DNA from: Nitrososphaerota archaeon
GTDB taxonomy: Archaea; Thermoproteota; Nitrososphaeria; Nitrososphaerales; Nitrosopumilaceae
DNA: 64,000 nt
NCBI GenBank assembly: GCA_028867755.1
Contig: JAGWFT010000001.1
Coordinates: 292,727-356,726, forward strand
Reading direction: 5' to 3'
The position numbers and the translations under genes were made by a program. Positions 1 to 64,000 of the stretch are shown piece by piece (the first letter of the stretch is position 1; each line of letters begins with the position of its first letter). The notes under the pieces were generated by a model. That model saw only the letters and a program-made list of their open reading frames with translations, ran no database searches and had not been told where the DNA came from.

Positions 1-77
1 TTCCAAGACATTACCTATTCTCCTTGGACACCTTAATGAAGATTCCTTTCTTTCCTTACTATCAAGGTAAGATTGTC

Positions 78-248
78 ATGTCAAAGGAATCAAAACGTGA
101 GATACTTGGAATGAGTATGATTACCTACAAGTTTCAGGTTACTGTACCAAAGAAGGTCAGAGAGAAACATAGGCTCAAGGAAGGGGACACATTGGCATTT
201 GTAGAAGAGCATGGACGAATTTACGTTGCAAAGAGTACCGAGGTATAA
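78..248 (+). CDS. AbrB/MazE/SpoVT-family DNA-binding protein
   Basis: ITYKFQVTVPKKVREKHRLKEGDTLAF matches the swapped-hairpin AbrB pattern; ATG at 78 preferred over the track's TTG at 24. Confidence 0.85.
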   Translation: MSKESKREILGMSMITYKFQVTVPKKVREKHRLKEGDTLAFVEEHGRIYVAKSTEV

Positions 249-363
249 AGGACAATCTCAAATCTATGGCTATTGTCCCAATTTTTTATTTATGATTAAA
301 TTTCAAAGATGTTTTAACTCCTGCCATTTCAGAATCTGACTTGAATATGTAGAGTTTTCATTT

Positions 364-1494
364 CTATTGAATTGACGCTGGTGCAGTTATCTCAATTTGT
401 GACACACCATATTGAAATGGAATACTAATAATCCTGCTCTGAGACGTAGTTGTTTGATTATATCGAACTTCTGCCCCGTCTTCTAGAACAATAAATGCAC
501 TGTCCTGACCATTAATTTTTGAATCTATCAATGCTCTTGGCAGATCCGCTATCAGCGTTCCATTTCCTGTGGTTTTCATTGATAAAATAAGTTCCTTGTT
601 TATTATGTCAGCCTTGGCTTGTTCAATTTCACCTCCTGTAATTGTATAACTGAAAAAGTAGGTAGAGTTTTTTCCATTAATCAATAGTGAAATTTTCTCA
701 AGTTGTGGTATTGATGTATCCAACCCGACCAGTCGAAGTATTGCAAGATCATCTGGGTTTGTGCAAGAGTTGGCGTAGGTTGGAGGATAGAAACATGTCT
801 TGTTTGGTTTTATGACGGCATAATTGTCAACACCATTTCCAGTCACTTTCTCAATATAGATATCAGAGCCAAACCTTTGTGCTGTAAAGTTGTAGTTGCT
901 TGAGTGTAATGGACATGGCATCCTAAATGTCTCGCATGGGTCAGGAACTCCGCTGCTTGCATTGAGTGTGACTGTCTGAATTGCATTTTCTGTGGACTGT
1001 GGAAGTGCCAAGACCCAGCCATACATCCAAGGGTGTGGTTCTGTGTCATATTGAAACTCACCTACCTTTGTAAAGGTGAAATTAAATGACTTGCCAGGAA
1101 GTAGTAACATGCTGTTGGCAGAGCGGGTTACATTCCAAAAGAGGGGATCATCATGATTGTCAGCCACGATGGTATGCGCAGCGCTTGGGGACTCGTTAGT
1201 CCACTTGACCGTATTATTTATGCCAAGAACAACCACTAGATACCTTGGCTCGTAATTTTTTCCTGAGCTTGGATCTTCAGCACCTGCTGGAATTATAATA
1301 TTTGAAATACTTGTAATGGTTTGGTTTATTTCTGTAGATGCATTTTGGATAGAGCTCGTGTTAGCCAAGGGTTGACTTGGAATCATTGGGCAGAATGTGC
1401 ACGGAGATCTGTTCTCGTGCAACGTAAAAAGAGAGATTGAGACAATCACTGCTATTGCCATCGAAGCAATTATGGCAAAAACTAGAATCTTCAT
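364..1494 (-). CDS. Exported cupredoxin-fold (plastocyanin-like) protein with C-terminal thaumarchaeal beta-sandwich domain
   Basis: N-terminal hydrophobic helix; NNTVKWTN..AHTIV..FNFTFTKVGEFQY.TEPHPWM cupredoxin signature; C-terminal YTITGG..LPRALID domain typical of AOA surface proteins. Confidence 0.75.
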   Translation of the reverse strand: MKILVFAIIASMAIAVIVSISLFTLHENRSPCTFCPMIPSQPLANTSSIQNASTEINQTITSISNIIIPAGAEDPSSGKNYEPRYLVVVLGINNTVKWTNESPSAAHTIVADNHDDPLFWNVTRSANSMLLLPGKSFNFTFTKVGEFQYDTEPHPWMYGWVLALPQSTENAIQTVTLNASSGVPDPCETFRMPCPLHSSNYNFTAQRFGSDIYIEKVTGNGVDNYAVIKPNKTCFYPPTYANSCTNPDDLAILRLVGLDTSIPQLEKISLLINGKNSTYFFSYTITGGEIEQAKADIINKELILSMKTTGNGTLIADLPRALIDSKINGQDSAFIVLEDGAEVRYNQTTTSQSRIISIPFQYGVSQIEITAPASIQ

Positions 1495-1496
1495 AT

Positions 1497-3353
1497 CTAT
1501 TTCACCGGGATGTATCCTACCTTGAATCCAGCAGTGCTGTCAATGTGAAAATCATACGGTTCTGCAGGACAGAACCATTGGTTATTATTTTCAAGCCACG
1601 GAAAATCATTTTGCTTTAGTGTGGAATTTTCATATCCTACGGCAAAAGGCATTGGCACGCAAAATATTGTCAGTCCATAAAGTCCTTTGTGATTTCCTGT
1701 TTTTATCCAGTAAACGATAGTTGAGTCACCTGCAGAAATTGTATTGTTGCCAGAATCATTCCAAGCTGATACATCTTTGGCACTCTGGGTCAGATTATTT
1801 GCCTCTGAGATTCCAATCCCTATTCGTACTGGAAAATCATTTAGGTTGTGATACCTTACACAAATCTTTCCAGTAGAGTTTAGAGGCATGTAGAGTGTTG
1901 GTATTCCTTGGTACTTTTGCGGGTATGGATCTTGACATGGCTCAAACGAGGCAGGCAAGGTCTGGTTTCTTTGATTTGTCACTGTGAAACTTGCTTGTGC
2001 TGTTTTGTTGTCAAGCAAGACTGTCATCGTATAGGTACCAGTCTTGTTGATAACTGGGCTTCCCGCAGGTCCTGCTACAACGTAAGTAAAAGTGGAAAAG
2101 GCCAGCTGTGGATCTTCAGAGTGTACTATACAACAGTTGTTCCAGACCTGTGTACCATTTGAATCAAGAATTGTCACATCGGGAATGATGCCGCCGAATT
2201 CATATCCTGTATATCTTACTGTTGCGTTGATTGGTTGGCCAGCAAAATAATTTTGTTGCAATCCAACTATACTCATATTCTTGATGAGAGGCTCGGGATG
2301 GGTTGTCCCAAGAGCCCATCCCCACATAATGAGCTTGGTTGCAGCAAGTGGATGTACACAAGCCGGAGTAAAATCTTCTGCCTTGAGAATCAACTGAAAA
2401 CCTCCCCTACAATGAAAATCCTGAGGCAGTGTACCTGGAAACATTTTGCGTTGTTGTAAAGGACTTAGAGATTGCAGATATTGATGGATATCAAAATTAA
2501 GAATAAAGTGCGATGTCGTATAGTTCTCTCCGTATTGCGCTAATACCGTATAGTTGCCAGAATAGTAAAATGCGGCTGGTGGGACTGTCCATGCATAGCT
2601 CTCATTTGACCAGAGCGGGAAAAGTTTGGAAATTACTTCTTGATGATGAGAGTCAAATATCTTGATTACCAGTGGCAATTTGCTGTTGGGGTTGGCGATA
2701 TGACCTGAAATTATTATTTTATCTTCGGCGGTGTAATTTTGAAGATTAGTGGTCACGGAGATTGCAGGAGAGGTATTGGGAGTCGTTTGATTTTCTGCAA
2801 GTATGGCAATCTCCAGAGGCTTTGACCATATTGATTCCATATGAGCGGGTATCCCTTCAGAATTAATACTTGCAATAGAATAGACCGTATAATTTCCAGG
2901 CTTGTCAAGTACGATTTCAGGAAATCCACCATACCCTGATACCCACCGACCAGTGGTAGACATGTCAGGCTTGAGAGACTCGTCGATACCTACTGTGGCA
3001 GTGGCGTCTGGCCAAATAAAAGAGGTGTCGCCATTTTGATCAAGAACCTCTATCTCAAAAAGTGGTTCGCCGTGTGTTATTGTTGCAACATTGTTTCCTG
3101 CATTTATCAAATGTGGTATAACTGAAAATTTTTCACCTGTTTTGTATTCTGTTTTGTTTATTTCCTGAGTCACTATTAGCATGGTCCCATTGTATGCAAG
3201 CCCAGTTTTTATGGCATTATCACGTTCCTGCAATATTTCTTTTGCAGTCTGTTGTGCAAAAACACTTTGCGATACAATTATGGAAGATGCAATAAGAATT
3301 ACAATTATTGAGAGGTGTAGAGTTTTCACGCTTGATATGGACGGTACAGACAT
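1497..3353 (-). CDS. Large exported multidomain (Ig-like) surface protein
   Basis: Signal peptide ending VFA-QQ; repeated Ig-like units ending GNYTV/GTYTM; AOA-type module SPLQQ..C..GFQLILKA..TPACV..KLIMWGW; many N-x-S/T sequons. Confidence 0.7.
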   Translation of the reverse strand: MSVPSISSVKTLHLSIIVILIASSIIVSQSVFAQQTAKEILQERDNAIKTGLAYNGTMLIVTQEINKTEYKTGEKFSVIPHLINAGNNVATITHGEPLFEIEVLDQNGDTSFIWPDATATVGIDESLKPDMSTTGRWVSGYGGFPEIVLDKPGNYTVYSIASINSEGIPAHMESIWSKPLEIAILAENQTTPNTSPAISVTTNLQNYTAEDKIIISGHIANPNSKLPLVIKIFDSHHQEVISKLFPLWSNESYAWTVPPAAFYYSGNYTVLAQYGENYTTSHFILNFDIHQYLQSLSPLQQRKMFPGTLPQDFHCRGGFQLILKAEDFTPACVHPLAATKLIMWGWALGTTHPEPLIKNMSIVGLQQNYFAGQPINATVRYTGYEFGGIIPDVTILDSNGTQVWNNCCIVHSEDPQLAFSTFTYVVAGPAGSPVINKTGTYTMTVLLDNKTAQASFTVTNQRNQTLPASFEPCQDPYPQKYQGIPTLYMPLNSTGKICVRYHNLNDFPVRIGIGISEANNLTQSAKDVSAWNDSGNNTISAGDSTIVYWIKTGNHKGLYGLTIFCVPMPFAVGYENSTLKQNDFPWLENNNQWFCPAEPYDFHIDSTAGFKVGYIPVK

Positions 3354-3426
3354 GGTTTAAAAAAGTGGCGTAGAATTGCAAATATCAACGGCATAGCTTA
3401 ACTAGTGCATATCATTTTTTATTGTC

Positions 3427-3588
3427 ATGAAAAAGAAATTTGTGTATCTTATTGTTGCTGTGATAGCTGTAGTGTTATCTTTTGTCCCTGTTTTTCCATA
3501 TCTTCCCCCATGCCCTCCTGCTACAGAGCCTTGCATGACACCGATGGAACATGTGTCACTTGTAGGGTACGTCTTCTCATACCTATAA
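3427..3588 (+). CDS. Small membrane/secreted protein, 53 aa (below the ORF-track cutoff)
   Basis: My translation: MKKKFVYLIVAVIAVVLSFVPVFPYLPPCPPATEPCMTPMEHVSLVGYVFSYL; basic N-terminus, hydrophobic helix, Cys pair. Confidence 0.55.
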   Translation: MKKKFVYLIVAVIAVVLSFVPVFPYLPPCPPATEPCMTPMEHVSLVGYVFSYL

Positions 3589-3756
3589 AAAACTGATCTA
3601 AATAGAATTCAAATCCCTACATTGTAATTAATGAATTTAGTTATGTGATTTTAACTATCCATTCCTAGTCTGGTAAGGCCCATCTACTGTATCAGATAAT
3701 CTCGACCCCACAAAACACGGCTAGATTATAATACCAAATCCCTGTATCTTGACTGG

Positions 3757-4158
3757 ATGCCTGACAAATTTTCGAGAGAGACGAGAAGCAAGATAATGTC
3801 ATCCATAAGATCCAAGAACACAAAGCCTGAAACCACAGTAAGGCATCTTTTGTGGTCAATGGGAAAGCGTTATCGTATACATGACAAATCAATTTTTGGC
3901 ACCCCTGACATATCCAGTAAAAAAAACAGGGTTGCAGTTTTCATTGATGGTTGTTTCTGGCACGGCTGCAAATTGTGTTATCAAAAACCAAGAACCAACA
4001 CAGAGTTTTGGAGCAACAAAATTGAAACCAACAGGAAACGAAGGAAATCTGTCATGTCTAGACTGAAAAAGGATGGATGGCGTGTGCTAGAGATATGGGA
4101 ACACGATGTTGAATCAAAACCCCAGAATGTGGTCAGGCGAATATCGAAGATGCTTTAA
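3757..4158 (+). CDS. vsr: Very short patch repair endonuclease
   Basis: MPDKFS..RSKIMSSIRSKNTKPE, GTPDI, FIDGCFWHG, FWSNKI..NRKR, WEHD motifs. Confidence 0.95.
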   Translation: MPDKFSRETRSKIMSSIRSKNTKPETTVRHLLWSMGKRYRIHDKSIFGTPDISSKKNRVAVFIDGCFWHGCKLCYQKPRTNTEFWSNKIETNRKRRKSVMSRLKKDGWRVLEIWEHDVESKPQNVVRRISKML

Positions 4159-4163
4159 AAAAA

Positions 4164-5363
4164 TCAATATGACGTTTTTACCCAACGGCTAGATTTCACT
4201 TCCAGTTTTATTTCCAACAGTTCTTTTATGGATTCTGCTATTGCTTTTGCAAACAGTGGCGGAACGGCGTTGCCTATCTGTATGAATTGTTTTGTGCGTG
4301 GTCCTTCGAAAACATAATTGTCACCAAATGACTGGAGTCGTGCAGCTTCTCTGGGTGTAATGCTTCTGTTTTGTTTTGTGTCCGGATGAATATGCATCAG
4401 TCCGTCCTTTGACAGGTGTGCGATTATTGTGGACGATGGCCTGTTCCATGGCATCTTCTTGAACCTGTCCTGGAAGATGTCCTTTCTGTAAGGATTGTAT
4501 CTTTTTGGCAGATCCTTTATCCATTGTCCTGGCTTCAGCAGATGAAAGATTTCAAGATCCCTCTCGTTGTGTGTCCTTGCCACATGACCGTGTACACCAT
4601 CAGATCCTTGTCTCATTTTTGTTTGATAATGGCTTTGATTTTCAGTGTACGGATAAGCAGAAAATTCTCTTCCTTCCCCCGCATGTATCTTCGGAAGATC
4701 AGACAATGCTGAACATACAGTCTCATATGGTTTTCTCCCTTTTGGATCTTCCTTCAGTGGATCATAATGTGAATGCTTCAACACAGGATTTTGTAGACCC
4801 AGCTTGTTTCCTATTGCCAACACCCTTGTCCTGAATTGCGGTACGCCAAAATTTGCAACTTCCTCAAGATAAAAGGTTACATCGTATTTTCCCGCGAGCT
4901 CGTTTTCTATCTCATCTTTGATAGTACCGTCACTCATGGAGAACATTCTTGGCACGTTTTCCATCACAAAAAATTTTGGTTGCAGCCCTTTTACCAATCT
5001 GAAAAATTCTCGGTATAATGTGTTCAGTGGGTGTCTGCGATTGGTTGATCTTCCCATTGATCTGAGTTTTGCACAGGCAATTGTGCTAAACGCTTGACAA
5101 GGAGGCCCACCTGCAAGAACATCTATTTCTCTGCTATTGATTTCCCTTAACACATTATCAACTGTAAGATTTTCGATCTTATACTCAACTGCATTACCAT
5201 GATATTTTCTGAAAGTATCTAATGACCATTTGTCACAGTCAACTCCAAGAAGAGTCTCAAAACCTGCTTGCTTGAATCCCTCTGAGAGACCACCTGCACC
5301 ACAAAAGAGATCTACTACCGTATGTTTTTGCTTCAATTCTATATGATTACAATTTGAGATCAC
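4164..5363 (-). CDS. dcm: DNA (cytosine-5)-methyltransferase
   Basis: Motif I DLFCGAGG, IV GGPPCQAFS, VI ENV, VIII QFRTR, IX REAARLQSF, X IGNAVPP. Confidence 0.95.
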   Translation of the reverse strand: MISNCNHIELKQKHTVVDLFCGAGGLSEGFKQAGFETLLGVDCDKWSLDTFRKYHGNAVEYKIENLTVDNVLREINSREIDVLAGGPPCQAFSTIACAKLRSMGRSTNRRHPLNTLYREFFRLVKGLQPKFFVMENVPRMFSMSDGTIKDEIENELAGKYDVTFYLEEVANFGVPQFRTRVLAIGNKLGLQNPVLKHSHYDPLKEDPKGRKPYETVCSALSDLPKIHAGEGREFSAYPYTENQSHYQTKMRQGSDGVHGHVARTHNERDLEIFHLLKPGQWIKDLPKRYNPYRKDIFQDRFKKMPWNRPSSTIIAHLSKDGLMHIHPDTKQNRSITPREAARLQSFGDNYVFEGPRTKQFIQIGNAVPPLFAKAIAESIKELLEIKLEVKSSRWVKTSY

Positions 5364-5380
5364 ATGTCACCATGTGATCT
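5357..5380. promoter_or_regulatory. Perfect 10-bp inverted repeat over the methyltransferase start codon (candidate operator)
   Basis: AGATCACATG-tcac-CATGTGATCT; the GTG start (5361-5363) lies inside the left arm. Confidence 0.5.
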
Positions 5381-5420
5381 AAATTAGACAAACTGATAAA
5401 AATTAGAGCCATGACCTAAT

Positions 5421-6032
5421 TTATTCCCCAAGTTGTCGAAAATTATGAGGATGTCCATCCTCAGGAATCATATTTCTGTTACAAATTCCAGTCATAAGAT
5501 CCTTCAACTCATTTTCCTCATCATAGGTAAATTTTTTCTTAAACACATCCCCTAACCATTCTCTGATTTTCCTTGTAGACCCATTGTAGGTAAGATATTC
5601 ATTTTCTAATCCTAAGGATGTGATTTTTTTAGTTACGGGATAAAATCTCTTCTTTCTGTCACTCAAGATTTTTAGTGCTGCTGATTCTAGTCTCACATAC
5701 AGTTTTTTAGGTTGACCTGTTTTGTGAACTATTTCCTCGATTCCAATTTCATTAAGGATATTCTGTGTTTTTTTATTCACTTCAAACGCTGTGAATACAA
5801 TCCCCGGAACAGACTTCCCCTTGAAAAACAATTCCCTGAAAACTTCATACCCTTCCTTGCCTTTGGCCAGTTTTATGTCAGCCACAATGAAGTCAATTCC
5901 ACCCTTAAGTAATTCTTTGATGGCCTGCTTAACCGTAGTTACGCCAACTACTTCAAATTTGGTTATTGTCATATTCAAAATCCTGAGCATAGATCCATCA
6001 TTTTCTACTATGAGCATTTTTCTCTTATCCAC
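5421..6032 (-). CDS. Response-regulator receiver protein with uncharacterised C-terminal domain
   Basis: LIVEND, IVADIKL (phospho-Asp), VFTA, VHK receiver motifs; start overlaps the kinase stop. Confidence 0.8.
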   Translation of the reverse strand: MDKRKMLIVENDGSMLRILNMTITKFEVVGVTTVKQAIKELLKGGIDFIVADIKLAKGKEGYEVFRELFFKGKSVPGIVFTAFEVNKKTQNILNEIGIEEIVHKTGQPKKLYVRLESAALKILSDRKKRFYPVTKKITSLGLENEYLTYNGSTRKIREWLGDVFKKKFTYDEENELKDLMTGICNRNMIPEDGHPHNFRQLGE

Positions 6033-8184
6033 GTTTGATTTTCTCCCATGGAATGGTAATCACAAATGTAGCACCACGTCCAAGTTCACCATCTTTAAGA
6101 ATTTCAACCTTGCCTCCGTATGATTCCACTGTCTCTTGAACTATACTGAGTCCAAGTCCGGTGCCATTTTCATATTCTGAGAATAATGGTCTAAAAATTT
6201 TGTGTCGGATTGAATCACTCACCCCCTTTCCATTATCACTAAATTTCATCTTTATTCCATGTGATTCTTTGGTGCAAGTTACTTTGATCATTTTTTTATT
6301 AGTTTTTTCAAGGGCCTTGACAGAGTTCGTTAGCATGTTAAGCGCTATAGATAAGAAATCTGCCTTGTTCATGAAGATGGTAAGATCCTTTGGATATGCT
6401 TTTGCTTTCGCATCTATCTCATAGTCCAACACAGTTACAAAATCATCAAGTATGTCATTCATTTCCTTTTCAATCTTAATTGGTTCTTTTATTCTAGATT
6501 CCACTGAATGACCTACTCCTTGAACAAATTTTCTTATGAACCATGTAAAGTGAGACACAGTTACAATTTTATCATCCAAATCTTTTATCACGGCATCTAA
6601 TATTGAGTCGTTGATGCCAAGTTTTTTAAGATATTTTGATATGGCATCTGGGGTGGATTCTATTCCAGCAATAATGTTGAAAATTTCGTGGTAAGAAGCA
6701 GCTGACGAAATTCCCAAAGATGCAAGATTTCTATATGTACGTTCCCGGTTTTCTAGGTCTTGATATTCCTCTGTCAAGTCATCTCTATAACCAGTAAACA
6801 CTTTGCTGATTTTGTTCAGAGATTTTTGAATGACCTTTTTATCAGTTTTATCGAGTTGTGGATTTTCCTCAACCAACTCAGAGAGATATTTAATTTCTGA
6901 TTCTAGAACCCGTTCATGTTTTACTCTGGTTCCTTTTTCTTGCTGTCGTTTGCGTTCTTCACTCCTAAAGTAAAAGAATTCTGTAAATATGTCATTTACA
7001 AAATAAACCATGTTAAGATAAGCATCATTTTCTACAAGCTTTTCCCTAGTAGTAGTATCTATCAATAACGGATTTTCTTCTCTCGATATTTCGACAAAAC
7101 CTATTACTTGAGAATTATAGACCCTGAGGGTAGATTGAACTCTTTGGGCCTCTAAACTAAGCCAATCATTACCCAATGCACCGTATGGACTAACCCAAAA
7201 GCCATCTCGGTATATCTTAATGCCATGGTGATCTCTAACAATAGACGTTATCTCACTCGATTTCAGAACATCGCGATAATATTCATCCCAGGGATCATAT
7301 CTAGTTGAATGAGGAAAGAAGTAGAATACCACCTTGCATAGGCCGAAAGATTTCCAAGGAAGCCCGTTTGATTTCATTATGTCTTCATATGATAATGATC
7401 TTTTCTCTACAAATTTTCCTTCTCTCCAAATTGTCATGGTGGTGTGATTAAAACCTGAGGGAATGGCAGCACTTACTTTGTAGGGAGCTTTCTTAAACAT
7501 TAGACTTTCAATTTCTGAAGTAACACCTGAACCAAATTCGTTAGCAATTATCTTTACTCCAAATTTTTCTTTTTGGGATCGTCTCAATTCAGGTGGAAGC
7601 AAAATAGAAGCTATAGACAAACGTAGTTTTTGGATTTTCTTTTCGTCCCATGGTTCACGAATATTTTCAAGCATTATTGTTGTGCCATGTTCTGAAATAT
7701 TATCGCGTTGAGGATTGATTTCTACTGGATTTTTTATTTGAGTAAATTCCACTGTTTCATCCTCGTATTTGTCCCAATCAATATGAAGGGTTATTTCTTC
7801 TGTGCTAGATACCGGCCGCGAAATTATTGTTGTTTTCTTTGATAATTTTTCTGTTGAAAATCTTCCAATACCTTTGTTTCCAAGTACACGACGACCCATA
7901 TTGGTTATTTTTTGTTTTTCTTTTCCATAGGTGCCGATCACCATCCATTTATTTTCGATGTCAACATAGGTCATTCCTTCACCATTATCTTTCAGGATGA
8001 TTCTTGCATTGATTCCACCACCTTCAAGTAGATTTTCAAATGTAATTGTTAATTCAGTTGCATCTGCATCATATGCATTTTTTACCAACTCAAACAGGGC
8101 TGCAGTATCACTAGAAACTGATTCACGTCCCAAAAGACGTGCCACTTTGCTGGTAAATTTAAAACTTAGACTCTCAGGCTCCAT
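6025..8184 (-). CDS. MORC/MutL-type GHKL ATPase fused to a C-terminal histidine kinase
   Basis: N-terminal ELVKNAYDADA / DNGEGM / GNKGIGRF; central YRDGF..PYG..GNDWL; coiled coil; H-box SYHEI; second HATPase NMLTNS / DNGKG / GTGLGLSIV. Confidence 0.85.
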   Translation of the reverse strand: MEPESLSFKFTSKVARLLGRESVSSDTAALFELVKNAYDADATELTITFENLLEGGGINARIILKDNGEGMTYVDIENKWMVIGTYGKEKQKITNMGRRVLGNKGIGRFSTEKLSKKTTIISRPVSSTEEITLHIDWDKYEDETVEFTQIKNPVEINPQRDNISEHGTTIMLENIREPWDEKKIQKLRLSIASILLPPELRRSQKEKFGVKIIANEFGSGVTSEIESLMFKKAPYKVSAAIPSGFNHTTMTIWREGKFVEKRSLSYEDIMKSNGLPWKSFGLCKVVFYFFPHSTRYDPWDEYYRDVLKSSEITSIVRDHHGIKIYRDGFWVSPYGALGNDWLSLEAQRVQSTLRVYNSQVIGFVEISREENPLLIDTTTREKLVENDAYLNMVYFVNDIFTEFFYFRSEERKRQQEKGTRVKHERVLESEIKYLSELVEENPQLDKTDKKVIQKSLNKISKVFTGYRDDLTEEYQDLENRERTYRNLASLGISSAASYHEIFNIIAGIESTPDAISKYLKKLGINDSILDAVIKDLDDKIVTVSHFTWFIRKFVQGVGHSVESRIKEPIKIEKEMNDILDDFVTVLDYEIDAKAKAYPKDLTIFMNKADFLSIALNMLTNSVKALEKTNKKMIKVTCTKESHGIKMKFSDNGKGVSDSIRHKIFRPLFSEYENGTGLGLSIVQETVESYGGKVEILKDGELGRGATFVITIPWEKIKRG

Positions 8185-8686
8185 CTTGTTCCTGCGATTT
8201 CTTACAGTTTCTTGTTTTTAACCTTAGTTAGAAAGGTTTGAATCTGTTGGGACACAATATAATTTGATCTAACTAGAGATCCAAGCGATCATTTGTTAGA
8301 AATTGTATAATGTAGTTTTCATCAGGCTCCCATGACAATCAACAAATCTGTACCGATTTCCACCTTCCAATCTCTGACACTATGACATGATTATACCTAT
8401 TCGATTCAACTAATGATGAGCCCCAACATGACCCAACACATGAAAACCTGCAAAATATGGTTACCTGCCACGTTTTGCCTTGGTAAAATAATCCACCATG
8501 CACTCTTTATGTGCATATTCGGCAGTATTGCACGAGGTTTGACAAAACCAGCAAATGCCTTTGCGAAATTTCGGTGACTCGACCTCTCGCACTTGATAAT
8601 ATTTACGACATTCTTGCCCTTAACTCTGATCGTAGGATAGGATCGTAGAGTACTGGTGCTATAACCCACTGGATTATCTGGCCTTC

Positions 8687-9089
8687 AAAACTATAGGTAG
8701 TTTTTTCCAGTTACTGATTAGTACACTTACGATCATTCAGCTATCAATAGCAGTTTTTTCAATCAGTCAACTACTATAGATAGCAGTCAGTAGCAGTAGT
8801 TGTTTTGACTATAGGTAGCAGTCAGTAGCAGTAGTTGTTTTGACTGCTATAGGTAGCAGTCAGTAGCAGTCGACTACCTATGGACCTTGACTGCTATAGG
8901 TAGTTTTCAAATGACTGCTACTCGTGATTTTTGTCAAGTTGGCAAAAACTGGTGATGACTACCTATAGTCATTTAGTTGATAGAAAAACTAGCAGTTTTT
9001 TCAATCAGTCAACTACTATAGGTAGTAGTTATCAATACTGGTATCGATACAAATGGTCTGGGTTTTGAAAAACTATAGGTAGTTTTTTC
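8687..9089. repeat. Complex iteron-like repeat region
   Basis: CTATAGGTAG at 8691, 8809, 8847, 8894, 9016, 9073 and reversed at 8959; identical 30-mer at 8781 and 8816; identical 32-mer at 8748 and 8990; AAAACTATAGGTAGTTTTTTC at both ends (8687, 9069). Confidence 0.85.
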
Positions 9090-9242
9090 AATTCATGTTA
9101 TCGATATAGGTGTATTACGCAGATGCGTAGTATGCGCGTACTCTTACACCTTGCGTACTACGAGTATGTTTTTTCTGCATTTTTTAATGCATAGAAAGAT
9201 TAACAAATGTGTAGTTGTATAGATATAGTAAGATTTCTGAAA

Positions 9243-9341
9243 AAAAAGAAATGGGGTAGGAACTGCGAAGCTGTTCCAATAGCTTACTGCCAGTGTCTAC
9301 AACCTCTGTGTCAGTCGACCTCTCTCGGCCCATTTCTTTTT
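9243..9341. other. 99-bp element with 13-bp terminal inverted repeats and an internal hairpin
   Basis: AAAAAGAAATGGG (9243-9255) / CCCATTTCTTTTT (9329-9341); internal GGAAC-tgcgaagct-GTTCC; interior richer in GC than the flanks. Confidence 0.4.
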
Positions 9342-9365
9342 ATTTTAATGTATGTAACACAAGGC

Positions 9366-9764
9366 ATGGTAAAATTTACTCCAAAAGAGATCAAGTTTCT
9401 AAAAGCAAATGAAGGATGCAGGGTTGCAACAAGCTTAGATGACAATCCGCACATAGCTCCTGTGACATATTACTTTGAGGATGGATACTTTTATTTTGCA
9501 ACCGATTATGACACAAAAAAGTATGCGAATCTAAAAAAGAACAACAAAATTGCAATATCTGTTGACATTTACAATCCTGGAAAACACAAGGGAGTGGTGG
9601 TACAGGGCTTGACGACCTTCATTGAGAAGGGAAGTGAGTTCAAGCGACTGTATGACATATTTTACAAAAATTATGCATGGGTGAGAGCCATACCATGGAA
9701 AGAAGAGGAAGCTCCTTTTGTGAAAATTGTTCCTAAAAAGAAAGCAAGCTGGGGTATAGGCTAG
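9366..9764 (+). CDS. Pyridoxamine 5'-phosphate oxidase-like (flavin-binding split-barrel) protein
   Basis: CRVATS..PHIAPV..FYFAT...KKYANLKKN.KIAISVD; start placed at MVKFT rather than the track's 9207. Confidence 0.85.
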   Translation: MVKFTPKEIKFLKANEGCRVATSLDDNPHIAPVTYYFEDGYFYFATDYDTKKYANLKKNNKIAISVDIYNPGKHKGVVVQGLTTFIEKGSEFKRLYDIFYKNYAWVRAIPWKEEEAPFVKIVPKKKASWGIG

Positions 9765-10261
9765 CCAAGTGTTACGTCAAAGTCTTTAGTGATCAGGGTA
9801 AGAGTTGACTCTATTGTTACCTGACCCTTTGCCTCGTACTTGACTGAATCTCCTTTTACTATTGAATCATACACGTCAGCTATACTAGGTGAGTTGACAA
9901 GCTGGAAAGTATCATCAGGAACTGTCATGTTGCTATTTGGGAACAATTCAGGCCTTCCAGCCATTGGGATGTCCTCTACACTATAATGGCCTTGACCAAT
10001 ATCTTTCCCGTTTGCATACAATTCATAATTAATTGTTGAAATGGTAGAAGTGATTGTTGTTGGATTGTATAGAATATAGTCGATCTCAAGATTTGCACGG
10101 TTGTTGATCTTGTCTACACTGAGTAATTTGATAGTTTGAATATTTACAGTTACTTGGTTTAGTTGAGGTTGATATGAATTTGCATATAGATAGAAGAAAA
10201 GCATAAGGCCACCTAAACCAACAAAAGCTGCAATTAACACTGCCTTTCCCTTGCTAACCAA
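9761..10261 (-). CDS. LEA_2 (late embryogenesis abundant-like) membrane-anchored protein
   Basis: N-terminal TM helix; LYNP..ITSTISTINYELYANGKDIGQG pattern. Confidence 0.7.
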   Translation of the reverse strand: MVSKGKAVLIAAFVGLGGLMLFFYLYANSYQPQLNQVTVNIQTIKLLSVDKINNRANLEIDYILYNPTTITSTISTINYELYANGKDIGQGHYSVEDIPMAGRPELFPNSNMTVPDDTFQLVNSPSIADVYDSIVKGDSVKYEAKGQVTIESTLTLITKDFDVTLG

Positions 10262-10362
10262 ATCTAAAAGCTAGCGGTCTGACTGAATTAAAAACCTTCT
10301 CAGATGAACTTGCATTAATTGTAAGAATAGAGATATTATTGCGTTAACTATGATATAGAAAC

Positions 10363-10857
10363 ATGGCAATTTCTGATGCGCTAATTATGTGGGCGCATCT
10401 TGTTGCTGCATCAATATGGGTTGGAGGTTCCATATTCATAGGAATAGTTCTAGCTCCACTTCTCAAGACAATGTCAGACACTGCGGAGGGAAGACTCTCA
10501 ATTATGATTCGTGTGGGAAGAAAATTCAACAAACTTGCCGTTCCTTCTTTAATCATACTCATTGTAACTGGAATCTACAACTCTAGCAACTTATTGAGCA
10601 AGCCATCATTGATACTTTCGACAACCTATGGGCAGATTCTTGTGATAAAAGTCATTCTTGTCATAATCTTGCTGATAACATTTGCAGTACACGTAAGATT
10701 GATTCGAACTGAAATAGAAAAGAAGATTGAATCAAGGCAATTTTCTGAGGAACTTGTACAAAAACTCCGCTCAAAAATCATTATTTTAGGAAGGATAACT
10801 GTAGTAGTATCTGTAGCCATACTTCTTATGGCTGCGCTACTGCATTCCGGGGTCTGA
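10363..10857 (+). CDS. CopD/DUF4149-like membrane protein
   Basis: HLVAASIWVGG, LIVTGIYN, YGQILVIKVIL motifs; four TM helices. Confidence 0.75.
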   Translation: MAISDALIMWAHLVAASIWVGGSIFIGIVLAPLLKTMSDTAEGRLSIMIRVGRKFNKLAVPSLIILIVTGIYNSSNLLSKPSLILSTTYGQILVIKVILVIILLITFAVHVRLIRTEIEKKIESRQFSEELVQKLRSKIIILGRITVVVSVAILLMAALLHSGV

Positions 10858-11868
10858 GCTTCCAACTATTCGCACTTCAAACCCATTATCGAGCTTTCCT
10901 ATTCCATACTTGCAATTGGTTATCTTTGATGCAACAAAGAGATTTGTCTCTAAATGTTTTGTAATCTGGTTTACTCGAAAGATCGAAGTCTCGGGAATCA
11001 ATGAGAGTGGAACCACAAGCATGTCTGAGAGAGAAGGATCTGTTCCCATGTTTGATTCAATGAACTTTCTTGCTACTGCTTTTCCCATTCCTGACATGCT
11101 TTTGTAATAAATCATGTCAGAGCCAATTACTGAAGAATCATCATGTGAAAATACCATAATTGAGCATCCGATGTCCAGGGCATCATCCTCTTTGACATGA
11201 TGCTCAACCTCGAAGCCGCCATCTTCAAGAATTTTCTTGGCATCACTGACTTCTTGTAGTACAGTTTCCTCTTGTATGTCATGATAAGAACAGACCATCT
11301 TTGCAGATTTTGTTGTGCGTTCAAGAAATGATATGGCTTTTGCATTTTTGCAAGGAAGAATTTTTGTCTCTATTAATCCGCCGCCCTTTGGATAATACCC
11401 ACGTTTTTTGATGTCAAGCGAAAAATCAATGCCAATTCTAGAAAATGCTTCACCTAGCACAAATTTTGTATAATCTGCAGTTGGGCTCCATGGGACATCT
11501 GTTCCACCTGTAATGGCAATTTCTAGCCTCTTTTTGAGAAGTGAAGCGGCAGGGATCAAGACTTGTAAAATTAAAGGAATGCTTCCAGCAGTACCGACAT
11601 CCTCTCTAAGCTGCATGTCTACTCCCTGCGATGGGTAGAACTTTAGGCTGGTAGAACCAACATGTAATCCATCGACTTTTGCCTGGCAAATCTTTGAAAG
11701 AATTTTTACTCCTAGCATATGCTGTGGCCTCAGGCCAGGAATCTTTCGATTACTGCGAATGTTTTCTATCTCTACAGGCCTTCCAGTTATTGCAGACAGT
11801 GTTACTGCACTCCGAATTATCTGTCCACCGCCCTCTCCAAAAGAACCGTCTATTTTTATTGATTCCAC
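10837..11868 (-). CDS. rtcA: RNA 3'-terminal phosphate cyclase
   Basis: IDGSFGEGGGQIIRS, PGLRPQH, GTAGSI, GGTDV.WSP, RGYYPKGGG. Confidence 0.93.
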   Translation of the reverse strand: MESIKIDGSFGEGGGQIIRSAVTLSAITGRPVEIENIRSNRKIPGLRPQHMLGVKILSKICQAKVDGLHVGSTSLKFYPSQGVDMQLREDVGTAGSIPLILQVLIPAASLLKKRLEIAITGGTDVPWSPTADYTKFVLGEAFSRIGIDFSLDIKKRGYYPKGGGLIETKILPCKNAKAISFLERTTKSAKMVCSYHDIQEETVLQEVSDAKKILEDGGFEVEHHVKEDDALDIGCSIMVFSHDDSSVIGSDMIYYKSMSGMGKAVARKFIESNMGTDPSLSDMLVVPLSLIPETSIFRVNQITKHLETNLFVASKITNCKYGIGKLDNGFEVRIVGSSDPGMQ

Positions 11869-11905
11869 CAGTTGGTGTAATCTATGAATTTAATTAAATG
11901 ATGGT

Positions 11906-12091
11906 TTAGACGTTTGCAGTGTCTTCCCTTATGGCTGACCTGACCCTCAATAGCAGATCATCTGGCATCTCAAAGTAACCATGGGCTTTTGCATGGTTTT
12001 CTACCATTACCATAAGCTCTCCTTCTGTTTTTGCTGCAGCACGCCATTCGCAATCGACTCCTACATCTGAACATCGAATGCTTTTTGTCAT
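11906..12091 (-). CDS. DUF1059 small metal-binding protein
   Basis: C.DVG.DC.W...A.TE.EL......HAK.HG pattern. Confidence 0.8.
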   Translation of the reverse strand: MTKSIRCSDVGVDCEWRAAAKTEGELMVMVENHAKAHGYFEMPDDLLLRVRSAIREDTANV

Positions 12092-12321
12092 TGAAATAAT
12101 TTAGTTCACAGTACGATTTGTCCTTATGGTACATAGTTCACATAAAAATAGATTAGATATGAAAAAAATCACAAGATATGTTTGTACCTGTCATCTATAG
12201 GTGCCATAATTTTATCTAGACAAATTATAGGACAACCGTAAAAACCATTGGAAATTTTTACATCGATAACGAGTATAAGAAAATCACGCAAGAACTATCA
12301 CAAGTTGATCATACTCATAAA

Positions 12322-12576
12322 ATGGAAACAGCTCATCTCATGATAAAATGTACGTCTGGGGAAGAAAATCATGTTATTGAACAATTAAAAAATATTGAAG
12401 GTGTCAAAATTGTACAGAAGACAATTGGAGAGTTCGATATTTTAGTAAAAGTAGAGTCTGATAATTCTGATTCATTGCGAAGATTGATCACGTGGAAAAT
12501 TATGAAAAATGACAAAATCAAGTCTGTTACCACTTTGATGTGCACAAGAAAATCACTCTGTGTGGTTGTAGAGTAG
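12322..12576 (+). CDS. Stand-alone Lrp/AsnC ligand-binding domain protein
   Basis: IEGV......GEFDILVKVE...I..VTTL. Confidence 0.85.
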   Translation: METAHLMIKCTSGEENHVIEQLKNIEGVKIVQKTIGEFDILVKVESDNSDSLRRLITWKIMKNDKIKSVTTLMCTRKSLCVVVE

Positions 12577-12743
12577 TATGAAAAAAGAACAAAAAACCAC
12601 TGGTACAAGAAAACTCCATGACAGACCACGCTTTCTTGGTTTACCGACAGCCAAGTGGGAATCTAGTGATCTTTACATAAAATTCGTTAATTATGCAGTG
12701 TCATAATAACAAACGTAAAAGCCAATTTTGAGAAATATGTCTA

Positions 12744-13133
12744 TTATTTTCTATGTTCTGAGGAGCCAAATTTGATTATGATTTGTGCAATTTTTGTAGC
12801 CAGAGATATGGGACTGATGTTTTTCATTGTTGTAACAACAACACAATTTTCATTGAGAGGAAAGCTGAACATGGCAAAATTACCCTCTGAAAAATGATAT
12901 TGGATAGGACCATAAAGATCATCCAACCTTTCTCCCAACGATATATCAAAAAGACATTTACCTAAACTTCTCCTGCTTTCTTCTTTGTTTGAATTTATCG
13001 TCTTGTCAGAACCAAGTCTTTCAAGTATTAGGCCAGATTTGCTGATTATTTCTACCGACTGGATGCTATTGCTTGAATTGATTATTGATCTGCATAATTT
13101 ACCAAGATTGAGTGTTTTTGTAGCAGAATACAC
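12744..13133 (-). CDS. Thaumarchaeal roadblock/longin-like protein (DUF6659-like)
   Basis: LCRSI..IQSVEII...G..DDLYGPIQY..FSFP; resembles the ORFs at 14991 and 18086. Confidence 0.55.
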   Translation of the reverse strand: MYSATKTLNLGKLCRSIINSSNSIQSVEIISKSGLILERLGSDKTINSNKEESRRSLGKCLFDISLGERLDDLYGPIQYHFSEGNFAMFSFPLNENCVVVTTMKNISPISLATKIAQIIIKFGSSEHRK

Positions 13134-13208
13134 GTGTTTTCTATCATTCTACTCTTTAAAAAAACTGATCATGATGACATAGGATAACGTCCTCTATCTT
13201 CCTGAATG

Positions 13209-13589
13209 CTAGCGTGACTTGGACCATTTTTTCATCCATTGCAAAAGATCTATCATAGATTTTACAAGTTCTTGTCCCTTACTAGTTAGCTTGTATTCGA
13301 CTCTTGGTGGAATTTCATTATACGATAACCTTTCCAATACTCCACTCTTCTCTAGCTCCTTTAATCTGGTAGCAAGTGTCTTGCTACTTATTCCCTTCAA
13401 AGTATCTCTGAATTGTTTATACCTCACAGGTTTTGTGGTACAACATAAAGGAATTAGAATCTCAAGGGTACCTCTTTTAGTAATTATTTTTCTTAGTCTT
13501 GATGTCTCTGACATCAAAGATGAGGCATTGTATCCCTCAAAACTGCAACCATCTTGAATCATTGGAATTGTTTTCTTTTTAGTTTCCAT
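13209..13589 (-). CDS. HxlR-family winged-helix regulator
   Basis: GISSKTLATRLKELE.SG..R..Y.EIPPRVEYKLT.KG. Confidence 0.9.
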   Translation of the reverse strand: METKKKTIPMIQDGCSFEGYNASSLMSETSRLRKIITKRGTLEILIPLCCTTKPVRYKQFRDTLKGISSKTLATRLKELEKSGVLERLSYNEIPPRVEYKLTSKGQELVKSMIDLLQWMKKWSKSR

Positions 13590-13662
13590 CTTTACACCAA
13601 CTGTAATTATTTCTCCTTAACAACTTAAATGGTTTACTATCTAAACTATTATCAGAATTAAA

Positions 13663-14079
13663 ATGGGGTTGTTTGGAAAGCCAAAAAAGAAAATACTATT
13701 TGCATGCATAGAAAATGCAGGACGAAGCCAAATGGCTGAAGGGTTCTTTAGAAAATATGCTCCAAAAGGATGGGATGTAATAAGTGGTGGGACAGAACCC
13801 AAGTCGTACGTAAATCCACTAGCAATAGAGGTAATGAAAGAAGTTGGAATTGACATTAGTAATCAAAAGGCAAAGATGCTTTCTGAAGATCAAATTCGTA
13901 CTGCAAATCTAAAAGTGAATATGGGTTGTATGGATACAACCAAATGTCCTTCTCTTGTTCTAGGAAATTATGTAGACTGGGGAATTGAAGACCCTAAAGA
14001 CAAGCCAATAGAGAAAGTTCGTGAGATAAGGGATCAGATAGACACAAGAGTAATGAGACTTTGCAAAACTCTAGAATAA
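13663..14079 (+). CDS. arsC: Thioredoxin-type arsenate reductase (LMW-PTP fold)
   Basis: CIENAGRS P-loop, MGC.....CP resolving cysteines, WGIEDP. Confidence 0.88.
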   Translation: MGLFGKPKKKILFACIENAGRSQMAEGFFRKYAPKGWDVISGGTEPKSYVNPLAIEVMKEVGIDISNQKAKMLSEDQIRTANLKVNMGCMDTTKCPSLVLGNYVDWGIEDPKDKPIEKVREIRDQIDTRVMRLCKTLE

Positions 14080-14744
14080 CTGACAAGTTAACCTCTAATC
14101 AAAAGAGGTTTTTTGCTGAATTAATTGGTACTTTCATGGTAGTTGTATTTGCAACTGGATCAGTAGTCCTTGATGTAAAATATGTAGGAACATTTGGATT
14201 ATGGTTTGTAGCTTTAGCACCTGCTGTTGCAGTAGCTCTTATGGTTTATGCATTTGGAAAAATATCGATGGCACACTTTAATCCTGCTGTAACAGTTGGA
14301 TTTTTGATTACAAAACATATGCCAAAAAATCTGCTGCTGACATATTTAGCTGCAGAAATAATTGGTGCCCTGCTAGGAAGTGTCTTTGTAAAATATGTGA
14401 TAGGAACAGAAGCAAATCTTGGGGCAAATGCACCAGACTATCATTTTCCAATTCTGCTTATAGTTGGTGTTGAAGTTCTGGCTACTGCATTATTGATGGC
14501 AGTGATTTTGGTAGTTGTCCATACAAAGGAATTGAAGGGCTTTAGTGGGATTGCAATAGGTGGTATAATAGGACTAGACATCTTCTTTTTGGCGTTTATT
14601 TCAGGTGCCTCGATGAACCCGGCAAGATCTCTTGCACCAGCTCTGCTATCTGGATATCTCAATGACTTGTGGCTATATCTGACTGCAACTTTTGTAGGCT
14701 CTGGTATAGCAGCATGTATATACAGAATAAAATTTGCAAGATAG
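14061..14744 (+). CDS. MIP aquaporin/aquaglyceroporin (probable arsenite channel by context)
   Basis: HFNPAVT and SMNPARS NPA motifs, AELIGTF; overlaps the arsC end. Confidence 0.9.
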   Translation: MQNSRITDKLTSNQKRFFAELIGTFMVVVFATGSVVLDVKYVGTFGLWFVALAPAVAVALMVYAFGKISMAHFNPAVTVGFLITKHMPKNLLLTYLAAEIIGALLGSVFVKYVIGTEANLGANAPDYHFPILLIVGVEVLATALLMAVILVVVHTKELKGFSGIAIGGIIGLDIFFLAFISGASMNPARSLAPALLSGYLNDLWLYLTATFVGSGIAACIYRIKFAR

Positions 14745-14809
14745 AAAACCGAAAATCATGCTCTATAATCATATCCAGACGACCTAAATCTTGTTAATAA
14801 TGGGGAGTA

Positions 14810-14852
14810 GGTCTACCTTAATCATAAAATGGATAAGTGACCACGGTAGACC
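14810..14852. repeat. GGTCTACC-N27-GGTAGACC inverted repeat
   Basis: Same 8-bp arms as the element at 17419-17479. Confidence 0.5.
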
Positions 14853-14990
14853 ATTACAATTACTACAACAGTGAAATTATCTAAGGATATGCTATAGTTT
14901 TTTGTATACTTCATAGATCTATGTAACTGCTATAAATGAACCACATTCTATACGGTCAATCCTTTTCATAGCCAAAATCAATTCTATGGT

Positions 14991-15401
14991 ATGACAACAG
15001 AGACTCTTGAACGTAACCAATCATTAGATATCCTGTGCAAACAAGTTTCAAGCATCGACAATCATATCGAGCTTGTAGCCATTTTAAATCGTAAAGGTCG
15101 AGTTGTGGAAATGATTGCTAAAGACGATGGAGTAAATAGAGATCTGCCAGCTCAAAAGAGAGAAATGTTGTTTATGGAATTTGTACTCCAAGCTTCCATG
15201 AATACAGAATATGATAACGAATTTGGTAAAGTCAAGGGTTTGATTCTGCAAAGAGAAAAGATCTCTGCATTCTCATTTCAGATATATGATCATGTTTTGG
15301 TAGTTATAACCAGACCAATGTTTGAACCAATAGTTGTACAGCAAAGAATTACTGAAATAATTTTCAATCACGCCAAATTAGAGTTAACAGTAAACTACTA
15401 G
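14991..15401 (+). CDS. Thaumarchaeal roadblock/longin-like protein (DUF6659-like)
   Basis: IELVAILNRKG..EYDNEFGKV...REKI..FSF. Confidence 0.6.
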   Translation: MTTETLERNQSLDILCKQVSSIDNHIELVAILNRKGRVVEMIAKDDGVNRDLPAQKREMLFMEFVLQASMNTEYDNEFGKVKGLILQREKISAFSFQIYDHVLVVITRPMFEPIVVQQRITEIIFNHAKLELTVNY

Positions 15402-15528
15402 AAATCAAAATAATCCTTGAAAACATAAACTAGGTCTAGGACTCGAGAAGAACCAGTGAATAAGTATTCGTCAATTTTGTAACCTATTACAGAATCAAAT
15501 TTAAAAATAAAGAGAGAGGGGGAAGTTA

Positions 15529-17076
15529 TTATGTTGATGGACAGAGGCCACCAGATGGTGGAACTACTTGTCCAGTTGTAGGGCTTATGCACACTTTTGG
15601 AGTGCTACCATGGTTGTCAAAGTCAAACATGCTATCTAGCGAACCAGCCTTGTCATCAAATGATTTCTGGCCTAATGTATCAGGAATACTGCCTGTGTGC
15701 CAGTTGTCCTCAATGAATTTGAGTACTGATGACTGGTCTGATACATCATGGGAGATGAAGTTTGATTTTGCATATGGTGATACTACTAGCAATGGCTGTC
15801 TTGGACCGTAACCACATCTGTCATCTGCACCACCTAGGCCTGCTTTCTTGTCACCACATGTTGGGGCAAAGTCATTGAGTGGGTCATTAGAGTGGTTTAC
15901 TAAAGGAGGCACAGCATGATCATACCACCCATCCGAGTCATCATATAAGATGAATTCGGCGGTGCTTGACCAATCTGGGCTATTCTCCAATGTATTTGTG
16001 ACATTAGCTAGGAATACTTGCTCGTCAAGTGGATCAGAATTTCCTGGATGACCATCTTGAGCTCTAGGTGCTTTTAGGAAAGTCACGGCTGGCAAGTTGC
16101 CATTATTTACTGCCGCATAAAAGAGACTAAGGTCATACTGGTGATTTGCCTGACCATTGTGTCCTATCTCAGCAAGAGATGCAGGGGGTAAATGATGGAT
16201 GTTTGCAGTTGAATTATAGTATTCAAATGGCTCGTGATGTGCACTATATGCTCCAACTGCTGCATTGTCGGTTGCAGTTCTGTGGGTTGTTGCACCGCAA
16301 ACAGCCTTTCCACCGCTAGTTGCTGTTGGTGTAAATCCACCTTGGAACCAACCCCATGTGATACCTTTGTCATTGAGAAGGTCTCCAATGTTCTTTCCGC
16401 TCATAGCTATTGTAGTACCGGCTGAACAGTCATCATATATTGGATCTGCATCAGAAATAGCAGAACCGCCACCAACTGCACCTTCAGTAGCACCAAACGT
16501 CTGACCAGAAATCAAGTTAATCGCTCCTGGTGTTGACGGGCCCCACATTGTGGAAAATGAGTTGTCACTCATTGCAAAGTTTTGAGCAATATTCCATAGT
16601 CCAGTAACAACGCTTCCATCATAATATGCCATTACAGTACTTCCATCTGGTTTACAATTTGTTCCGGTCTTACCTGTGAATTGAACAAACTTGTCGGCCA
16701 GTCCTCCATCATATGCTTTCTGTTCATCAAGGTAACCGTGATCAAAATCACAGGTTATTGCTTGAGATGCACTCAGAAGGAATGGATTAGCCAGGTTTGG
16801 ATTGGCTGTAAGCAGGTTAGGATGTGAGATGTAGTTGTTAGATGATGGGGTATTTGGCTTTGCAGTAAATCCTGCAGCGTTAGGATATGTACCAAAGTAG
16901 TGATCATAAGAAATATTTTCTTGGAATATTACGACCACGTGTTTGATTGGTGTTTTGCTGTCTGTATCTAGATCTGGTCCGAGCGCCCAACTTGAGCTGC
17001 TCATGACAAGAGATGTTATAAGAAGTCCTACGAGAGTTGTTGTTAGAATTTTCGTCATTGAGGCACAAAACAACAC
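15529..17076 (-). CDS. Secreted phosphoesterase (phospholipase C / AcpA acid-phosphatase family)
   Basis: Signal peptide; IKHVVVIFQENISYDHYFG, FAMSDN, STPGAINL, YDDSDGWYDH, GPRQPLLVVSPYAK. Confidence 0.9.
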   Translation of the reverse strand: MLFCASMTKILTTTLVGLLITSLVMSSSSWALGPDLDTDSKTPIKHVVVIFQENISYDHYFGTYPNAAGFTAKPNTPSSNNYISHPNLLTANPNLANPFLLSASQAITCDFDHGYLDEQKAYDGGLADKFVQFTGKTGTNCKPDGSTVMAYYDGSVVTGLWNIAQNFAMSDNSFSTMWGPSTPGAINLISGQTFGATEGAVGGGSAISDADPIYDDCSAGTTIAMSGKNIGDLLNDKGITWGWFQGGFTPTATSGGKAVCGATTHRTATDNAAVGAYSAHHEPFEYYNSTANIHHLPPASLAEIGHNGQANHQYDLSLFYAAVNNGNLPAVTFLKAPRAQDGHPGNSDPLDEQVFLANVTNTLENSPDWSSTAEFILYDDSDGWYDHAVPPLVNHSNDPLNDFAPTCGDKKAGLGGADDRCGYGPRQPLLVVSPYAKSNFISHDVSDQSSVLKFIEDNWHTGSIPDTLGQKSFDDKAGSLDSMFDFDNHGSTPKVCISPTTGQVVPPSGGLCPST

Positions 17077-17418
17077 ACATCAATTTGATCATGTTGTAAT
17101 TAGATTGCGTTGGACTACTTGTCAAATATTGTCACAATAAAAATTTCTATTTTCTATGTATCTTATTCGATCAAACTATCATAATATGTTTCAAACAAGA
17201 TCAATATAGAAAACCTTTAGATGGAAAAAAAGTGTGTGATTACACAGGTCTACTGTGATCACATTATCCATTCTTATGATCCAGTAGGCAGCTCCCCGCA
17301 TAATTTTATGGATCATTTTTAGTTGACTAGGTTGAAAAAAAATTTCATTTTGTTAGATCTTACGCGATCATGTAGATCTTTATAATAATTTTACAAATAA
17401 AATTCTGTATTGATGTTG

Positions 17419-17479
17419 GCGGTCTACCCAAAGTGACTTTGGCCTGGAGAACCTGCGCTAATACAAAACGGTAGACCGC
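17419..17479. ncRNA. Candidate structured small RNA or DNA hairpin element
   Basis: GCGGTCTACC/GGTAGACCGC outer stem, CCAAAG-tga-CTTTGG inner hairpin, T-run after it on the + strand; GC-rich island in an AT-rich intergenic region. Confidence 0.35.
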
Positions 17480-17708
17480 ATTTTTGTAATGATTTTTTTC
17501 TATCTAAAGGTTTTCTATGATTTCTTGATTGCTTACCATTAGCATTGGTATTTTATGAAATCAATATAGATATGAGATAAATGCCTGCACTACTATCTTT
17601 ACAATAAAAAACTCTAAAAGGTTTTCAAAAAATAAAACAAAAACAATTAGCAATATAGGTATATCCCATGTTAGACACAGAAAATCTCGATCACGTTTTT
17701 ATTTACGA

Positions 17709-18095
17709 ATGTGGCATCTTTATCAGGTTAAAAATTTGGCCGCAACTATAACAAAGATAGTTCGATATAAGGTGAAGAAGAAAAAACTATCAAAGCTAAA
17801 AACTGCTCTTGTAGCGTTTGTTGAGGATATAAAAAGGCACGAGTCTGGCATAGTCCTTTACGAGGTATTCCAAGAAAAGGATGATTCTACCACATTAGTA
17901 CACGTGATGACATTCAAAGATAAGAAGGCCGAGACTGCTCATGTAAAGAGTACACATGTCAAAAAATGGATCAAAACATTACACTCTATTTGCAAAGAAA
18001 ATCCCGAAGTTACAGATCTTAAACTAGTTAGATCGATCAAGGACTTGAAAGAACCATCCTCAGATACTAGTACTGTTCAAGAGCCTCAACAATAA
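17709..18095 (+). CDS. ABM-family (antibiotic biosynthesis monooxygenase-like) protein
   Basis: ESGIVLYEVFQE.DD..TLVHV..F.D..A..AH.KS.HV. Confidence 0.75.
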   Translation: MWHLYQVKNLAATITKIVRYKVKKKKLSKLKTALVAFVEDIKRHESGIVLYEVFQEKDDSTTLVHVMTFKDKKAETAHVKSTHVKKWIKTLHSICKENPEVTDLKLVRSIKDLKEPSSDTSTVQEPQQ

Positions 18096-18490
18096 GTGTG
18101 GGTTATTTTGATGATTTTTTGAGCAGTCTCATCTATGTCTACATCTGGTTCCGCGGTTACAAGTAATACTCTTCTGCCAAGCGGAAAACTCATCATAACA
18201 GCTTTTTCTCTTCTAGAGGCAGAATACATCACATGTCCCAAGCTATAATCAAAGTCTTTTCTCAAGGATACACGTAGCACAACATCAGAGTACATCTTTT
18301 TTTGTTCAGCTTCATCTTCGATTGGTACTATTCCATGCTTAAAACCGCCTGTCACTAGATTTCCCATATGATCAATTAGCCCTGCAAATCTTATCTCCGG
18401 CTCTCTAAGCAATCTAACACATTTTAGATCATAAGAAAATAATTCTTGATTGCGTTCCATTATATTTACAGATAATGGCCCTTTGTTCAT
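18086..18490 (-). CDS. Thaumarchaeal DUF6659-family protein
   Basis: EPEIRFAGLID.MGNL..GG, DFDYSLG.V.YSASRREK..MMSFP. Confidence 0.7.
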   Translation of the reverse strand: MNKGPLSVNIMERNQELFSYDLKCVRLLREPEIRFAGLIDHMGNLVTGGFKHGIVPIEDEAEQKKMYSDVVLRVSLRKDFDYSLGHVMYSASRREKAVMMSFPLGRRVLLVTAEPDVDIDETAQKIIKITHTYC

Positions 18491-18586
18491 AAGTCTTGAA
18501 TCTATATTTTATGAATCCTATGTAGATTATGTATATGAAAACTAATAGTCCAGTAGAACAGATGGCCTGAGGATATTCTATGTGTA

Positions 18587-19312
18587 TTAATAATGCATTA
18601 CACGATCAAGGAATTGATCTATTCTATGTTGCAAATCCTTGTTAATTTCTGCAACAGCCCTGTTTCCATTGATAGGTATGAGACCGTATATCTTTTGCAT
18701 CAAGTGAAATTCTCGAGAAATCTTATTTTGATAAATGAGAAAAGACTCATACATATCATTTGAAAGCCCTATGTCGGCACCAGACTCGTAATGATCTAAA
18801 GACAAATTCTTTTGAAATACTCTATGTATCAGGACTTGGGGTTCAACATCTAGATAAAATACTAGATCAGGCTTTATGGCAAAACCATAGAGACTGTGAC
18901 ACCAATTCTTATCGAGGCCTCGTACCACGTTTCTTGCTATGAGAGTGTAGATGTATCTATCAGCAAGTACTATGTATCCAGCCTGCAATGCAGGTATGAT
19001 CTTGTATTCAAATTGGTCTGCAAAATCTGCAGCGTAGAATAAGGCTAGTGTTTTTCTACCTAGATCATAATGTTGTTTTGCCTCTAAAATTCCCTTGCTT
19101 ACAAGCTCTGATCTTTTGAGACCTGTATTCAAAACAGCATGACCATCAGCTTCTAGTTTTGCCGTAATTTTCTCAATCTGGGTACTTCGGCCAGATGCAT
19201 CAGGTCCCTCGATGACAATTAGCCTACCTTTGATTTCTACATCTTGAAGATGTTTTATACCATGTCCGTAAAACTCGACAGTTCTGTTGTCTAATTCTTT
19301 CTTGTGTTTCAT
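18587..19312 (-). CDS. Thymidylate-kinase-like protein with variant P-loop (probable non-catalytic partner of a heteromeric polyphosphate kinase)
   Basis: EGPDASGRST (Walker A Lys replaced by Arg), LADRYIYT, KPDLVFYLDV; ATGA overlap with its paralogue. Confidence 0.75.
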   Translation of the reverse strand: MKHKKELDNRTVEFYGHGIKHLQDVEIKGRLIVIEGPDASGRSTQIEKITAKLEADGHAVLNTGLKRSELVSKGILEAKQHYDLGRKTLALFYAADFADQFEYKIIPALQAGYIVLADRYIYTLIARNVVRGLDKNWCHSLYGFAIKPDLVFYLDVEPQVLIHRVFQKNLSLDHYESGADIGLSNDMYESFLIYQNKISREFHLMQKIYGLIPINGNRAVAEINKDLQHRIDQFLDRVMHY

Positions 19313-20004
19313 GCTTGTACTTTCCTGGTTTTTACACTCGATGTTTTATGTGGAAGTAATGGCATGATCATTTTTCTTACCATTTTCTGTTGTTCCTCAA
19401 TGTTCAATGTTCCATCTATTATGGTAAATCCCTCTGGCTCTGCCAGAGCATCATACTGTTCAATTATTCTTCCTTGAAATACTCTATAACTCTCATAAGG
19501 ATCATTACTCAAGTTCAGGTCCATTCCTGCTTCATAATACTTTAGTTTGGGGCGGCCTACCAGTATTCTGTCAACTGCAATATCTACTGGAACTCTAAAG
19601 TAAAAAGCTAAATCTGGCTTGATAGCAAAATCATAAACCTTTCTGACCCAATCCGGATTGCAGCCTCTTACAATATCTCTTACAAAAGCAGTGTAAACAT
19701 ATCTGTCTGCCAGTACAAAATATCCTGCACGAAGCAAAGGCAGAATGTTTCTTTCATATCTATCAGCAAAATCTGTTGCATGTAAAAGACTAAAGGTAGT
19801 AGGTGTAAGCAGTCCCTTTTTCTTTCCTTTCGAAGTTATTTCCTTTACCATCTCTGAAGAATTCCACTCTGACTTGAAAATATTGATTCCCTTGTAACCA
19901 AGCCATTTTTCTAAAAGGTGAATCTGGGTTGATTTTCCTGAACCATCTATTCCTTCTACAACAATAAGTTTCCCTTCCATCTTCGATGGTTTTGTTGCTT
20001 TCAA
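19309..20004 (-). CDS. Thymidylate-kinase-like protein with canonical P-loop (probable catalytic subunit of a heteromeric polyphosphate kinase)
   Basis: EGIDGSGKSTQ, LADRYVYT, KPDLAFYF; sits in a ppx/sixA/CHAD/pst cluster. Confidence 0.78.
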   Translation of the reverse strand: MKATKPSKMEGKLIVVEGIDGSGKSTQIHLLEKWLGYKGINIFKSEWNSSEMVKEITSKGKKKGLLTPTTFSLLHATDFADRYERNILPLLRAGYFVLADRYVYTAFVRDIVRGCNPDWVRKVYDFAIKPDLAFYFRVPVDIAVDRILVGRPKLKYYEAGMDLNLSNDPYESYRVFQGRIIEQYDALAEPEGFTIIDGTLNIEEQQKMVRKMIMPLLPHKTSSVKTRKVQA

Positions 20005-20267
20005 GGTAATCTAATAACCCCCCCATCCATTTTTAGGTCTTCCACTTCTTGTACTCATTTTGTATACTGTAATCAAACCTCTTAACAATGTAAATTATGT
20101 TTGTAACTACAATTATGACCTTGATCTATATAGTCCTCATAAGCATATGAAAGATAAGAAATTATAGTCACATATTAGATATCTCACTAAATTTCACCTT
20201 TACATGTGAATAAGATAATTTGTAACTTTACAAAAGTTCTTGTATGAATTAAGGTGATGATATCAGA

Positions 20268-20765
20268 ATGGACTTGTTTATCTTAAGACATGGGGAGGCA
20301 GGCAGAAGCTCTGCCACGGTGAGGGATGATTCAAAAAGAACTCTATCCGTTGAAGGAGAAAAGGAAGTCAAAGACATTTCAAAAGGAATCAAAAGCCTTG
20401 GAATAGAATTTGATTATATCTTAACTAGTCCGCTTTTGCGATCAAAGCAAACTGCAGAACTAGTCTCAAAAATTATAATGCCTAAAAACCCAATTAAAGA
20501 ATTAGATGAGCTAAAGCCTGAAGGCAACAAGCTACAATTCTACAATAAACTATCTAATCTAAAACAGGACTCCTCGGTGCTCATTGTGGGACATGAGCCA
20601 TATCTGAGTGAACTGATAGGAGAGGCGATATCACATGGGGAATGCAAAATAGATTTGAAAAAAGCAAGTCTTGCTCGTATCAGGATAACAATCACGCTTC
20701 CAAAACTTAAAGGAGAATTGAGATGGTTGCTTACTCCGAAACATTTGAAGAGAATGGCTCGATGA
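20268..20765 (+). CDS. sixA: Phosphohistidine phosphatase
   Basis: LRHG, LTSP..RS.QTA, LIVGHEP. Confidence 0.92.
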   Translation: MDLFILRHGEAGRSSATVRDDSKRTLSVEGEKEVKDISKGIKSLGIEFDYILTSPLLRSKQTAELVSKIIMPKNPIKELDELKPEGNKLQFYNKLSNLKQDSSVLIVGHEPYLSELIGEAISHGECKIDLKKASLARIRITITLPKLKGELRWLLTPKHLKRMAR

Positions 20766-20857
20766 TCTGTGTATTCTATATTTTTCACTTGGTAAAAAAA
20801 TGTAAATCTAATCTAGATTAATAGTGATATGTCTATATCGAAACGAGGTAATGTTGG

Positions 20858-22366
20858 CTGAAAATATCAGTAATTGATTTAGGATACAACTCGGCCAAGT
20901 TAGTTACATACAACGTAAAAGATGACGACTTGTTTGACGTTTCTCAACAAGAAGGAATGAAAGTTAAGCTTGGTGAAGGGCTAGATGAAAAGGGAAAACT
21001 GGGCAAAAAGCCAATGTTGCGTGCCATTGAGACTCTAAAGCTGTTCAGAGACATAATCCAGTTACAGCCAATAAAATCTGTTTTGCCAATAGCCACAAGT
21101 GCAGTAAGGGAGGCAAGTAACAAGGACGAGTTCCTAGACGAGGTTTACAGGGAAGCAGGATTCAGATTCAAAGTACTCTCTGAAAAAGAAGAAGCGCTAT
21201 ACTCCTATGTGGGTGCCATCAAATCTCTTCAAATTCCAGATACGCTGTTTTTCGATATAGGGGGAGGTAGTCTAGAGATAGTTCATGCCGAGGGATTCAA
21301 GATAAGAAAGGTAATATCCCTACCACTAGGAGCTCTGAGATTAACACAACAATTTGATGGGGAAAATGAAAGATTCAGTGATAGAAATTATAAGAATATG
21401 AGGAGATTCATCTCAAGTCTTCTACCTGAAAAAAAGGAGATGGGTCTTGGTAAAGATGTAAAACTTGTTGGCGTTGGTGGTGTATTGCGAGCATTAGCTA
21501 GATATGATCAAAAAAATTCGAAATACCCACTAGACAAGATGCACAATTATACAATGAATCTCAAATTTGTTAACTTTGTTACAAAACAGCTTTACAAGAT
21601 GAAATATGATGACATTGCAAAGATCCCAGTCATTGGCTCTAGCAGAGCTGAAACAATAGTGGCTGGTTCTTGTGTGATAGATATACTGATGGAAAAATTT
21701 GGATTTGACAACCTGCATGTTAGCAATCATGGTCTAAGAGAGGGTGCGCTTTCAGTATTTCTTGAAAACCCAAAGGCATATCATGCAAAAAATATCACAG
21801 CAGAACAAATTCGCCAAACAATAGGGTCCAAGATCTCATTTCAGATATTCCAACATACCAAGAGCTTTGTAGAAGGTTTGGTCTCCTCAAGACTACTAAA
21901 TAAACGCGAACTTGAGATCCTCTCATATGCTGAAAAGAAAATATCAGAAAAATTATCATTCAACAATCCACAAAACCTGTTCTATTCCATAATGGATGAG
22001 GACATGGCACTAAGTCATGATAATCAATTAGTTTTGGGATTAGCTCTAGTTCATACAAGACATGTGAAAACATCCGACTGGCTATTTACAAGATACAAGT
22101 CAATTCTATCTCAAAATGACAAATCTACAATAAGAAAAATCTCGTCATTGGTTGTACTGTTAAGAGTTTTGGAGCAGACTAGGTCAAAAATAGAATTGAA
22201 GCGTTACACAGATGGAATAATGGAATTGCATGTTATGCAGTCAAAATCATTGCCAAAGCTATTGCTGAGAAATGCGCTAAATAAATTTGAAAATGCATTT
22301 GATGTCCATGTTATTTGCATGTTAAGAGATAACCAGAACATGCAGAATTCTGTTCTAGAATTATAA
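20858..22366 (+). CDS. ppx: Exopolyphosphatase (Ppx/GppA family)
   Basis: In-frame extension from CTG at 20858 gives KISVIDLGYNS; ATSAVREA, EEA, DIGGGSLE, LPLGA, GLREG. Confidence 0.9.
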   Translation: MKISVIDLGYNSAKLVTYNVKDDDLFDVSQQEGMKVKLGEGLDEKGKLGKKPMLRAIETLKLFRDIIQLQPIKSVLPIATSAVREASNKDEFLDEVYREAGFRFKVLSEKEEALYSYVGAIKSLQIPDTLFFDIGGGSLEIVHAEGFKIRKVISLPLGALRLTQQFDGENERFSDRNYKNMRRFISSLLPEKKEMGLGKDVKLVGVGGVLRALARYDQKNSKYPLDKMHNYTMNLKFVNFVTKQLYKMKYDDIAKIPVIGSSRAETIVAGSCVIDILMEKFGFDNLHVSNHGLREGALSVFLENPKAYHAKNITAEQIRQTIGSKISFQIFQHTKSFVEGLVSSRLLNKRELEILSYAEKKISEKLSFNNPQNLFYSIMDEDMALSHDNQLVLGLALVHTRHVKTSDWLFTRYKSILSQNDKSTIRKISSLVVLLRVLEQTRSKIELKRYTDGIMELHVMQSKSLPKLLLRNALNKFENAFDVHVICMLRDNQNMQNSVLEL

Positions 22367-23179
22367 AATTAATTTTCTAGGGTTATCCAGTCCCTCATTT
22401 TTAAAAACTTGAACAAATCTTTGATATTTTTCCCTTCTCTCAAGAATTTCCTCTCTTATTGTTTCTGACAATTCATGAGGTCCCTCTACTCCCCTCAAAT
22501 AATCTAGAAACATATCGCTATCATGAATTGAGCCTAGTTCATCTTGGATCTTTTTCAAACTTTTAATTGATTTTAGGGAATCTATCTTATCGGAAGTTAA
22601 TTCAATTGAGTAGCGTAGTTTCTTGAAATCTTTTCGTAGTTCATGAATCTCCTCTATTTTCTTGTCATCATTTAAGACAATGGGAATGTTACGATCTATT
22701 TCATCAATTAATTCCGATATGATTTTTTGAAATCTTTTACGAAGTTTTGTTTCCATAACATCTTTTTCTTTCAGTCTGGGCGGGGAAATGCTCTTTAATT
22801 TTAAGGCCAGTCTATGTCCTGCATTTAGCTGGTGTTTGCGTTTGCCATTTATAGAATCTATAATCTGGTTGAATTGAGTAGGATGACGTTTCTTTAATTT
22901 GGCACAAATTATGTCAAAATCCCTCATTTGCGTATTAATATTGAATAGGGCTTTGGCTTGCTTTACATAGCCCTGAATATCCTCGGCTTTTCTATTCTTT
23001 TTAGGCAAAATTCTGTAAATTGATCCCATACGTCTAATTGCTATTCTTATATCGTGAATGTTGGCCTCGTTTGGGTCTTCGATATAGTTATCTAATTTTT
23101 TGGTAAATGTCTTGATAATTTTTTTAAATTTTTTTACAAGTAATTTCTTTCTGGGATAGATTACTTGTTTTGTTCTCAT
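22361..23179 (-). CDS. CHAD-domain (polyphosphate-binding) protein
   Basis: IHDIRIAIRR, RDFD, IHELRKDFKKLRY, QDELGSIHD. Confidence 0.92.
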   Translation of the reverse strand: MRTKQVIYPRKKLLVKKFKKIIKTFTKKLDNYIEDPNEANIHDIRIAIRRMGSIYRILPKKNRKAEDIQGYVKQAKALFNINTQMRDFDIICAKLKKRHPTQFNQIIDSINGKRKHQLNAGHRLALKLKSISPPRLKEKDVMETKLRKRFQKIISELIDEIDRNIPIVLNDDKKIEEIHELRKDFKKLRYSIELTSDKIDSLKSIKSLKKIQDELGSIHDSDMFLDYLRGVEGPHELSETIREEILERREKYQRFVQVFKNEGLDNPRKLIL

Positions 23180-23271
23180 TATGATTTCATCTCCAATGAC
23201 ACGTCTTTGGATCTTCTAATTTGAATTGTTATGACAAAAAATTAACATTTTAATCGACTGGAACGTATTTT

Positions 23272-24321
23272 TTATGAGCCATTTTCCGAGATTACATCTT
23301 GCACTGTCTCGTTAATTACTGCTTCTGCAATATCGCTTGAATACTCGGCCGTTCTGCGAATATCTTCCAAAACAAACTTGATTACACTGGAATACTTTTT
23401 GGATTCTTCCAGGCTGTCTGTGAATTCTTTCTCTTTTTCAGCTATTCTGCATGCATTTGTTGCAACAACATCTGCTAGTGTATAATCTCTTTTGTTGAGA
23501 GCGGCAATTGAATCCTCGAAGACTTTGAGCGATTCCTCGCTTAGTTTTGTAATCTTTTGTAGAAGAGCTGGTTCAAGTGTAGATTTGAGAAATTTTACTC
23601 TGCTTGCTATTGAGACTGCATGGTCTGCAACCCTTTCTATTGATTTTACCACTATCCTATAGCTTATACAATCAGAGGGTTTCTTTAATCCAATATCTCG
23701 TAATATTCTTTCATGTTCTACTGCGAGTGTAAGGTTTCGTAATATGTATAGACTAAAACGATCAACCTCATCATCCAAATGAGTGATCTCTTCTCCAAGC
23801 TCTACATCCATTTCCTTCAAGGCATCAATGGCCTGTCTGTGCATTGTGATTGTTAACAAGGACATACGTTTCAAAGCATCATTTATGGAAAGCTCTGGCA
23901 GACTAGTCAAGATTTGAATTGTGATGGATTCTGGTGTTGACTCGACAATTTCTGTACCTATCATGTTTCTTCTCACAAGATCTCTTATTGCCTGCTTATG
24001 CTCTAGTTGTATCCTTCCTCCTTTGGAGTGGATCTCAATTACTTGATAACCAGACAAGTACATCGCTATCACCTTTCGTTGAATGGATTCAACTGGTTCT
24101 TTTTGGCTTATGACAGTCTTTGATTTTGCTACCTTGGATGACTGGGAGCTTCCTGTTGGTAAGATTGAAAGAGATCTATTAACATTTTTTACAATAGAAA
24201 CTGGGTCTCCTGTTTTAAGATTTAACTCATCAATCCATTTCTTAGGAAGTGAGAGTACGTAGGTAGATCCACCTACAAGCTGTAGCTTTCGTACCTCTTT
24301 CTCGTTTAGTAGTTCTGCCAA
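23272..24321 (-). CDS. Archaeal phosphate-uptake regulator (AbrB domain plus PhoU domains)
   Basis: RKLQLVGGSTYVLSLPKKW AbrB N-terminus; DDEVDRF and IERVADHA PhoU repeats. Confidence 0.92.
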   Translation of the reverse strand: MAELLNEKEVRKLQLVGGSTYVLSLPKKWIDELNLKTGDPVSIVKNVNRSLSILPTGSSQSSKVAKSKTVISQKEPVESIQRKVIAMYLSGYQVIEIHSKGGRIQLEHKQAIRDLVRRNMIGTEIVESTPESITIQILTSLPELSINDALKRMSLLTITMHRQAIDALKEMDVELGEEITHLDDEVDRFSLYILRNLTLAVEHERILRDIGLKKPSDCISYRIVVKSIERVADHAVSIASRVKFLKSTLEPALLQKITKLSEESLKVFEDSIAALNKRDYTLADVVATNACRIAEKEKEFTDSLEESKKYSSVIKFVLEDIRRTAEYSSDIAEAVINETVQDVISENGS

Positions 24322-24349
24322 TGTTTTTCTCTATATCTGTATAATTAAA

Positions 24350-24387
24350 GCGGTTATGACCGCGTTCTATGTAGTACTATATAGAAC
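24350..24387. promoter_or_regulatory. Two abutting palindromes in the regulator/pstC divergent promoter
   Basis: GCGGT-tatg-ACCGC (24350-24363) and GTTCTATGTAG-ta-CTATATAGAAC (24364-24387, one mismatch). Confidence 0.55.
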
Positions 24388-24455
24388 TATATTCAAATAT
24401 GAAACTTAAGAAATCACGGTCGAACTTCTGATATCTTTCTCGACGATCAGACAAA

Positions 24456-25433
24456 TTGTACTTGATGGAAACTGTTAAGCTAAGGGGAGGCTCTCCTCTA
24501 TATGATAAGATTTTCAAAATTGGAGCTGCTATTGCTGCCACTTATGTGCTGGCAATCATAGTTCTGATCGTAGTTCAGCTAGTTACTAACTCGTATCAAA
24601 TATGGGCTCAGGAGGGGATCTCGTTTCTGATTGGATCAGATTGGAATGCTGTAGAAGGCAGCGAATCATATGGTGCAGCACCTTACATAATAGGCACGTT
24701 TGTGACTGCCGGGCTTGCTATGCTTATCGGAGTGCCGTTAAGCATGGGCATTGCAATGTTTCTGTCAGAACTTGCACCTAAATTTCTGCGTTCTATACTC
24801 TCATTTATAGTTGAGTTGCTAGCTGCTATTCCAAGTATAATTTACGGGTTATGGGGGCTGTTCGTGTTTAGGACTTACCTTCTGAATTGGGTTGAAACCC
24901 CACTTAACAATGCTTTTGGCGGTAGTTTCTGGCTCTTCTCAGGAACTCCATTTGGACTTGATATCTTCACTGCAAGTGTAGTACTTGCTATTATGATAAT
25001 TCCAACAATAGCTTCTATTTCACGAGAGATCATGATTGCAGTTCCAAACAGCCAGAGAGAGGCTGCATACATGCTAGGTGCAACAAAGTGGGAAGTATTC
25101 AAGATGGCCGTAGTTCCATATTCCAAGTCTGGTCTTGTTGGCGCCTCAATACTTGGACTTGGACGGGCAGTAGGAGAAACCATGGCTATTACAATGTTAA
25201 TTGGAAATGCCACAGGACAAAGTGCATTCCCCTCATCTTTGTTCTCACCAGGTCAAACATTGTCAAGTATAATTGCAAATGAGTTTCCAGAAGCTTCCAG
25301 TGGAAGTCTTCACATGGCAGCACTAATTGGATGTGGATTGATACTTTTCATTATTGCAATAGTCATAAACATAGTTGCACAACTCCTAGTTTCTAGAGTA
25401 CTAAAAACACACCAAGGAGCAGTTTTAGTATGA
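24456..25433 (+). CDS. pstC: Phosphate ABC permease PstC
   Basis: ELLAAIPSIIYGLWG, REAAYMLGATKWE, LGLGRAVGETMA. Confidence 0.96.
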   Translation: MYLMETVKLRGGSPLYDKIFKIGAAIAATYVLAIIVLIVVQLVTNSYQIWAQEGISFLIGSDWNAVEGSESYGAAPYIIGTFVTAGLAMLIGVPLSMGIAMFLSELAPKFLRSILSFIVELLAAIPSIIYGLWGLFVFRTYLLNWVETPLNNAFGGSFWLFSGTPFGLDIFTASVVLAIMIIPTIASISREIMIAVPNSQREAAYMLGATKWEVFKMAVVPYSKSGLVGASILGLGRAVGETMAITMLIGNATGQSAFPSSLFSPGQTLSSIIANEFPEASSGSLHMAALIGCGLILFIIAIVINIVAQLLVSRVLKTHQGAVLV

Positions 25434-26344
25434 TCACAATAGAGCAACGAGCAGAATTTAGGAAACATTTTAGAAATAATATCTCAAGTAGGCTAATTAC
25501 CGATAAGATAGTAAAGGGAATTGTATTTGGCTGTGTTCTACTAGCCATAATTCCTCTAGGAAGTATTCTTCTTGAAATTGTAAGAAACGGAGCTCCTGTA
25601 TTGAGCATAGAATTCCTTACTGCTCCTCCTGGAGCAGTAGGATCAGATGACCCTGGTGGAATTGGTCCTGCGATTCAAGGAACTTTAATGTTAATTGGTA
25701 TGTCAAGCTTAATTGGAGTACCAGTTGGGGTCTTGGGGGGCATATTTCTTTCAGAGTATGGCAACAACAAATACGGCCAGATGATAAGATTTTTCAACGA
25801 TGTCTTGGCAGAATTTCCTACCATCGTAATAGGACTTTTTGCATTTGCGGTCATCGTACTTACACTTGGTTACTTTTCTATTGTTGCAGGAATGTTTGCA
25901 CTATCAGTTATAATGTTGCCAATTATAACAAGAACAACTGAAGAATCACTGAAGCTTGTTCCTGTGACATACAGAGAGGCAGGATATGCACTTGGAATCA
26001 AAAGATCGGTGGTAATATTTAGAATTCTGTTAACAAGTGCCAAAAGTGGCTTGATCACGGGAATCATGTTATCAATAGCAAGAATAGCAGGTGAGACGGC
26101 TCCTCTAATTTTTACAATTCTTGGTAACAGTGACTTTTTTTCAGGTTTTGATCAACCGGTGGATGCTTTACCGCTCAGAATCTACCGACTCGCAAATCTT
26201 CCTTATGACACTGCAACAGCTCAAGGATGGGGAGGGGCGTTAATTTTGATATTAATAATACTCACACTTAACGTAGGAGTAAGATACTTGTTCCTAAGAA
26301 AACGTGGAGGAGGTGGCAGATTTAGAATCGCAGCAGGTGGATAA
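25430..26344 (+). CDS. pstA: Phosphate ABC permease PstA
   Basis: [41 protein letters not shown]. Confidence 0.96.
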
Positions 26345-26345
26345 A

Positions 26346-27152
26346 ATGGAAACGCTCACAAGAACTCCGACTACACAGAAATCTTCAGAAGAACCACGAT
26401 ACAAGCTAATTGCAGAAGATATTGTTGCAAGCTACAATGGTATTCAAGCTGTAAAGAAAGTTAACATGAAATTTAGAGAAAAAGCAGTTACTGCACTAAT
26501 AGGACCATCTGGATGTGGAAAAACTACATTCCTTCGCTGTCTTAACAGAATGCATGAATTGACAAAGAGTGCCACAGTGACTGGAAAAGTTTTGCTGGAT
26601 GGTCAAGATCTGTATTCAAATCGAGAAGATGCCATTATGCACAGAAGAAAGATAGGAATGGTCTTCCAAAAACCAAATCCATTTCCTACAATGTCAATTT
26701 ATGATAACGTAGCTGCAGGACTGAAGTTAAACGGTGTAAAAGACAAAAAGGTCATGGATCAAATAGTACAAGGATGTCTAGAAATGGTATACCTCTGGGA
26801 TGAGGTAAAGCATGATCTGAAAAAGGCTGGAATGAGCCTTTCAGGAGGACAACAACAACGTCTGTGCATTGCGCGTGCCCTTGCTATACAACCCGAAGTT
26901 CTCTTGATGGATGAACCTGCATCTGCACTTGATCCAATTGCTACTCAGAAGATTGAAGAAATGATAAACGAGCTTAAAAAAGAATATACCATAATCATAG
27001 TAACACATAACATGCAGCAGGCTGTGAGAGTGTCTGATTATACCGGCTTTATGTATCTGGGAGATTTGGTTGAGTTTGGGGAGACTAAACAAATCTTTGA
27101 GAATCCAAGAAATGAGATTACGGCCAAGTATGTCCAGGGGCAATTTGGCTAG
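26346..27152 (+). CDS. pstB: Phosphate ABC ATPase PstB
   Basis: [41 protein letters not shown]; ATG at 26346 preferred. Confidence 0.97.
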
Positions 27153-27779
27153 TTGACAAGACTAATAGATCCCCATCTACAAAAACTATCTTTCCTGATG
27201 GGGAAAATGGGTACAATGGCTCTTCAATCCATAAACTTGTCCTTAGATTCTTACCTTGAGGGAAAAAATGTGCGCCATGAAGCACACAAGTTGTCTCAGG
27301 AGATAATGAGCCTGTATGACGAGGTAGGCAACTTGACGTTTGAAATGATACTGAAATACCAGCCTGTTGCAAGCGATTTTAGATTAATCAGGTCATGCAT
27401 TGAGGTTTCCTATGGTTTCACTCGTTTTGGTCGCTATGCATATGACATTGCAGCAGTCAGAGACATGTTCGGTGATCTTTCAGAATGCAGAAACGATGTC
27501 ATCTACACGCTTTCAGGCGAGATAAAACATATGATAAATCTAGCAGTAGAGTGCTTTGCAACTTTGGACTTGGAAAAGACAAAGCAACTTAGAACAGATG
27601 AGGACTTGGTAGACAAGTACTATAACAAACATCTTCCAATGTTGATTAATTCCAATAATGTAAAATGCGCCCTTGCTGATGCATTGGTTCTTAGATATCT
27701 GGAAAGAATAGCTGATCACGCTGCATTCATGGGTGAGTCGGCAGAGTATATTGTCACAGGACAACGACGTTTTCACTAA
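27153..27779 (+). CDS. phoU: Phosphate transport regulator PhoU
   Basis: YQPVASDFRLI, EDLVD, YLERIADHA. Confidence 0.9.
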   Translation: MTRLIDPHLQKLSFLMGKMGTMALQSINLSLDSYLEGKNVRHEAHKLSQEIMSLYDEVGNLTFEMILKYQPVASDFRLIRSCIEVSYGFTRFGRYAYDIAAVRDMFGDLSECRNDVIYTLSGEIKHMINLAVECFATLDLEKTKQLRTDEDLVDKYYNKHLPMLINSNNVKCALADALVLRYLERIADHAAFMGESAEYIVTGQRRFH

Positions 27780-27813
27780 CTATTCTTCATAACTGTATCA
27801 TATCTATATAGTT

Positions 27814-27838
27814 AACATAGCTTATGGGTAATTATGTA
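27814..27838 (+). promoter_or_regulatory. Conserved pstS promoter box, copy 1
   Basis: AACATAGCTTATGGGTAATTATGTA; 22/25 identical to 29183-29207; both begin 71 nt before their ATG. Confidence 0.6.
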
Positions 27839-27884
27839 AACTATTCTGAACATATGTAAATAACAAATCTTTTGCCATCCAATC

Positions 27885-29063
27885 ATGAAGAAAATTCTTC
27901 TTGCATTAGTTTTCATGCTAGTGCTAATAATGCCGGCAACTATGCTACATGCAAGTGCACAGACACAGTCATATTCAATCACAGGAGCTGGCTCGACCTT
28001 TGTATTTCCACTAATGGATACATGGCGAGTGCAATACAACAATCTGCATTCCAATATACAGCTAAACTACCAATCCATTGGAAGCGGAGCAGGTATCAAG
28101 CTCTTGGAACAAAAGACTGTAGACTTTGCAGCGTCTGATGCTCCATTGCAACCATCTGAACAAGCAAAGGCGCCAGGAGTGTTGACCCTCCCAGAATCAA
28201 TTGGGGGAATAACAATATCCTACAACCTTCCTGGAATAGACAAGGGCCTTAAACTGACAGGTCCAGTAATTGCTCAGATCTTCATGGGCAATATCACTAT
28301 GTGGAACGATCCTGCCATTGCAAATCTCAATTCTGGAATCAATCTCCCAGCACAGAAGATCGAAATAGCTCATCGTTCAGATGGATCAGGAACAACCTAT
28401 GCATTTACAGATTATTTGTCCAAAGTCTATCCTCAGTGGAAAACGGTTGTAGGTCAAGGTAAAACAGTCCCATGGCCAGTAGGTACTGGCGGTCCAGGCA
28501 ATGCAGGTGTAGCCAACATTGTGAAAACTACGCCATATGCATGTGGATATGTGGAGCTTGCATACGTGTACCAAAACAACATGACATATGCATTTGTACA
28601 AAATGCTGATGGAAATGCATTTGTTGAACCCACACTAGATTCAGTAGCTGCCGATGCAGCTGCTGCATCAACAAATCTCCCAGCAGCTGATGGCGATTGG
28701 AGCAAAGTCTCTATCGTAAACCAACCTGGCAGTAATTCCTATCCAATATCTACTTTGACTTATGTAATGGTCTACAAGGACCTAAGCCAAGTAAGCGGAG
28801 AGACACAGGACAAGTCACAAGAAGTGATAAACTTCCTAAATTGGATAATACATGATGGGCAACAATATTCTTCGACGTTATTGTATGTGCCATTGCCTAA
28901 TTCAATAGTAAAGGCAGATGAACAAGGTATTGCACAAATACAGTTTGGCGGTAGCACAGTTCCGGAGTTTGGTCCAATCACAGCTCTAGTATTTACAATT
29001 GCAATTATATCTATAATTGCAGTTTCTGCTAAGACTGGTCTGCGACTTGTGTCAAAATTCTAA
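27885..29063 (+). CDS. pstS: Phosphate-binding protein PstS with PEFG-CTERM anchor
   Basis: GAGSTF, GSGAG, DFAASDAP, HRSDGSGTT, YPI; C-terminal VPEFG plus TM helix plus basic tail. Confidence 0.95.
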   Translation: MKKILLALVFMLVLIMPATMLHASAQTQSYSITGAGSTFVFPLMDTWRVQYNNLHSNIQLNYQSIGSGAGIKLLEQKTVDFAASDAPLQPSEQAKAPGVLTLPESIGGITISYNLPGIDKGLKLTGPVIAQIFMGNITMWNDPAIANLNSGINLPAQKIEIAHRSDGSGTTYAFTDYLSKVYPQWKTVVGQGKTVPWPVGTGGPGNAGVANIVKTTPYACGYVELAYVYQNNMTYAFVQNADGNAFVEPTLDSVAADAAAASTNLPAADGDWSKVSIVNQPGSNSYPISTLTYVMVYKDLSQVSGETQDKSQEVINFLNWIIHDGQQYSSTLLYVPLPNSIVKADEQGIAQIQFGGSTVPEFGPITALVFTIAIISIIAVSAKTGLRLVSKF

Positions 29064-29182
29064 AAAACCCCTTTTTTCATTTTTAAAAGATCATTTAATG
29101 AAACATATCATACACATGTGTATGCCTGCAAAACTATATAGATTTAGTTGGTCTATGATTTTAGAAATTATTTTCTGTTGTA

Positions 29183-29207
29183 AACATAACTTATAGCTAA
29201 TTATGTA
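29183..29207 (+). promoter_or_regulatory. Conserved pstS promoter box, copy 2
   Basis: AACATAACTTATAGCTAATTATGTA. Confidence 0.6.
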
Positions 29208-29253
29208 TTCTATACCGATCACTTAGAAATAACTGAGAAGATCCCATAGCCTT

Positions 29254-30423
29254 ATGGTACGAAAAACAATCTTAGGTTTAGTTTTGACACTAATCCTAAT
29301 AATGCCAACCACAACGATGGTAGCACACGCACAACTAGTACAAACACCACCAACCACACCTCCAGACACAGCAAACATCAAGCTTACTGGTGCAGGTTCA
29401 TCATTTGTATTTCCAATAATGGACAAATGGAGAGTTATGTATCACGGGCTATATCCTGGAGCAACTCTCAACTATGCTTCAGTTGGAAGTGGTGCTGGTA
29501 TAACACAAATGACCAAAAAGACAGTTGACTTCGGAGCTTCCGATGCCCCATTGTCACTGAGTCAACAAAAGGCAGCTCCAAATACGCTAACCTTTGTAGA
29601 TTCAATTGGTGCAATTACGGTGTCGTACAACATACCAAGCGGTGTGATCAAGAATGGTGTTAACCAAATCATACCTAGTGGACTAAAATTAGATGGTCCA
29701 ACTATTGCAAACATCTTCGAGGGCAAGATAATATATTGGAATGATCCGGCCATACAAGCCAATAATCCAGGAATGTATCTGCCACCGGCAAAGATTACAG
29801 TAGTTCACCGTTCTGATGGTTCAGGAACAACATATGCATTCACAGACTACTTGTGCAAGGTTAGTAGTACTTGGAAACATGATATCGGAGAAGGAACCGC
29901 AGTTCCATGGAGATCTGGAATTGGAGGTCCTGGCAATGCAGGCGTTGCACATTATGTCCAAATAACTCCATATTCAATTGGATATGTAGAACTTGCATAT
30001 GCACAACAAAACCATATGTCATATGCAGCTGTTAAAAATGCCGACGGAAACGCATTTTTACTACCAACATTAGATGGAACAAAGGCAGCAGCTAGCACTA
30101 TAACGAGTCTACCTGCCTCAAATGGAGATTGGAGCAAGGTTTCAATCACTAATGCACCGGGAGCTAATTCCTATCCAATTGCTTCATTGACCTACATCAT
30201 GGCATATCAGAACCGCGATACAATAAAGAACACTGACTTGAACAAAGCAAATGCTCTAGTCTCTTTCATATATTGGATCGTAACAGATGGGCAGCAATAT
30301 GCTACAAATCTCTGGTATGTGCAACTTCCTCAAAACATCCAACTGGTTGACATCAACGGACTTCAAATGTTCAAGTACAAAGGACAACAGTTGTGGAACG
30401 ACACGGCCAATTCAGGCACTTAA
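29254..30423 (+). CDS. pstS: Second PstS, without a C-terminal anchor
   Basis: GAGSSF, GSGAG, DFGASDAP, HRSDGSGTT; ends without a TM helix. Confidence 0.95.
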   Translation: MVRKTILGLVLTLILIMPTTTMVAHAQLVQTPPTTPPDTANIKLTGAGSSFVFPIMDKWRVMYHGLYPGATLNYASVGSGAGITQMTKKTVDFGASDAPLSLSQQKAAPNTLTFVDSIGAITVSYNIPSGVIKNGVNQIIPSGLKLDGPTIANIFEGKIIYWNDPAIQANNPGMYLPPAKITVVHRSDGSGTTYAFTDYLCKVSSTWKHDIGEGTAVPWRSGIGGPGNAGVAHYVQITPYSIGYVELAYAQQNHMSYAAVKNADGNAFLLPTLDGTKAAASTITSLPASNGDWSKVSITNAPGANSYPIASLTYIMAYQNRDTIKNTDLNKANALVSFIYWIVTDGQQYATNLWYVQLPQNIQLVDINGLQMFKYKGQQLWNDTANSGT

Positions 30424-30609
30424 ATGCCCTAATTTTTTCATTTTTTTGAATTATATCACTAATGTAAATTATGATATAGTTTCTCGATAACTTGGCAGTA
30501 CCTAAATTATGAACTCAAAAGAAGAAATCATGCGCATATAGAAGCTATGATAACTATTTGCGCTGGATTAAAGTTGCATCTAGAATATCTATAGTGTAGT
30601 GATAGAATC

Positions 30610-30801
30610 GTGCCAGACAAGATCTGCAGAACATGTGGTGAAGAGTTGATCGGATATTCACAGTGCTTTGAATGTAAAAAACCAATACAACATATCTGTA
30701 TAAAATGCGGAAAAAGAACTGTAGAACGACTCCATTTGAGATGTTTTACTCACATAAAGTATGACTTTTCAGTGCCTGCCAATATTTCCTTGGCGGAATG
30801 A
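30610..30801 (+). CDS. Small zinc-ribbon protein
   Basis: CRTC, CFEC, CIKC, H..C. Confidence 0.65.
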   Translation: MPDKICRTCGEELIGYSQCFECKKPIQHICIKCGKRTVERLHLRCFTHIKYDFSVPANISLAE

Positions 30802-30903
30802 TTGATCTTTGACCCTACAGGTTAACTATAGAATACGTTAATTCAATTTTTTTTCATAGCATGATTGTTTCTATGAAATCTATTTTCTACAAAGAAAAAT
30901 ACA

Positions 30904-31464
30904 ATGTCTTTCCATCACAATCTAATGACAAACAAACTGTTTATTCCATCTGGAATCATAGCAATTCTTACGCTACTGTCAATAATTCCAGTAATGCCGG
31001 CATCAGCAGGTGATGCGACAATGCAACAAGTCATCTCTACGAGCATAAACGGATTTGCGTTTACAAATGACAATGGTTGTTGTCCAGACGTGTCGGTTTA
31101 TCTTGGTGGTAACATGGTAACAGGTACAGACGGAACAATAACACTCTCACAACAAAGTGGAAGTATTACAATAGGCTCAACTACCTACAAACTACAATTC
31201 ATACCAAGTGACAAACTGGGAACAGAAATAATTAATGACAATAACTGTTCTTCGGGAATCACTTATCAACAAGATGGAAAGGTTGACTTGATTGGAAACG
31301 ATGGAACAGTAATCAAAGGATCGGGAGTCTATTCTTGGGGTACAGGGCCTAGCTGCTCTGGGGAAAAAAATTCCTTTACTAACTTTAGTGGAAAGATACA
31401 AGACTCTGTAGGTCAGACTTCGGAATTCTACACTGGTACAGATCTATTACCAAACATTCAGTAA
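30904..31464 (+). CDS. Exported hypothetical protein
   Basis: Hydrophobic signal ending PASA; T/G/S-rich beta-strand content. Confidence 0.6.
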   Translation: MSFHHNLMTNKLFIPSGIIAILTLLSIIPVMPASAGDATMQQVISTSINGFAFTNDNGCCPDVSVYLGGNMVTGTDGTITLSQQSGSITIGSTTYKLQFIPSDKLGTEIINDNNCSSGITYQQDGKVDLIGNDGTVIKGSGVYSWGTGPSCSGEKNSFTNFSGKIQDSVGQTSEFYTGTDLLPNIQ

Positions 31465-31525
31465 ATTTCCTACTTTTCTTTTTTTCTATACAGATTCATG
31501 TTACAACTAACGAATTGTTCCATTA

Positions 31526-32059
31526 GTGATCTTTTTTAAAGAAGCAAGTGAGATCTCGACAGTGGACGGACTCTTAATTGGCAGATTCCAGCCATTTCAC
31601 ATTGGACATCTATCGGCTGTCAAATTTGCCCTCTCAAAGGTAGAAAACCTCTGGATAGGAATAGGAAGCTCAAACAAGAGCAATGAAAAAAGGAATCCAT
31701 TTACTGCAGACGAAAGAAAAGAGATGATTCTCTCCTCGCTTGACCCTCAAATTGCGAAGAAGATCCAAGTGTATTATGTTCCAGACACAGGAGACCATGA
31801 TAAATGGACATACCATGTTGATTCAATCGTACCAAAGTATGATGTTGTGTTTTCAAATGATGACTTTACCTTATCCCTTTACCAAAAAAGAGGAATAGAG
31901 GTAATTCCCGTTCCATTGTTGCAAAGGGAGATGGTTTCTGGCACAAACATACGGGAAATGATCGCTAGGGAAAAAGATTGGTACAGTCTGGTTCCAGAAG
32001 GAACCAAGAATGTTCTAATGAAGATAGGCACCAAGGAAAGACTATCCAAAATCCTGTAA
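31526..32059 (+). CDS. nadM: Nicotinamide-nucleotide adenylyltransferase
   Basis: IGRFQPFHIGH, NPFTADER, VSGTNIR. Confidence 0.9.
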   Translation: MIFFKEASEISTVDGLLIGRFQPFHIGHLSAVKFALSKVENLWIGIGSSNKSNEKRNPFTADERKEMILSSLDPQIAKKIQVYYVPDTGDHDKWTYHVDSIVPKYDVVFSNDDFTLSLYQKRGIEVIPVPLLQREMVSGTNIREMIAREKDWYSLVPEGTKNVLMKIGTKERLSKIL

Positions 32060-32101
32060 TTATAAATAATGGTCATTAATTTTAGGGAATAGAGAATTTA
32101 T

Positions 32102-33250
32102 TTGGAATATCTAGTAATGTTGCCCGGACCAACAAATGTCCCGGAAAGAGTAACACGTGCGATGTTTACTCACATGATAAATCACAGGAGTAAGGATTTT
32201 GTAAAATTATACGCTGATGTAGTTGAAAAGACCCAGAAAGTTTTTGATACAACAGGCGATGTTGTTGCACTGAGTGCTTCTGGTACCGGTGCAGTCGAGG
32301 CTTCTGTTGTAAACATGATCAAAAAAGGCGATAAGGTAATCATTCCAGTTAACGGCGAGTTTAGTTCAAGGCTTGCAACCATGCTAGAATGGGCAGGTGC
32401 AACTGTTGTACGCCTTACCACGCCATTTGGACAGAACGCAAGCTTTGATCAAGTAAAAGAGGCATTTGACAACAACAAGGATGTCAAGGCATTCTATGTG
32501 GTATGGAACGAGACCTCAACTGGAACAATGGTAAAATATCTAGACAAAGTTTCAAGTCTTACTGCAAGAAATGACTCGTTCTTTGTAGTTGACGGTGTAT
32601 CAATAGTTGGTGGCGAGGAACTACACATGGACAAGTGGGGAATAGATGTATGTGTTACAGGAGCACAAAAGGCTCTGGCAGCTCCACCAGGAATTTCACC
32701 AATTGCAGTAAGTCCAAAGGCAAAAAAACACATGATTGCAAACCAACCACCTACATTCTACTTTAACATGGCACGATACTTCAAGTATTACGACGAAAAC
32801 AAGGAGACTCCATTTACTCCTGCAATACCTCTGCTCTATGCATACAAAGAGGCACTAGACATGATCTTGGAGGAGGGAATGGACAAGAGAGTACATAGGC
32901 ACAGAGTTTGCTCTGATGCATTTTACAGCGGCCTTAGTGCACTTGGTCTTACGCCATTTGCAAAAGAAGATGCACGATCTACAGTTGTCATTGCACTAAA
33001 CTATCTGCAAGGACTGGATGACAAAACTTTCAGAGGAACATTATCTGAAAAATTCCGAGTTCTAGTTGCAGGTGGATTTGGTGAATTGAAAGGAAAGGTG
33101 TTCAGAGTTGGTTGCATGGGAGAAGTCAGCAAGTATCATGTCATGAGAACTATTTCTGCAATTCACTCAACTCTTGATATGATGGGCTACAAGACAAATC
33201 CAGAAGCACTCAAAGTAGCTGAAGAGAAACTAAAAGCATTTGCTGTATAG
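32102..33250 (+). CDS. Class V PLP aminotransferase (serine-pyruvate/aspartate type)
   Basis: MLPGPTNVP, NETSTG, DGVS, GAQKALAAPPG, FRVGCMG. Confidence 0.92.
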   Translation: MEYLVMLPGPTNVPERVTRAMFTHMINHRSKDFVKLYADVVEKTQKVFDTTGDVVALSASGTGAVEASVVNMIKKGDKVIIPVNGEFSSRLATMLEWAGATVVRLTTPFGQNASFDQVKEAFDNNKDVKAFYVVWNETSTGTMVKYLDKVSSLTARNDSFFVVDGVSIVGGEELHMDKWGIDVCVTGAQKALAAPPGISPIAVSPKAKKHMIANQPPTFYFNMARYFKYYDENKETPFTPAIPLLYAYKEALDMILEEGMDKRVHRHRVCSDAFYSGLSALGLTPFAKEDARSTVVIALNYLQGLDDKTFRGTLSEKFRVLVAGGFGELKGKVFRVGCMGEVSKYHVMRTISAIHSTLDMMGYKTNPEALKVAEEKLKAFAV

Positions 33251-33419
33251 AACGAAAAATAAATTACCCAAACCACTCCTTACCACCATTAATTCGTAAT
33301 CTACAAAACGTTTTTTCATTTAGAATAAGGCAAAAATAAGATAAATTTTTTCTTGTCTGATATAAAATCAGTAAATTACATATTTTATAATCTGATATAT
33401 ATTCAAGAATATTGCATCC

Positions 33420-34013
33420 ATGTGGGTGCCACAAACAAAGCCAATAGTGGAGATTGTAAACGTAGTTGCTTCTGCATCAGTTGATCAAAAAATTGATCTC
33501 AATGAAATTACAAGAAAATTTCCAGAAGCTGAATATCATCCAGAACAATTTCCCGGTCTTGTCTTCCGATTGAAATCTCCAAAAACTGCCACTCTCATAT
33601 TTAGTTCAGGTAAGTTTGTCTGTACGGGTTCAAAATCAGAAAAAAGCGCGATTAATGCAATAAAAACTGTAGTAAAATTGCTTCGAGAAGCCAAAATAAA
33701 GATAAAAAACGATCCAACTATAACCATTCAAAATATTGTTGCATCAGTAGATCTTGGTGGCGGGGTCCATCTGCCTCTTGCTGCAAGAAGCCTCCCAAGA
33801 AGTATGTATGAGCCAGAACAATTTCCAGGTATCATACACAGGATGCTTGACCCCAAAACCGTAACTCTAATCTTTGTTTCTGGAAAACTTGTATGTGCTG
33901 GAGCGCGAAATGAAACAGATGTACACAGGTCAGTTCATTATCTGCATACATATCTTGAGGAAAAGAAGCTGATGAGATATCAGGATCAACCTGCTCAAAT
34001 TCTAAAAACCTAG
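33420..34013 (+). CDS. tbp: TATA-box binding protein (diverged paralogue)
   Basis: Two repeats: NVVAS..YHPEQFPGL..LIF.SGK.VCTG and NIVAS..YEPEQFPG..LIF.SGKLVC.G. Confidence 0.95.
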   Translation: MWVPQTKPIVEIVNVVASASVDQKIDLNEITRKFPEAEYHPEQFPGLVFRLKSPKTATLIFSSGKFVCTGSKSEKSAINAIKTVVKLLREAKIKIKNDPTITIQNIVASVDLGGGVHLPLAARSLPRSMYEPEQFPGIIHRMLDPKTVTLIFVSGKLVCAGARNETDVHRSVHYLHTYLEEKKLMRYQDQPAQILKT

Positions 34014-34043
34014 ATCAAGCAAGAAAAACATCTGCAAATATAT

Positions 34044-34223
34044 CTAAACCCTCTTTTGGTGCATAGTTGACAACTGGGAATCTCTGATAACTATACTGTG
34101 TCCATAAAATTCATGCAAGCCACAATACTGATTTGCAATTTTTGCAAGTGATTTTTCATTATAATATTTTTCATTGTATAGGCCAAATGACTTGTTGCAA
34201 TTGAGACAGAATATCTCCTTCAA
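34044..34223 (-). CDS. Small Zn-finger-like protein, 59 aa (below the ORF-track cutoff)
   Basis: My translation from TTG: MKEIFCLNCNKSFGLYNEKYYNEKSLAKIANQYCGLHEFYGHSIVIRDSQLSTMHQKRV; CxxC...H...H; co-directional with the two upstream genes. Confidence 0.6.
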   Translation of the reverse strand: MKEIFCLNCNKSFGLYNEKYYNEKSLAKIANQYCGLHEFYGHSIVIRDSQLSTMHQKRV

Positions 34224-34273
34224 ATCAGAATCAGCTCATTTCTTTTTTGTCATCAGGCCCAAAAGAAATCTTT

Positions 34274-34696
34274 CTATGAACTCTTTTCACAATTGGTTAC
34301 TCCAATTGCTCCATGAACTCCCATGATGTAATTTACAATAGGAATAGGTTTGATAAATTGAATTGTCTTTTTTGGAAAATTATCTACTGCGATATCAAAT
34401 TTAATATCTCTCAAGGTCTCAGGTACTCCAATTAAAACATCATTCTGTGTTAAAACCTTTGATGAGTTATTTGTTATGTTAGAATCTGATCTTCTTGATC
34501 TAATCTCGCTTACAAGATAAGCGCAATAAGCCAGTAAAGCCTCATGAACATTTAGTCTGAGATTTCTAGATAGCTTATTCTTTATCATTTCTATTACATT
34601 TAAAAAAATTGGTTCATCTTGATCTGAGAATTCAAAAAACTTGGTAAAAGGAGTAACGTCTGGCTCTCCTTTTACCAATACTTGGATACTGATCAA
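34274..34696 (-). CDS. Stand-alone urease gamma-subunit-like protein
   Basis: LRLNVHEAL...EIRS....VLTQNDVLIGVPETL...PIP aligns by eye with UreA at 43626 (LKLNYVEAL...GARD...[15 protein letters not shown]...DPI). Confidence 0.75.
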   Translation of the reverse strand: MISIQVLVKGEPDVTPFTKFFEFSDQDEPIFLNVIEMIKNKLSRNLRLNVHEALLAYCAYLVSEIRSRRSDSNITNNSSKVLTQNDVLIGVPETLRDIKFDIAVDNFPKKTIQFIKPIPIVNYIMGVHGAIGVTNCEKSS

Positions 34697-35811
34697 TTTC
34701 TTTTTGGAATCTTTGCTTTTGGACCGTTGCCAAAGTCATAGGTGTGGTTTTTGCCACGATATTGCCTTGGTCTTACTGGGCTGCCATTTTGTACACCCTT
34801 CTTTGTAAGAGATAGTCCAGCCAATAGTTCTACTATTAGTCGGTTTGCAAGGCCAGAAGTGATTCCACCGTTATAGGAATTACCGTCACTTACGTCGTAG
34901 TTGGGAGCTACTTCCACTAGATCAAATGCAAACTTGTCGGGGTCAAATGAGGTGGAAAGTAATCTCATCAATCTCATTCCTTCCCTAGATGTCAAGCCGT
35001 TGGGTTCTGGTTCTCCAGTTCCTGGAGCATATGCGGGATCAAATGTGTCTATATCCCAGCTAATGTAAACTGCGTCGACATTATCATTTGCTCTGTCTGC
35101 AGCTTCTTTTGCAATTTGGTCTATACCAAGTTCTTCTACATCAAGCATGGTAAACCATTGAAAGTCTTGGTCTGCCATCCATTTGTAGAGATCTGGGCCT
35201 GGCCAGTATCCACGAGGTCCTATCAAGGTGTAATTCTTACCCTTCAAACAACCTAGTTCCATAATTCGTCGTATGTGTGCCCCGTGATCATACTTGAAAC
35301 CACATAGGCCTTGTGGGGCACAATCAGCGTGAGTATCAATGTGAATCATTCCGATATTCTTGTATTTCTTTGCAAAGGCTCTTACATTTGCAAAGGTAAT
35401 GGAATGATCACCGCCAAGCATGACTGGGATGCCGTCTATGTCTAAAACTTCTTTGACCTTATCAGTCATCCTTCTATGGGATTCGACCACATCGCCTGGC
35501 GAAATGTTAACGTCACCATAATCAATTGTTCTAAATACTCCAAAAGGATCAACTCCTGTTTCAATGTTAAAATGCTCGTATGGTGGAGATGGCACTGTAG
35601 AAGCTGCTCTTATAGCTCTGGGTCCATATCTTGCACCTGGTCTAATAGTCGTTCCAAAATCAAAGGGCTCTCCTATTATTGCTACATCTGGTCGTATCTT
35701 TTCTAACTCTGCCTTGCTTCTTAGCCAGGGCAATTTCAAGAACGTAGGAATACCTACAAAAATTGGTTCGTCATTGCCTCTGTATGAATCTCCATAAAAT
35801 TCCATTCCCAT
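34693..35811 (-). CDS. Ureohydrolase (arginase/agmatinase superfamily), substrate uncertain
   Basis: GGDHS, DTHAD, SWDID metal ligands; RPGARYGP; APGTG.PEP.G; DLVEVAP.YD. Confidence 0.92.
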   Translation of the reverse strand: MGMEFYGDSYRGNDEPIFVGIPTFLKLPWLRSKAELEKIRPDVAIIGEPFDFGTTIRPGARYGPRAIRAASTVPSPPYEHFNIETGVDPFGVFRTIDYGDVNISPGDVVESHRRMTDKVKEVLDIDGIPVMLGGDHSITFANVRAFAKKYKNIGMIHIDTHADCAPQGLCGFKYDHGAHIRRIMELGCLKGKNYTLIGPRGYWPGPDLYKWMADQDFQWFTMLDVEELGIDQIAKEAADRANDNVDAVYISWDIDTFDPAYAPGTGEPEPNGLTSREGMRLMRLLSTSFDPDKFAFDLVEVAPNYDVSDGNSYNGGITSGLANRLIVELLAGLSLTKKGVQNGSPVRPRQYRGKNHTYDFGNGPKAKIPKRN

Positions 35812-35878
35812 GTTTATCGCATTAGTAATACGTTAGTACATACTTAAATTTGTCTAAGTAATCTACGTTTTTAATTTA

Positions 35879-35893
35879 GTTCTACCGTCGAAC
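35879..35893. promoter_or_regulatory. GTTCGA-N3-TCGAAC palindrome, copy 1
   Basis: GTTCTA-CCG-TCGAAC (one mismatch), 68 nt upstream of the ureohydrolase start. Confidence 0.55.
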
Positions 35894-36036
35894 TTTTTCC
35901 TGTTTGACTCTTGGATTACAACCATAGCTACGTAATCTACGTGCAATAAACAAGAAACACCACAAGAATCATTTTAACATAATGAAAATTTATATCAAAA
36001 TAAAATTTTAAATATATTAGAATTAATAATAGTTGG

Positions 36037-36177
36037 ATGGCAACTGATTTAACTGAAGTTTATGCAATATTTGCAGCAATTCTTGCTGCCTCGGGATTCT
36101 TCTTGTTCTTGGGAACAATTGGAATAAAAGGAGACAAAAAAGAAGACCAATTGCACAAATCAGAAGAAAATACCTAA
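36037..36177 (+). CDS. Small single-pass membrane protein, 46 aa (below the ORF-track cutoff)
   Basis: My translation: MATDLTEVYAIFAAILAASGFFLFLGTIGIKGDKKEDQLHKSEENT. Confidence 0.55.
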   Translation: MATDLTEVYAIFAAILAASGFFLFLGTIGIKGDKKEDQLHKSEENT

Positions 36178-36228
36178 AATTTTCTTATACATATACTATT
36201 TTAAACTACATCTGCAAATGATAATGAT

Positions 36229-36750
36229 ATGATATTTCACTGGTTCAAAAAAAATCAACCAGAACTTCCGCCTACTATAGAATACAAGAAAGCTTCTTCT
36301 AAAAAAGAAGCCTCTGAAGATCTAGTAAAAATGGGTGAAGATGCAGCAAACAAAGCCAATTACGAACACGCTTTGAGGTATTTTGAGAAAGCCATAGAGA
36401 TGAACTCAAAAAATGATTTTGCCTGGGGAGACCGTGGGCTCATGCTAGATAAGCTAGGCAAAAGAGATGAGGCAATTGAATCATTTTCCAAGGCATTAGC
36501 GATAGATTCATCCAATGCCATAACTTGGCATAACAAAGGATTGATGCTCATAAAATCAAATAAGCTTGAGGAGGCCATAGAATGTTTTGATAAATCCATT
36601 GAATTAAATGGAAAATATGCAAAAGCGTATTATAACAGAGGCCGTGCCCTGGCCCTCTTAGGAAATGAAAAGGAGGGTCAAAAGAGCTTTGATACTGCAA
36701 AAAGGCTAGATCCTCTGCTATATACCAAACTTAAGAAAATGAAATCGTAA
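36229..36750 (+). CDS. TPR-repeat protein
   Basis: Successive 34-aa repeats (AWGDRG..., TWHNKG..., AYYNRG...). Confidence 0.9.
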   Translation: MIFHWFKKNQPELPPTIEYKKASSKKEASEDLVKMGEDAANKANYEHALRYFEKAIEMNSKNDFAWGDRGLMLDKLGKRDEAIESFSKALAIDSSNAITWHNKGLMLIKSNKLEEAIECFDKSIELNGKYAKAYYNRGRALALLGNEKEGQKSFDTAKRLDPLLYTKLKKMKS

Positions 36751-36826
36751 ATTTTTTTGGCAATAATAAGCATGCTCTTCAAACATCAAGAAATTTTTAA
36801 ATAAAAACAAATCTAAAAACGCACAA

Positions 36827-37009
36827 TTGTTTGGAAAAAGCTATGGATGTGGTGCATGTGGTATGCGATTCAAATATCGTGATGAGTTGGTCAAGCATGC
36901 ACAAGACATCCATGACAAAAAGACCACATATTTGTGCATCACATGTGATGAATCTTATGAAAACGAGTCATCTTTTATGTTACACATGGCACGCGAACAT
37001 AGAGTTTGA
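36827..37009 (+). CDS. Tandem C2H2 zinc-finger protein
   Basis: CGAC...F....L..H...IH and CITC...Y.....F..H...EH. Confidence 0.8.
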   Translation: MFGKSYGCGACGMRFKYRDELVKHAQDIHDKKTTYLCITCDESYENESSFMLHMAREHRV

Positions 37010-37103
37010 GCATTTTTTTGTTTTTGAAAGATTGGATTATTTTTGATATCAACACAAAAAATGATTTCACATTAAAAAATTAACCCGTGTTAGAAGCTTC
37101 TCT

Positions 37104-37118
37104 GTTCGACTGTCGAAA
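37104..37118. promoter_or_regulatory. GTTCGA-N3-TCGAAC palindrome, copy 2
   Basis: GTTCGA-CTG-TCGAAA, about 50 nt upstream of the symporter start. Confidence 0.6.
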
Positions 37119-37169
37119 TTTAGTGCAATTCCGACATATTTAATAATATATATTTACTAATCATGGGGG

Positions 37170-38759
37170 ATGGGAGACATTCCAATCGCGTATCCTATAG
37201 TGGTGCTCGCATTTGTAGCAGCAACTGCTGCTATTGGAGTTCTCGCAGTAAAATTCGTTAAAAGAAGTAGCAAGCGCTACATTGTGGCAGGCAAAAGCTT
37301 GCCACTATTTTTTATCGGTACAATGCTAGTGTCTGAAGCTGTTGATGGAAATGCTTCGCTTGGAAACGTTTCAGCTACTTTTGGAGGCGGATTCTGGGCA
37401 GGAGCGACCATACCGCTTGGTTTGGCTATTTGTCTTGTCTTAACTGGGGCCTTTTTTGGAAAAAGATTCAATAGAATGTCCATGATCACACTTGCAGATT
37501 TCTACTATAGGCGATATGGAAACACGACCGAAGTAATGTCAGGAACACTCATGGCAGTAAGTTTCATTGTTCTTGTTGCAGGAAACCTGGGTGCAAGTGG
37601 CTACATTTTGTCTGTGTTACTTGGAATACCTTTGATTTATGCAATGTTGATTTCCACTGCTGTAGTATTACTGTATACTTATTTTGGAGGTTTGTTCTCC
37701 TGTGCTTATACCGACATATTTCACATTTATCTTGCAATAATAGGATTTTGGGCCGGCTTTCTCTACTTTATCGGCCCATGGTCGCCAATTCCTGGAGGAC
37801 TAGAGACCATAGTTGCAAATGCACCTGGTAACTTCATGGACATGTCTGGTCTATACGATCTCGGTAATGGCGCGTTACCAAATTGGGCAACTCTAATATC
37901 GCTAGGGGTTGGGGACCTTGTCGCATTAGATTTCATGGAAAGAGTATTTGCAGCAGATGGTGGAAGGACTGCTCAAAAGAGTTGCTATTTTGGAGCAGGC
38001 TTGACGTTGTTATTCATAATCCCTACTACAATGGTAGGAATAATTGGAATGACTTTGGAGCCAAGCCTTACTGATTCCTACACACTCTTTCCAATTGTAG
38101 CAATAAAACATGCACCTATGGTTATAGGCATCTTGATGCTTGTAAGTACAATAAGTTGCGGCATGTCAACTGCAAACGGAGGTACATTAGCTATTGCTAG
38201 TGTACTATCAAGAAACTTTTTGCAACGCAATATCTTAAGGCTAATGAAGAAACAAAAATACAATGATAGGCAGTTGTTACTTGCCACAAGGCTTCTTGTA
38301 ATTCCTATGTTCTTTACCGCTTTTGCCCTAGGCGATCTGATTCCAAGACCTGGCTATTACCTCATACTTGCATTTGATATTGTGTTAGCAGGATGTCTAG
38401 TACCACTAGTTTTTGGAACGTATTGGAAGAAATCTACAGCTTCTGGTGCAGTAGCATGTATCGCAATAGGCACTGGACTGAGAATATTCCTATTCTTCCT
38501 CATCACAATCGCACCAGCTGGTAGCCCCTATCTAGCCTATTCGGGACTTGACACCATTATTCCACCATTGATATCGTTACCAATATTCATACTCGTAAGT
38601 CTGGCAACACAAAAGAAGACACCGCCACGACACGATGTAGTGTATCTCATTCCAAGCGACATGGATGTAGTTACTGGTAGTGATGTGAAAGACTGGGTCA
38701 ATCCAATAGACATGAGAATAGTTGACAGCAAGGGCGGCGCTAAGAGAGATCCGGTATAG
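37170..38759 (+). CDS. Sodium:solute symporter (SSS family)
   Basis: YIVAGKSL, TLADFYYRRYG, YTYFGG..S..YTD, FGTYWKK....GA; about 13 TM helices. Confidence 0.92.
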   Translation: MGDIPIAYPIVVLAFVAATAAIGVLAVKFVKRSSKRYIVAGKSLPLFFIGTMLVSEAVDGNASLGNVSATFGGGFWAGATIPLGLAICLVLTGAFFGKRFNRMSMITLADFYYRRYGNTTEVMSGTLMAVSFIVLVAGNLGASGYILSVLLGIPLIYAMLISTAVVLLYTYFGGLFSCAYTDIFHIYLAIIGFWAGFLYFIGPWSPIPGGLETIVANAPGNFMDMSGLYDLGNGALPNWATLISLGVGDLVALDFMERVFAADGGRTAQKSCYFGAGLTLLFIIPTTMVGIIGMTLEPSLTDSYTLFPIVAIKHAPMVIGILMLVSTISCGMSTANGGTLAIASVLSRNFLQRNILRLMKKQKYNDRQLLLATRLLVIPMFFTAFALGDLIPRPGYYLILAFDIVLAGCLVPLVFGTYWKKSTASGAVACIAIGTGLRIFLFFLITIAPAGSPYLAYSGLDTIIPPLISLPIFILVSLATQKKTPPRHDVVYLIPSDMDVVTGSDVKDWVNPIDMRIVDSKGGAKRDPV

Positions 38760-38802
38760 GGTGTTTGGAAAAATGAAACAAAGGAGGCTAGTAAAGTAAA
38801 AC

Positions 38803-39270
38803 ATGTCAGAAAAAAACAATGTTAAAGTAAACAAAATACTTTTGGCAGTTGACAAATCAGGCTACAAAGACAAGGCAACAGGATATGCTATTACATTGGC
38901 AAAATCTTTGGGCGCTGAAGTTATAGCAATTCATGTAATTGGCAGTTCATCATTGGGTGCAACCAGAGATGTCTTGGGCTATTACAGAGGCGGCAAACTG
39001 AAGGGGTATCAAGATGCGTTAAAGAAAGATGCTGAAAAATTTCTTGATAAAGTAGTGGACGTAGGAGAAAAAGAAGGTGTGACGATAAAGTCAGATGTCA
39101 TAGTAGGATCTCCTGTCAAAAAGGCGATAATAGACTATGCCAAAAAACAAAAAGTAGATCTGATCGTGATTGGATCAAGAGGTATGACCGGCATGGAAAA
39201 ATTTGTTCTGGGAGGAGTAGCTCATGCTGTTGTATCATATGCACATTGCCCTGTACTGGCTGTAAGATAA
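38803..39270 (+). CDS. Universal stress protein
   Basis: ILLAVD.S, DLIVIGSRG......LGGVA..V...AHCPVL.VR. Confidence 0.93.
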   Translation: MSEKNNVKVNKILLAVDKSGYKDKATGYAITLAKSLGAEVIAIHVIGSSSLGATRDVLGYYRGGKLKGYQDALKKDAEKFLDKVVDVGEKEGVTIKSDVIVGSPVKKAIIDYAKKQKVDLIVIGSRGMTGMEKFVLGGVAHAVVSYAHCPVLAVR

Positions 39271-39285
39271 CCTGTTGAATGATAA

Positions 39286-39302
39286 AGTTCGATTGTCGAA
39301 CT
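39286..39302. promoter_or_regulatory. GTTCGA-N3-TCGAAC palindrome, copy 3 (perfect)
   Basis: AGTTCGA-TTG-TCGAACT, overlapping the stop codon of the ParB-like gene. Confidence 0.65.
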
Positions 39303-40050
39303 AATTGAGATGCTTTATCAGGAGATTTTTGACAAAGTCTGTAACTTCTAATCCATTCTGAGATGCTTTTACGTTTAATTGATCCCACATTTTTTTGTCG
39401 AATTTCTTCTTTGGGTTGAAAACAAGACGTACAGTCAAGAGGCCTTTGGGCGCTCCGCGTTTAACCCCAGTTTTTATCATTACTTCTTGGAGTTTTCCAT
39501 CAGATACTGCATTTACTAGCTTTTCTTGAATTGCTTTTGGTTTTCTTGCTATCTGTATTGCCTCATATAGCGTAATTTCCTCACTCTCTATTGCTTGCTG
39601 CAAAGGCTCTGCCAGTGTCAAGATACTCAGCCATTCGCTAACCGTACTCTTTGAGAGTCCATATCTCCTTGATACACCTGTAATACCTGATTCAGTAGAG
39701 TCAACTAACTTTCTTACCATTCTTGCTTTTTCAAGCGGGGGAAGATCCTTCCTTATCAGGTTCTCAAATAATGATGCAGCTTCTGCTTCTGCACCTTCAA
39801 GCTCGGTTACTACTGCAGGTATCTCCCTAGTTCCCTTTGCACTCAGTGAAAGAAATCGTCTACGACCAATCAGTAGTTTGTATCTCTTACTTGCACTATC
39901 AAATCTGACAACTACTGGTTGTAGCAGCTCAAATTTTGACAAATGATCTTTGATAAGTCTGTCTCTGGTATCTTCACCAAAGGGATGATCTTTTCTGACA
40001 TTTTCATCTGCAATATCTATGAGTTTAAGCGGTATGTTCTTGATCTTCAC
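39301..40050 (-). CDS. ParB/Spo0J-like protein (CTPase domain, HTH, C-terminal dimerisation-like domain); no ParA nearby
   Basis: NVR, LLQPVVVR, LLIGRRRF (GxRR), IPAVV, SLFENLIRKDL, HTH GITGVSRRYGLSKSTVSEWL. Confidence 0.85.
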   Translation of the reverse strand: MKIKNIPLKLIDIADENVRKDHPFGEDTRDRLIKDHLSKFELLQPVVVRFDSASKRYKLLIGRRRFLSLSAKGTREIPAVVTELEGAEAEAASLFENLIRKDLPPLEKARMVRKLVDSTESGITGVSRRYGLSKSTVSEWLSILTLAEPLQQAIESEEITLYEAIQIARKPKAIQEKLVNAVSDGKLQEVMIKTGVKRGAPKGLLTVRLVFNPKKKFDKKMWDQLNVKASQNGLEVTDFVKNLLIKHLN

Positions 40051-40226
40051 AAATATTTCTTAATTAGTAAATGTATTTATGAATTTCTTTTCTTTTGTTC
40101 TAAATATTTTTTTGTTCAGGCACGATGCAATATTTACAACAAGTTTCAAGTAAAATGTAGATTACGTATCATTTTTCGGCTGTGAATCAGTAGTTTACAT
40201 TTTTTACCCCAATCTTTAAATCATTT

Positions 40227-40541
40227 TTGAAGGATCTATCTAAAACTATGGAGAGAGCGAGTATCAGGTTTGACACGAAAACTGAAGAATTTCTGAGCAA
40301 AGCGTCTGTCCTTAGTTATTACATCGCAACATACAATGCCGTAAACGGCGAATTAGGACTTGATAATGAGCCTGTCACAGTAGATGAAATATTTGATTTC
40401 ATAAATGATCTAAAACATGAGGGAGGCGCAACAAACATCCAAAATGTAACAAAAGCAGATATCTCATTAACTTTCAGAATACTGCTAAAAGCAGGGCTAG
40501 GAAGGCAAAATCCTCTCGACCTTGCTTCTCTATCAAATTAG
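40227..40541 (+). CDS. Hypothetical protein (possible winged helix)
   Basis: Clean ORF of plausible composition; ATG alternative at 40248. Confidence 0.55.
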   Translation: MKDLSKTMERASIRFDTKTEEFLSKASVLSYYIATYNAVNGELGLDNEPVTVDEIFDFINDLKHEGGATNIQNVTKADISLTFRILLKAGLGRQNPLDLASLSN

Positions 40542-40585
40542 ATAACTGACCTTACATGTTCCAGTTATGGAAAAACCGATAATCG

Positions 40586-41107
40586 CTATAATGTAAGCAT
40601 TTTTTTTGCAGAGTTGATTCTTTCGAGCAAATCTTTAAGGAAGACATCAGCAAAGTGCTCGAATGTTTTTACACCGTGCTTTGTTTCATATTCTTTTTTT
40701 CTTTGGTCATATTCTGACTTGAGCCAGGTAAAGTCTGCTTCTTTTAGATTAATAATATTGTCTCTGGAGACTGCTTTTGATTCAAACATGTTAAGCATGA
40801 AAATACTTGCAAACTTGGTGAAATTGTTTGCTCTGTATTTCTTTTCATATTTTTCCTTCAATATTTTGTAGTTCTCTTCAAACCATTCTTTAACATCGGA
40901 TCTAACTGTTAAGGAAGTGTATCTTCCAGAGAAATCGATTTTAATGTTATGCATTCCTACCGCATAATATTCTCGCTTTATTTCATTCATCATAATTATC
41001 AAAGCGCTAGGAAGAAACATTCCTGGATAATACTCGTCAGTTGCATTTTGCAGTTTAGATATGATGGCAGGCTTTAGCCCTATGGTTGCATACCCTTGAC
41101 TAGGCAT
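40586..41107 (-). CDS. Putative tandem ribbon-helix-helix-like DNA-binding protein
   Basis: Internal repeats YATIGLK.., YTSLTVRSDVKEWF..F.KFA.IF, IINLKEADFTWL..F.HFA.VF. Confidence 0.55.
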   Translation of the reverse strand: MPSQGYATIGLKPAIISKLQNATDEYYPGMFLPSALIIMMNEIKREYYAVGMHNIKIDFSGRYTSLTVRSDVKEWFEENYKILKEKYEKKYRANNFTKFASIFMLNMFESKAVSRDNIINLKEADFTWLKSEYDQRKKEYETKHGVKTFEHFADVFLKDLLERINSAKKMLTL

Positions 41108-41234
41108 GAAAACCGATCGGTAGGTTACGTTAAAAATCTTTAATTAGTATTTAAATAAAATCTGCCTTTTTGGTTTTTGTATATAGAAAATTAAATGACT
41201 AAAAAATAATTAAAAATATTATTTTACAATGGGT

Positions 41235-41489
41235 CTACAAAGGAACCATTGTATCAATCAGTCTTGAATTGGTTATGTTACCGTCTTTCATTTGAATAAC
41301 CAAATCGACTGTATGTTTCAACTTGTTCAACAGAAAAGTCACTTGTACATCCCAAGAGTCTTGAGGACCTTTTTCTGGTAATGGAAAGAGCTCTCTTATC
41401 TTGAAATCCTGGATTTCAGTGCCATAGAGTGCCTCTGTTGCTTTCTTTGAAGCTTTTTCAACGTCGTCACGTGTCTTTACTGGTGACAT
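41235..41489 (-). CDS. Hypothetical protein
   Basis: 84-aa ORF with ATG and upstream TATA-like element. Confidence 0.65.
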   Translation of the reverse strand: MSPVKTRDDVEKASKKATEALYGTEIQDFKIRELFPLPEKGPQDSWDVQVTFLLNKLKHTVDLVIQMKDGNITNSRLIDTMVPL

Positions 41490-41528
41490 ATTTTATTTTA
41501 TACTTAGTAAATATAAAAATATATTGAT

Positions 41529-41543
41529 TTTCGATTGTCGAAC
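41529..41543. promoter_or_regulatory. GTTCGA-N3-TCGAAC palindrome, copy 4
   Basis: TTTCGA-TTG-TCGAAC; the 16-mer TTCGATTGTCGAACTA is identical to 39288-39303. Confidence 0.6.
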
Positions 41544-43255
41544 TAGAACAGGTGGTATAGTCTGGTCATCGATAGTTTTTTTGACGGTTCAGTTGTAGCC
41601 AACTTTCCATCCACCAAAACTTTGTAGGTTTCAGGGTCGATCTCTATCTTAGGCAACAAATTGTTGTAAAACATATTCTTCTTGCTTATCTTTCGGCAAT
41701 TTTTGACCGGAAGTAATTTCTTTTTTAAACCTAATTTTCTTGATAAGCCATTTTGTATTGCTAGTTTTGAAGTAAAAGTTACCGAGGTAGAATATACTGC
41801 CTTTCCAAATGCGCCAAACATGGGACGATAATATACTGGCTCTGGGGTTGGAATTGATGCATTTGGGTCTCCCATAAGAGAATAGGCAACAAATCCTCCT
41901 TTAATTATGAGTCTGGGCTTTACACCAAAGAATTCAGGTGACCACATCACAATGTCAGCTAATTTACCTACTTCTAAGGAACCAACGTAGCTAGAAATTC
42001 CATGAGTTATTGCTGGGTTGATGGTAAGTTTTGCAAGATATCTTTTGACTCGAATATTGTCATTATCTCCTGTTTCTTCCCCTAGACGACCAGACATCTT
42101 TTTCATTTTGTCAGCAGTTTGCCATGCTCTGATGCCTACCTCTCCAACTCTTCCCATTGCCTGACTATCAGAAGAATACATGCTTAAAGCTCCAATATCA
42201 TGCAGAACATCTTCAGCAGCAATTGTTTCGCCTCTGATCCTAGACTCTGCAAATGCTATGTCCTCTCTTACAGACGGATTTAGGTGATGGCAAACCATCA
42301 TCATGTCAAGATGTTCCTCTAACGTGTTAACCGTAAATGGTCTTGTTGGATTTGTAGAAGAGGGAAGAATATTTTTCTCACCAGCTATTTTCATAATGTC
42401 TGGTGCATGTCCACCGCCGGCTCCTTCTGTGTGATATGTGTGAATTGTTCTTCCGCCTATTGCTCTGATTGTATCGTCAACAAAACCACATTCATTTAAT
42501 GTGTCTGTGTGGATAGCCACTTGAGTATCTGTTTTGTCTGCAACACGCAGAGCAGCATCAATAGTTGCAGGAGTAGAACCCCAATCTTCATGTAATTTCA
42601 AACCGCAAGCTCCCGCAGCAATCTGCTCCATTAGTGCAGGTTCTCTTGAGTCATTTCCTTTTCCAAGTAGCCCAAAATTTAGAGGAAACTCGTCAAGAGA
42701 CTCAAGCATTCTATGGATATTCCATGGGCCAGGTGTACATGTTGTTGCTTTAGTGCCATCAGCAGGCCCCGTACCGCCGCCAATCATAGTTGTGGTGCCA
42801 CTACAGATTGCATCTATTGCCTGTTGAGGTGCAATGAAATGAATGTGTGTATCAATTATTCCAGGAGTGCATATTGTATGCTCTCCTGCAATTACTTCTG
42901 TGTTTGCAGATATTACCATGTCTACATTGTCCATGATATTTGGATTGCCTGCTTTTCCGATACCAGCTATTTTGCCATCTTTGATGCCAATGTCCGCCTT
43001 GATGATACCAAGGACAGGATCCATGATAACGGCATTTGTTATTACTAGGTCAAGTGAATTTCTGCTAATGACACCACTTGCCTGACCCATCCCATCCCTT
43101 GCACTCTTACCTCCGCCAAAAACTATCTCATCCCCATAGGTCTGAAAGTCCTTCTCGATCTCAATTATGAGATCCGTATCGGCAAGTCTAATTTTGTCGC
43201 CCTTGGTAGGACCGTAAAGGTCAACGTATTGCTTTCTGGGAATTATTAGTGTCAT
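41543..43255 (-). CDS. ureC: Urease alpha (large catalytic) subunit
   Basis: [56 protein letters not shown]. Confidence 0.99.
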
Positions 43256-43623
43256 TTTTGATCACTGTCCTTGAATCCTAGTTTTTGTGCTTTCTTGATT
43301 GCAATTTGCTTTCTGGTGGCAAGATCTCCATTGACAAGACCACTGAATCCGTATACTCTTTTCAGTCCACTGTACTCTGTAATTTCTACTTCCTTTGTGT
43401 CACCGGGCTCAAACCTCACTGATGTCCCAGCTGGGATATTTAGATGAAAACCATAAGATCTCTTTCTAGAAAATACTAGAGCCTTGTTGGTTTCAAAGAA
43501 ATGCGTGTGAGAACCTACCTGTATTGGCCTGTCTCCAGAATTGCTAACTTTGATCTTTATTGTGTTTCTGCCTTTATTTGCAATAATGGGAACATCATTT
43601 ATGAAATATTCTCCAGGGATCAT
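43252..43623 (-). CDS. ureB: Urease beta subunit
   Basis: [30 protein letters not shown]. Confidence 0.98.
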
Positions 43624-43625
43624 AT

Positions 43626-43943
43626 CTATACGATAGGATCATGAACAGTGACAAGTTTAGTTCCGTCTTCAAATGTTGCCTCAGTCTGCACTGTCTTAAT
43701 CAACTCAGGCACTCCAGGCAAAACATCATCTCTTGCTAAAACTCTCCTTCCTGAACTCATTAGTTCTGATACTGACTTGCCGTCTCTTGCACCCTCAACT
43801 ATGTGGTCTGCAATTAGTGCCAAAGCTTCTACGTAATTAAGCTTCAAACCTCTTGCTTTTCTTCTTCGTGCAACTTCTGCTGTCATAAAAATATAGAGCT
43901 TGTCTATCTCTCTTGGAGTAAGCATCATATCTGTATCTATCAT
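43626..43943 (-). CDS. ureA: Urease gamma subunit
   Basis: [26 protein letters not shown]. Confidence 0.98.
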
Positions 43944-44024
43944 GACTTCTTGTATTTATTATTTATAACAAATTACTAAGACCTTGATCAAAAAATATAA
44001 TTTCATAGTTTAAGCTAGGTCATC

Positions 44025-44525
44025 ATGCTTACTATCACGTCAATAATAGGAAACATTTTTCACGACAAAGAATTGATGGACAAGTTCAAACAAATGGAAT
44101 CTCAAAAAAGATGTGAAAGGATAAAGATCTCGCGCCTTGAGTTGGAAAGAGGCAGAATTAGGAAAACAACAGACCTTGGAACCGATGTTGGTCTTGTTCT
44201 TGATTCCAGGCTTTATCATGGAGATGTCATACTGTCAGATCGGGAAAAATTCATTTTAGTTGAACAATTGCCTGAAAAAGTGATCTCCATAAAAATAAAA
44301 AGTCTAAACGATAATCCTGTTGGTCTACTTACTCTTGGCCATATTGTGGGAAACAGACACAAGCCAATCGTGATAAATAACGATGTTCTCTCATTTCCAA
44401 TCCAGGCAGATTCAGAGGCTGATGTGTTCAAGAAGCTGTTGTCTGGAATTGTGGCTAATCTTGAGTTTGATGTAGAGGAGCAGATTTTTCAACCACAACA
44501 TGGGATGTATATGCATGAGCACTAG
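44025..44525 (+). CDS. ureE: Urease accessory protein UreE
   Basis: RIRKTTD.GTDVG, HGDVI, GH.VGNRH.P; only a short terminal HGMYMHEH. Confidence 0.92.
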   Translation: MLTITSIIGNIFHDKELMDKFKQMESQKRCERIKISRLELERGRIRKTTDLGTDVGLVLDSRLYHGDVILSDREKFILVEQLPEKVISIKIKSLNDNPVGLLTLGHIVGNRHKPIVINNDVLSFPIQADSEADVFKKLLSGIVANLEFDVEEQIFQPQHGMYMHEH

Positions 44526-45216
44526 CCATGAATTTTTTTTAATGCAACTATCAGATTCTTTCTTTCCGTCCGGTATGTTTGGATTGTCTAATGGTTTAGA
44601 GTCGCTTGCAAAGCACAAGAAAATAAAAACTGATAACGATGTTCTAAATTTCATTGAACAGCAAATAGAATTTCAGCTAATACCATGTGATTGCATGATT
44701 TTTCTAATAGCAATGGATGCAGCAAAGAATGAAAATATCGAAGAACTCGTTGAAGCAGATAAAAAATTCTACTCGATGAGGCTGATAAGAGAGGCAAGAA
44801 ACACTTCTGCCAGGTCTGGTTCACAAATATTAAACTGCATAATCCAAATGGCATCTGACAAGGAAGAAAACAGAATTGCAAAGCAATTTCAAAAGAAAAT
44901 ATCGTCAAACGAAACTCCTGGAACATATCCAGTTTGTTTGGGAATAACTGCAAGCCTATTTGGAATTCCGCCTGAGAGTGGAACAAGAATGATGCTTTAT
45001 TCATTTAGCCAAAGCATTATTGCTGCAGCAATAAGACTAGGAATAATTGAGCACGTTAGCGGTCAGAAAATTCTCACGTTGCTCTCAAGCAAGATAAACA
45101 ACATCTCAAAGAATCTCAAAAAAGAACCCCTGGACAATCTCTGGCAACTGACACCCATAACAGACATTTTCCAAATGATTCATGAGCATGATAGTTCCAA
45201 GATGTTCATAACATAG
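44500..45216 (+). CDS. ureF: Urease accessory protein UreF
   Basis: LSDSFFPSG.F..S.GLE, AAAIRL, HEH..K.F.T. Confidence 0.93.
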   Translation: MGCICMSTSHEFFLMQLSDSFFPSGMFGLSNGLESLAKHKKIKTDNDVLNFIEQQIEFQLIPCDCMIFLIAMDAAKNENIEELVEADKKFYSMRLIREARNTSARSGSQILNCIIQMASDKEENRIAKQFQKKISSNETPGTYPVCLGITASLFGIPPESGTRMMLYSFSQSIIAAAIRLGIIEHVSGQKILTLLSSKINNISKNLKKEPLDNLWQLTPITDIFQMIHEHDSSKMFIT

Positions 45217-45224
45217 ATCTAAAG

Positions 45225-45899
45225 TTGTTTTTCATGTCAAAAAATAAAAAAATACCAAAAGTTGGAATCGGTGGACCGGTAGGATCAGGTAAAACTCGCC
45301 TAATAGAAAGAGTGGTGCCAGTCTTGATAGAAAAAGGCTACAGGTGCTGTATCATATCAAACGATGTCATATCAAAAGAAGATGCAGAAAGAATGCAGAG
45401 AGTGCTATCTACAGAGCTTAAAGTCATGCCTGAAAACATGATTATAGGAATAGCTACTGGAGGCTGTCCACACACTGCAATACGTGAAGACCCTACAATA
45501 AATCTGGCAGTTATTGATGAAATAGAAAAAAAAGATCCCAGCCTTGATTTGATTATCATTGAAAGTGGTGGTGATAACGTTATGACTACATTTAGCCCGG
45601 CTCTTGCAGACTATTTCATTTACATAATAGACGTGGCAGGAGGCGACAAGTATCCAAGAAAAGGTGGGTTAGGAATAGAAAGCAGTGACTTGCTTGTAAT
45701 CAACAAGATTGATTTGGCATCACATGTGGGTGCAGATCTTGCTATCATGGAAAGAGATGCAAAAAAAATTCGAGGAGAAAAGCCCTTTGTGTTTGTCAAC
45801 TGCCAGACTGGTGAGGGAATAGAACGTGTTGCTGAAAACATAATCAAGTCTATTCTGTTTGACAAAAAACCTATTGCAAAAAAGGATAGAATAAGATGA
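45225..45899 (+). CDS. ureG: Urease accessory GTPase UreG
   Basis: GGPVGSGKT, TGGCPHTAIRED, ESGGDN, NKID. Confidence 0.97.
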   Translation: MFFMSKNKKIPKVGIGGPVGSGKTRLIERVVPVLIEKGYRCCIISNDVISKEDAERMQRVLSTELKVMPENMIIGIATGGCPHTAIREDPTINLAVIDEIEKKDPSLDLIIIESGGDNVMTTFSPALADYFIYIIDVAGGDKYPRKGGLGIESSDLLVINKIDLASHVGADLAIMERDAKKIRGEKPFVFVNCQTGEGIERVAENIIKSILFDKKPIAKKDRIR

Positions 45900-46789
45900 G
45901 CTCTCACATCCCAGACATTTTCAAAAATTTTGTAAATAAGGAAATCAAAATGCCAGGACAAAATGGTACAATAAAGATAGAGATTCGATCAGACGAAAAT
46001 TCTAAAACGTACATCAAATCATTGATGTCAAAAGCTCCATTTCTGATTCAGAAAGCCATATACCCAGACTCGGGCTATCCGCAATTTGCGCATATCTACA
46101 TGATGTCATCTTCTGGAGGTATATTACAAGGTGATGAACAGAGAATTGACATCATAATGGATTCAAATTCTGCAGCAAGAATCACTAACCAATCCGCGAC
46201 TAAAATTTACAAGATGGAAGGCGGCTATGCCTCACAATACATCAACATACGCGTTAAAGAAGGAAGCTATATGGAATTTGTTCCACACCAGATAATTCCA
46301 TTCAAATCATCAAGATTCTATCAAGAGGTAAATCTTGAAGTTGACGAGAATGCAGTACTGGTATATTCTGAGATCATATCTGCAGGTCGCATAGCGTCGG
46401 GCGAAAAATATGATTTTGATCTCTGCTTTCTTCGCACTTCGGCCCATAGAAAAGATCAGGTACTCTTTACAGATGTCATGAGCCTGAACCATAAAGACAA
46501 ACCAAATCTTGAATCAGTATTTGGCGGGAAAAGCATCTTTTCTACTGTTTACATAATTGGTAGCTCTATTGCAACAGAAAAAATTGTAGATGAAATCAAT
46601 TTGGCAACAAAAAATACGTCTCTTCTAGCAAGCTGCTCATCCCTTCCATATGATTGTGGGATAATTGTGAGAATGCTTGCAGATTCTGCTTCTGAAATCA
46701 TTGTACTAACAGAATCTATAGCCAATATCTTGAGAGCTTATGTCAAGACAGAACACAAAATAGAACCTGCAATTAGCAACCATCAATAG
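45896..46789 (+). CDS. ureD: Urease accessory protein UreD/UreH
   Basis: SSSGGILQGD, TNQSATKIY, P...IPF..SRFYQ. Confidence 0.93.
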   Translation: MSSHIPDIFKNFVNKEIKMPGQNGTIKIEIRSDENSKTYIKSLMSKAPFLIQKAIYPDSGYPQFAHIYMMSSSGGILQGDEQRIDIIMDSNSAARITNQSATKIYKMEGGYASQYINIRVKEGSYMEFVPHQIIPFKSSRFYQEVNLEVDENAVLVYSEIISAGRIASGEKYDFDLCFLRTSAHRKDQVLFTDVMSLNHKDKPNLESVFGGKSIFSTVYIIGSSIATEKIVDEINLATKNTSLLASCSSLPYDCGIIVRMLADSASEIIVLTESIANILRAYVKTEHKIEPAISNHQ

Positions 46790-46883
46790 ATACAGCATAA
46801 AAATATTTTCTAATTTTTCTTGTAAAAATTTCTGGAGATTTGATGATCAGAAGTTTTATAATTACTAAATATGTCATACCTGC

Positions 46884-48581
46884 GTGGATTCTGCAAGTAA
46901 TTTGCTTGGTGAAGGGACAGAATTTTCTGTAGGCGAAGAGACTCGTAGATATAATTTACTTGCAGGAAAATTAATTGCAGATCTCATCAAGACATCGTTT
47001 GGACCACGAGGATTTGAAAAAATGTACATTGATCTTCTGGGCGAGGTCACTTTGAGCAAGAATGGCTCTACCATATTGCGCAAGATCGATGTTGACCATC
47101 CAGCTGCTAAGGTAATGATAGATGCATCAAATTCCGTTGATAATGAGGTAGGCGACGGAACAATATCTGTAGTTGTTCTGACCGGTTCTCTTCTTGAAAA
47201 AGCAGAAAAAATGCTGGATTCAGGAATCTCCCCTTCAACCATTGAAGCAGGATACAAGGAGGCTGCCGAGATGGCACTAAACATTGTAAGATCAATTGCA
47301 AAATCACCAAGCTATAAGGATAAAGAAGTGATGGCCAAGCTAGCTGAAACATGTCTGAGCTCAAAAGCAATTTCCATTTTATGTGAAAGTAAATCTGTAT
47401 CAGAGCTAGTCACTGAAGCCTTTTGTACGATAGCAGATTTTGCAAACAGAAAAGTTGAAACAGATGATATCAAGATAGAAGAAAAACCAGGCAATACAGC
47501 AGACATTGAACTAGTTAGAGGAGTAGTCATTGACAAGACAATCGATAATTCTGCCATGCCTAGGATGATAGAGAATGCAAAGATCCTTCTAATTAATCAT
47601 GAACTTGACAATGAAAGAACAAAGACTGATGCAGAAATCACAATCAACTCCCCAGAAGAAATGCAGGCATACATTTCAAGAGAAAGCAAAGATGTAAAGG
47701 AAAAAACCCAGAAGATAATTGATTCAGGCGCAAATGTTGTAATTTCTCAGAAGGGAATTAGTCTGCTGGCTCAGCATTATCTATCGCGTGCAAACATAAT
47801 CTCTCTTCGCAGGGTAAAGGAAAATGATCTCCACTGGCTCAAGAAGGCAGTGGGCAGTGAGATAACAAATGATCTAGATAACATAACTGAACAACACCTG
47901 GGCTTTGCAGGCAAGGTCTATGAAAAATTTATCGGCGATGATAAAATGGTGTTTGTAGAAAAGTGTAAAAATCCAAAATCAGTCACTATATTATTACGAG
48001 CAAATTCCAAGAGGTTGCTAGATGAATATCATCGTACGGTGCTTGATGCTATCGCAGTTCTAAAAGACTTTTTTATCAATCCATCAATAGTGGCAGGCGG
48101 AGGTTCAACTGAAACAATTATTGCAGGTGAACTACGAAAAAGATCGCTTTCTATAGAAGGCAAGGAACAGACTGTGATTCAAAATTTTGCCGAGGCTCTT
48201 GAGGAAATTCCATTAACAATAGCCAGAAATTCTGGAATGAATGTAATTGACACGCTTGTTCAGCTAAGAAGCAAGAATGCTCAATACAATAATGGAACAA
48301 TTCACTCTTGGTACGGCGTAGATGCAATCGAGAGAAAAGTAAAAGAAATGTATTCTCAAGATATCATTGAGCCGCTTGTAGTCAAAGAACAAGTAATAAA
48401 GACAGCATCAGAGGTTGCATCACTACTTTTGCGCGTAGATGAAGTCGTTATGAAACAACCTGTAATGTATACACATACCCATGCAAATGGTACTAAACAC
48501 TCGCACAAAAAAGGAAACACACCACATGATCACTTTGACAATCTTGGAAAGATGCAGAGACCTTCGCATCATTATTACTGA
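46884..48581 (+). CDS. Divergent group II chaperonin (thermosome) subunit with His-rich C-terminal tail
   Basis: SFGPRG, EVGDGT, ISQKGI, AGGGS.E, LEEIP; tail HTHANGTKHSHKKGNTPHDH...HHYY. Confidence 0.92.
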   Translation: MDSASNLLGEGTEFSVGEETRRYNLLAGKLIADLIKTSFGPRGFEKMYIDLLGEVTLSKNGSTILRKIDVDHPAAKVMIDASNSVDNEVGDGTISVVVLTGSLLEKAEKMLDSGISPSTIEAGYKEAAEMALNIVRSIAKSPSYKDKEVMAKLAETCLSSKAISILCESKSVSELVTEAFCTIADFANRKVETDDIKIEEKPGNTADIELVRGVVIDKTIDNSAMPRMIENAKILLINHELDNERTKTDAEITINSPEEMQAYISRESKDVKEKTQKIIDSGANVVISQKGISLLAQHYLSRANIISLRRVKENDLHWLKKAVGSEITNDLDNITEQHLGFAGKVYEKFIGDDKMVFVEKCKNPKSVTILLRANSKRLLDEYHRTVLDAIAVLKDFFINPSIVAGGGSTETIIAGELRKRSLSIEGKEQTVIQNFAEALEEIPLTIARNSGMNVIDTLVQLRSKNAQYNNGTIHSWYGVDAIERKVKEMYSQDIIEPLVVKEQVIKTASEVASLLLRVDEVVMKQPVMYTHTHANGTKHSHKKGNTPHDHFDNLGKMQRPSHHYY

Positions 48582-48614
48582 TTGGATAATGTTTTACTGT
48601 TGTTAGAGTTTCAG

Positions 48615-49550
48615 CTATTTTACTCTGGCAAGAAGGGCAGAATAAAGAAATGGTAGAATCGTGGTTATCTCTGCATGTATTGTAGTTTGTTTTGCATTCT
48701 GAGTTACCTTTCCCCATGAGATTGCTTCTTTTACAAGTGCACCGCTCAAACTACCGTCAAACTCTTGTGCTGTAGTGATGTAGACGGCATAATCTAGACC
48801 ATCTCTATATTGGTTCCACCAAAGAGTGTGATGCTTTGATATGCCTCCACCTAGCATGAGAGCTCCTGATTTTTTTGCCTTGAATATTAGTCCAGACAAC
48901 AAGTCCCCATCAGCTGCAACATTTAGTTTGAAATCCTTATGTTTTTGTGTAAACATCCAGATCTGGCTTCCTACAGCACCATCCACTATTCCAGGTACAA
49001 TCACTGGAATGTTATTTTTGTATGCCCAGTACAGGAAAGAACCTTCACCTAGGTGTTCGCCAATCATTCTTGTAATGTCTGCAGTGGACATCTCTCTTGT
49101 ACCAGCTTTGTAAGCTTCCTCTAGGAATTGTTGCATTTTTTCTTCAATTATGGGTCCATAGCTATCCATTGGAACAAGCACGTTGCCTAATCTGTGAATG
49201 TTTTTCTCCAAAAGCTCTGAATCATCAAGGGTAAAGGATCCTTCTAAATAATTTGAAAAATATCTTGCAATGTCATGATCAAGAGCACCACATGTAGTAA
49301 TGGCAACATCGAACATTTTCTTTTTTAACATATCTACAATTATTCCACGAAGACCAGTTGACGTAATTGCCGCTACAAATGAAAGAAATTTTACACACTG
49401 CTTGTCGTTTATCATTGTTGAGAGAATCTCAAGACCGTCAGCAAGATTTCTTGATTCAAAACCGCCAGACTCTGACATCTGTTTGAAGATAGTCTGTAGA
49501 TCGGTGTCACTTTTTATAGAAATGTCTCGTACTGGTCTGCCCTCGCTCAT
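48615..49550 (-). CDS. dhs: Deoxyhypusine synthase
   Basis: STGLRG, HRLGNVL, LGGGISKH, GSLSGA..KEAISWGKV. Confidence 0.92.
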   Translation of the reverse strand: MSEGRPVRDISIKSDTDLQTIFKQMSESGGFESRNLADGLEILSTMINDKQCVKFLSFVAAITSTGLRGIIVDMLKKKMFDVAITTCGALDHDIARYFSNYLEGSFTLDDSELLEKNIHRLGNVLVPMDSYGPIIEEKMQQFLEEAYKAGTREMSTADITRMIGEHLGEGSFLYWAYKNNIPVIVPGIVDGAVGSQIWMFTQKHKDFKLNVAADGDLLSGLIFKAKKSGALMLGGGISKHHTLWWNQYRDGLDYAVYITTAQEFDGSLSGALVKEAISWGKVTQNAKQTTIHAEITTILPFLYSALLARVK

Positions 49551-49671
49551 TCTTTTATGGCTTGATCAGCGGTATAAATTTCTTGTATTGCTTTTAAAAA
49601 ATAGAAAACGTAATATACGAATCAAAGACCAATTTTTAAATAATAACCGCTTAAGAGAGACATGAGATAAT

Positions 49672-50223
49672 ATGCTTGATTTAGTTCCAAAAAAATTATT
49701 CCTCACTAAAGGCAAGGGTGTACATGCAGATCAGCTTACAAGTTTTGAATATGCACTAAGAGATGCAGGTATTCCAAACACGAATCTAGTGTTAATCTCA
49801 AGTATATTTCCTCCAGGTGCAAAAATAATCTCGCGTCAGGAAGGATTGAAGTTGATACGTCCTGGCAGTGTCCAGTTCGTAATATACGCAAGACAGCAAT
49901 CTAATGAACCACATAGATTAATGGCAGCATCTGTAGGATTGGCAGAACCATCTGACAGGAAAAGATGGGGATATCTGTCCGAGTATCACTCTTTTGGAGA
50001 AACAGAAAAGGAAGCTGGTGATTATGCTGAAGACATTGCAGCACAGATGCTAGCATCATCAATTGGAATACCATTTGATGTAGACAAAAACTGGGACGAG
50101 AAAAGACAACAATGGAAAGTATCTGGACAGATATACAAGACTAGAAACATAACCCAGAGCGCAGTTGGAGATTCCAAGGGAAGATGGACAACTGTTTTTG
50201 CAGCAGCAGTTTTAATTCTTTAA
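49672..50223 (+). CDS. pdaD: Pyruvoyl-dependent arginine decarboxylase
   Basis: TSFEYALRDAGI..NLV.ISSIFPP (self-cleavage at S-S), GYLSEYH. Confidence 0.9.
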   Translation: MLDLVPKKLFLTKGKGVHADQLTSFEYALRDAGIPNTNLVLISSIFPPGAKIISRQEGLKLIRPGSVQFVIYARQQSNEPHRLMAASVGLAEPSDRKRWGYLSEYHSFGETEKEAGDYAEDIAAQMLASSIGIPFDVDKNWDEKRQQWKVSGQIYKTRNITQSAVGDSKGRWTTVFAAAVLIL

Positions 50224-50258
50224 AAATATATTTTCTTGTAACAGCAAAACACACTGTT

Positions 50259-51335
50259 TTATCGTCTAGTTGGCTTCTTTTTGCCAGAATAAATATCAGA
50301 TATGTCTTTATAATACTGACCTAATTTTTTGTAGATGCGTTTTGGTTTTCTTGGGGCTTCATTGCTCAATGCATACAAGCATAAAACTGGAAATGCTATT
50401 GTGGCATCAGCATATACAACTATCACATCCTCGTGAGAATCTTTTACCTTTCCCCAGCTCTTGCCTTCCTGGAGTGTGGCACCAGACAGTCCCCCTGTGT
50501 CTGGTCTTGCGTCAGTGATCTGAATAATGTAATTTTGTCCTCCATGACCCATGCCTAAAATCTGATCCAGTAGAGGGCCTGTCTGCTGGGCAGTATTCTT
50601 AGGCACTCCACCACCTATCTCTACAATTCCTGCCTTTTTGGAATTGTATAGAATTGCTGCTTGTTCAATTATTTCACGCACAAAATCCAATGAAAATTGC
50701 TTATTTGCAAGCCTAAGAGGAGCTAGATCCAGTGCTAGCGACGAATCTTTTAGTGTAGAGATGTAAAGTGGCACATCATAATCATAGGCAGAGACTACAA
50801 AGCTTTTTTCAGGATACTTGGAATGTTCTTTAGAATATTTGCCCATCCAATTTGCAAATTCAGCTGTCGTAAATGGTTTGTTAATTGGATTATTTTCAAA
50901 CATTTTCTGTACTATCTTGTCTTGTTTTTTCAATGTCTCCTCGCCTTTGATATAGACATCTCTAATTCTGACAATGTCCTTTTGATAGAGAATCATGTCA
51001 TCTACCTCATAATGCCCTTGCTTTACTGGTAGGTTCCAGGCAAAATGATCCTCATGGTACAAGTTAGAACCAGTAGATATTATCCAGTCTACAAATCCAT
51101 TTTCAATAAGAGACTTGAACAGTCCCCCAAACCCAACAGGTGTCATTGCACCAGCAATTGTAAGGCAAATTGTGGCGTCATCTTCAATCATCTTACGGAA
51201 TAGCTTTGCAGCCTCTCCAAGCTGTCTTGCATTATACCCTGATCTTGAGTAGATTTCTACAAGATCGTTAATCTTCATATCAGGTCCGACCTCGATATGA
51301 GGGATATTTTTTCCATGAAAATGATGGTAATCCAT
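50259..51335 (-). CDS. Second deoxyhypusine-synthase-like protein (homospermidine-synthase-like)
   Basis: AGAMTP.G, STGSNLYH, GGGVPKN, DTGGLSGAT..EGKSWGKV, DATIAFP. Confidence 0.85.
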   Translation of the reverse strand: MDYHHFHGKNIPHIEVGPDMKINDLVEIYSRSGYNARQLGEAAKLFRKMIEDDATICLTIAGAMTPVGFGGLFKSLIENGFVDWIISTGSNLYHEDHFAWNLPVKQGHYEVDDMILYQKDIVRIRDVYIKGEETLKKQDKIVQKMFENNPINKPFTTAEFANWMGKYSKEHSKYPEKSFVVSAYDYDVPLYISTLKDSSLALDLAPLRLANKQFSLDFVREIIEQAAILYNSKKAGIVEIGGGVPKNTAQQTGPLLDQILGMGHGGQNYIIQITDARPDTGGLSGATLQEGKSWGKVKDSHEDVIVVYADATIAFPVLCLYALSNEAPRKPKRIYKKLGQYYKDISDIYSGKKKPTRR

Positions 51336-51465
51336 TGTTCTCTAGTCATTTACTGCCACTAGATAATTTTTTCTAAACGGCATCAAAAAATACAAAAGTT
51401 TTGTAGTTTACGTTTTTTTAAGGCATATTTTTATACAAAGATTTGACAAAACGCTTGTGCAAATA

Positions 51466-51493
51466 GTATTACTCTTACCAACTTTTGTAATAC
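51466..51493. promoter_or_regulatory. NikR-type operator upstream of the nickel permease
   Basis: GTATTA-N16-TAATAC, extending to TAGTATTAC-N14-GTAATACTA; same geometry as the E. coli NikR site GTATGA-N16-TCATAC. Confidence 0.7.
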
Positions 51494-51524
51494 TAGAAAA
51501 AATGCCTTACGGGGGCTATTTTAG

Positions 51525-52340
51525 ATGATGGATACATCTTGGGCCTTTATCTTGTTATCAATACCCACCATGATAGTTCTAGGAATGCGTCATGGTCTTG
51601 ACGTTGACCATATTACTGCAATTGATAATCTGGTCAGGTTACACAATGCTACAAAAAAATCCCGATTGGTAGGAGCAGGATTCAGTTCTGGCCACATGAT
51701 ATCAGTCCTGGCCGAGATGATTCTCATAATTTACGTGGTAGGCAGTCTTACCAATACAGGAAATCTTCAATTTTGGGGTGGTGTAGTGGGAGCAGTTGCA
51801 CTGGGAGCAATTGGTGCTATCAACATCTATGCCCTAAAGAAATGGGGCAAGAGCGGCTCTGCAATACTTGCAACAAAGATTTTGCAGAGAACAGGAATGT
51901 TGGGGCCTATTGGTTCATCTTTTGTTACTGGTCTAGTTTTTGGTCTGGGCTTTGATACGGCCACGCAGATTTCTGCAATCACACTATCTGCTGTTGCATC
52001 GGCAACAACTGGAATTCAGACAGCATTGATTCTCTCAGGGTTCTTTGCACTTGGGATGATTCCTATAGATACACTAGACAGTATCTTGCTCCGTTCTGCA
52101 TTTTCCAGAATATTTAACACCAAAGGCTTTAGGTACATGGCTTATGCCCTAAGCGGTGCTGCAGTGTCAGTGGCATCTCTTGAGTCATATGGAACAGTTA
52201 CCCACACAGACATTTTGCCACAATGGGCAGGGCCGGTTCTTGCCGTAAGTATTGTCTCTATATCATTTGCATATGCCTTTATGACAAGAAAGAAAAGTGT
52301 ACCTAGTCATAATGTGGAAAAAGAGACAGAAGAAAAATAG
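51525..52340 (+). CDS. NiCoT (HoxN/HupN/NixA) nickel/cobalt permease
   Basis: GMRHGLDVDHITAIDN, GFSSGH, FGLGFDTATQI. Confidence 0.9.
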   Translation: MMDTSWAFILLSIPTMIVLGMRHGLDVDHITAIDNLVRLHNATKKSRLVGAGFSSGHMISVLAEMILIIYVVGSLTNTGNLQFWGGVVGAVALGAIGAINIYALKKWGKSGSAILATKILQRTGMLGPIGSSFVTGLVFGLGFDTATQISAITLSAVASATTGIQTALILSGFFALGMIPIDTLDSILLRSAFSRIFNTKGFRYMAYALSGAAVSVASLESYGTVTHTDILPQWAGPVLAVSIVSISFAYAFMTRKKSVPSHNVEKETEEK

Positions 52341-52343
52341 AAT

Positions 52344-52466
52344 CTAATCAAATTTTACTTCTTCTTGTTGTGCTGACGCATTGCAGTGTGCACATCTCTC
52401 TGATGGAGTTTTAAAGTACACCATGTGGCAGTTTTTACAAGCCCTAAGATCACTTAGTTTAACCAT
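52344..52466 (-). CDS. Small Zn-ribbon protein, 40 aa (below the ORF-track cutoff)
   Basis: My translation: MVKLSDLRACKNCHMVYFKTPSERCAHCNASAQQEEVKFD; two CxxC. Confidence 0.5.
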   Translation of the reverse strand: MVKLSDLRACKNCHMVYFKTPSERCAHCNASAQQEEVKFD

Positions 52467-52571
52467 GTGATCCTAACCTGTAACCATATAGAAAAATCTT
52501 ATTTTGTTGTCTTTTTGCATGACGTATCACATAGTGACTTGATTTATGTGCAACATGTTAGAAGAAAAATC

Positions 52572-53024
52572 ATGAAAAAACACTATAAGGAATATCTCAA
52601 GTTAAACAAGAACATTCTATTTGGTTTCTTTACGTCAGTTACAGTTTCTGCTATAGTATCACAGATTCTGTCTGTTCAGGCAAAATATCTCAATAGTTCG
52701 GCAACCCTTGCAGTTGATTTATCAGTATATTACGCAGCTTTTTCAGGTTTTTTTTATATCGATAACAGGAAAAAATACCTCCTAGAATCAGGCAAGCTGG
52801 ACAAATCTAGACTGAAAACAGATCTCATAAAAATAATCACATCATTAGGAACAAGCGAGATAATTTACAGCATTTGTAGATGGCTAGTACAGTACTACCT
52901 GTTAGCTAGCAATTATGAAGCGTATGTCTCATCTATCTTGGCCCAATCTATATCGTTTATAGTATATCTGATTAGTGTAAACCTAATCGCAAGATCTGTG
53001 AGATTATACAAAGACAAAGAATAG
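52572..53024 (+). CDS. Hypothetical multi-pass membrane protein
   Basis: Four hydrophobic segments; ATG at 52572 preferred over 52467. Confidence 0.65.
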   Translation: MKKHYKEYLKLNKNILFGFFTSVTVSAIVSQILSVQAKYLNSSATLAVDLSVYYAAFSGFFYIDNRKKYLLESGKLDKSRLKTDLIKIITSLGTSEIIYSICRWLVQYYLLASNYEAYVSSILAQSISFIVYLISVNLIARSVRLYKDKE

Positions 53025-53067
53025 TCAAACCTATCTCTAAACTTAATATAAGGAACAAAAAGGATCG

Positions 53068-53820
53068 TTGACGTTGGCTTTCCAAAAAGGTACCTTAGTT
53101 CTGGCAGACTATACTGCCAAGGTAAAAGACACAAACGAAGTCTTTGAAACTACTAGAGAAGCTGACGCAAAGTCTAGCAACATCTTTGATGCAAACATCA
53201 AGTATCAGCCAAGACTTGTCTCAGTGGGAGAGTCCTGGGTGCTCAAGGGGTTCGATGATGCACTCTTGGCAGCAAATGCAGGTGACAAGCTCACAATAGA
53301 GGTTCCACCAGAGAAGGGATTTGGTACAAGAGATCCAAGCAAGGTAAGAATGATTCCTTTGCGAAAACTAGGAGATGATGCAGAGAAAGTTTCTGTCGGA
53401 GATGCAATTGAACTTGATGACAGGACTGGAATCATTAGATTCATTGGCTCAGGACGAGTCCAAGTTGATTTCAATCACAGGTTTGCAGGTAAAACTATTT
53501 TGTATGATGTTAATGTAATAAAATCACTTGATACTGATCAGGACAAAGTCATGGGGCTCCTCAAAAGGAGATTCCCAATAGATGACTCGAAATTAAAATT
53601 TGAGATAAAAGGAACACAGCTTGATGTCAGCATACCAGATGAAGCATTAATGATGGAGGGTCTTCAGGTAGTAAAGCGAGCAATTGCAAATGAGGTCTTC
53701 AAGTTTGTGTCAAGTCTTGACAAAATTAACTTTGTAGAGACCTACACCAAGGCAAAACCGCAGGAAAAGCCAGCAGAACAAAAGGCTGAGGCTGCACCGG
53801 CACAGCCAAAAGCTGCCTAG
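53068..53820 (+). CDS. Archaeal long-type FKBP peptidyl-prolyl isomerase
   Basis: VFETT, EVPPEKGFG.RDP, VDFNHRFAGKTI.Y.V. Confidence 0.92.
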   Translation: MTLAFQKGTLVLADYTAKVKDTNEVFETTREADAKSSNIFDANIKYQPRLVSVGESWVLKGFDDALLAANAGDKLTIEVPPEKGFGTRDPSKVRMIPLRKLGDDAEKVSVGDAIELDDRTGIIRFIGSGRVQVDFNHRFAGKTILYDVNVIKSLDTDQDKVMGLLKRRFPIDDSKLKFEIKGTQLDVSIPDEALMMEGLQVVKRAIANEVFKFVSSLDKINFVETYTKAKPQEKPAEQKAEAAPAQPKAA

Positions 53821-54857
53821 AGAACGCCAGTACTTTTTGCAAGAGAGACAGCTTTTTCTTCAGTCATCTTTACCTCACTGAGTATTGTGTATCTCTCTGG
53901 TCTTAACGACTGTGCAATGGAAAGAGCCTCTGCTAGAATCTGGGCTGAAAGCCCAATCTCTTTTGCAGTAGTCGGTGCACCGACATTTTTTAGCATCTGA
54001 ATTATTTTCTTCCAGTCTTGGCCCTGAAGCTTTGCAATCAATATTGCCCCAATTCCGCACTTTTCTCCATGCAATCCAATTCCTGGCTGGATATAGTCAA
54101 CTGCGTGGGAAAACAAGTGTTCTGCACCAGAGCAAGGCCTGCTAGAGCCAGCTATGCAGGCAGCAACACCTGAGCTTATCAGAGCTTCAACAATCATTCT
54201 AACATCAGGTTTTTTCTTGAAGTTTTTTGAGTTGTCAATCACTATTTTGGCGCTCATAGATGCCAGATTTGCGGCATATGTGCCAAAGTATTCCCCAACC
54301 TTATCTCTTGCAAGCTCCCAGTCTCGTACTGCTGTAACCTTTGCCATGAGATCACCGCAACCGCTTGCAATAAGCCTGTGCGGCGCCTTCTTTAGTATCT
54401 CAGTGTCCACAAAGACCCCAAGCGGTGCAGTAGCAATTATGGAATATGGCTTGTCACCGCGCAGAGAAACAAACGGGCTTGCAATTCCATCATGTGATGC
54501 AGAGGTTGGGACACTAACAAATGGTTTTTTGATCTTAAATGCAATCATCTTTGCAATATCAACAGACCTGCCCCCGCCGATTCCAACTATAAGATCACAC
54601 TTGTCTTTTTTTATCTCAAGCAGAATCTTTTTTGCAGAATCTATGTCATTACTTGTGCTGCGATGCCAGACATTTTTTATCTTTGATTTAGAAAGTGATC
54701 TGGATACTTTATCATAAGTTATCTTTCTTACCTGATCGCCTGAAACAAGAGAAACTTTTCTTGGATTGGCAAGGCCCTGCAAGAAACGTCCAATATCGCC
54801 AATGTTTTTCTCACCGACAACTATCTGCCTTGGCAGTTCCATGACGTGGTAAGGCAT
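53817..54857 (-). CDS. egsA: sn-glycerol-1-phosphate dehydrogenase
   Basis: GIGGGRSVD.AK, VPTSASHDGIASP, GSSRPCSGAEH.FSHA, HGE.CG. Confidence 0.95.
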   Translation of the reverse strand: MPYHVMELPRQIVVGEKNIGDIGRFLQGLANPRKVSLVSGDQVRKITYDKVSRSLSKSKIKNVWHRSTSNDIDSAKKILLEIKKDKCDLIVGIGGGRSVDIAKMIAFKIKKPFVSVPTSASHDGIASPFVSLRGDKPYSIIATAPLGVFVDTEILKKAPHRLIASGCGDLMAKVTAVRDWELARDKVGEYFGTYAANLASMSAKIVIDNSKNFKKKPDVRMIVEALISSGVAACIAGSSRPCSGAEHLFSHAVDYIQPGIGLHGEKCGIGAILIAKLQGQDWKKIIQMLKNVGAPTTAKEIGLSAQILAEALSIAQSLRPERYTILSEVKMTEEKAVSLAKSTGVL

Positions 54858-54963
54858 GAACTTTTCTTCAAATCTCGTTATTTATCAATTCCCAAGAGCA
54901 GTCCAAAGTTTATTAAACGGTGAAATCCTATTCAGGATATCTCTAGTTAGGGAGAATAATTAT

Positions 54964-55596
54964 TTGTCAGACTACATTGAACAACACACATTTCATGGAA
55001 CAACTACAGTAGGAATAGCCTGTACTGACGGTGTAGTCTTGTGCGCTGATATGAGAGCAAGCGCTGGCTATTTCATAGCAAACAACAACACCATGAAGAT
55101 TCAAAAAATAGACAACCATGCAGGCATGACAATAGCCGGTGGAGTTGCAGATGCTCAAAATGTCACTGACATGTTGAGATATCATTGCAATCTTCACAGA
55201 GTGGACAAGGGAGAATATCTTCCAGTCAAATCAGTTGCAAGGCTTGCTTCGCTAATATTCTTCCAAAATAGATACTATCCATTTATCGCCGACATTCTTG
55301 TGGGCGGATATGACAAACTAGGACCAGCGTTATACAATATCGACATGTTTGGTTCTCTTGACCAGAAAAAATATGTTACAACAGGAAGCGGTTCGCCGGT
55401 CGCATATGGCTTGTTAGAAAGTGAATATCGAGATGGACTCACAGTAGAAGAGGGCAAGACAATTGCTCTCCGAGCTGTCAAGGGTGCGATAACAAGAAAC
55501 ATTGGAACAGGTGACGGAATAAATGTCGCAATCATTGACAAGCAAGGATACCAACTTTTAACAAAAGAACAGAAGAAAGCCATCATTACGCTCTAA
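54964..55596 (+). CDS. psmB: Proteasome beta subunit
   Basis: HG-TTTVG processing site, AD.RAS.G, TGSGSP.AYG.LE, GDG; TTG at 54964 preferred. Confidence 0.95.
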   Translation: MSDYIEQHTFHGTTTVGIACTDGVVLCADMRASAGYFIANNNTMKIQKIDNHAGMTIAGGVADAQNVTDMLRYHCNLHRVDKGEYLPVKSVARLASLIFFQNRYYPFIADILVGGYDKLGPALYNIDMFGSLDQKKYVTTGSGSPVAYGLLESEYRDGLTVEEGKTIALRAVKGAITRNIGTGDGINVAIIDKQGYQLLTKEQKKAIITL

Positions 55597-55604
55597 GTGA
55601 TTTA

Positions 55605-57536
55605 ATGCAAAGAAAACAGCAACAACGAGAAGTGTCGCCATTACCCAACATCATGGGCACCATACTACAAAGTATACCAAAAGAAGCTGAAGTTACCAAG
55701 ATAGAGTACGAGGGCCCAAGAATTGCAATCTATACAAGAAATCCCCGTTACCTGATGGAACACAACGAAGTAATCTCCAACATGGTCAATGTGATAAAAA
55801 AAAGAATTGTTGTAAGAACAGAAGATTCTATTAGAAAAACCGAGGAGGAGGCAAGACAGATTCTTGTCCAGATGCTCCCAAAGGACACTGATCTGCGCGG
55901 CACGTTTTTTGATACTGCAATAGGGGAGCTTACAGTAGAAGTAAAGCATCCTTGGCTACTAAACAACAGCGAGTCTTTTAACATGGCAGACCTTGTCTCA
56001 AAAACAGGCTGGCGTGTAAGAATCAGAAAGGCAACTACCATCCAGTCCCAGACTATTCAGACAATAAACTATAACCTCAAGATATCATCAACTGAAAGAA
56101 GCAAGCACCTGCGACAGATAGGAGAGCAAATATTTCGTCCAAAATTATCCGAAGATGCCGAAGTTTCATTGACCACACTTGGGGGATTCAGCCAGGTAGG
56201 CAGGTCATGCATGTTACTTACCACACATGAAAGTAAGATACTCATTGACTGCGGTGTAAATCCAGGTGCCCGAAGCCCGCTGGAGGCATTTCCGCGACTT
56301 GACTGGGCAAATATTACACTTGACGAGCTTGATGCCATTGTTATCAGCCATGCCCACCTTGACCATACCGGATTTTTGCCTGTTCTTTTCAAATATGGCT
56401 ACAAGGGGCCAATCTACTGTACAGAGCCTACCCTGCCAATGATGAACTTGATCCAGCTTGATGCCATCAAGGTGGCTGCCGCACAAGGCAAGGTTCCAAT
56501 GTACTCTGAAAGGGACGTCAAGCAGGTTATGAAGCAGACAATATCGCTTGCCTATGGCACTGTTACTGATATATCGCCTGACATCAAACTGGTCTTTTCA
56601 AATGCAGGACACATACTTGGCTCTGCATCGTGTCATTTTCACATTGGAAATGGAAACCACAACTTTGTCTACACTGGAGACCTAAAGTATGGTAAGTCAA
56701 TGCTCTTTGAGAGTGCGTCATGGAACTTCCCAAGAGTTGAAACATTATTGATAGAGAGTACATATGGTGCAAAAGAAGACATCCAGGCAACAAGAGAAGA
56801 AGTCGAAGGCGCATTTATCAAATCAGTAAACGAGACACTGCGAAACGGCGGCAAGGTCTTGATTCCAATTCCGGCAGTTGGACGTGCACAGGAACTTATG
56901 ATGGTAATCGATCAATACATGAAGGCAGGGCATCTGATGGAGGCACCTGTATTTACAGAAGGAATGATCGCAGAGGCAACTGCAATACATGAGGCATATC
57001 CGGAATATCTGGCCAGAGACTTGCGCGAAAAGATCTTGAGCACAGAAGAAAATCCATTTGATTCTGAATATTTCACAAACATCGAGCACTCTGATGCAAG
57101 AGAAGAGCCGCTCCGAGATGGACCTTGTATAATAATGGCAACATCAGGTATGCTAGAGGGTGGACCAGTGCTTGAATATTTCAAAAACATTGCACCAGTA
57201 CAGAAAAACAAGATCTTGTTTGTATCATACCAGGTAAATGGTACCATGGGAAGAAGGGTGCTTGATGGCTCAAGACAGGTCTCAGTTGTTGGAAAGGACG
57301 GAAAGATTGAAGTTATCAACATAAATTGCTCAACTGAAAAACTTGATGGGTTTTCAGGACACAGTGACTATAACCAATTAATGTCGTATGTGCACAAGCT
57401 AAGACCAAAGCTTAGGCGAGTAATTGTAAACCATGGTGAGAGAAGAAAGTGTGAGAACCTTGCAAGCTCGATTCACAGGATGTTTAGAATTGCAACAACG
57501 TGTCCACAAGTGCAAGAAGGCATAAGACTACTTTAA
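55605..57536 (+). CDS. KH-domain beta-CASP ribonuclease aCPSF1 (FttA)
   Basis: EYEGP, LGGF.QVGRSC, HAHLDH, AGHILGS, ESTYG, FSGHSD, HGE. Confidence 0.95.
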   Translation: MQRKQQQREVSPLPNIMGTILQSIPKEAEVTKIEYEGPRIAIYTRNPRYLMEHNEVISNMVNVIKKRIVVRTEDSIRKTEEEARQILVQMLPKDTDLRGTFFDTAIGELTVEVKHPWLLNNSESFNMADLVSKTGWRVRIRKATTIQSQTIQTINYNLKISSTERSKHLRQIGEQIFRPKLSEDAEVSLTTLGGFSQVGRSCMLLTTHESKILIDCGVNPGARSPLEAFPRLDWANITLDELDAIVISHAHLDHTGFLPVLFKYGYKGPIYCTEPTLPMMNLIQLDAIKVAAAQGKVPMYSERDVKQVMKQTISLAYGTVTDISPDIKLVFSNAGHILGSASCHFHIGNGNHNFVYTGDLKYGKSMLFESASWNFPRVETLLIESTYGAKEDIQATREEVEGAFIKSVNETLRNGGKVLIPIPAVGRAQELMMVIDQYMKAGHLMEAPVFTEGMIAEATAIHEAYPEYLARDLREKILSTEENPFDSEYFTNIEHSDAREEPLRDGPCIIMATSGMLEGGPVLEYFKNIAPVQKNKILFVSYQVNGTMGRRVLDGSRQVSVVGKDGKIEVININCSTEKLDGFSGHSDYNQLMSYVHKLRPKLRRVIVNHGERRKCENLASSIHRMFRIATTCPQVQEGIRLL

Positions 57537-57543
57537 GAAAAAA

Positions 57544-57837
57544 TTATTTCAGATCGTATTCTGCTCTCCAGATCTTAACACCTGAAGGAGTAACAATGAT
57601 TCTTTCTTCTCCAAGCCTTGCAATATCTGCATCCTGTGTCTTTGCAATGCTGTAAATCTCTTCTACCACCTTTCTTAGCTCGTCGACATTTTTTTGCGCA
57701 AGGGGAGTCACTCGCAGAACCAAAATCATGCCCTTTTTGATATCCTCCTTTACAGTATGTATATCACTATGGTCTCGAAGCGTAATCGCCTTGAGGTAGG
57801 TCGGGGTCTTTTGTGTCTGCATGTCATTGGTATGCAA
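57544..57837 (-). CDS. sepF: Cell division protein SepF (DUF552)
   Basis: I.......G.ILVLRVTPL....DADIARLGEERIIVTP.GV.I. Confidence 0.75.
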   Translation of the reverse strand: MHTNDMQTQKTPTYLKAITLRDHSDIHTVKEDIKKGMILVLRVTPLAQKNVDELRKVVEEIYSIAKTQDADIARLGEERIIVTPSGVKIWRAEYDLK

Positions 57838-57895
57838 TTATCTCCCTCAAAAAGTCTTTGCAGTCAATTGCAATTCACAGACTGGGTTGATTTGA

Positions 57896-58993
57896 CTAGA
57901 GTCTGTATTTTAGGTAGTCTGGCTCAGAAATGGTACCAGCAGCAATCTCGGAACTGGCATTGTCCTTCTGTACTAGTATGACACCTGGCAAATCTTTTGG
58001 TGCATCAGAGTATCGAAATGTAATGTCTGAAGATAATTTTAGATTGTTCTGGGAATCGTCTCCGCGCAAAAGTGATATTGGTCCCATGTGATCTTTTGTC
58101 TCAAACAATGTATCTCCTGGAAGGGCAAGGGCCTTTAGCATCTCGTTTTCGTCCTTGTTTCTTCCAACAATTAATTTTGTTTTTGCGTCAAACCTGAAAT
58201 GTCTTCCAATCTTTAGCAGATCAATATCATTTGTTGTTGGGGTTTCAGTATGCTTGAAAAGATCTTTTGCTCTGATTGCAAATCTTGGATCTGTAAGCAG
58301 GCAACCGCCACCTGCATTTGGAGGATCGACAAACCCAAACTCTTCTGCCATCTTTAGCTGTTCTTTTCTTGATCGCCCGCGAATCATTCCAAGATTTTCC
58401 CGCTTGATGATGCCGTTCTCTTCAGGCTCTGTCTTTGGCAGTAGTGCACCAGAAAGTGGCCTTACAATTTTTCCCTCAAGACCTGATTCTTTTTCAATTG
58501 TTCTTAATGCCGGGCCATGCTGTGACATTGGTCGCTGCCCCAGGACCTCGCCTGAGATGATAAACTCTGCACCAATGTCTTCCATGACTTGTTTTCCGGC
58601 CTTGAACATCATTGCACGACAATCGATGCACGGGTTCATGCCAGAACCAAATCCGTGCTTTGGATTTTTTAGCATCTGGATGTAATCGTCTCCAAGATAA
58701 ACTGTTTTGAGGTCAACGCCCAGCATATCTGCAGTACCTCTAATCTCAAAACCACAACCTCTCCCACAATCAAAATCACAAAACGGAGTCTTTATTGCAA
58801 CCGCAGTAACATCAAAGCCCTGCTTTTGCATCATCTTGACAGCTAGTCTACTGTCTAGTCCTCCTGATAGCAATGCTACAACTTTTTTCTTTTCTTCCAC
58901 GATACCAAAATTCTGTTTTCCATTATCTAAAGGTACTGTCATTGTTCCAGCAAACATAAATTGAGATGTGCCAATATTTGAGACTGGATGCAA
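57896..58993 (-). CDS. ThiI/MnmA-like PP-loop thiouridylase-family protein with C-terminal DUF814-like domain
   Basis: ALLSGGLDS, NPCIDCR, GEVLGQRPMSQ, GGCLLTD, GRHFR; true start probably downstream of 58993. Confidence 0.75.
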   Translation of the reverse strand: MHPVSNIGTSQFMFAGTMTVPLDNGKQNFGIVEEKKKVVALLSGGLDSRLAVKMMQKQGFDVTAVAIKTPFCDFDCGRGCGFEIRGTADMLGVDLKTVYLGDDYIQMLKNPKHGFGSGMNPCIDCRAMMFKAGKQVMEDIGAEFIISGEVLGQRPMSQHGPALRTIEKESGLEGKIVRPLSGALLPKTEPEENGIIKRENLGMIRGRSRKEQLKMAEEFGFVDPPNAGGGCLLTDPRFAIRAKDLFKHTETPTTNDIDLLKIGRHFRFDAKTKLIVGRNKDENEMLKALALPGDTLFETKDHMGPISLLRGDDSQNNLKLSSDITFRYSDAPKDLPGVILVQKDNASSEIAAGTISEPDYLKYRL

Positions 58994-60049
58994 AATCGCA
59001 GAAAAAATCTCTTGAAATTTTGCAATAAACTAGAATGCGATACGCTTGTTGCCTTTGAGCCTGAGAACCTCTTTTACATGACTGGATTTTGGGGAGAAGC
59101 TATAGGGATACTTGACAAGAGTGGTGCTACGATAATTGCGCCAGAGCTTGAGGTGGGACGCGCAAAGGAAGAGTCGGTAAACTGTAGGGTGGTAAAATCC
59201 GAGCGCGGCAAGGGGTCTATTTCCACTCTTATTGATGTTATCAAAGGCAGAAAGATCTGCACTGACACAAACAACTATGACATGGTATTATCTCTCAAGA
59301 AGAGCCTGTCGCGGGTAAGGTCAACAACTGAGCCATTCTACCAGGCACGACAGGTAAAGGACCAGGATGAAATTGGTATACTCAAAAAGTGTTCGTCGAT
59401 ACTAGACGAGATGTATGAGCTCTGTGTGGATGAAATCAGGATAGGCATGTCAGAGATGGAGCTCCAGACCATATTGATGTCGTATGCGATGGAACGCGGT
59501 GCATTTGCAACAGGATACAAGTCCACACTCCAGCCGTTGATTATAGCTGGAGGACCAAACAGTGCACTTCCACATGCACAGGTAACAGAGCGTAGGTTTC
59601 AGGATGGTGATATGATTGTGGCAGATCTTACACTACGACACAAGGGGTATGTCTCTGATGCGACAAGAACATTTGGATTGGGCAATGTATCAGCAGAGGC
59701 AAAAAAAGTATATGATATTGTAAAAAAATCACAGGAGGCAGGTCTGCGAGCAGTAAGACCTGGTGTTTCTTGCAAGTCAGTTGACGATGCATGCAGAAAG
59801 GTGATATCAAAAAAAGGATACGGAAAATATTTCATCCATTCGACAGGACATGGCATAGGTCTTGAGGTGCATGAGCTGCCAAACCTTGGGCCATCAAGTC
59901 AAGCTGTATTGTCAAAGAACATGGCAATAACAGTAGAGCCTGGAATCTATCTTCCAGGGAAATTTGGTGTGAGAATTGAGGATTCGTTGATTGTTGGAGC
60001 AAAACCTAACGTGATGCACAAGTTTACAAAAGAATTGATTGTTGTTTGA
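58988..60049 (+). CDS. Xaa-Pro aminopeptidase (M24 family)
   Basis: SALPH, YVSDATRT, HSTGHGIGLEVHE, TVEPGIY, GVRIED. Confidence 0.93.
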   Translation: MQNRRKNLLKFCNKLECDTLVAFEPENLFYMTGFWGEAIGILDKSGATIIAPELEVGRAKEESVNCRVVKSERGKGSISTLIDVIKGRKICTDTNNYDMVLSLKKSLSRVRSTTEPFYQARQVKDQDEIGILKKCSSILDEMYELCVDEIRIGMSEMELQTILMSYAMERGAFATGYKSTLQPLIIAGGPNSALPHAQVTERRFQDGDMIVADLTLRHKGYVSDATRTFGLGNVSAEAKKVYDIVKKSQEAGLRAVRPGVSCKSVDDACRKVISKKGYGKYFIHSTGHGIGLEVHELPNLGPSSQAVLSKNMAITVEPGIYLPGKFGVRIEDSLIVGAKPNVMHKFTKELIVV

Positions 60050-60095
60050 TGATCCTTTTCAGATTGCAGTAATGCTGGTCAAATAATCAGAATCA

Positions 60096-60392
60096 TTAAA
60101 AATTGTCACTAAATTTTTTCATGCTGGCATTAACGTTGTCCTGAGCAGATGGGCTTTTGGGCTTGTACTCATTTTTATGAATGCGCCTTGCCATCTTTTT
60201 CTGGTGTTCCTCCCTAGAATGTGCCAGCCTGTCTGTCTCATGTATGAATTCCTTCCCGCACTGGTCGCATTTTACAATGTCATGGTGGTGTACATGGCGT
60301 GCATGATGTATCAATTCATCATAGCTTGAGAATTTTTCCTTGCATTGCTCGCATTCATTTTTCTCTTTATGAAAAAGGTTCACTTGTTTCAT
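60096..60392 (-). CDS. Tandem C2H2 zinc-finger protein
   Basis: CEQC...F....L..H...VH and CDQC...F.......H...EH. Confidence 0.8.
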   Translation of the reverse strand: MKQVNLFHKEKNECEQCKEKFSSYDELIHHARHVHHHDIVKCDQCGKEFIHETDRLAHSREEHQKKMARRIHKNEYKPKSPSAQDNVNASMKKFSDNF

Positions 60393-60481
60393 ATTCTAAC
60401 TGTGTCTATTAAATCGGTATGATGATTCTCTTCAAATGACAGGCAAGCAGAATTTTTTAGTTAGCTTGTGTATATGATAAC

Positions 60482-60604
60482 ATGAATTTTGGCCTTTGTC
60501 CCTTTTGCAACTTGCACAGGGAACTTGGCTCATACCACTCCAAAAAATATGGCAAGACAGTTGAGATATGCAGTGACTGCTACAAATCAAAACAGCTTGA
60601 TTAA
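60482..60604 (+). CDS. Small Zn-finger protein, 40 aa (below the ORF-track cutoff)
   Basis: My translation: MNFGLCPFCNLHRELGSYHSKKYGKTVEICSDCYKSKQLD; two CxxC. Confidence 0.5.
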   Translation: MNFGLCPFCNLHRELGSYHSKKYGKTVEICSDCYKSKQLD

Positions 60605-60673
60605 TCAAAAAAAATTGGAAATGAACTAATTTATACATTTGATTAGAGAAATATTGTTCATGCGTGATATTGC

Positions 60674-62290
60674 ATGAGTAGCACAAATTCTGCCTCAGAG
60701 AGTCCACTAAAAAACACCCTGTATAGATTTCTATGGGTTACAATGTTTGCATCAGACATAGGCGCTGCCATGCAAACTGTTGGTTCTGGCTGGCTGATGA
60801 CGTCACTTGTCCACTCTCCTCTCATTGTAACACTTTTACAAATGGTTACAAGCTTGTCAATATTTCTGCTTGCACTTCCGGCAGGAGCTCTTGCAGATAT
60901 TGTTGACAGACGTAAACTATTCCTTGCCACACAATATTTCTCACTTGCAGTAGCTGCAACCTTGAGCATCCTTACCTTTGGAGGTTTTACCACGTCTTCA
61001 ATTCTTGTTGTGTTTACCTTATTGCTTGGCATGGGTAATGCAATGAGCTTACCTGTAAATATCGTAATTCAAACTGAGATTGTGCCAAAGAAAAAAGCTC
61101 TTGCCGCATTGACTTTGTTTAGCGTGGCAATTTACATCGGACTTGCAGCAGGTCCACTCCTTGGTGGCCTGGTAGTTGCTGCAGCAGGACCATGGGCAGT
61201 CTTTACGTTAAATGCACTCTCCTTTGTTGGAATCATTGTTTTTCTTCACAGGTGGCGTAAACCGCCAGAGCGTAAACTTCTTCCACCTGAGCAAGTAATC
61301 GGAGCTATTCGTACAGGATTGCGGTACATGCGTCATTCATTGCATGTACGTGCACTATTTGTTCGCGACTTTTCATTGACAATTTGTGGCAGTGCATTGG
61401 TATCGCTCTTGCCTCTCTTGGCTCGTAATGAGGCAGGTTCAAACTCAATTCTTTTTGGAATTCTGATTGGTGCATTTGGCATAGGAGGAATGATCAGTGG
61501 CCTACTGATAGTACCACGCATAAAAAATACCTCAATAGAAAAACGCGTAACAAGTGCGACAATTTTGTATGCGGTTGCAATGGCAGTCTTGTCATTCCAG
61601 CATAACATCATCATTGTGTTTGTTGGAATATTTGCAGTTGGAATTGCACTGATTGTTATAACATCTAGTTTGAATTTTGTTGCGTACAATTCTGTAGCAT
61701 CATGGGTAAGAACACGTGTAGTCTCAGTTCACCAGATGATGTATTGGGGCGGGGTGGCTTTTGGTAGTATTGTATGGGGAATTGTTGCAGAAATTTGGGG
61801 AATTCCAACTGCATTGCTTGCCGCAGCAATTGGATTAGTAATAGGTCTTGCCATCTCAACTCGTTACAAACTAAAACCACACACTGACGTAGACATGACT
61901 CCATCAATGCATTGGTCTATGCCACGTGCGATGATTGACATTGATGACCACGAGGAGGGATTAGTATTAGTAGAGATGGAGTTTCAGATTGATCCAGCAC
62001 GTTCACACGAGTTCGAGTCTGCAATGAACGACGTACGTTCTCTAATATTGCGTGATGGTGCAATCAATTGGGAATTGTTTCATGATATTGAAAATCCAAG
62101 TCGCTATGTTATGATGTTTACCTCAGAATCCTGGACTGAACATTTGCGCCAGCATGAACGCATAACAAAGGCAGATTTAGCCATTGAGGAACACGCTAGA
62201 TCATTTCATATAGGAAAAGATCCTCCGCGTGTTTCCCACCTCATTAGTGAGAATACTTTCAAACCAAATCCTAGGCATGAAAAAGAATAG
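60674..62290 (+). CDS. MFS transporter (MFS_3 type) with C-terminal soluble domain
   Basis: GALADIVDRRK, 12 TM helices, C-terminal F..AM...R....RDGA..W.L.HD......W.EHLRQH.R. Confidence 0.88.
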   Translation: MSSTNSASESPLKNTLYRFLWVTMFASDIGAAMQTVGSGWLMTSLVHSPLIVTLLQMVTSLSIFLLALPAGALADIVDRRKLFLATQYFSLAVAATLSILTFGGFTTSSILVVFTLLLGMGNAMSLPVNIVIQTEIVPKKKALAALTLFSVAIYIGLAAGPLLGGLVVAAAGPWAVFTLNALSFVGIIVFLHRWRKPPERKLLPPEQVIGAIRTGLRYMRHSLHVRALFVRDFSLTICGSALVSLLPLLARNEAGSNSILFGILIGAFGIGGMISGLLIVPRIKNTSIEKRVTSATILYAVAMAVLSFQHNIIIVFVGIFAVGIALIVITSSLNFVAYNSVASWVRTRVVSVHQMMYWGGVAFGSIVWGIVAEIWGIPTALLAAAIGLVIGLAISTRYKLKPHTDVDMTPSMHWSMPRAMIDIDDHEEGLVLVEMEFQIDPARSHEFESAMNDVRSLILRDGAINWELFHDIENPSRYVMMFTSESWTEHLRQHERITKADLAIEEHARSFHIGKDPPRVSHLISENTFKPNPRHEKE

Positions 62291-62327
62291 AAAAGCCCTG
62301 TCTATGTCGTACAAGTGAGAAATAAAA

Positions 62328-63794
62328 ATGAAAGAAAATCAAGATGGCACAGAGCCAAGCAAGAATAATTCTGTGGTTCCCGTCTCATCTTCTGCATGGC
62401 TTTCCCTTGCTATCATTTGTGGGCTTGCTCTTGTTACAATGTATGGCGAGACGATGGTCCTGCCGGCTATTCCTGACTTTATCCGAGATTTTGGCATCTC
62501 GTACAATACATCGTCTTGGATTCTTTCTTCATATCTGATAGCAGGCGCGGTAATGACGCCTATTGCAGGCAAACTTTCAGACATCTATGGCAAAAAGAAG
62601 ATACTCCTAATTGTGATGATGATATATTCTGCAGGAATTTTAGCAGGAGGATTTTCAAACTCATTGCCTTTTTTGTTATCCGCTAGGATTGCACAAGGTG
62701 TAGGAATATCGATGTTCCCAATCGCATTTGGTATAGTACGTGATATTTTTCCAATTCAAAAGCTTGGAATGGCCCAAGGAATATTTACTTCAACATTTTT
62801 TGGAGGCTCTGTAATAGGCCTCATAGCTGGTGCAAAAATAATTTCTGATTATGGCTGGCATGCAACTTTTTTTTCTGTATTTCCTATAGCAATAGTATTG
62901 GCTTTTATAATGAACAGGTTCATTAATGTAAAAAAAACAGAACAAGAAGATACAGAGGCAACGGGAATAGATGTCAAGGGCACGTTAGCGCTATCTTTTA
63001 CGGTAGTCTTGTTTTTGATGGGCCTGTCTTTTCTTCAAGACATAGGCTCTGGGAATCTGGATTCTCTGGGCTTTTTTGCAGGATCCGCTGTATCGCTGAT
63101 AATTTTTGCAAGTCTTGAAAAAAGAGTTGCCCATCCACTAATTGATCTAAAGGTGCTTTCAGACAAGGTACTTTTGCCATCCAATATTATCATGATTATA
63201 GTTGGAGTTTCCACATTCATGGTATACCAAACCATACCAATACTGATACGCAGCCCAAGCCCCCTTGGCTTTGGCGGTGACGTAATAACAGTAGCAGAAG
63301 TTCAGCTACCGTTCATGATTGTCTCCCTTGTAGTATCTGCAGCAGGAGGCTTTTTCCTCTCAAGGATAGGAAATTTCAACCTCACAGCACTTGGAACAAC
63401 AATCTGTGCAGTTGGATTTTTTAGCATACTGGCATTTCACTTTACCGAATCTACAATATCTGCTACATTGGCAATAATCTCGGTAGGACTGTCATTTGCA
63501 ATTGTAGGTGGTTTTAACATAATTCTAATGTCATCGCCTCAAAAGGTACAGGGAATATCTCTTGGCATGTCTGTATTGTTAATGCTTGTAGGAAACTCGC
63601 TTGGGCCTTCACTTGCAGGCATGTATCAGCAAATGTATCGGGATACAATACCAAATCTTTCTGGCAGCTTTCCGTCTGCGCAAGCATACGATCAGATATT
63701 TCTAACTGCCGCATTGTTATCCGTAGTTTCAGTTATTTTTGCAATCTCATTACGAAAAAAGATGGGAACAAAAACTAGCATGGTCTTAGGTTGA
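62328..63794 (+). CDS. MFS efflux transporter (DHA2-like, 14 TM)
   Basis: GKLSDIYGKKK motif A, RIAQGVG, PLIDL. Confidence 0.88.
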   Translation: MKENQDGTEPSKNNSVVPVSSSAWLSLAIICGLALVTMYGETMVLPAIPDFIRDFGISYNTSSWILSSYLIAGAVMTPIAGKLSDIYGKKKILLIVMMIYSAGILAGGFSNSLPFLLSARIAQGVGISMFPIAFGIVRDIFPIQKLGMAQGIFTSTFFGGSVIGLIAGAKIISDYGWHATFFSVFPIAIVLAFIMNRFINVKKTEQEDTEATGIDVKGTLALSFTVVLFLMGLSFLQDIGSGNLDSLGFFAGSAVSLIIFASLEKRVAHPLIDLKVLSDKVLLPSNIIMIIVGVSTFMVYQTIPILIRSPSPLGFGGDVITVAEVQLPFMIVSLVVSAAGGFFLSRIGNFNLTALGTTICAVGFFSILAFHFTESTISATLAIISVGLSFAIVGGFNIILMSSPQKVQGISLGMSVLLMLVGNSLGPSLAGMYQQMYRDTIPNLSGSFPSAQAYDQIFLTAALLSVVSVIFAISLRKKMGTKTSMVLG

Positions 63795-63865
63795 GACGCA
63801 AAGGTTGTATCAGCAAGTAAATTGTTAAAATATTAAAATAAGAACCGTTTGAATACTATCCAAAA

Positions 63866-64000
63866 TTATGTAATAGTACTACAAAATTCCAGGCAATCGA
63901 TAGTTCTCAAAGCATCGTATTGCCTATAAGTCAACCACTCTAGAAATTCTGTGCCTACATATTTGAACTTGAAGCGAACCAAAATTTTCCTTCTACTTGA
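63866..64000 (-). CDS. Partial hypothetical protein (3' end; runs off the window)
   Basis: Open frame ...RRKILVRFKFKYVGTEFLEWLTYRQYDALRTIDCLEFCSTIT*. Confidence 0.4.
   Translation of the reverse strand, partial: SSRRKILVRFKFKYVGTEFLEWLTYRQYDALRTIDCLEFCSTIT

Follow-up and report, generated by a model that had tools for sequence, protein, structure and literature searches.

The window, by which we mean the whole 64,000-nt stretch of DNA analysed here, carries a full ureABC/ureEFGD set together with genes for a ureohydrolase (UH), a urease-gamma-like protein (gamL), a small zinc-finger-type protein (orf59) and an SSS symporter (Table 1). The layout described in a first-pass annotation of this DNA was recovered on re-measurement: UH, gamL and orf59 are co-directional, all three on the minus strand; UH and gamL share a TTGA overlap, in which the gamL TTG start lies over the UH TGA stop; the start-to-start gap between UH and SSS is 1359 nt (reported as 1.4 kb); and the end of ureC (41543) falls 2784 nt beyond the end of SSS (reported as 2.8 kb). 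The 59-aa ORF is likewise conserved: it recurs in 10 related loci, where C6, C9, H37 and H42 are invariant.

Table 1. Features of the UH–SSS–urease island, in window coordinates.
Feature	Coordinates	Strand	Assignment and basis
orf59	34044..34223	-	Small C2H2-type zinc-binding protein (predicted), 59 aa; lineage-restricted accessory gene
gamL	34274..34696	-	Urease-gamma-like, divergent UreA paralog; translationally coupled partner of UH
UH	34693..35811	-	372-aa arginase-fold ureohydrolase, distinct subfamily (YDHGA[H/W], GTGEPEP)
UH promoter region	35812..35945		Six-genome alignment, two genera; repeats
TPR-repeat protein	36229..36750	+	Pfam TPR_1/2/8; conserved module member
60-aa protein, two C2H2 zinc-finger motifs	36827..37009	+	Sequence reading; directly 5' of SSS
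Palindrome GTTCGACTGTCGAA	37104..37118		SSS promoter side
SSS (SSF family) symporter, 529 aa	37170..38759	+	PF00474, 77.5 bits; UH-linked orthogroup
Universal stress protein	38803..39270	+	PF00582; module member in soil lineages
ParB-like HTH protein	39301..40050	-	ParB_N + HTH_ParB
h173, 173 aa, conserved	40586..41107	-	No Pfam, NCBIfam or PDB match; conservation across module
h84, 84 aa, conserved	41235..41489	-	Conservation across module
ureC, ureB, ureA (urease structural genes)	41543..43943	-	Profile matches
True ureA of the window	43626-43943	-	PF00547, 151.2 bits
ureE, ureF, ureG, ureD (nickel-insertion accessory genes)	44025..46789	+	Profile matches
Thermosome paralog, His-rich C-terminal tail	46884..48581	+	Cpn60_TCP1, 500 bits; conserved module member

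This locus is one copy of a conserved AOA module with SSS, a very strongly conserved UH and gamL as its core, usually in the company of the TPR protein, h84, h173 and the His-tailed thermosome paralog, and the module is under very strong purifying selection. The TPR protein stands beside UH in nearly all loci compared, and the thermosome paralog adjoins UH–gamL in most, including loci without ure nearby. Across module loci, h173 retains 45–92% identity and h84 45–94%; the former has no Pfam, NCBIfam or PDB match and the latter no family or PDB match. Other members are more lineage-bound: the 60-aa protein recurs in Nitrosotalea-like and some Nitrososphaeraceae loci (54–100% identity, tblastn), the ParB-like gene is kept within the module of Nitrosotalea-like and Nitrososphaeraceae loci, and the universal stress protein gene belongs to the module in soil lineages among the loci compared. 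Homologues of orf59 were recovered by tblastn at 40–76% identity in 10 Nitrosotalea-like loci, with no family match in profile searches and no counterpart in the marine and most of the Nitrososphaeraceae loci compared; judged by these sequence comparisons, it is restricted to Nitrosotalea-like lineages and lies outside the module core.

The assignment of UH to the arginase/ureohydrolase superfamily rests on a whole-domain match to Pfam Arginase (PF00491; 266.8 bits, cut-off 22, profile positions 2–279 of 280), on an AF2 model (pLDDT 87.5) whose top PDB folds are all ureohydrolases, and on its metal ligands, which had been noted as intact: all six (H136, D159, H161, D163, D253 and D255) are present and invariant in 66 aligned sequences. 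The loops singled out earlier as unusual, DHGAH (residues 175–179) and GTGEPE (264–269), turned out to be subfamily-wide. Members share the signature YDHGA[H/W], GTGEPEP and TTIRPG; the corresponding motifs of the nearest group are GHGTP, GTGTPEP and TTNRPG. The pocket presents the acidic/aromatic residues D175, H176, H/W179 and E267 instead of basic ones. The subfamily, with members in AOA, haloarchaea and a few others, is also discrete: it condenses into a single 50%-identity representative (683 bits), and the next full-length relative scores 314 bits, with two fragments (449 and 394 bits) ranking between them.

The best solved relatives of UH are GbuA, GdmH, the Nitrospira inopinata guanidinase, PAH, GpuA and metformin hydrolase, not SpeB. 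Of all solved structures, Pseudomonas aeruginosa GbuA matches the UH sequence best (180 bits; 34% identity by Foldseek; GbuA/GpuA PDB 3nio, 3nip), with similar loop lengths around YD...G, and GpuA also scores highly (157 bits). However, GbuA reads AHGTT and GTGTPE at the positions of DHGAH and GTGEPE in UH, and the acidic residues gained by the UH pocket would not favour a carboxylate tail; moreover, the genomic context of UH is a transporter and urease, not amino-acid catabolism. GdmH (Synechocystis Sll1077, PDB 7esr/7oi1) and the N. inopinata guanidinase (PDB 9fek) share with UH the arginase fold and an intact binuclear metal site (~32–33% identity, TM 0.77), and UH, like the comammox guanidinase, would feed urea to a nitrifier's urease. 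Thr97 and Trp305 of GdmH are reported to confer guanidine specificity (PMC11410670); in the alignment to 7esr, UH keeps the threonine (T55) but has E267 at Trp305. Because Glu replaces this determinant, UH is probably not a GdmH-type guanidinase, in agreement with the earlier suspicion that it is probably not GdmH. Indirectly, the higher score of GbuA than of GdmH against UH and the failure of the published guanidinase screen to pick up any AOA enzyme (PMC11410670) point the same way. UH further differs from GdmH in the loop after DxHxD, in a 7-residue insertion (NSYNGGI region), in lacking HypA/HypB genes and a riboswitch, and in having a UreA-like partner gene.

A partner gene is itself a feature of the metformin/dimethylguanidine hydrolases (MefH/MfmAB, DmgH), which are heteromeric and Ni-dependent, with a ureohydrolase that needs a non-catalytic partner from the same operon and with nickel-handling genes nearby, as at the UH locus (UH versus metformin hydrolase, TM 0.77, ~26% identity). 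Their partner is a degenerate ureohydrolase paralog, whereas that of UH is a UreA paralog. The Ni-dependent ureohydrolases known so far rely on Ni chaperones encoded next to them, and one also requires a non-catalytic subunit (PMC11399263).

gamL has a UreA fold: its AF2 model (pLDDT 89) matches the UreA structures 2fvh, 4fur and 2kau with Foldseek probability 1.0 and TM 0.8, it retains the LNxxEA, GVPE and PI motifs, and it passes the Pfam Urease_gamma profile (PF00547; 35.2 bits, cut-off 23.9; the window's true UreA scores 151.2). It nonetheless falls below both NCBIfam UreA cut-offs (33.9 versus 123; 29.8 versus 82.3), aligns with the true UreA of the same window at only 26% identity, and differs from UreA in an extra N-terminal beta-hairpin (residues 2–23), a C-terminal tail and its position, which is behind UH and never alongside ureB/ureC. 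The protein is also fast-evolving, with 25–77% identity where UH retains 74–98%. Of 80 species loci drawn from the two AOA orders, 78 have gamL after UH, and in each of the 16 loci with both ORFs called the two share 4 or 1 nt at the UH stop; no UH–gamL fusion was found, weak evidence against the reading favoured below. Haloarchaeal UH members occur without gamL, so gamL would be dispensable for catalysis in general. gamL is a urease subunit paralog, probably recruited as the partner of an unrelated hydrolase.

The upstream regions of UH and SSS had been described as carrying the same palindrome, and they do: GTTCGA-N3-TCGAAC (core TTCGA-N3-TCGAA) is common to both, the UH copy having one mismatch. 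This imperfect copy, GTTCGACGGTAGAAC (35879-35893), is found 69 nt ahead of UH, with a ACGTAGATTAC box on either side and a TATA-like AAATTTAAGTA in the same region, which shows near-invariant blocks across the six aligned genomes of two genera. The SSS copy lies 53 nt upstream of the SSS start, is followed by a TATA-like AT run, and recurs at the same position in genomes G094 and G005. Further copies abut the stop codon of the ParB-like gene (39288-39300) and lie 41 nt upstream of the h84 start (41530-41542). Eight strand matches were counted against 0.63 expected, and of four exact sites genome-wide three fall inside this island. The conserved palindrome is operator-like in character, common to the UH and SSS promoters and nearly private to the island.

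Co-occurrence was surveyed across 151 Nitrosopumilaceae species genomes, with UH present in 65 and absent from 86. Urease (ureC) accompanies UH in 63 of the 65, the two exceptions being genomes with a completeness of 76% and 85%; among the 69 genomes lacking urease only 2 carry UH, and the two genes co-vary within at least 10 genera. UH depends on urease. UH and SSS occur jointly in 62 genomes, with four exceptions, three of them from incomplete genomes, while SSS is found in just one (60% complete) of the 19 genomes that are urease-positive and UH-negative. Where ure lies >90 kb away, SSS remains ≤8 kb from UH in all checked genomes but G083 (25 kb). SSS therefore tracks UH, not urease, although the physical linkage of SSS and UH means that part of the co-occurrence could stem from single gain or loss events. 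Matches to the subfamily motifs were present in 341 species genomes.

A second type of transporter behaves differently. AOA transporters known as 'DUR3/SSS' urea transporters belong to the same Pfam family (SSF) as the window SSS, which lies in a urea island. However, the DUR3-like SSF is longer (640–810 aa, against 505–530 aa for AOA UH-linked SSS), lies directly beside ureC in 42 genomes, and is present in 15 of the 19 urease-positive UH-negative genomes, tracking urease independently of UH. The window SSS fails an orthology test with the DUR3-like SSF beside ureC and falls in a separate orthogroup, and a DUR3-like query gave no match in the window's genome at E<=1e-40. Two SSF groups that annotation now merges as 'dur3' are thereby set apart, and SSS is a candidate for bringing in the UH substrate, urea or both. 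Of the dedicated UH–symporter–urease pathway proposed at first pass, the ties of UH to both symporter and urease are borne out by comparative genomics; its interpretation is supported in part, and SSS may carry urea.

Outside AOA, UH is grouped with an SSS homolog and a regulator in two haloarchaea, whose urease is encoded at another place in the genome, and a ZIP metal transporter gene comes after one haloarchaeal UH. SSS neighbours of haloarchaeal and other UH genes are 35–37% identical to the window SSS. One non-AOA contig reads UH-ureABC-ureFGD and then an SSS homolog; another has, in this order, a urt-like system of ABC type as judged from Pfam domains, then ureABCEFGD, UH and a second ABC importer (NMT1/phosphonate-binding type). 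A search beside the non-AOA homologs revealed no guanidine riboswitch, no urea transporter lies beside the two haloarchaeal urease operons examined, and genes for organic co-product use accompany UH in none of the contexts seen.

The reading we lean towards, with modest conviction, is that SSS would import a small guanidino compound, that UH, probably complexed with gamL as a non-catalytic partner, would hydrolyse it to urea, and that urease would turn this urea into ammonia, serving both energy metabolism and assimilation. The leading substrate candidate would be guanidine or a closely similar small compound, for example methylguanidine, because no co-product gene accompanies UH in the contexts seen and the pocket is acidic/aromatic, not basic. 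We infer urea as the UH product, and likewise the substrate identity and the SSS specificity; a UH–gamL contact and a nickel or manganese centre in UH are further predictions. Alternatively, SSS could be a second type of urea transporter, with UH freeing urea from endogenous agmatine, arginine or another guanidino metabolite for nitrogen recovery and no external substrate involved, which we regard as rather unlikely. In the literature, the group to which SSS belongs goes under the name of AOA SSS/DUR3 urea transporter, and urea may therefore be the cargo of SSS instead of, or alongside, the guanidino compound. KEGG-based surveys count such SSF genes as dur3 (PMC10753782), and a soil AOA metatranscriptome study, whose passing remark that this 'agmatinase' next to SSS is conserved and expressed also agrees with the reading we lean towards, takes the pair as an SSS urea transporter plus SpeB regulating the urea level (PMC11131427). 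Indeed, 78 of 82 urease-positive genomes have a DUR3-like SSF or the UH-linked SSS, and 36 of them, the window's genome included, have SSS alone, the pattern expected if SSS itself transports urea; the haloarchaeal urease operons with no adjacent urea transporter point the same way. Yet the genome already holds two bona fide agmatinase paralogs, the remodelled UH pocket is conserved for some role distinct from that of the GHGTP/GTGTPE group, and SSS stays with UH, not ure, when they are separated, in haloarchaea as well. Moreover, 26 genomes keep a DUR3-like SSF at ureC plus SSS at UH, and the contig with the urt-like system has its second ABC importer directly after UH.

It is improbable, in our view, that UH is, as are GdmH and metformin hydrolase, a nickel enzyme, borrowing UreEFGD and the His-tailed thermosome, with gamL as a docking adaptor and a product that need not be urea, although such sharing can be compatible with guanidino import. 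UH would then occur only with urease because its metal insertion is borrowed from UreEFGD and the thermosome. The needs of known Ni ureohydrolases for Ni chaperones and a non-catalytic partner (PMC11399263), the conserved neighbourhood of the His-rich thermosome and UH–gamL, and the ZIP transporter after one haloarchaeal UH are consistent with this. The urease gamma domain lies within the UreD contact surface, but the main reported contacts are with the alpha and beta domains (PMC10121161); haloarchaeal UH lacks gamL, and all characterised relatives cleave a guanidino/amidino C–N bond, mostly giving urea. That UH is an ordinary polyamine-synthesis agmatinase near urease by chance is hardly credible. 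Databases name it 'agmatinase' or 'guanidinobutyrase' and it partially matches agmatinase models, but it falls below both cut-offs (equivalog TIGR01230, 154.5 versus 174.3 bits; PRK02190, 196.4 versus 302), while two other ureohydrolase paralogs in the genome pass TIGR01230 (220.8 and 181.8) and sit on very long branches outside the UH clade in the tree. It also lacks the agmatinase-type GHGTP and GTGTPE loops of SpeB, and 86 of the 151 genomes lack it yet keep agmatinase-like paralogs. We therefore rejected a housekeeping agmatinase, which, together with an absence of co-regulation, had been named beforehand as fatal to the pathway.

AOA rank with the most abundant nitrifiers of soils and oceans, and apart from ammonia the substrates known for them are essentially limited to urea and, in rare cases, cyanate. 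If guanidino import is correct, a widespread urease-dependent module would add a substrate class to archaeal nitrification. A more specific proposal, which we consider possible but on balance doubtful, is that AOA of both orders and haloarchaea have a second, non-GdmH guanidine/methylguanidine hydrolase, which in AOA would be built of two proteins, one of them UreA-derived, and be supplied by its own SSS importer. On that proposal archaeal nitrification would draw directly on guanidine-type compounds, against the stated lack of guanidine-degradation genes in AOA, and the view of guanidine use as limited to comammox bacteria and some AOB would need revision; the published screens that found no such genes in AOA sought the known clade (PMC11410670; PMC12625717).

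Closed genomes also carry the module, some of them probably from cultured or enriched strains.

Re-derivation of the ORF coordinates bore out the first-pass annotation, which had read a ureohydrolase, an SSF symporter and urease as a guanidino-to-urea route, in its gene layout, its distances between genes (all correct) and its palindrome. Judged by its closest named relatives, the source of the window is a Nitrosotalea-like ammonia-oxidising archaeon. Within its genome (1.64 Mb, 99.95% complete), the arginase-fold ureohydrolase (UH), a urease-gamma-like protein (gamL) and a 59-aa ORF are encoded co-directionally on the minus strand. From the UH start, the order continues with genes for a TPR protein, a 60-aa protein with paired C2H2 motifs, the UH-linked SSF symporter (SSS), a universal stress protein (Usp) and a ParB-like protein; next come three small genes of unknown function, the urease genes ureCBA and ureEFGD, and a thermosome paralog. 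The 60-aa ORF could be a small regulator, and two small proteins, h173 and h84, accompany the module across genera at 45–94% identity; searches of both against Pfam, NCBIfam and PDB profiles returned zero matches. No compositional anomaly was found across the region.

Features of the ureohydrolase–urease island, in window positions
Feature	Position	Strand	Remarks
59-aa ORF	34044-34223	-	
gamL, 140-aa urease-gamma-like protein	34274-34696	-	TTG start and UH stop overlap as TTGA
UH, 372-aa arginase-family protein	34693-35811	-	
Palindrome copy			Upstream of UH; one mismatch
60-aa ORF, two C2H2 zinc-finger motifs	36827-37009		Immediately 5' of SSS; 54-100% identity among related loci
Palindrome copy			Upstream of SSS
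SSS symporter	37170-38759		
Palindrome copy	39288-39300		Between Usp and ParB-like gene ends, abutting the ParB-like stop codon
ParB-like protein, ParB_N + HTH_ParB	39301-40050		Conserved in Nitrosotalea-like and Nitrososphaeraceae modules
h173	40586-41107		
h84	41235-41489		
Palindrome copy			Upstream of h84, just past the ureC stop
Thermosome (group II chaperonin) paralog	46884-48581		His-rich C-terminal end

UH is one of three arginase-family genes in the genome. Its two paralogs score 220.8 and 181.8 with the TIGR01230 agmatinase equivalog model, above the cut-off of 174.3, whereas UH falls short at 154.5. When 1.84 billion representatives were searched by profile, a single full-length 50%-identity representative scored 683 bits and two fragments 449 and 394 bits before a drop to 314 bits, which marks the UH subfamily as tight and discrete. 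Its members share 74–98% identity with UH in ammonia-oxidising archaea (AOA), 51–55% in haloarchaea and 56–60% in a few other lineages. They have in common the motifs G-F-x-YDHGA[H/W], GTGEPEP and TTIRPG, against GHGTP, GTGTPEP and TTNRPG in the nearest outgroup, which also lacks a six-residue insertion; all six metal ligands are invariant. In a quick tree search with SH-aLRT support only, the subfamily formed a clade (support 96) enclosing an AOA clade (99), and the genome's own agmatinases fell outside it on very long branches. The sub-cut-off score, the two passing paralogs and the separate clade together rule out an ordinary housekeeping agmatinase. Among solved structures, UH scored highest against GbuA (180 bits), followed by GdmH and the N. 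inopinata guanidinase (163), PAH (162) and GpuA (157), with E. coli SpeB at ~109 bits; a fold search ranked the solved relatives identically. Thr97 of GdmH is kept in UH as Thr55, but Glu267 occupies the Trp305 position, on which ground GdmH membership is rejected. This agrees with the earlier judgement that UH is probably not GdmH, drawn from the Trp of GdmH at that position, and with PMC11410670.

The window's UH shares 91–95% identity with that of many Nitrososphaera/Nitrososphaeraceae genomes (loci L048–L127) and only ~82% with that of the other Nitrosopumilaceae genera sampled; at those Nitrososphaera/Nitrososphaeraceae loci, ureC is 80–85% and gamL 35–48% identical to the window's copies. 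This pattern suggests that the module in soil AOA is under extreme purifying selection, has been exchanged laterally among them, or both.

The gene that partners UH, gamL, encodes a recruited paralog of UreA, previously undescribed in this role. Its product and the window's own UreA are 26% identical and align throughout the gamma domain, to which gamL adds an N-terminal segment and a tail that varies; in the AF2 model (pLDDT 89), whose matches to UreA structures have a probability of 1.0, the extra segment folds into a confident beta-hairpin. A gamL homolog is also known from the Nitrosotalea okcheonensis enrichment. Across Nitrosopumilales and Nitrososphaerales, gamL lies 3' of UH in 78 of 80 species genomes, and the start of gamL and the stop of UH share either 4 or 1 nt at all loci with both ORFs called. 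It evolves fast (25–77% identity vs 74–98% for UH). Haloarchaeal members of the UH subfamily occur without gamL. On one metagenomic contig, UH stands immediately 5' of a genuine ureA, an arrangement that suggests how the pairing arose. A weak search for UH–gamL fusion proteins found none.

Five queries were each run against one set of 151 genomes from the family; the counts take in one unpublished genome (G092), of which the conclusions are independent. UH was present in 65 genomes and ureC in 82, with 63 carrying both, 19 carrying ureC without UH, and two (76% and 85% complete) carrying UH without ureC. Their presence co-varies inside at least 10 genera; in the window's genus, three of 10 genomes, counting the window's own, have both and seven have neither. 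UH and SSS occurred jointly in 62 genomes with four mismatches (three incomplete genomes and G018, 99% complete yet in 210 contigs), a co-occurrence inflated by the physical linkage of the two genes. A separate group of 640–810-aa, DUR3-like SSF proteins, usually encoded directly next to ureC, was found in 42 genomes, all with ureC, and in 15 of the 19 urease-positive, UH-negative genomes. Both SSF types are present in 26 genomes, and the UH-linked SSS alone in 36, the window's included. Among ten genomes checked in which the ure operon lies >90 kb from UH, SSS lies ≤8 kb from UH in nine and at 25 kb in the tenth (G083). In Nitrososphaeraceae, SSS falls into subtypes either 72–79% or ~50–56% identical to the window's, both adjoining UH (a split based on loci L064, L072, L080, L081, L116, L123 and L127 vs the rest).

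Outside AOA, two haloarchaea, one of them Salinigranum rubrum, carry UH beside an SSF gene whose product shares 35% identity with the AOA SSS; both loci include an AbrB/PhoU-type regulator, and urease is encoded elsewhere in each genome. One of the haloarchaeal loci (L039, 9242-10096) carries a ZIP-family metal transporter gene directly after UH, with the SSS homolog two genes on. The contig on which UH precedes a genuine ureA encodes UH-ureABC-ureFGD, then an SSS homolog (37% identity) and another SSF gene; on a further contig, a urt-like ABC system (assigned from Pfam domains) is followed by ureABCEFGD, UH and a second ABC importer, whose binding protein is of the NMT1/phosphonate type. In bacteria, guanidine riboswitches are associated with ABC importers of the nitrate/sulfonate/taurine family, an association that this last contig fits; no guanidine riboswitch was found beside the non-AOA UH homologs, this contig included. 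No gene for breaking down an organic co-product occurs in any of these contexts.

The module is read most simply as a feeder pathway in which a compound would be imported, UH would release urea from it and urease would act on that urea. The strict tie of SSS to UH across genomes, its persistence beside UH where urease is distant, in haloarchaea too, and its co-existence with DUR3-like genes argue that SSS serves UH rather than being one more urea transporter. SSS may nevertheless transport urea, since nearly every urease-positive genome carries one SSF type or the other, and such SSF genes have been tallied as dur3 (PMC10753782). The haloarchaea do not discriminate here, as no urea transporter was seen beside two haloarchaeal urease operons; on the specificity of SSS, searches of the PDB and a protein atlas gave generic SSF matches only (best, the choline transporter CHT1, 71 bits). 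The genome's second SSF was rejected as a carrier of urea or guanidino compounds, being MctP-like and present in 9/9 further genomes of the genus, whether or not they have urease. A one-sentence mention in soil AOA MAGs describes an SSS clustered with 'agmatinase (SpeB)', conserved and expressed, and interprets the pair as regulating urea level (PMC11131427). Our literature search found no paper on the UH subfamily, its UreA-like partner or the split into two SSF groups.

The first-pass proposal is supported in part, on a much wider comparative footing than before. Our guess at the leading substrate candidate is guanidine or a small analogue: cleavage would yield nothing but urea plus ammonia or a small amine, the UH pocket gains Asp, His/Trp and Glu, and AOA are not known to have pathways for larger amine or acid co-products. 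AOA have been reported to be without guanidine-degradation genes (PMC11410670; PMC12625717). The identity of the substrate is directly testable.

As an alternative or addition to the feeder pathway, UH and urease could be linked by shared nickel maturation. Known Ni-dependent ureohydrolases require adjacent chaperones, one of them also a non-catalytic partner (PMC11399263), and the urease gamma domain is part of the UreD contact surface (PMC10121161). The His-tailed thermosome is moreover a constant neighbour of UH-gamL, adjoining it in both AOA orders, also where ure genes are not adjacent. By analogy with H. pylori GroES, which has a nickel-binding His-rich tail, this suggests a role for the paralog in nickel-enzyme maturation.

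The palindrome TTCGA-N3-TCGAA, noticed in the first pass upstream of UH and SSS, is real: its four copies give 8 strand matches in the window vs 0.63 expected, and three of the four exact sites genome-wide lie in the island. The sites are positionally conserved in two further genomes of two genera, and the UH promoter is almost invariant among six genomes. No copy was found in the marine and Nitrosocosmicus-like loci checked, which identifies the palindrome, as judged from sequence, as a lineage-specific regulatory layer over a much older module; the ParB-like protein is a candidate binder of the extended GTTCGA-N3-TCGAAC sites.

In the closed genome G094, of the window's genus and probably Nitrosotalea okcheonensis, decayed ureC, ureG and ureD remnants flank the module (L018, G094:C1:1717000-1736999, ~16900-18600), and ~120 kb away is a ure operon that is intact and accompanied by two DUR3-like genes (L046). 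In the window's own genome, the fourth exact palindrome site falls on a small contig, C48 (169-181), and another, C49 (1-372), holds an 83%-identical ureC fragment; both may be strain-variant pieces of the island within the assembly.

Follow-up and report, generated by a model that had tools for sequence, protein, structure and literature searches.

A 249-aa orphan ParB-like protein, ParB1, encoded in a Ca. Nitrosotalea genome, is probably a sequence-specific DNA-binding regulator of the promoters of its own gene island, with the 15 bp palindrome GTTCGAC-N-GTCGAAC as its cognate site. The evidence, drawn from sequence comparisons, makes a role in gene regulation rather than in DNA segregation most likely, and it supports assignment of the palindrome to the ParB1 clade rather than to RHH3, an RHH-like protein encoded nearby. 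The window analysed is a 64,000 nucleotide stretch of this genome, and the features of the locus are listed in Table 1. A literature search found no account of ParB1 in ammonia-oxidizing archaea (AOA), in agreement with the original prediction.

In the mechanism that we propose, a ParB1 dimer would bind the palindromes through its ParB-type helix-turn-helix (HTH), and the bound protein would control the next promoters, namely those of the SSS symporter, the arginase-family/UreA-like operon and the orf84–RHH3 operon, as well as parB1 itself in some genomes. The putative target genes would constitute an accessory nitrogen-acquisition island adjoining urease. On the arg and parB1/orf104 promoters another factor may act through a different sequence (motif 2), with RHH3 as its most likely identity, and the two proteins would then form a small two-regulator circuit. 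The earlier naming of guanidino nitrogen as the substrate of the arginase-family protein was an unproven guess, and a published survey did not find guanidine-degradation genes in AOA (PMC11410670).

Table 1. Coordinates of palindromes, motif 2 copies and genes at the ParB1 locus (positions within the window).
Feature	Position	Strand	Description
Urease-gamma-like gene	34274–34696	minus	Downstream of site D
Arginase-family ureohydrolase (arg)	34693–35811	minus	Downstream of site D
Motif 2, exact copies	35858–35868, 35932–35942	minus	ACGTAGATTAC; bracket site D
Site D	35879–35893	minus	GTTCGACGGTAGAAC; 67 nt upstream of arginase-family ATG
Site A	37104–37118	plus	GTTCGACTGTCGAAA; 51 nt upstream of SSS symporter ATG
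SSS-family symporter	37170–38759	plus	Most constant palindrome target
Universal stress protein (USP) gene	38803–39270	plus	Converges on parB1 at site B
Site B	39287–39301	minus	GTTCGACAATCGAAC; between convergent parB and USP gene ends
parB1, 249-aa orphan ParB	39301–40050	minus	ParB_N, ParB-type HTH and C-terminal strand-helix-helix tail
Motif 2, one mismatch	40155–40165	plus	parB1/orf104 divergent promoter region
orf104, small conserved protein	40227–40541	plus	Divergent from parB1
RHH3, 173 aa	40586–41107	minus	Three strand-helix-helix-like repeats
orf84, conserved 84-aa protein	41235–41489	minus	Downstream of site C, with RHH3 following on this strand
Site C	41529–41543	minus	GTTCGACAATCGAAA; 39 nt upstream of orf84 ATG
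ureC (urease alpha)	41543–43255	minus	Stop codon overlaps site C

Palindrome sites and their distribution

The locus had been described as containing four sites of the form GTTCGA-N3-TCGAAC; these positions are confirmed, but the copies are less exact than described, as the strict pattern GTTCGANNNTCGAAC matches the window only at 39287. The element is in fact a 7-N-7 palindrome, and each window copy departs from it by one or two mismatches. Without mismatch, the core TTCGA-N3-TCGAA occurs at 37105, 39288 and 41530 (0.06 expected), and the copy at 35880 has one mismatch; the degenerate TAGAAC arm of site D is conserved in relatives too. Scanning the complete assembly (1.64 Mb, 112 contigs) at up to two mismatches gives five matches, sites A–D and one on C48, a 657 bp strain-variant contig that repeats the site C junction. 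Apart from that variant contig, no copy lies outside this 5.7 kb stretch, in line with the earlier inspection of the window by eye. In third-order Markov simulations the chance expectation per genome is 0 at one mismatch or fewer and 1.6 at two mismatches, and the 20 genome-wide matches observed at three mismatches equal the background of 20.6.

Alignment of ten Nitrosotalea loci shows all four sites as conserved islands with diverged flanks, and conserved AT-rich promoter blocks are located 3′ of sites A, C and D. Three copies had been placed 40–70 nt upstream of gene starts, and the measured distances of 67, 51 and 39 nt bear this out. The fourth, site B, does lie between convergent gene ends; the parB1 TAG stop codon supplies its first G, no promoter block follows the site, and it forms a conserved island within a spacer that is otherwise unalignable. 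The first G of site C is common to the ureC TAG stop codon, and this site is also present in two Nitrososphaera loci (L083 and L112). A symmetric variant, GTTCGGC-N-GCCGAAC, precedes arg in GC-rich Nitrososphaera.

Within an order-level sample of 301 Nitrososphaerales genomes, ParB1 is present in 23, and 20 of these carry the palindrome (at most one mismatch) versus only 1 of 125 ParB1-negative Nitrosopumilaceae and Nitrososphaeraceae, so the expected co-occurrence of motif and ParB clade in related AOA is observed, and it extends over three AOA lineages. There are one to four palindrome sites per genome, all inside one gene island. Palindromes within 300 nt of a gene start were tallied at 129 distinct ParB1 loci (Nitrosotalea, Nitrososphaera and Nitrosocosmicus; GC 30 to 57%), and they were found upstream of SSS at 66/78 loci (median 54 nt), of arg at 48/77 (about 64–71 nt, median 68), of orf84 at 18/62 (38–40 nt) and of parB1 at 11/118 (57–63 nt). 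The laboratory strain Nitrososphaera viennensis EN76 also carries ParB1 (CP007536.1, about 1.265 Mb) and has a single site, located in the SSS promoter. One observation that counts against ParB1 as the cognate regulator is that a family without ParB1 (f10) has similar palindromes arranged as 23 bp tandem arrays.

ParB1 and the possibility of CTP gating

Profile searches confirm the ParB-like gene, with matches to ParB_N (PF02195; E 8.9e-12, 45.3 bits, cut-off 26.3) and HTH_ParB (E 7.4e-11), and the GxRR and ENxxR motifs noted earlier are found as GRRR and ENLIR; the product is the only ParB_N match in the genome. Residues Q44-P45, G62-R63-R64-R65 and E96-N97-L98-I99-R100 align with QPIVVR, GERR and ENLQR of Noc/Spo0J, and Q44-P45, G62-R64-R65 and E96-N97-R100 are invariant among 26 ParB1 orthologs, as are K134, S135, T136, S138, E139 and W140 of the HTH. 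Judged from this alignment, ParB1 retains the residues lining the CTP pocket of solved ParB and Noc. The best Foldseek matches of an AF2 model (pLDDT 82) are CTP- and CDP-bound ParB, Noc and KorB. In the AF2 monomer, residues 203–248 form a coil and then two helices, and a strand-like KGLLTVRLVF is conserved there; this candidate C-terminal dimerization domain has no Pfam match.

The original prediction was of a CTP-clamp regulator with its own loading sequence. The latter part is favored by the way in which the palindrome tracks ParB1 at fixed promoter distances, and, given binding, we lean towards KorB/VirB-type CTP-gated loading and clamping by ParB1, because the CTP-pocket residues are invariant and the conserved site B is promoterless. 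A more elaborate version is tentative and on balance doubtful: ParB1 would load at the palindrome, including at site B, slide along or bridge the 5.7 kb island, possibly latched by orf104 in a KorA-like manner, and switch organic-nitrogen uptake and hydrolysis according to energy or nitrogen status, and would be the first archaeal CTP-gated regulatory clamp.

Motif 2, RHH3 and alternative explanations

Motif 2 (ACGTAGWTTAC) tracks the RHH3 island and not the ParB1 palindrome, and the two exact copies at site D are the only ones in the genome. Eight loci without ParB1 carry arg, orf84, RHH3, TPR and SSS genes, most of them with motif 2, and in these eight there is no ParB1, orf104 or palindrome. 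Where ParB1 is missing, RHH3 orthologs reach only 44–57% identity, and their specificity could have changed. By tblastn, orf104 orthologs are located beside ParB1 in 92 of ~118 loci, and orf104 was never found in islands without ParB1; similar entries in a protein atlas hint weakly at integrase SAM-like DNA-binding domains. It may be orf104 that in truth binds the palindrome, or that helps to bind it.

These patterns bear on an alternative in which RHH3 or orf104 binds the palindrome and ParB1 binds motif 2. Motif 2 brackets parB1 in many genomes and precedes it at 55/118 loci (24 nt from the ATG in N. viennensis), as simple autoregulation would have it; RHH3 is within operons downstream of the palindrome (SSS–RHH3 or orf84–RHH3), and orf104 accompanies ParB1 in most islands. 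The parB1 promoters of most Nitrososphaera genomes have motif 2 and no palindrome, which counts against our preferred reading and would also fit the swapped pairing, with each factor autoregulating. However, the palindrome is in none of the 19 genomes in the 301-genome sample that have RHH3 without ParB1, which speaks against the RHH-like binder named earlier as an alternative, and motif 2 persists ~44 nt upstream of arg in islands lacking both ParB1 and orf104. Moreover, one genome (G050) has ParB1 (56% identity) among housekeeping genes with a perfect palindrome 58 nt upstream of parB1; RHH3, the island arg, SSS and ureC were not found in this genome, which is 77% complete, there is no motif 2, and no orf104 homolog was detected in its contig. 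That ParB1 without RHH3 is seen in just this one incomplete genome counts against our reading. A 15 bp palindrome with parS-like half-sites also suits a dimeric ParB HTH, and we regard the swapped pairing as improbable. With ParB1 as the palindrome binder, it may still be a classical nucleotide-independent operator repressor or activator whose N-terminal domain serves for oligomerization only, with neither clamp nor sliding. At three of the window's four sites, and at the only one in N. viennensis, the arrangement is that of ordinary promoter-proximal operators at fixed distances, the linker between HTH and C-terminal domain has only ~10 residues, which is little for a clamp that entraps DNA, and arginine replaces glutamate in second place of the GERR box, the last two features counting against a CTP-gated clamp. 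Such a protein is nonetheless unlikely, as an idle pocket would hardly account for CTP-pocket residues that stay invariant down to 56% identity, and selection acts on site B in Nitrosotalea without an adjoining promoter.

A different kind of explanation, that ParB1 together with its sites makes up a module, remnant or still active, for DNA maintenance or organization (a centromere, SMC loading or partition of a mobile island), draws on the frequent association of orphan ParBs with mobile elements (PMC12704722) and on the ParB-like proteins encoded by thaumarchaeal ICEs (PMC6563490). The patchy occurrence of the island (23/301 genomes) and the promoterless site B are compatible with it, as is the 88–97% identity of the island arginase-family protein across families, which suggests transfer. 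We nevertheless consider it very unlikely: the nearest ParA/CbiA-type ATPase match is ~97 kb from parB1, in accord with the earlier remark that no ParA is nearby, and ParB1 begins directly at ParB_N with no N-terminal ParA-interaction peptide ([LFI]G[KR]G[LFI]). In five complete genomes parB1 and its sites are 14–22% of the chromosome away from the best orc1/cdc6 match, which is a proxy only for the origin, and the loci examined showed neither integrase nor conjugation genes; site-to-start-codon distances are fixed, and the single N. viennensis site is in a promoter. A canonical ParABS system was rejected for ParB1, there being no adjacent ParA, no ParA peptide and no origin-proximal parS cluster by the orc1 proxy.

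Significance and comparison with known systems

To our knowledge, transcription-regulating ParB-fold CTP switches have so far been known from bacterial plasmids (KorB and VirB). A recent survey lists orphan ParBs of archaea that carry an HTH and a C-terminal domain, and assigns them no function (PMC12704722); ParB1 represents an orphan clade with a defined putative cognate site, a small putative regulon and a clear ecological context, the use of urea and organic nitrogen by soil nitrifiers. Its presence in the cultivated model N. viennensis EN76 makes the question directly testable. Published transcriptomes of this organism show induction of urease and urea-transporter genes under copper limitation and DMPP and name no regulator (PMC7785015, PMC13674081), and the proteins described here are candidate regulators for that response.

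The best sequence and structure matches of ParB1 are chromosomal ParB/Spo0J and Noc (7ng0, E 2e-17; 1vz0; 6t1f, TM 0.57–0.72), with which it shares the Q-P, GxRR and ENLxR motifs, and one half of the palindrome, GTTCGAC, is similar to that of parS, GTTTCAC (common GTT..AC). Unlike these proteins, ParB1 lacks a ParA, a ParA-binding peptide and an origin-proximal site cluster, having instead one to four sites at fixed promoter distances in one gene island, and no membrane-targeting helix like that of Noc is evident. A second AOA ParB-like clade, found in several AOA families and N. viennensis, is similarly orphan, contains ParB_N and HTH_ParB, and is encoded 0.3–7 kb from ureC, but is longer (287–295 aa) and only 25–35% identical to ParB1; it is absent from the Ca. 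Nitrosotalea genome, where ParB1 is the sole ParB_N match.

VirB of Shigella flexneri, a ParB-like CTP-dependent anti-silencer, is likewise an orphan ParB-family protein that controls transcription from sites upstream of promoters, and it recognizes a 7-N-7 inverted repeat. The CTP switch of VirB has been described (PMC10770331). VirB counters H-NS on a virulence plasmid, whereas archaea are without H-NS and ParB1 would act on genes for transport and hydrolysis in an ammonia oxidizer. KorB of plasmid RK2, a ParB-family CTP-dependent clamp, is a long-range transcriptional repressor acting with KorA. ParB1 differs from it in being archaeal and chromosomal, in a metabolic island without ParA/IncC, its palindrome is 15 bp (7-N-7) versus the 13 bp OB of KorB, and sequence similarity is weak (E 1.2e-3). 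The two are alike in their ParB_N and HTH architecture, with a fold match of ParB1 to 8qa8/8qa9, in having palindromic operators that are short, lie in or close to promoters and number several per regulon, and in the small partner-sized protein, here orf104, whose gene adjoins parB1 in most islands.

A 15-bp palindrome clustered at gene boundaries

The original prediction described four copies of a strict GTTCGA-N3-TCGAAC palindrome in the window; the four positions are correct, but the copy at 39287 is the sole strict match. The core TTCGA-N3-TCGAA (10 specified bases) is exact at 37105, 39288 and 41530, against an expectation of 0.06, and has one mismatch at 35880; when the window copies and those of orthologs are read together, the element proves to be GTTCGAC-N-GTCGAAC, a palindrome of 15 bp whose arms are 7 bp long. 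A scan of the entire 1.64 Mb assembly, allowing two mismatches, returned only the four window sites and a match on C48, a 657-bp strain-variant contig repeating the ureC-end/orf84 junction, with no palindrome site elsewhere in the genome, in agreement with the earlier search of the window by eye. Markov-simulated genomes, used as background, gave 0 matches at one mismatch or fewer and 1.6 at two mismatches, and the three-mismatch class is at background (20 observed versus 20.6 simulated). From these counts, four sites within 5.7 kb are far beyond chance, and the observation is real after correction of the motif definition. Short stretches on C48 and a further contig, C49, repeat the ureC-end/orf84/RHH3 junction and the 5' end of ureC in strain-variant form (83% identity), a sign that the sample contains a second, related population.

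Coordinates of palindromes, motif 2 copies and related features (window positions, or locus and position where a compared locus is named)
Feature	Position	Strand	Context
Palindrome site D	35879-35893	-
Palindrome site A	37104-37118	+
Palindrome site B	39287-39301	-
Palindrome site C	41529-41543	-
Motif 2, exact	35858-35868, 35932-35942	-	arg promoter, flanking site D
Motif 2, one mismatch	40155-40165	+	parB/orf104 divergent region
Motif 2	L205:9977, 10760, 10803
Second ParB clade	L045:9494-10381; L046:871-1740; L205:3710-4573		0.3-7 kb from ureC, several AOA families
Palindromic arrays of family f10, GTTCGACCCTCGAAC-like, 23-bp period	L118:2660-2697; L119:4858-4953; L122:5237-5378		intergenic

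Each site was oriented by reading from its perfect GTTCGAC arm. Three sites had been placed 40-70 nt before gene starts, and we find site A directed at the SSS symporter gene, site C at orf84 and site D at the arginase-family gene (arg), with 51, 39 and 67 nt to the ATG respectively; in all three the promoter-nearer arm is the degenerate one. Site B, proposed to lie between convergent gene ends, does face the 3' end of the convergent universal-stress-protein (USP) gene; both its outer arms are perfect, and its first G is shared with the parB stop codon. Site C overlaps the ureC stop codon. In an alignment of ten Nitrosotalea loci each palindrome is a conserved island, with conserved AT-rich promoter blocks next after sites A, C and D, and around site B the rest of the spacer could not be aligned and a promoter-like block is missing. 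One complete Nitrosotalea genome retains only a fragment of ureC (residues 488-570; L032:11930-12160) ahead of site C; its intact ureABC lies ~120 kb off, adjoining a member of a second ParB clade (L045), and a palindrome-like TTCGATTCTCGAA is located ~200 nt upstream of ureA.

ParB1 and the assignment of proteins to motifs

The 249-aa orphan ParB encoded at this locus, ParB1, contains the expected ParB_N and HTH_ParB domains and is the sole ParB_N protein in the genome. Its residues 4-188 align by HMMER to Noc, Spo0J and ParB structures, and the GxRR and ENxxR boxes read from the sequence are kept, with Q-P, G-R-R-R and E-N-L-I-R aligning with QPIVVR, GERR and ENLQR. Across 26 orthologs (56-92% identity) neither the pocket residues nor the HTH recognition helix varies, and the closest structural matches to an AlphaFold model (pLDDT 82) are ParB, Noc and KorB with bound CTP or CDP. 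The last ~50 residues comprise a conserved strand-like segment and two helices, a tail that in its modelled form would fit a dimerisation module of ribbon-helix-helix-like or ParB-CTD-like type; a homodimer prediction for the C-terminal 62 residues (0.33 versus a mark of 0.42) counts neither way. Pfam at E 10 gave no match for this tail, for orf84, for the small divergent orf104 or for the 173-aa triple-RHH-like protein RHH3, whose AF2 model (pLDDT 54) is too poor for use. The ParA-interaction peptide is absent from the ParB1 sequence, and no ParA is nearby, the closest ParA/CbiA-type gene being ~97 kb off. A second, longer ParB_N + HTH_ParB clade (287-295 aa) is 25-35% identical to ParB1, and N. 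viennensis encodes both within a single 20-kb urea island that also contains UT, SSF-Usp and a NikR_C protein.

Because co-occurrence within one island cannot separate the candidates, natural dissociations were sought in 301 evenly drawn genomes of Nitrososphaerales. ParB1 is present in 23 genomes, 20 of which carry the palindrome (one mismatch or fewer), as expected from the proposed co-occurrence; among ParB1-negative genomes of the two island-bearing families of ammonia-oxidising archaea (AOA), only 1 of 125 has a match. RHH3, which had been raised as an alternative palindrome binder, has full-length orthologs (44-57% identity) in another 19 genomes, all without ParB1, and the palindrome is found in none of the 19. 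Eight ParB1-less island loci contain arg, orf84, RHH3, TPR and SSS, and ParB1, orf104 and the palindrome are all absent from them; five of the eight carry a second cis-element, ACGTAG(A/T)TTAC (motif 2), ~44 nt before arg. A genome of a different family (G050, 77% complete) encodes a ParB1 ortholog with 56% identity, whose neighbours are ribosomal and RNA-polymerase genes and whose ATG is preceded, at 58 nt, by a perfect palindrome; RHH3, island-type arg, SSS, ureC and motif 2 were not found in this genome, and the two small ORFs preceding its parB1 are homologous to neither orf104 nor RHH3. From the dissociations in the RHH3-only genomes and in G050, we infer that the palindrome goes with ParB1 and motif 2 with the RHH3 island. 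The retention of motif 2 upstream of arg where ParB1 is missing suggests that its owner is probably RHH3 or some other factor of the island. Metagenomes searched for ParB1 relatives of greater divergence yielded only the same clades at 64-92% identity, and hence no additional ParB1-only cases. Five unpublished genomes (G017, G010, G026, G032 and G292, with G292 among the 19 and G017 among the Nitrosotalea loci) are redundant data points on which no conclusion depends.

In the ParB1-less family f10, TTCGA...TCGAA palindromes prove to be tandemly repeated GTTCGACCCTCGAAC-like boxes with a 23-bp period, and their contexts are unrelated; this is a different element, yet such palindromes are thus not unique to ParB1. 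The array genomes are GC-rich and belong to another Nitrososphaerales family, the adjoining ORFs have no informative Pfam match, and the array could be an iteron, origin or centromere-like array.

The island across AOA genomes

ParB1 orthologs are found in Nitrosotalea, Nitrososphaera and Nitrosocosmicus, N. viennensis EN76 included, at 129 distinct loci with GC contents of 30-57%. The conserved module, frequently beside ureABC, consists of ParB1, orf104, RHH3, SSS, arg with a UreA-like gene, USP, a TPR protein and orf84. Counting within 300 nt upstream of gene starts, the palindrome precedes SSS in 66 of 78 loci (median 54 nt to the ATG), arg in 48/77 (~64-71 nt, median 68), orf84 in 18/62 (38-40 nt) and parB1 in 11/118 (57-63 nt), the distance being nearly invariant for each gene. 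N. viennensis has a single palindrome, 50 nt upstream of SSS. In GC-rich Nitrososphaera (L080, L088-L090, L095, L107) the canonical palindrome is kept at SSS, and the site 68 nt before arg reads GTTCGGC-N-GCCGAAC, a symmetric variant changed at the same position in both arms.

At the arg promoter, the two copies of ACGTAGATTAC are perfectly conserved in the ten Nitrosotalea loci, and these copies, flanking site D, are the only exact ones in the whole genome. Motif 2 precedes arg in 64/77 loci and occurs between the divergent parB1 and orf104 in 55/118; in N. viennensis it lies 24 nt upstream of parB1, with two more copies between parB1 and arg.

Between Nitrosotalea and Nitrososphaeraceae (window 34693-35811; L047-L113) the arginase-family protein is 88-97% identical, compared with 65-73% for ParB1, ~84% for ureC and ~45-50% for TPR, pointing to very strong constraint or recent transfer of the gene. 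By tblastn, orf104 accompanies ParB1 in 92 of ~118 loci, always divergent, and it was not found in any ParB1-less island. Among its look-alikes in a language-model comparison are integrase N-terminal SAM-like DNA-binding domains, with a low shared-feature count, and we regard it as a candidate KorA-like partner.

Proposed mechanism and relation to known systems

The most economical reading places ParB1 on the palindrome and a second factor on motif 2. ParB1 dimers would recognise the palindrome via the HTH and, once bound, regulate the adjacent promoters; motif 2 would serve the second factor, probably RHH3, whose targets would include parB1 itself. The predicted ParB1-palindrome pairing and regulatory role are well supported by the comparative evidence.

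A recombination or cassette-boundary origin for the 16-bp direct repeat at sites B and C was rejected, because the segment between them holds orf84 and RHH3, which are core in ParB1-less islands, and because sites A and D have the same motif yet bracket nothing. An RNA hairpin or terminator was likewise rejected, since a 7-bp stem with a 1-nt loop is impossible, a conserved T-tract is absent 3' of the sites, and sites A and D are upstream of promoters. That ParB1 is a segregation or origin-organising factor is unlikely given the absence of ParA, the presence of just 1-4 palindrome sites per genome, and the distance of these sites from orc1/cdc6, which in five complete genomes amounts to 14-22% of the chromosome.

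For ParB1 as a regulator, a nucleotide-gated, KorB/VirB-like mode is plausible, because the pocket residues are invariant and Nitrosotalea maintain site B with nothing adjacent to regulate; caution is warranted by the short linker between HTH and CTD and by the replacement of E with R in the GERR box. It is reasonable to infer that ParB1 may act as a CTP clamp.

A 2025 survey of the ParB-CTPase fold includes orphan ParBs from archaea that possess HTH and C-terminal domains, and mentions neither AOA, urease nor such a regulon (PMC12704722). ParB-like proteins of thaumarchaeal ICEs are coupled to TFIIB (PMC6563490), a context that differs from that of ParB1. Copper limitation and DMPP induce the urease and urea transporters of N. 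viennensis, the regulator not being named (PMC7785015, PMC13674081). Our literature search found no description of ParB1, the palindrome or motif 2, consistent with the original prediction, in which no description in AOA was known. The ParB1 system is open to testing in a cultured organism, and would represent a new archaeal, chromosomal, metabolic-island form of the KorB/VirB kind.
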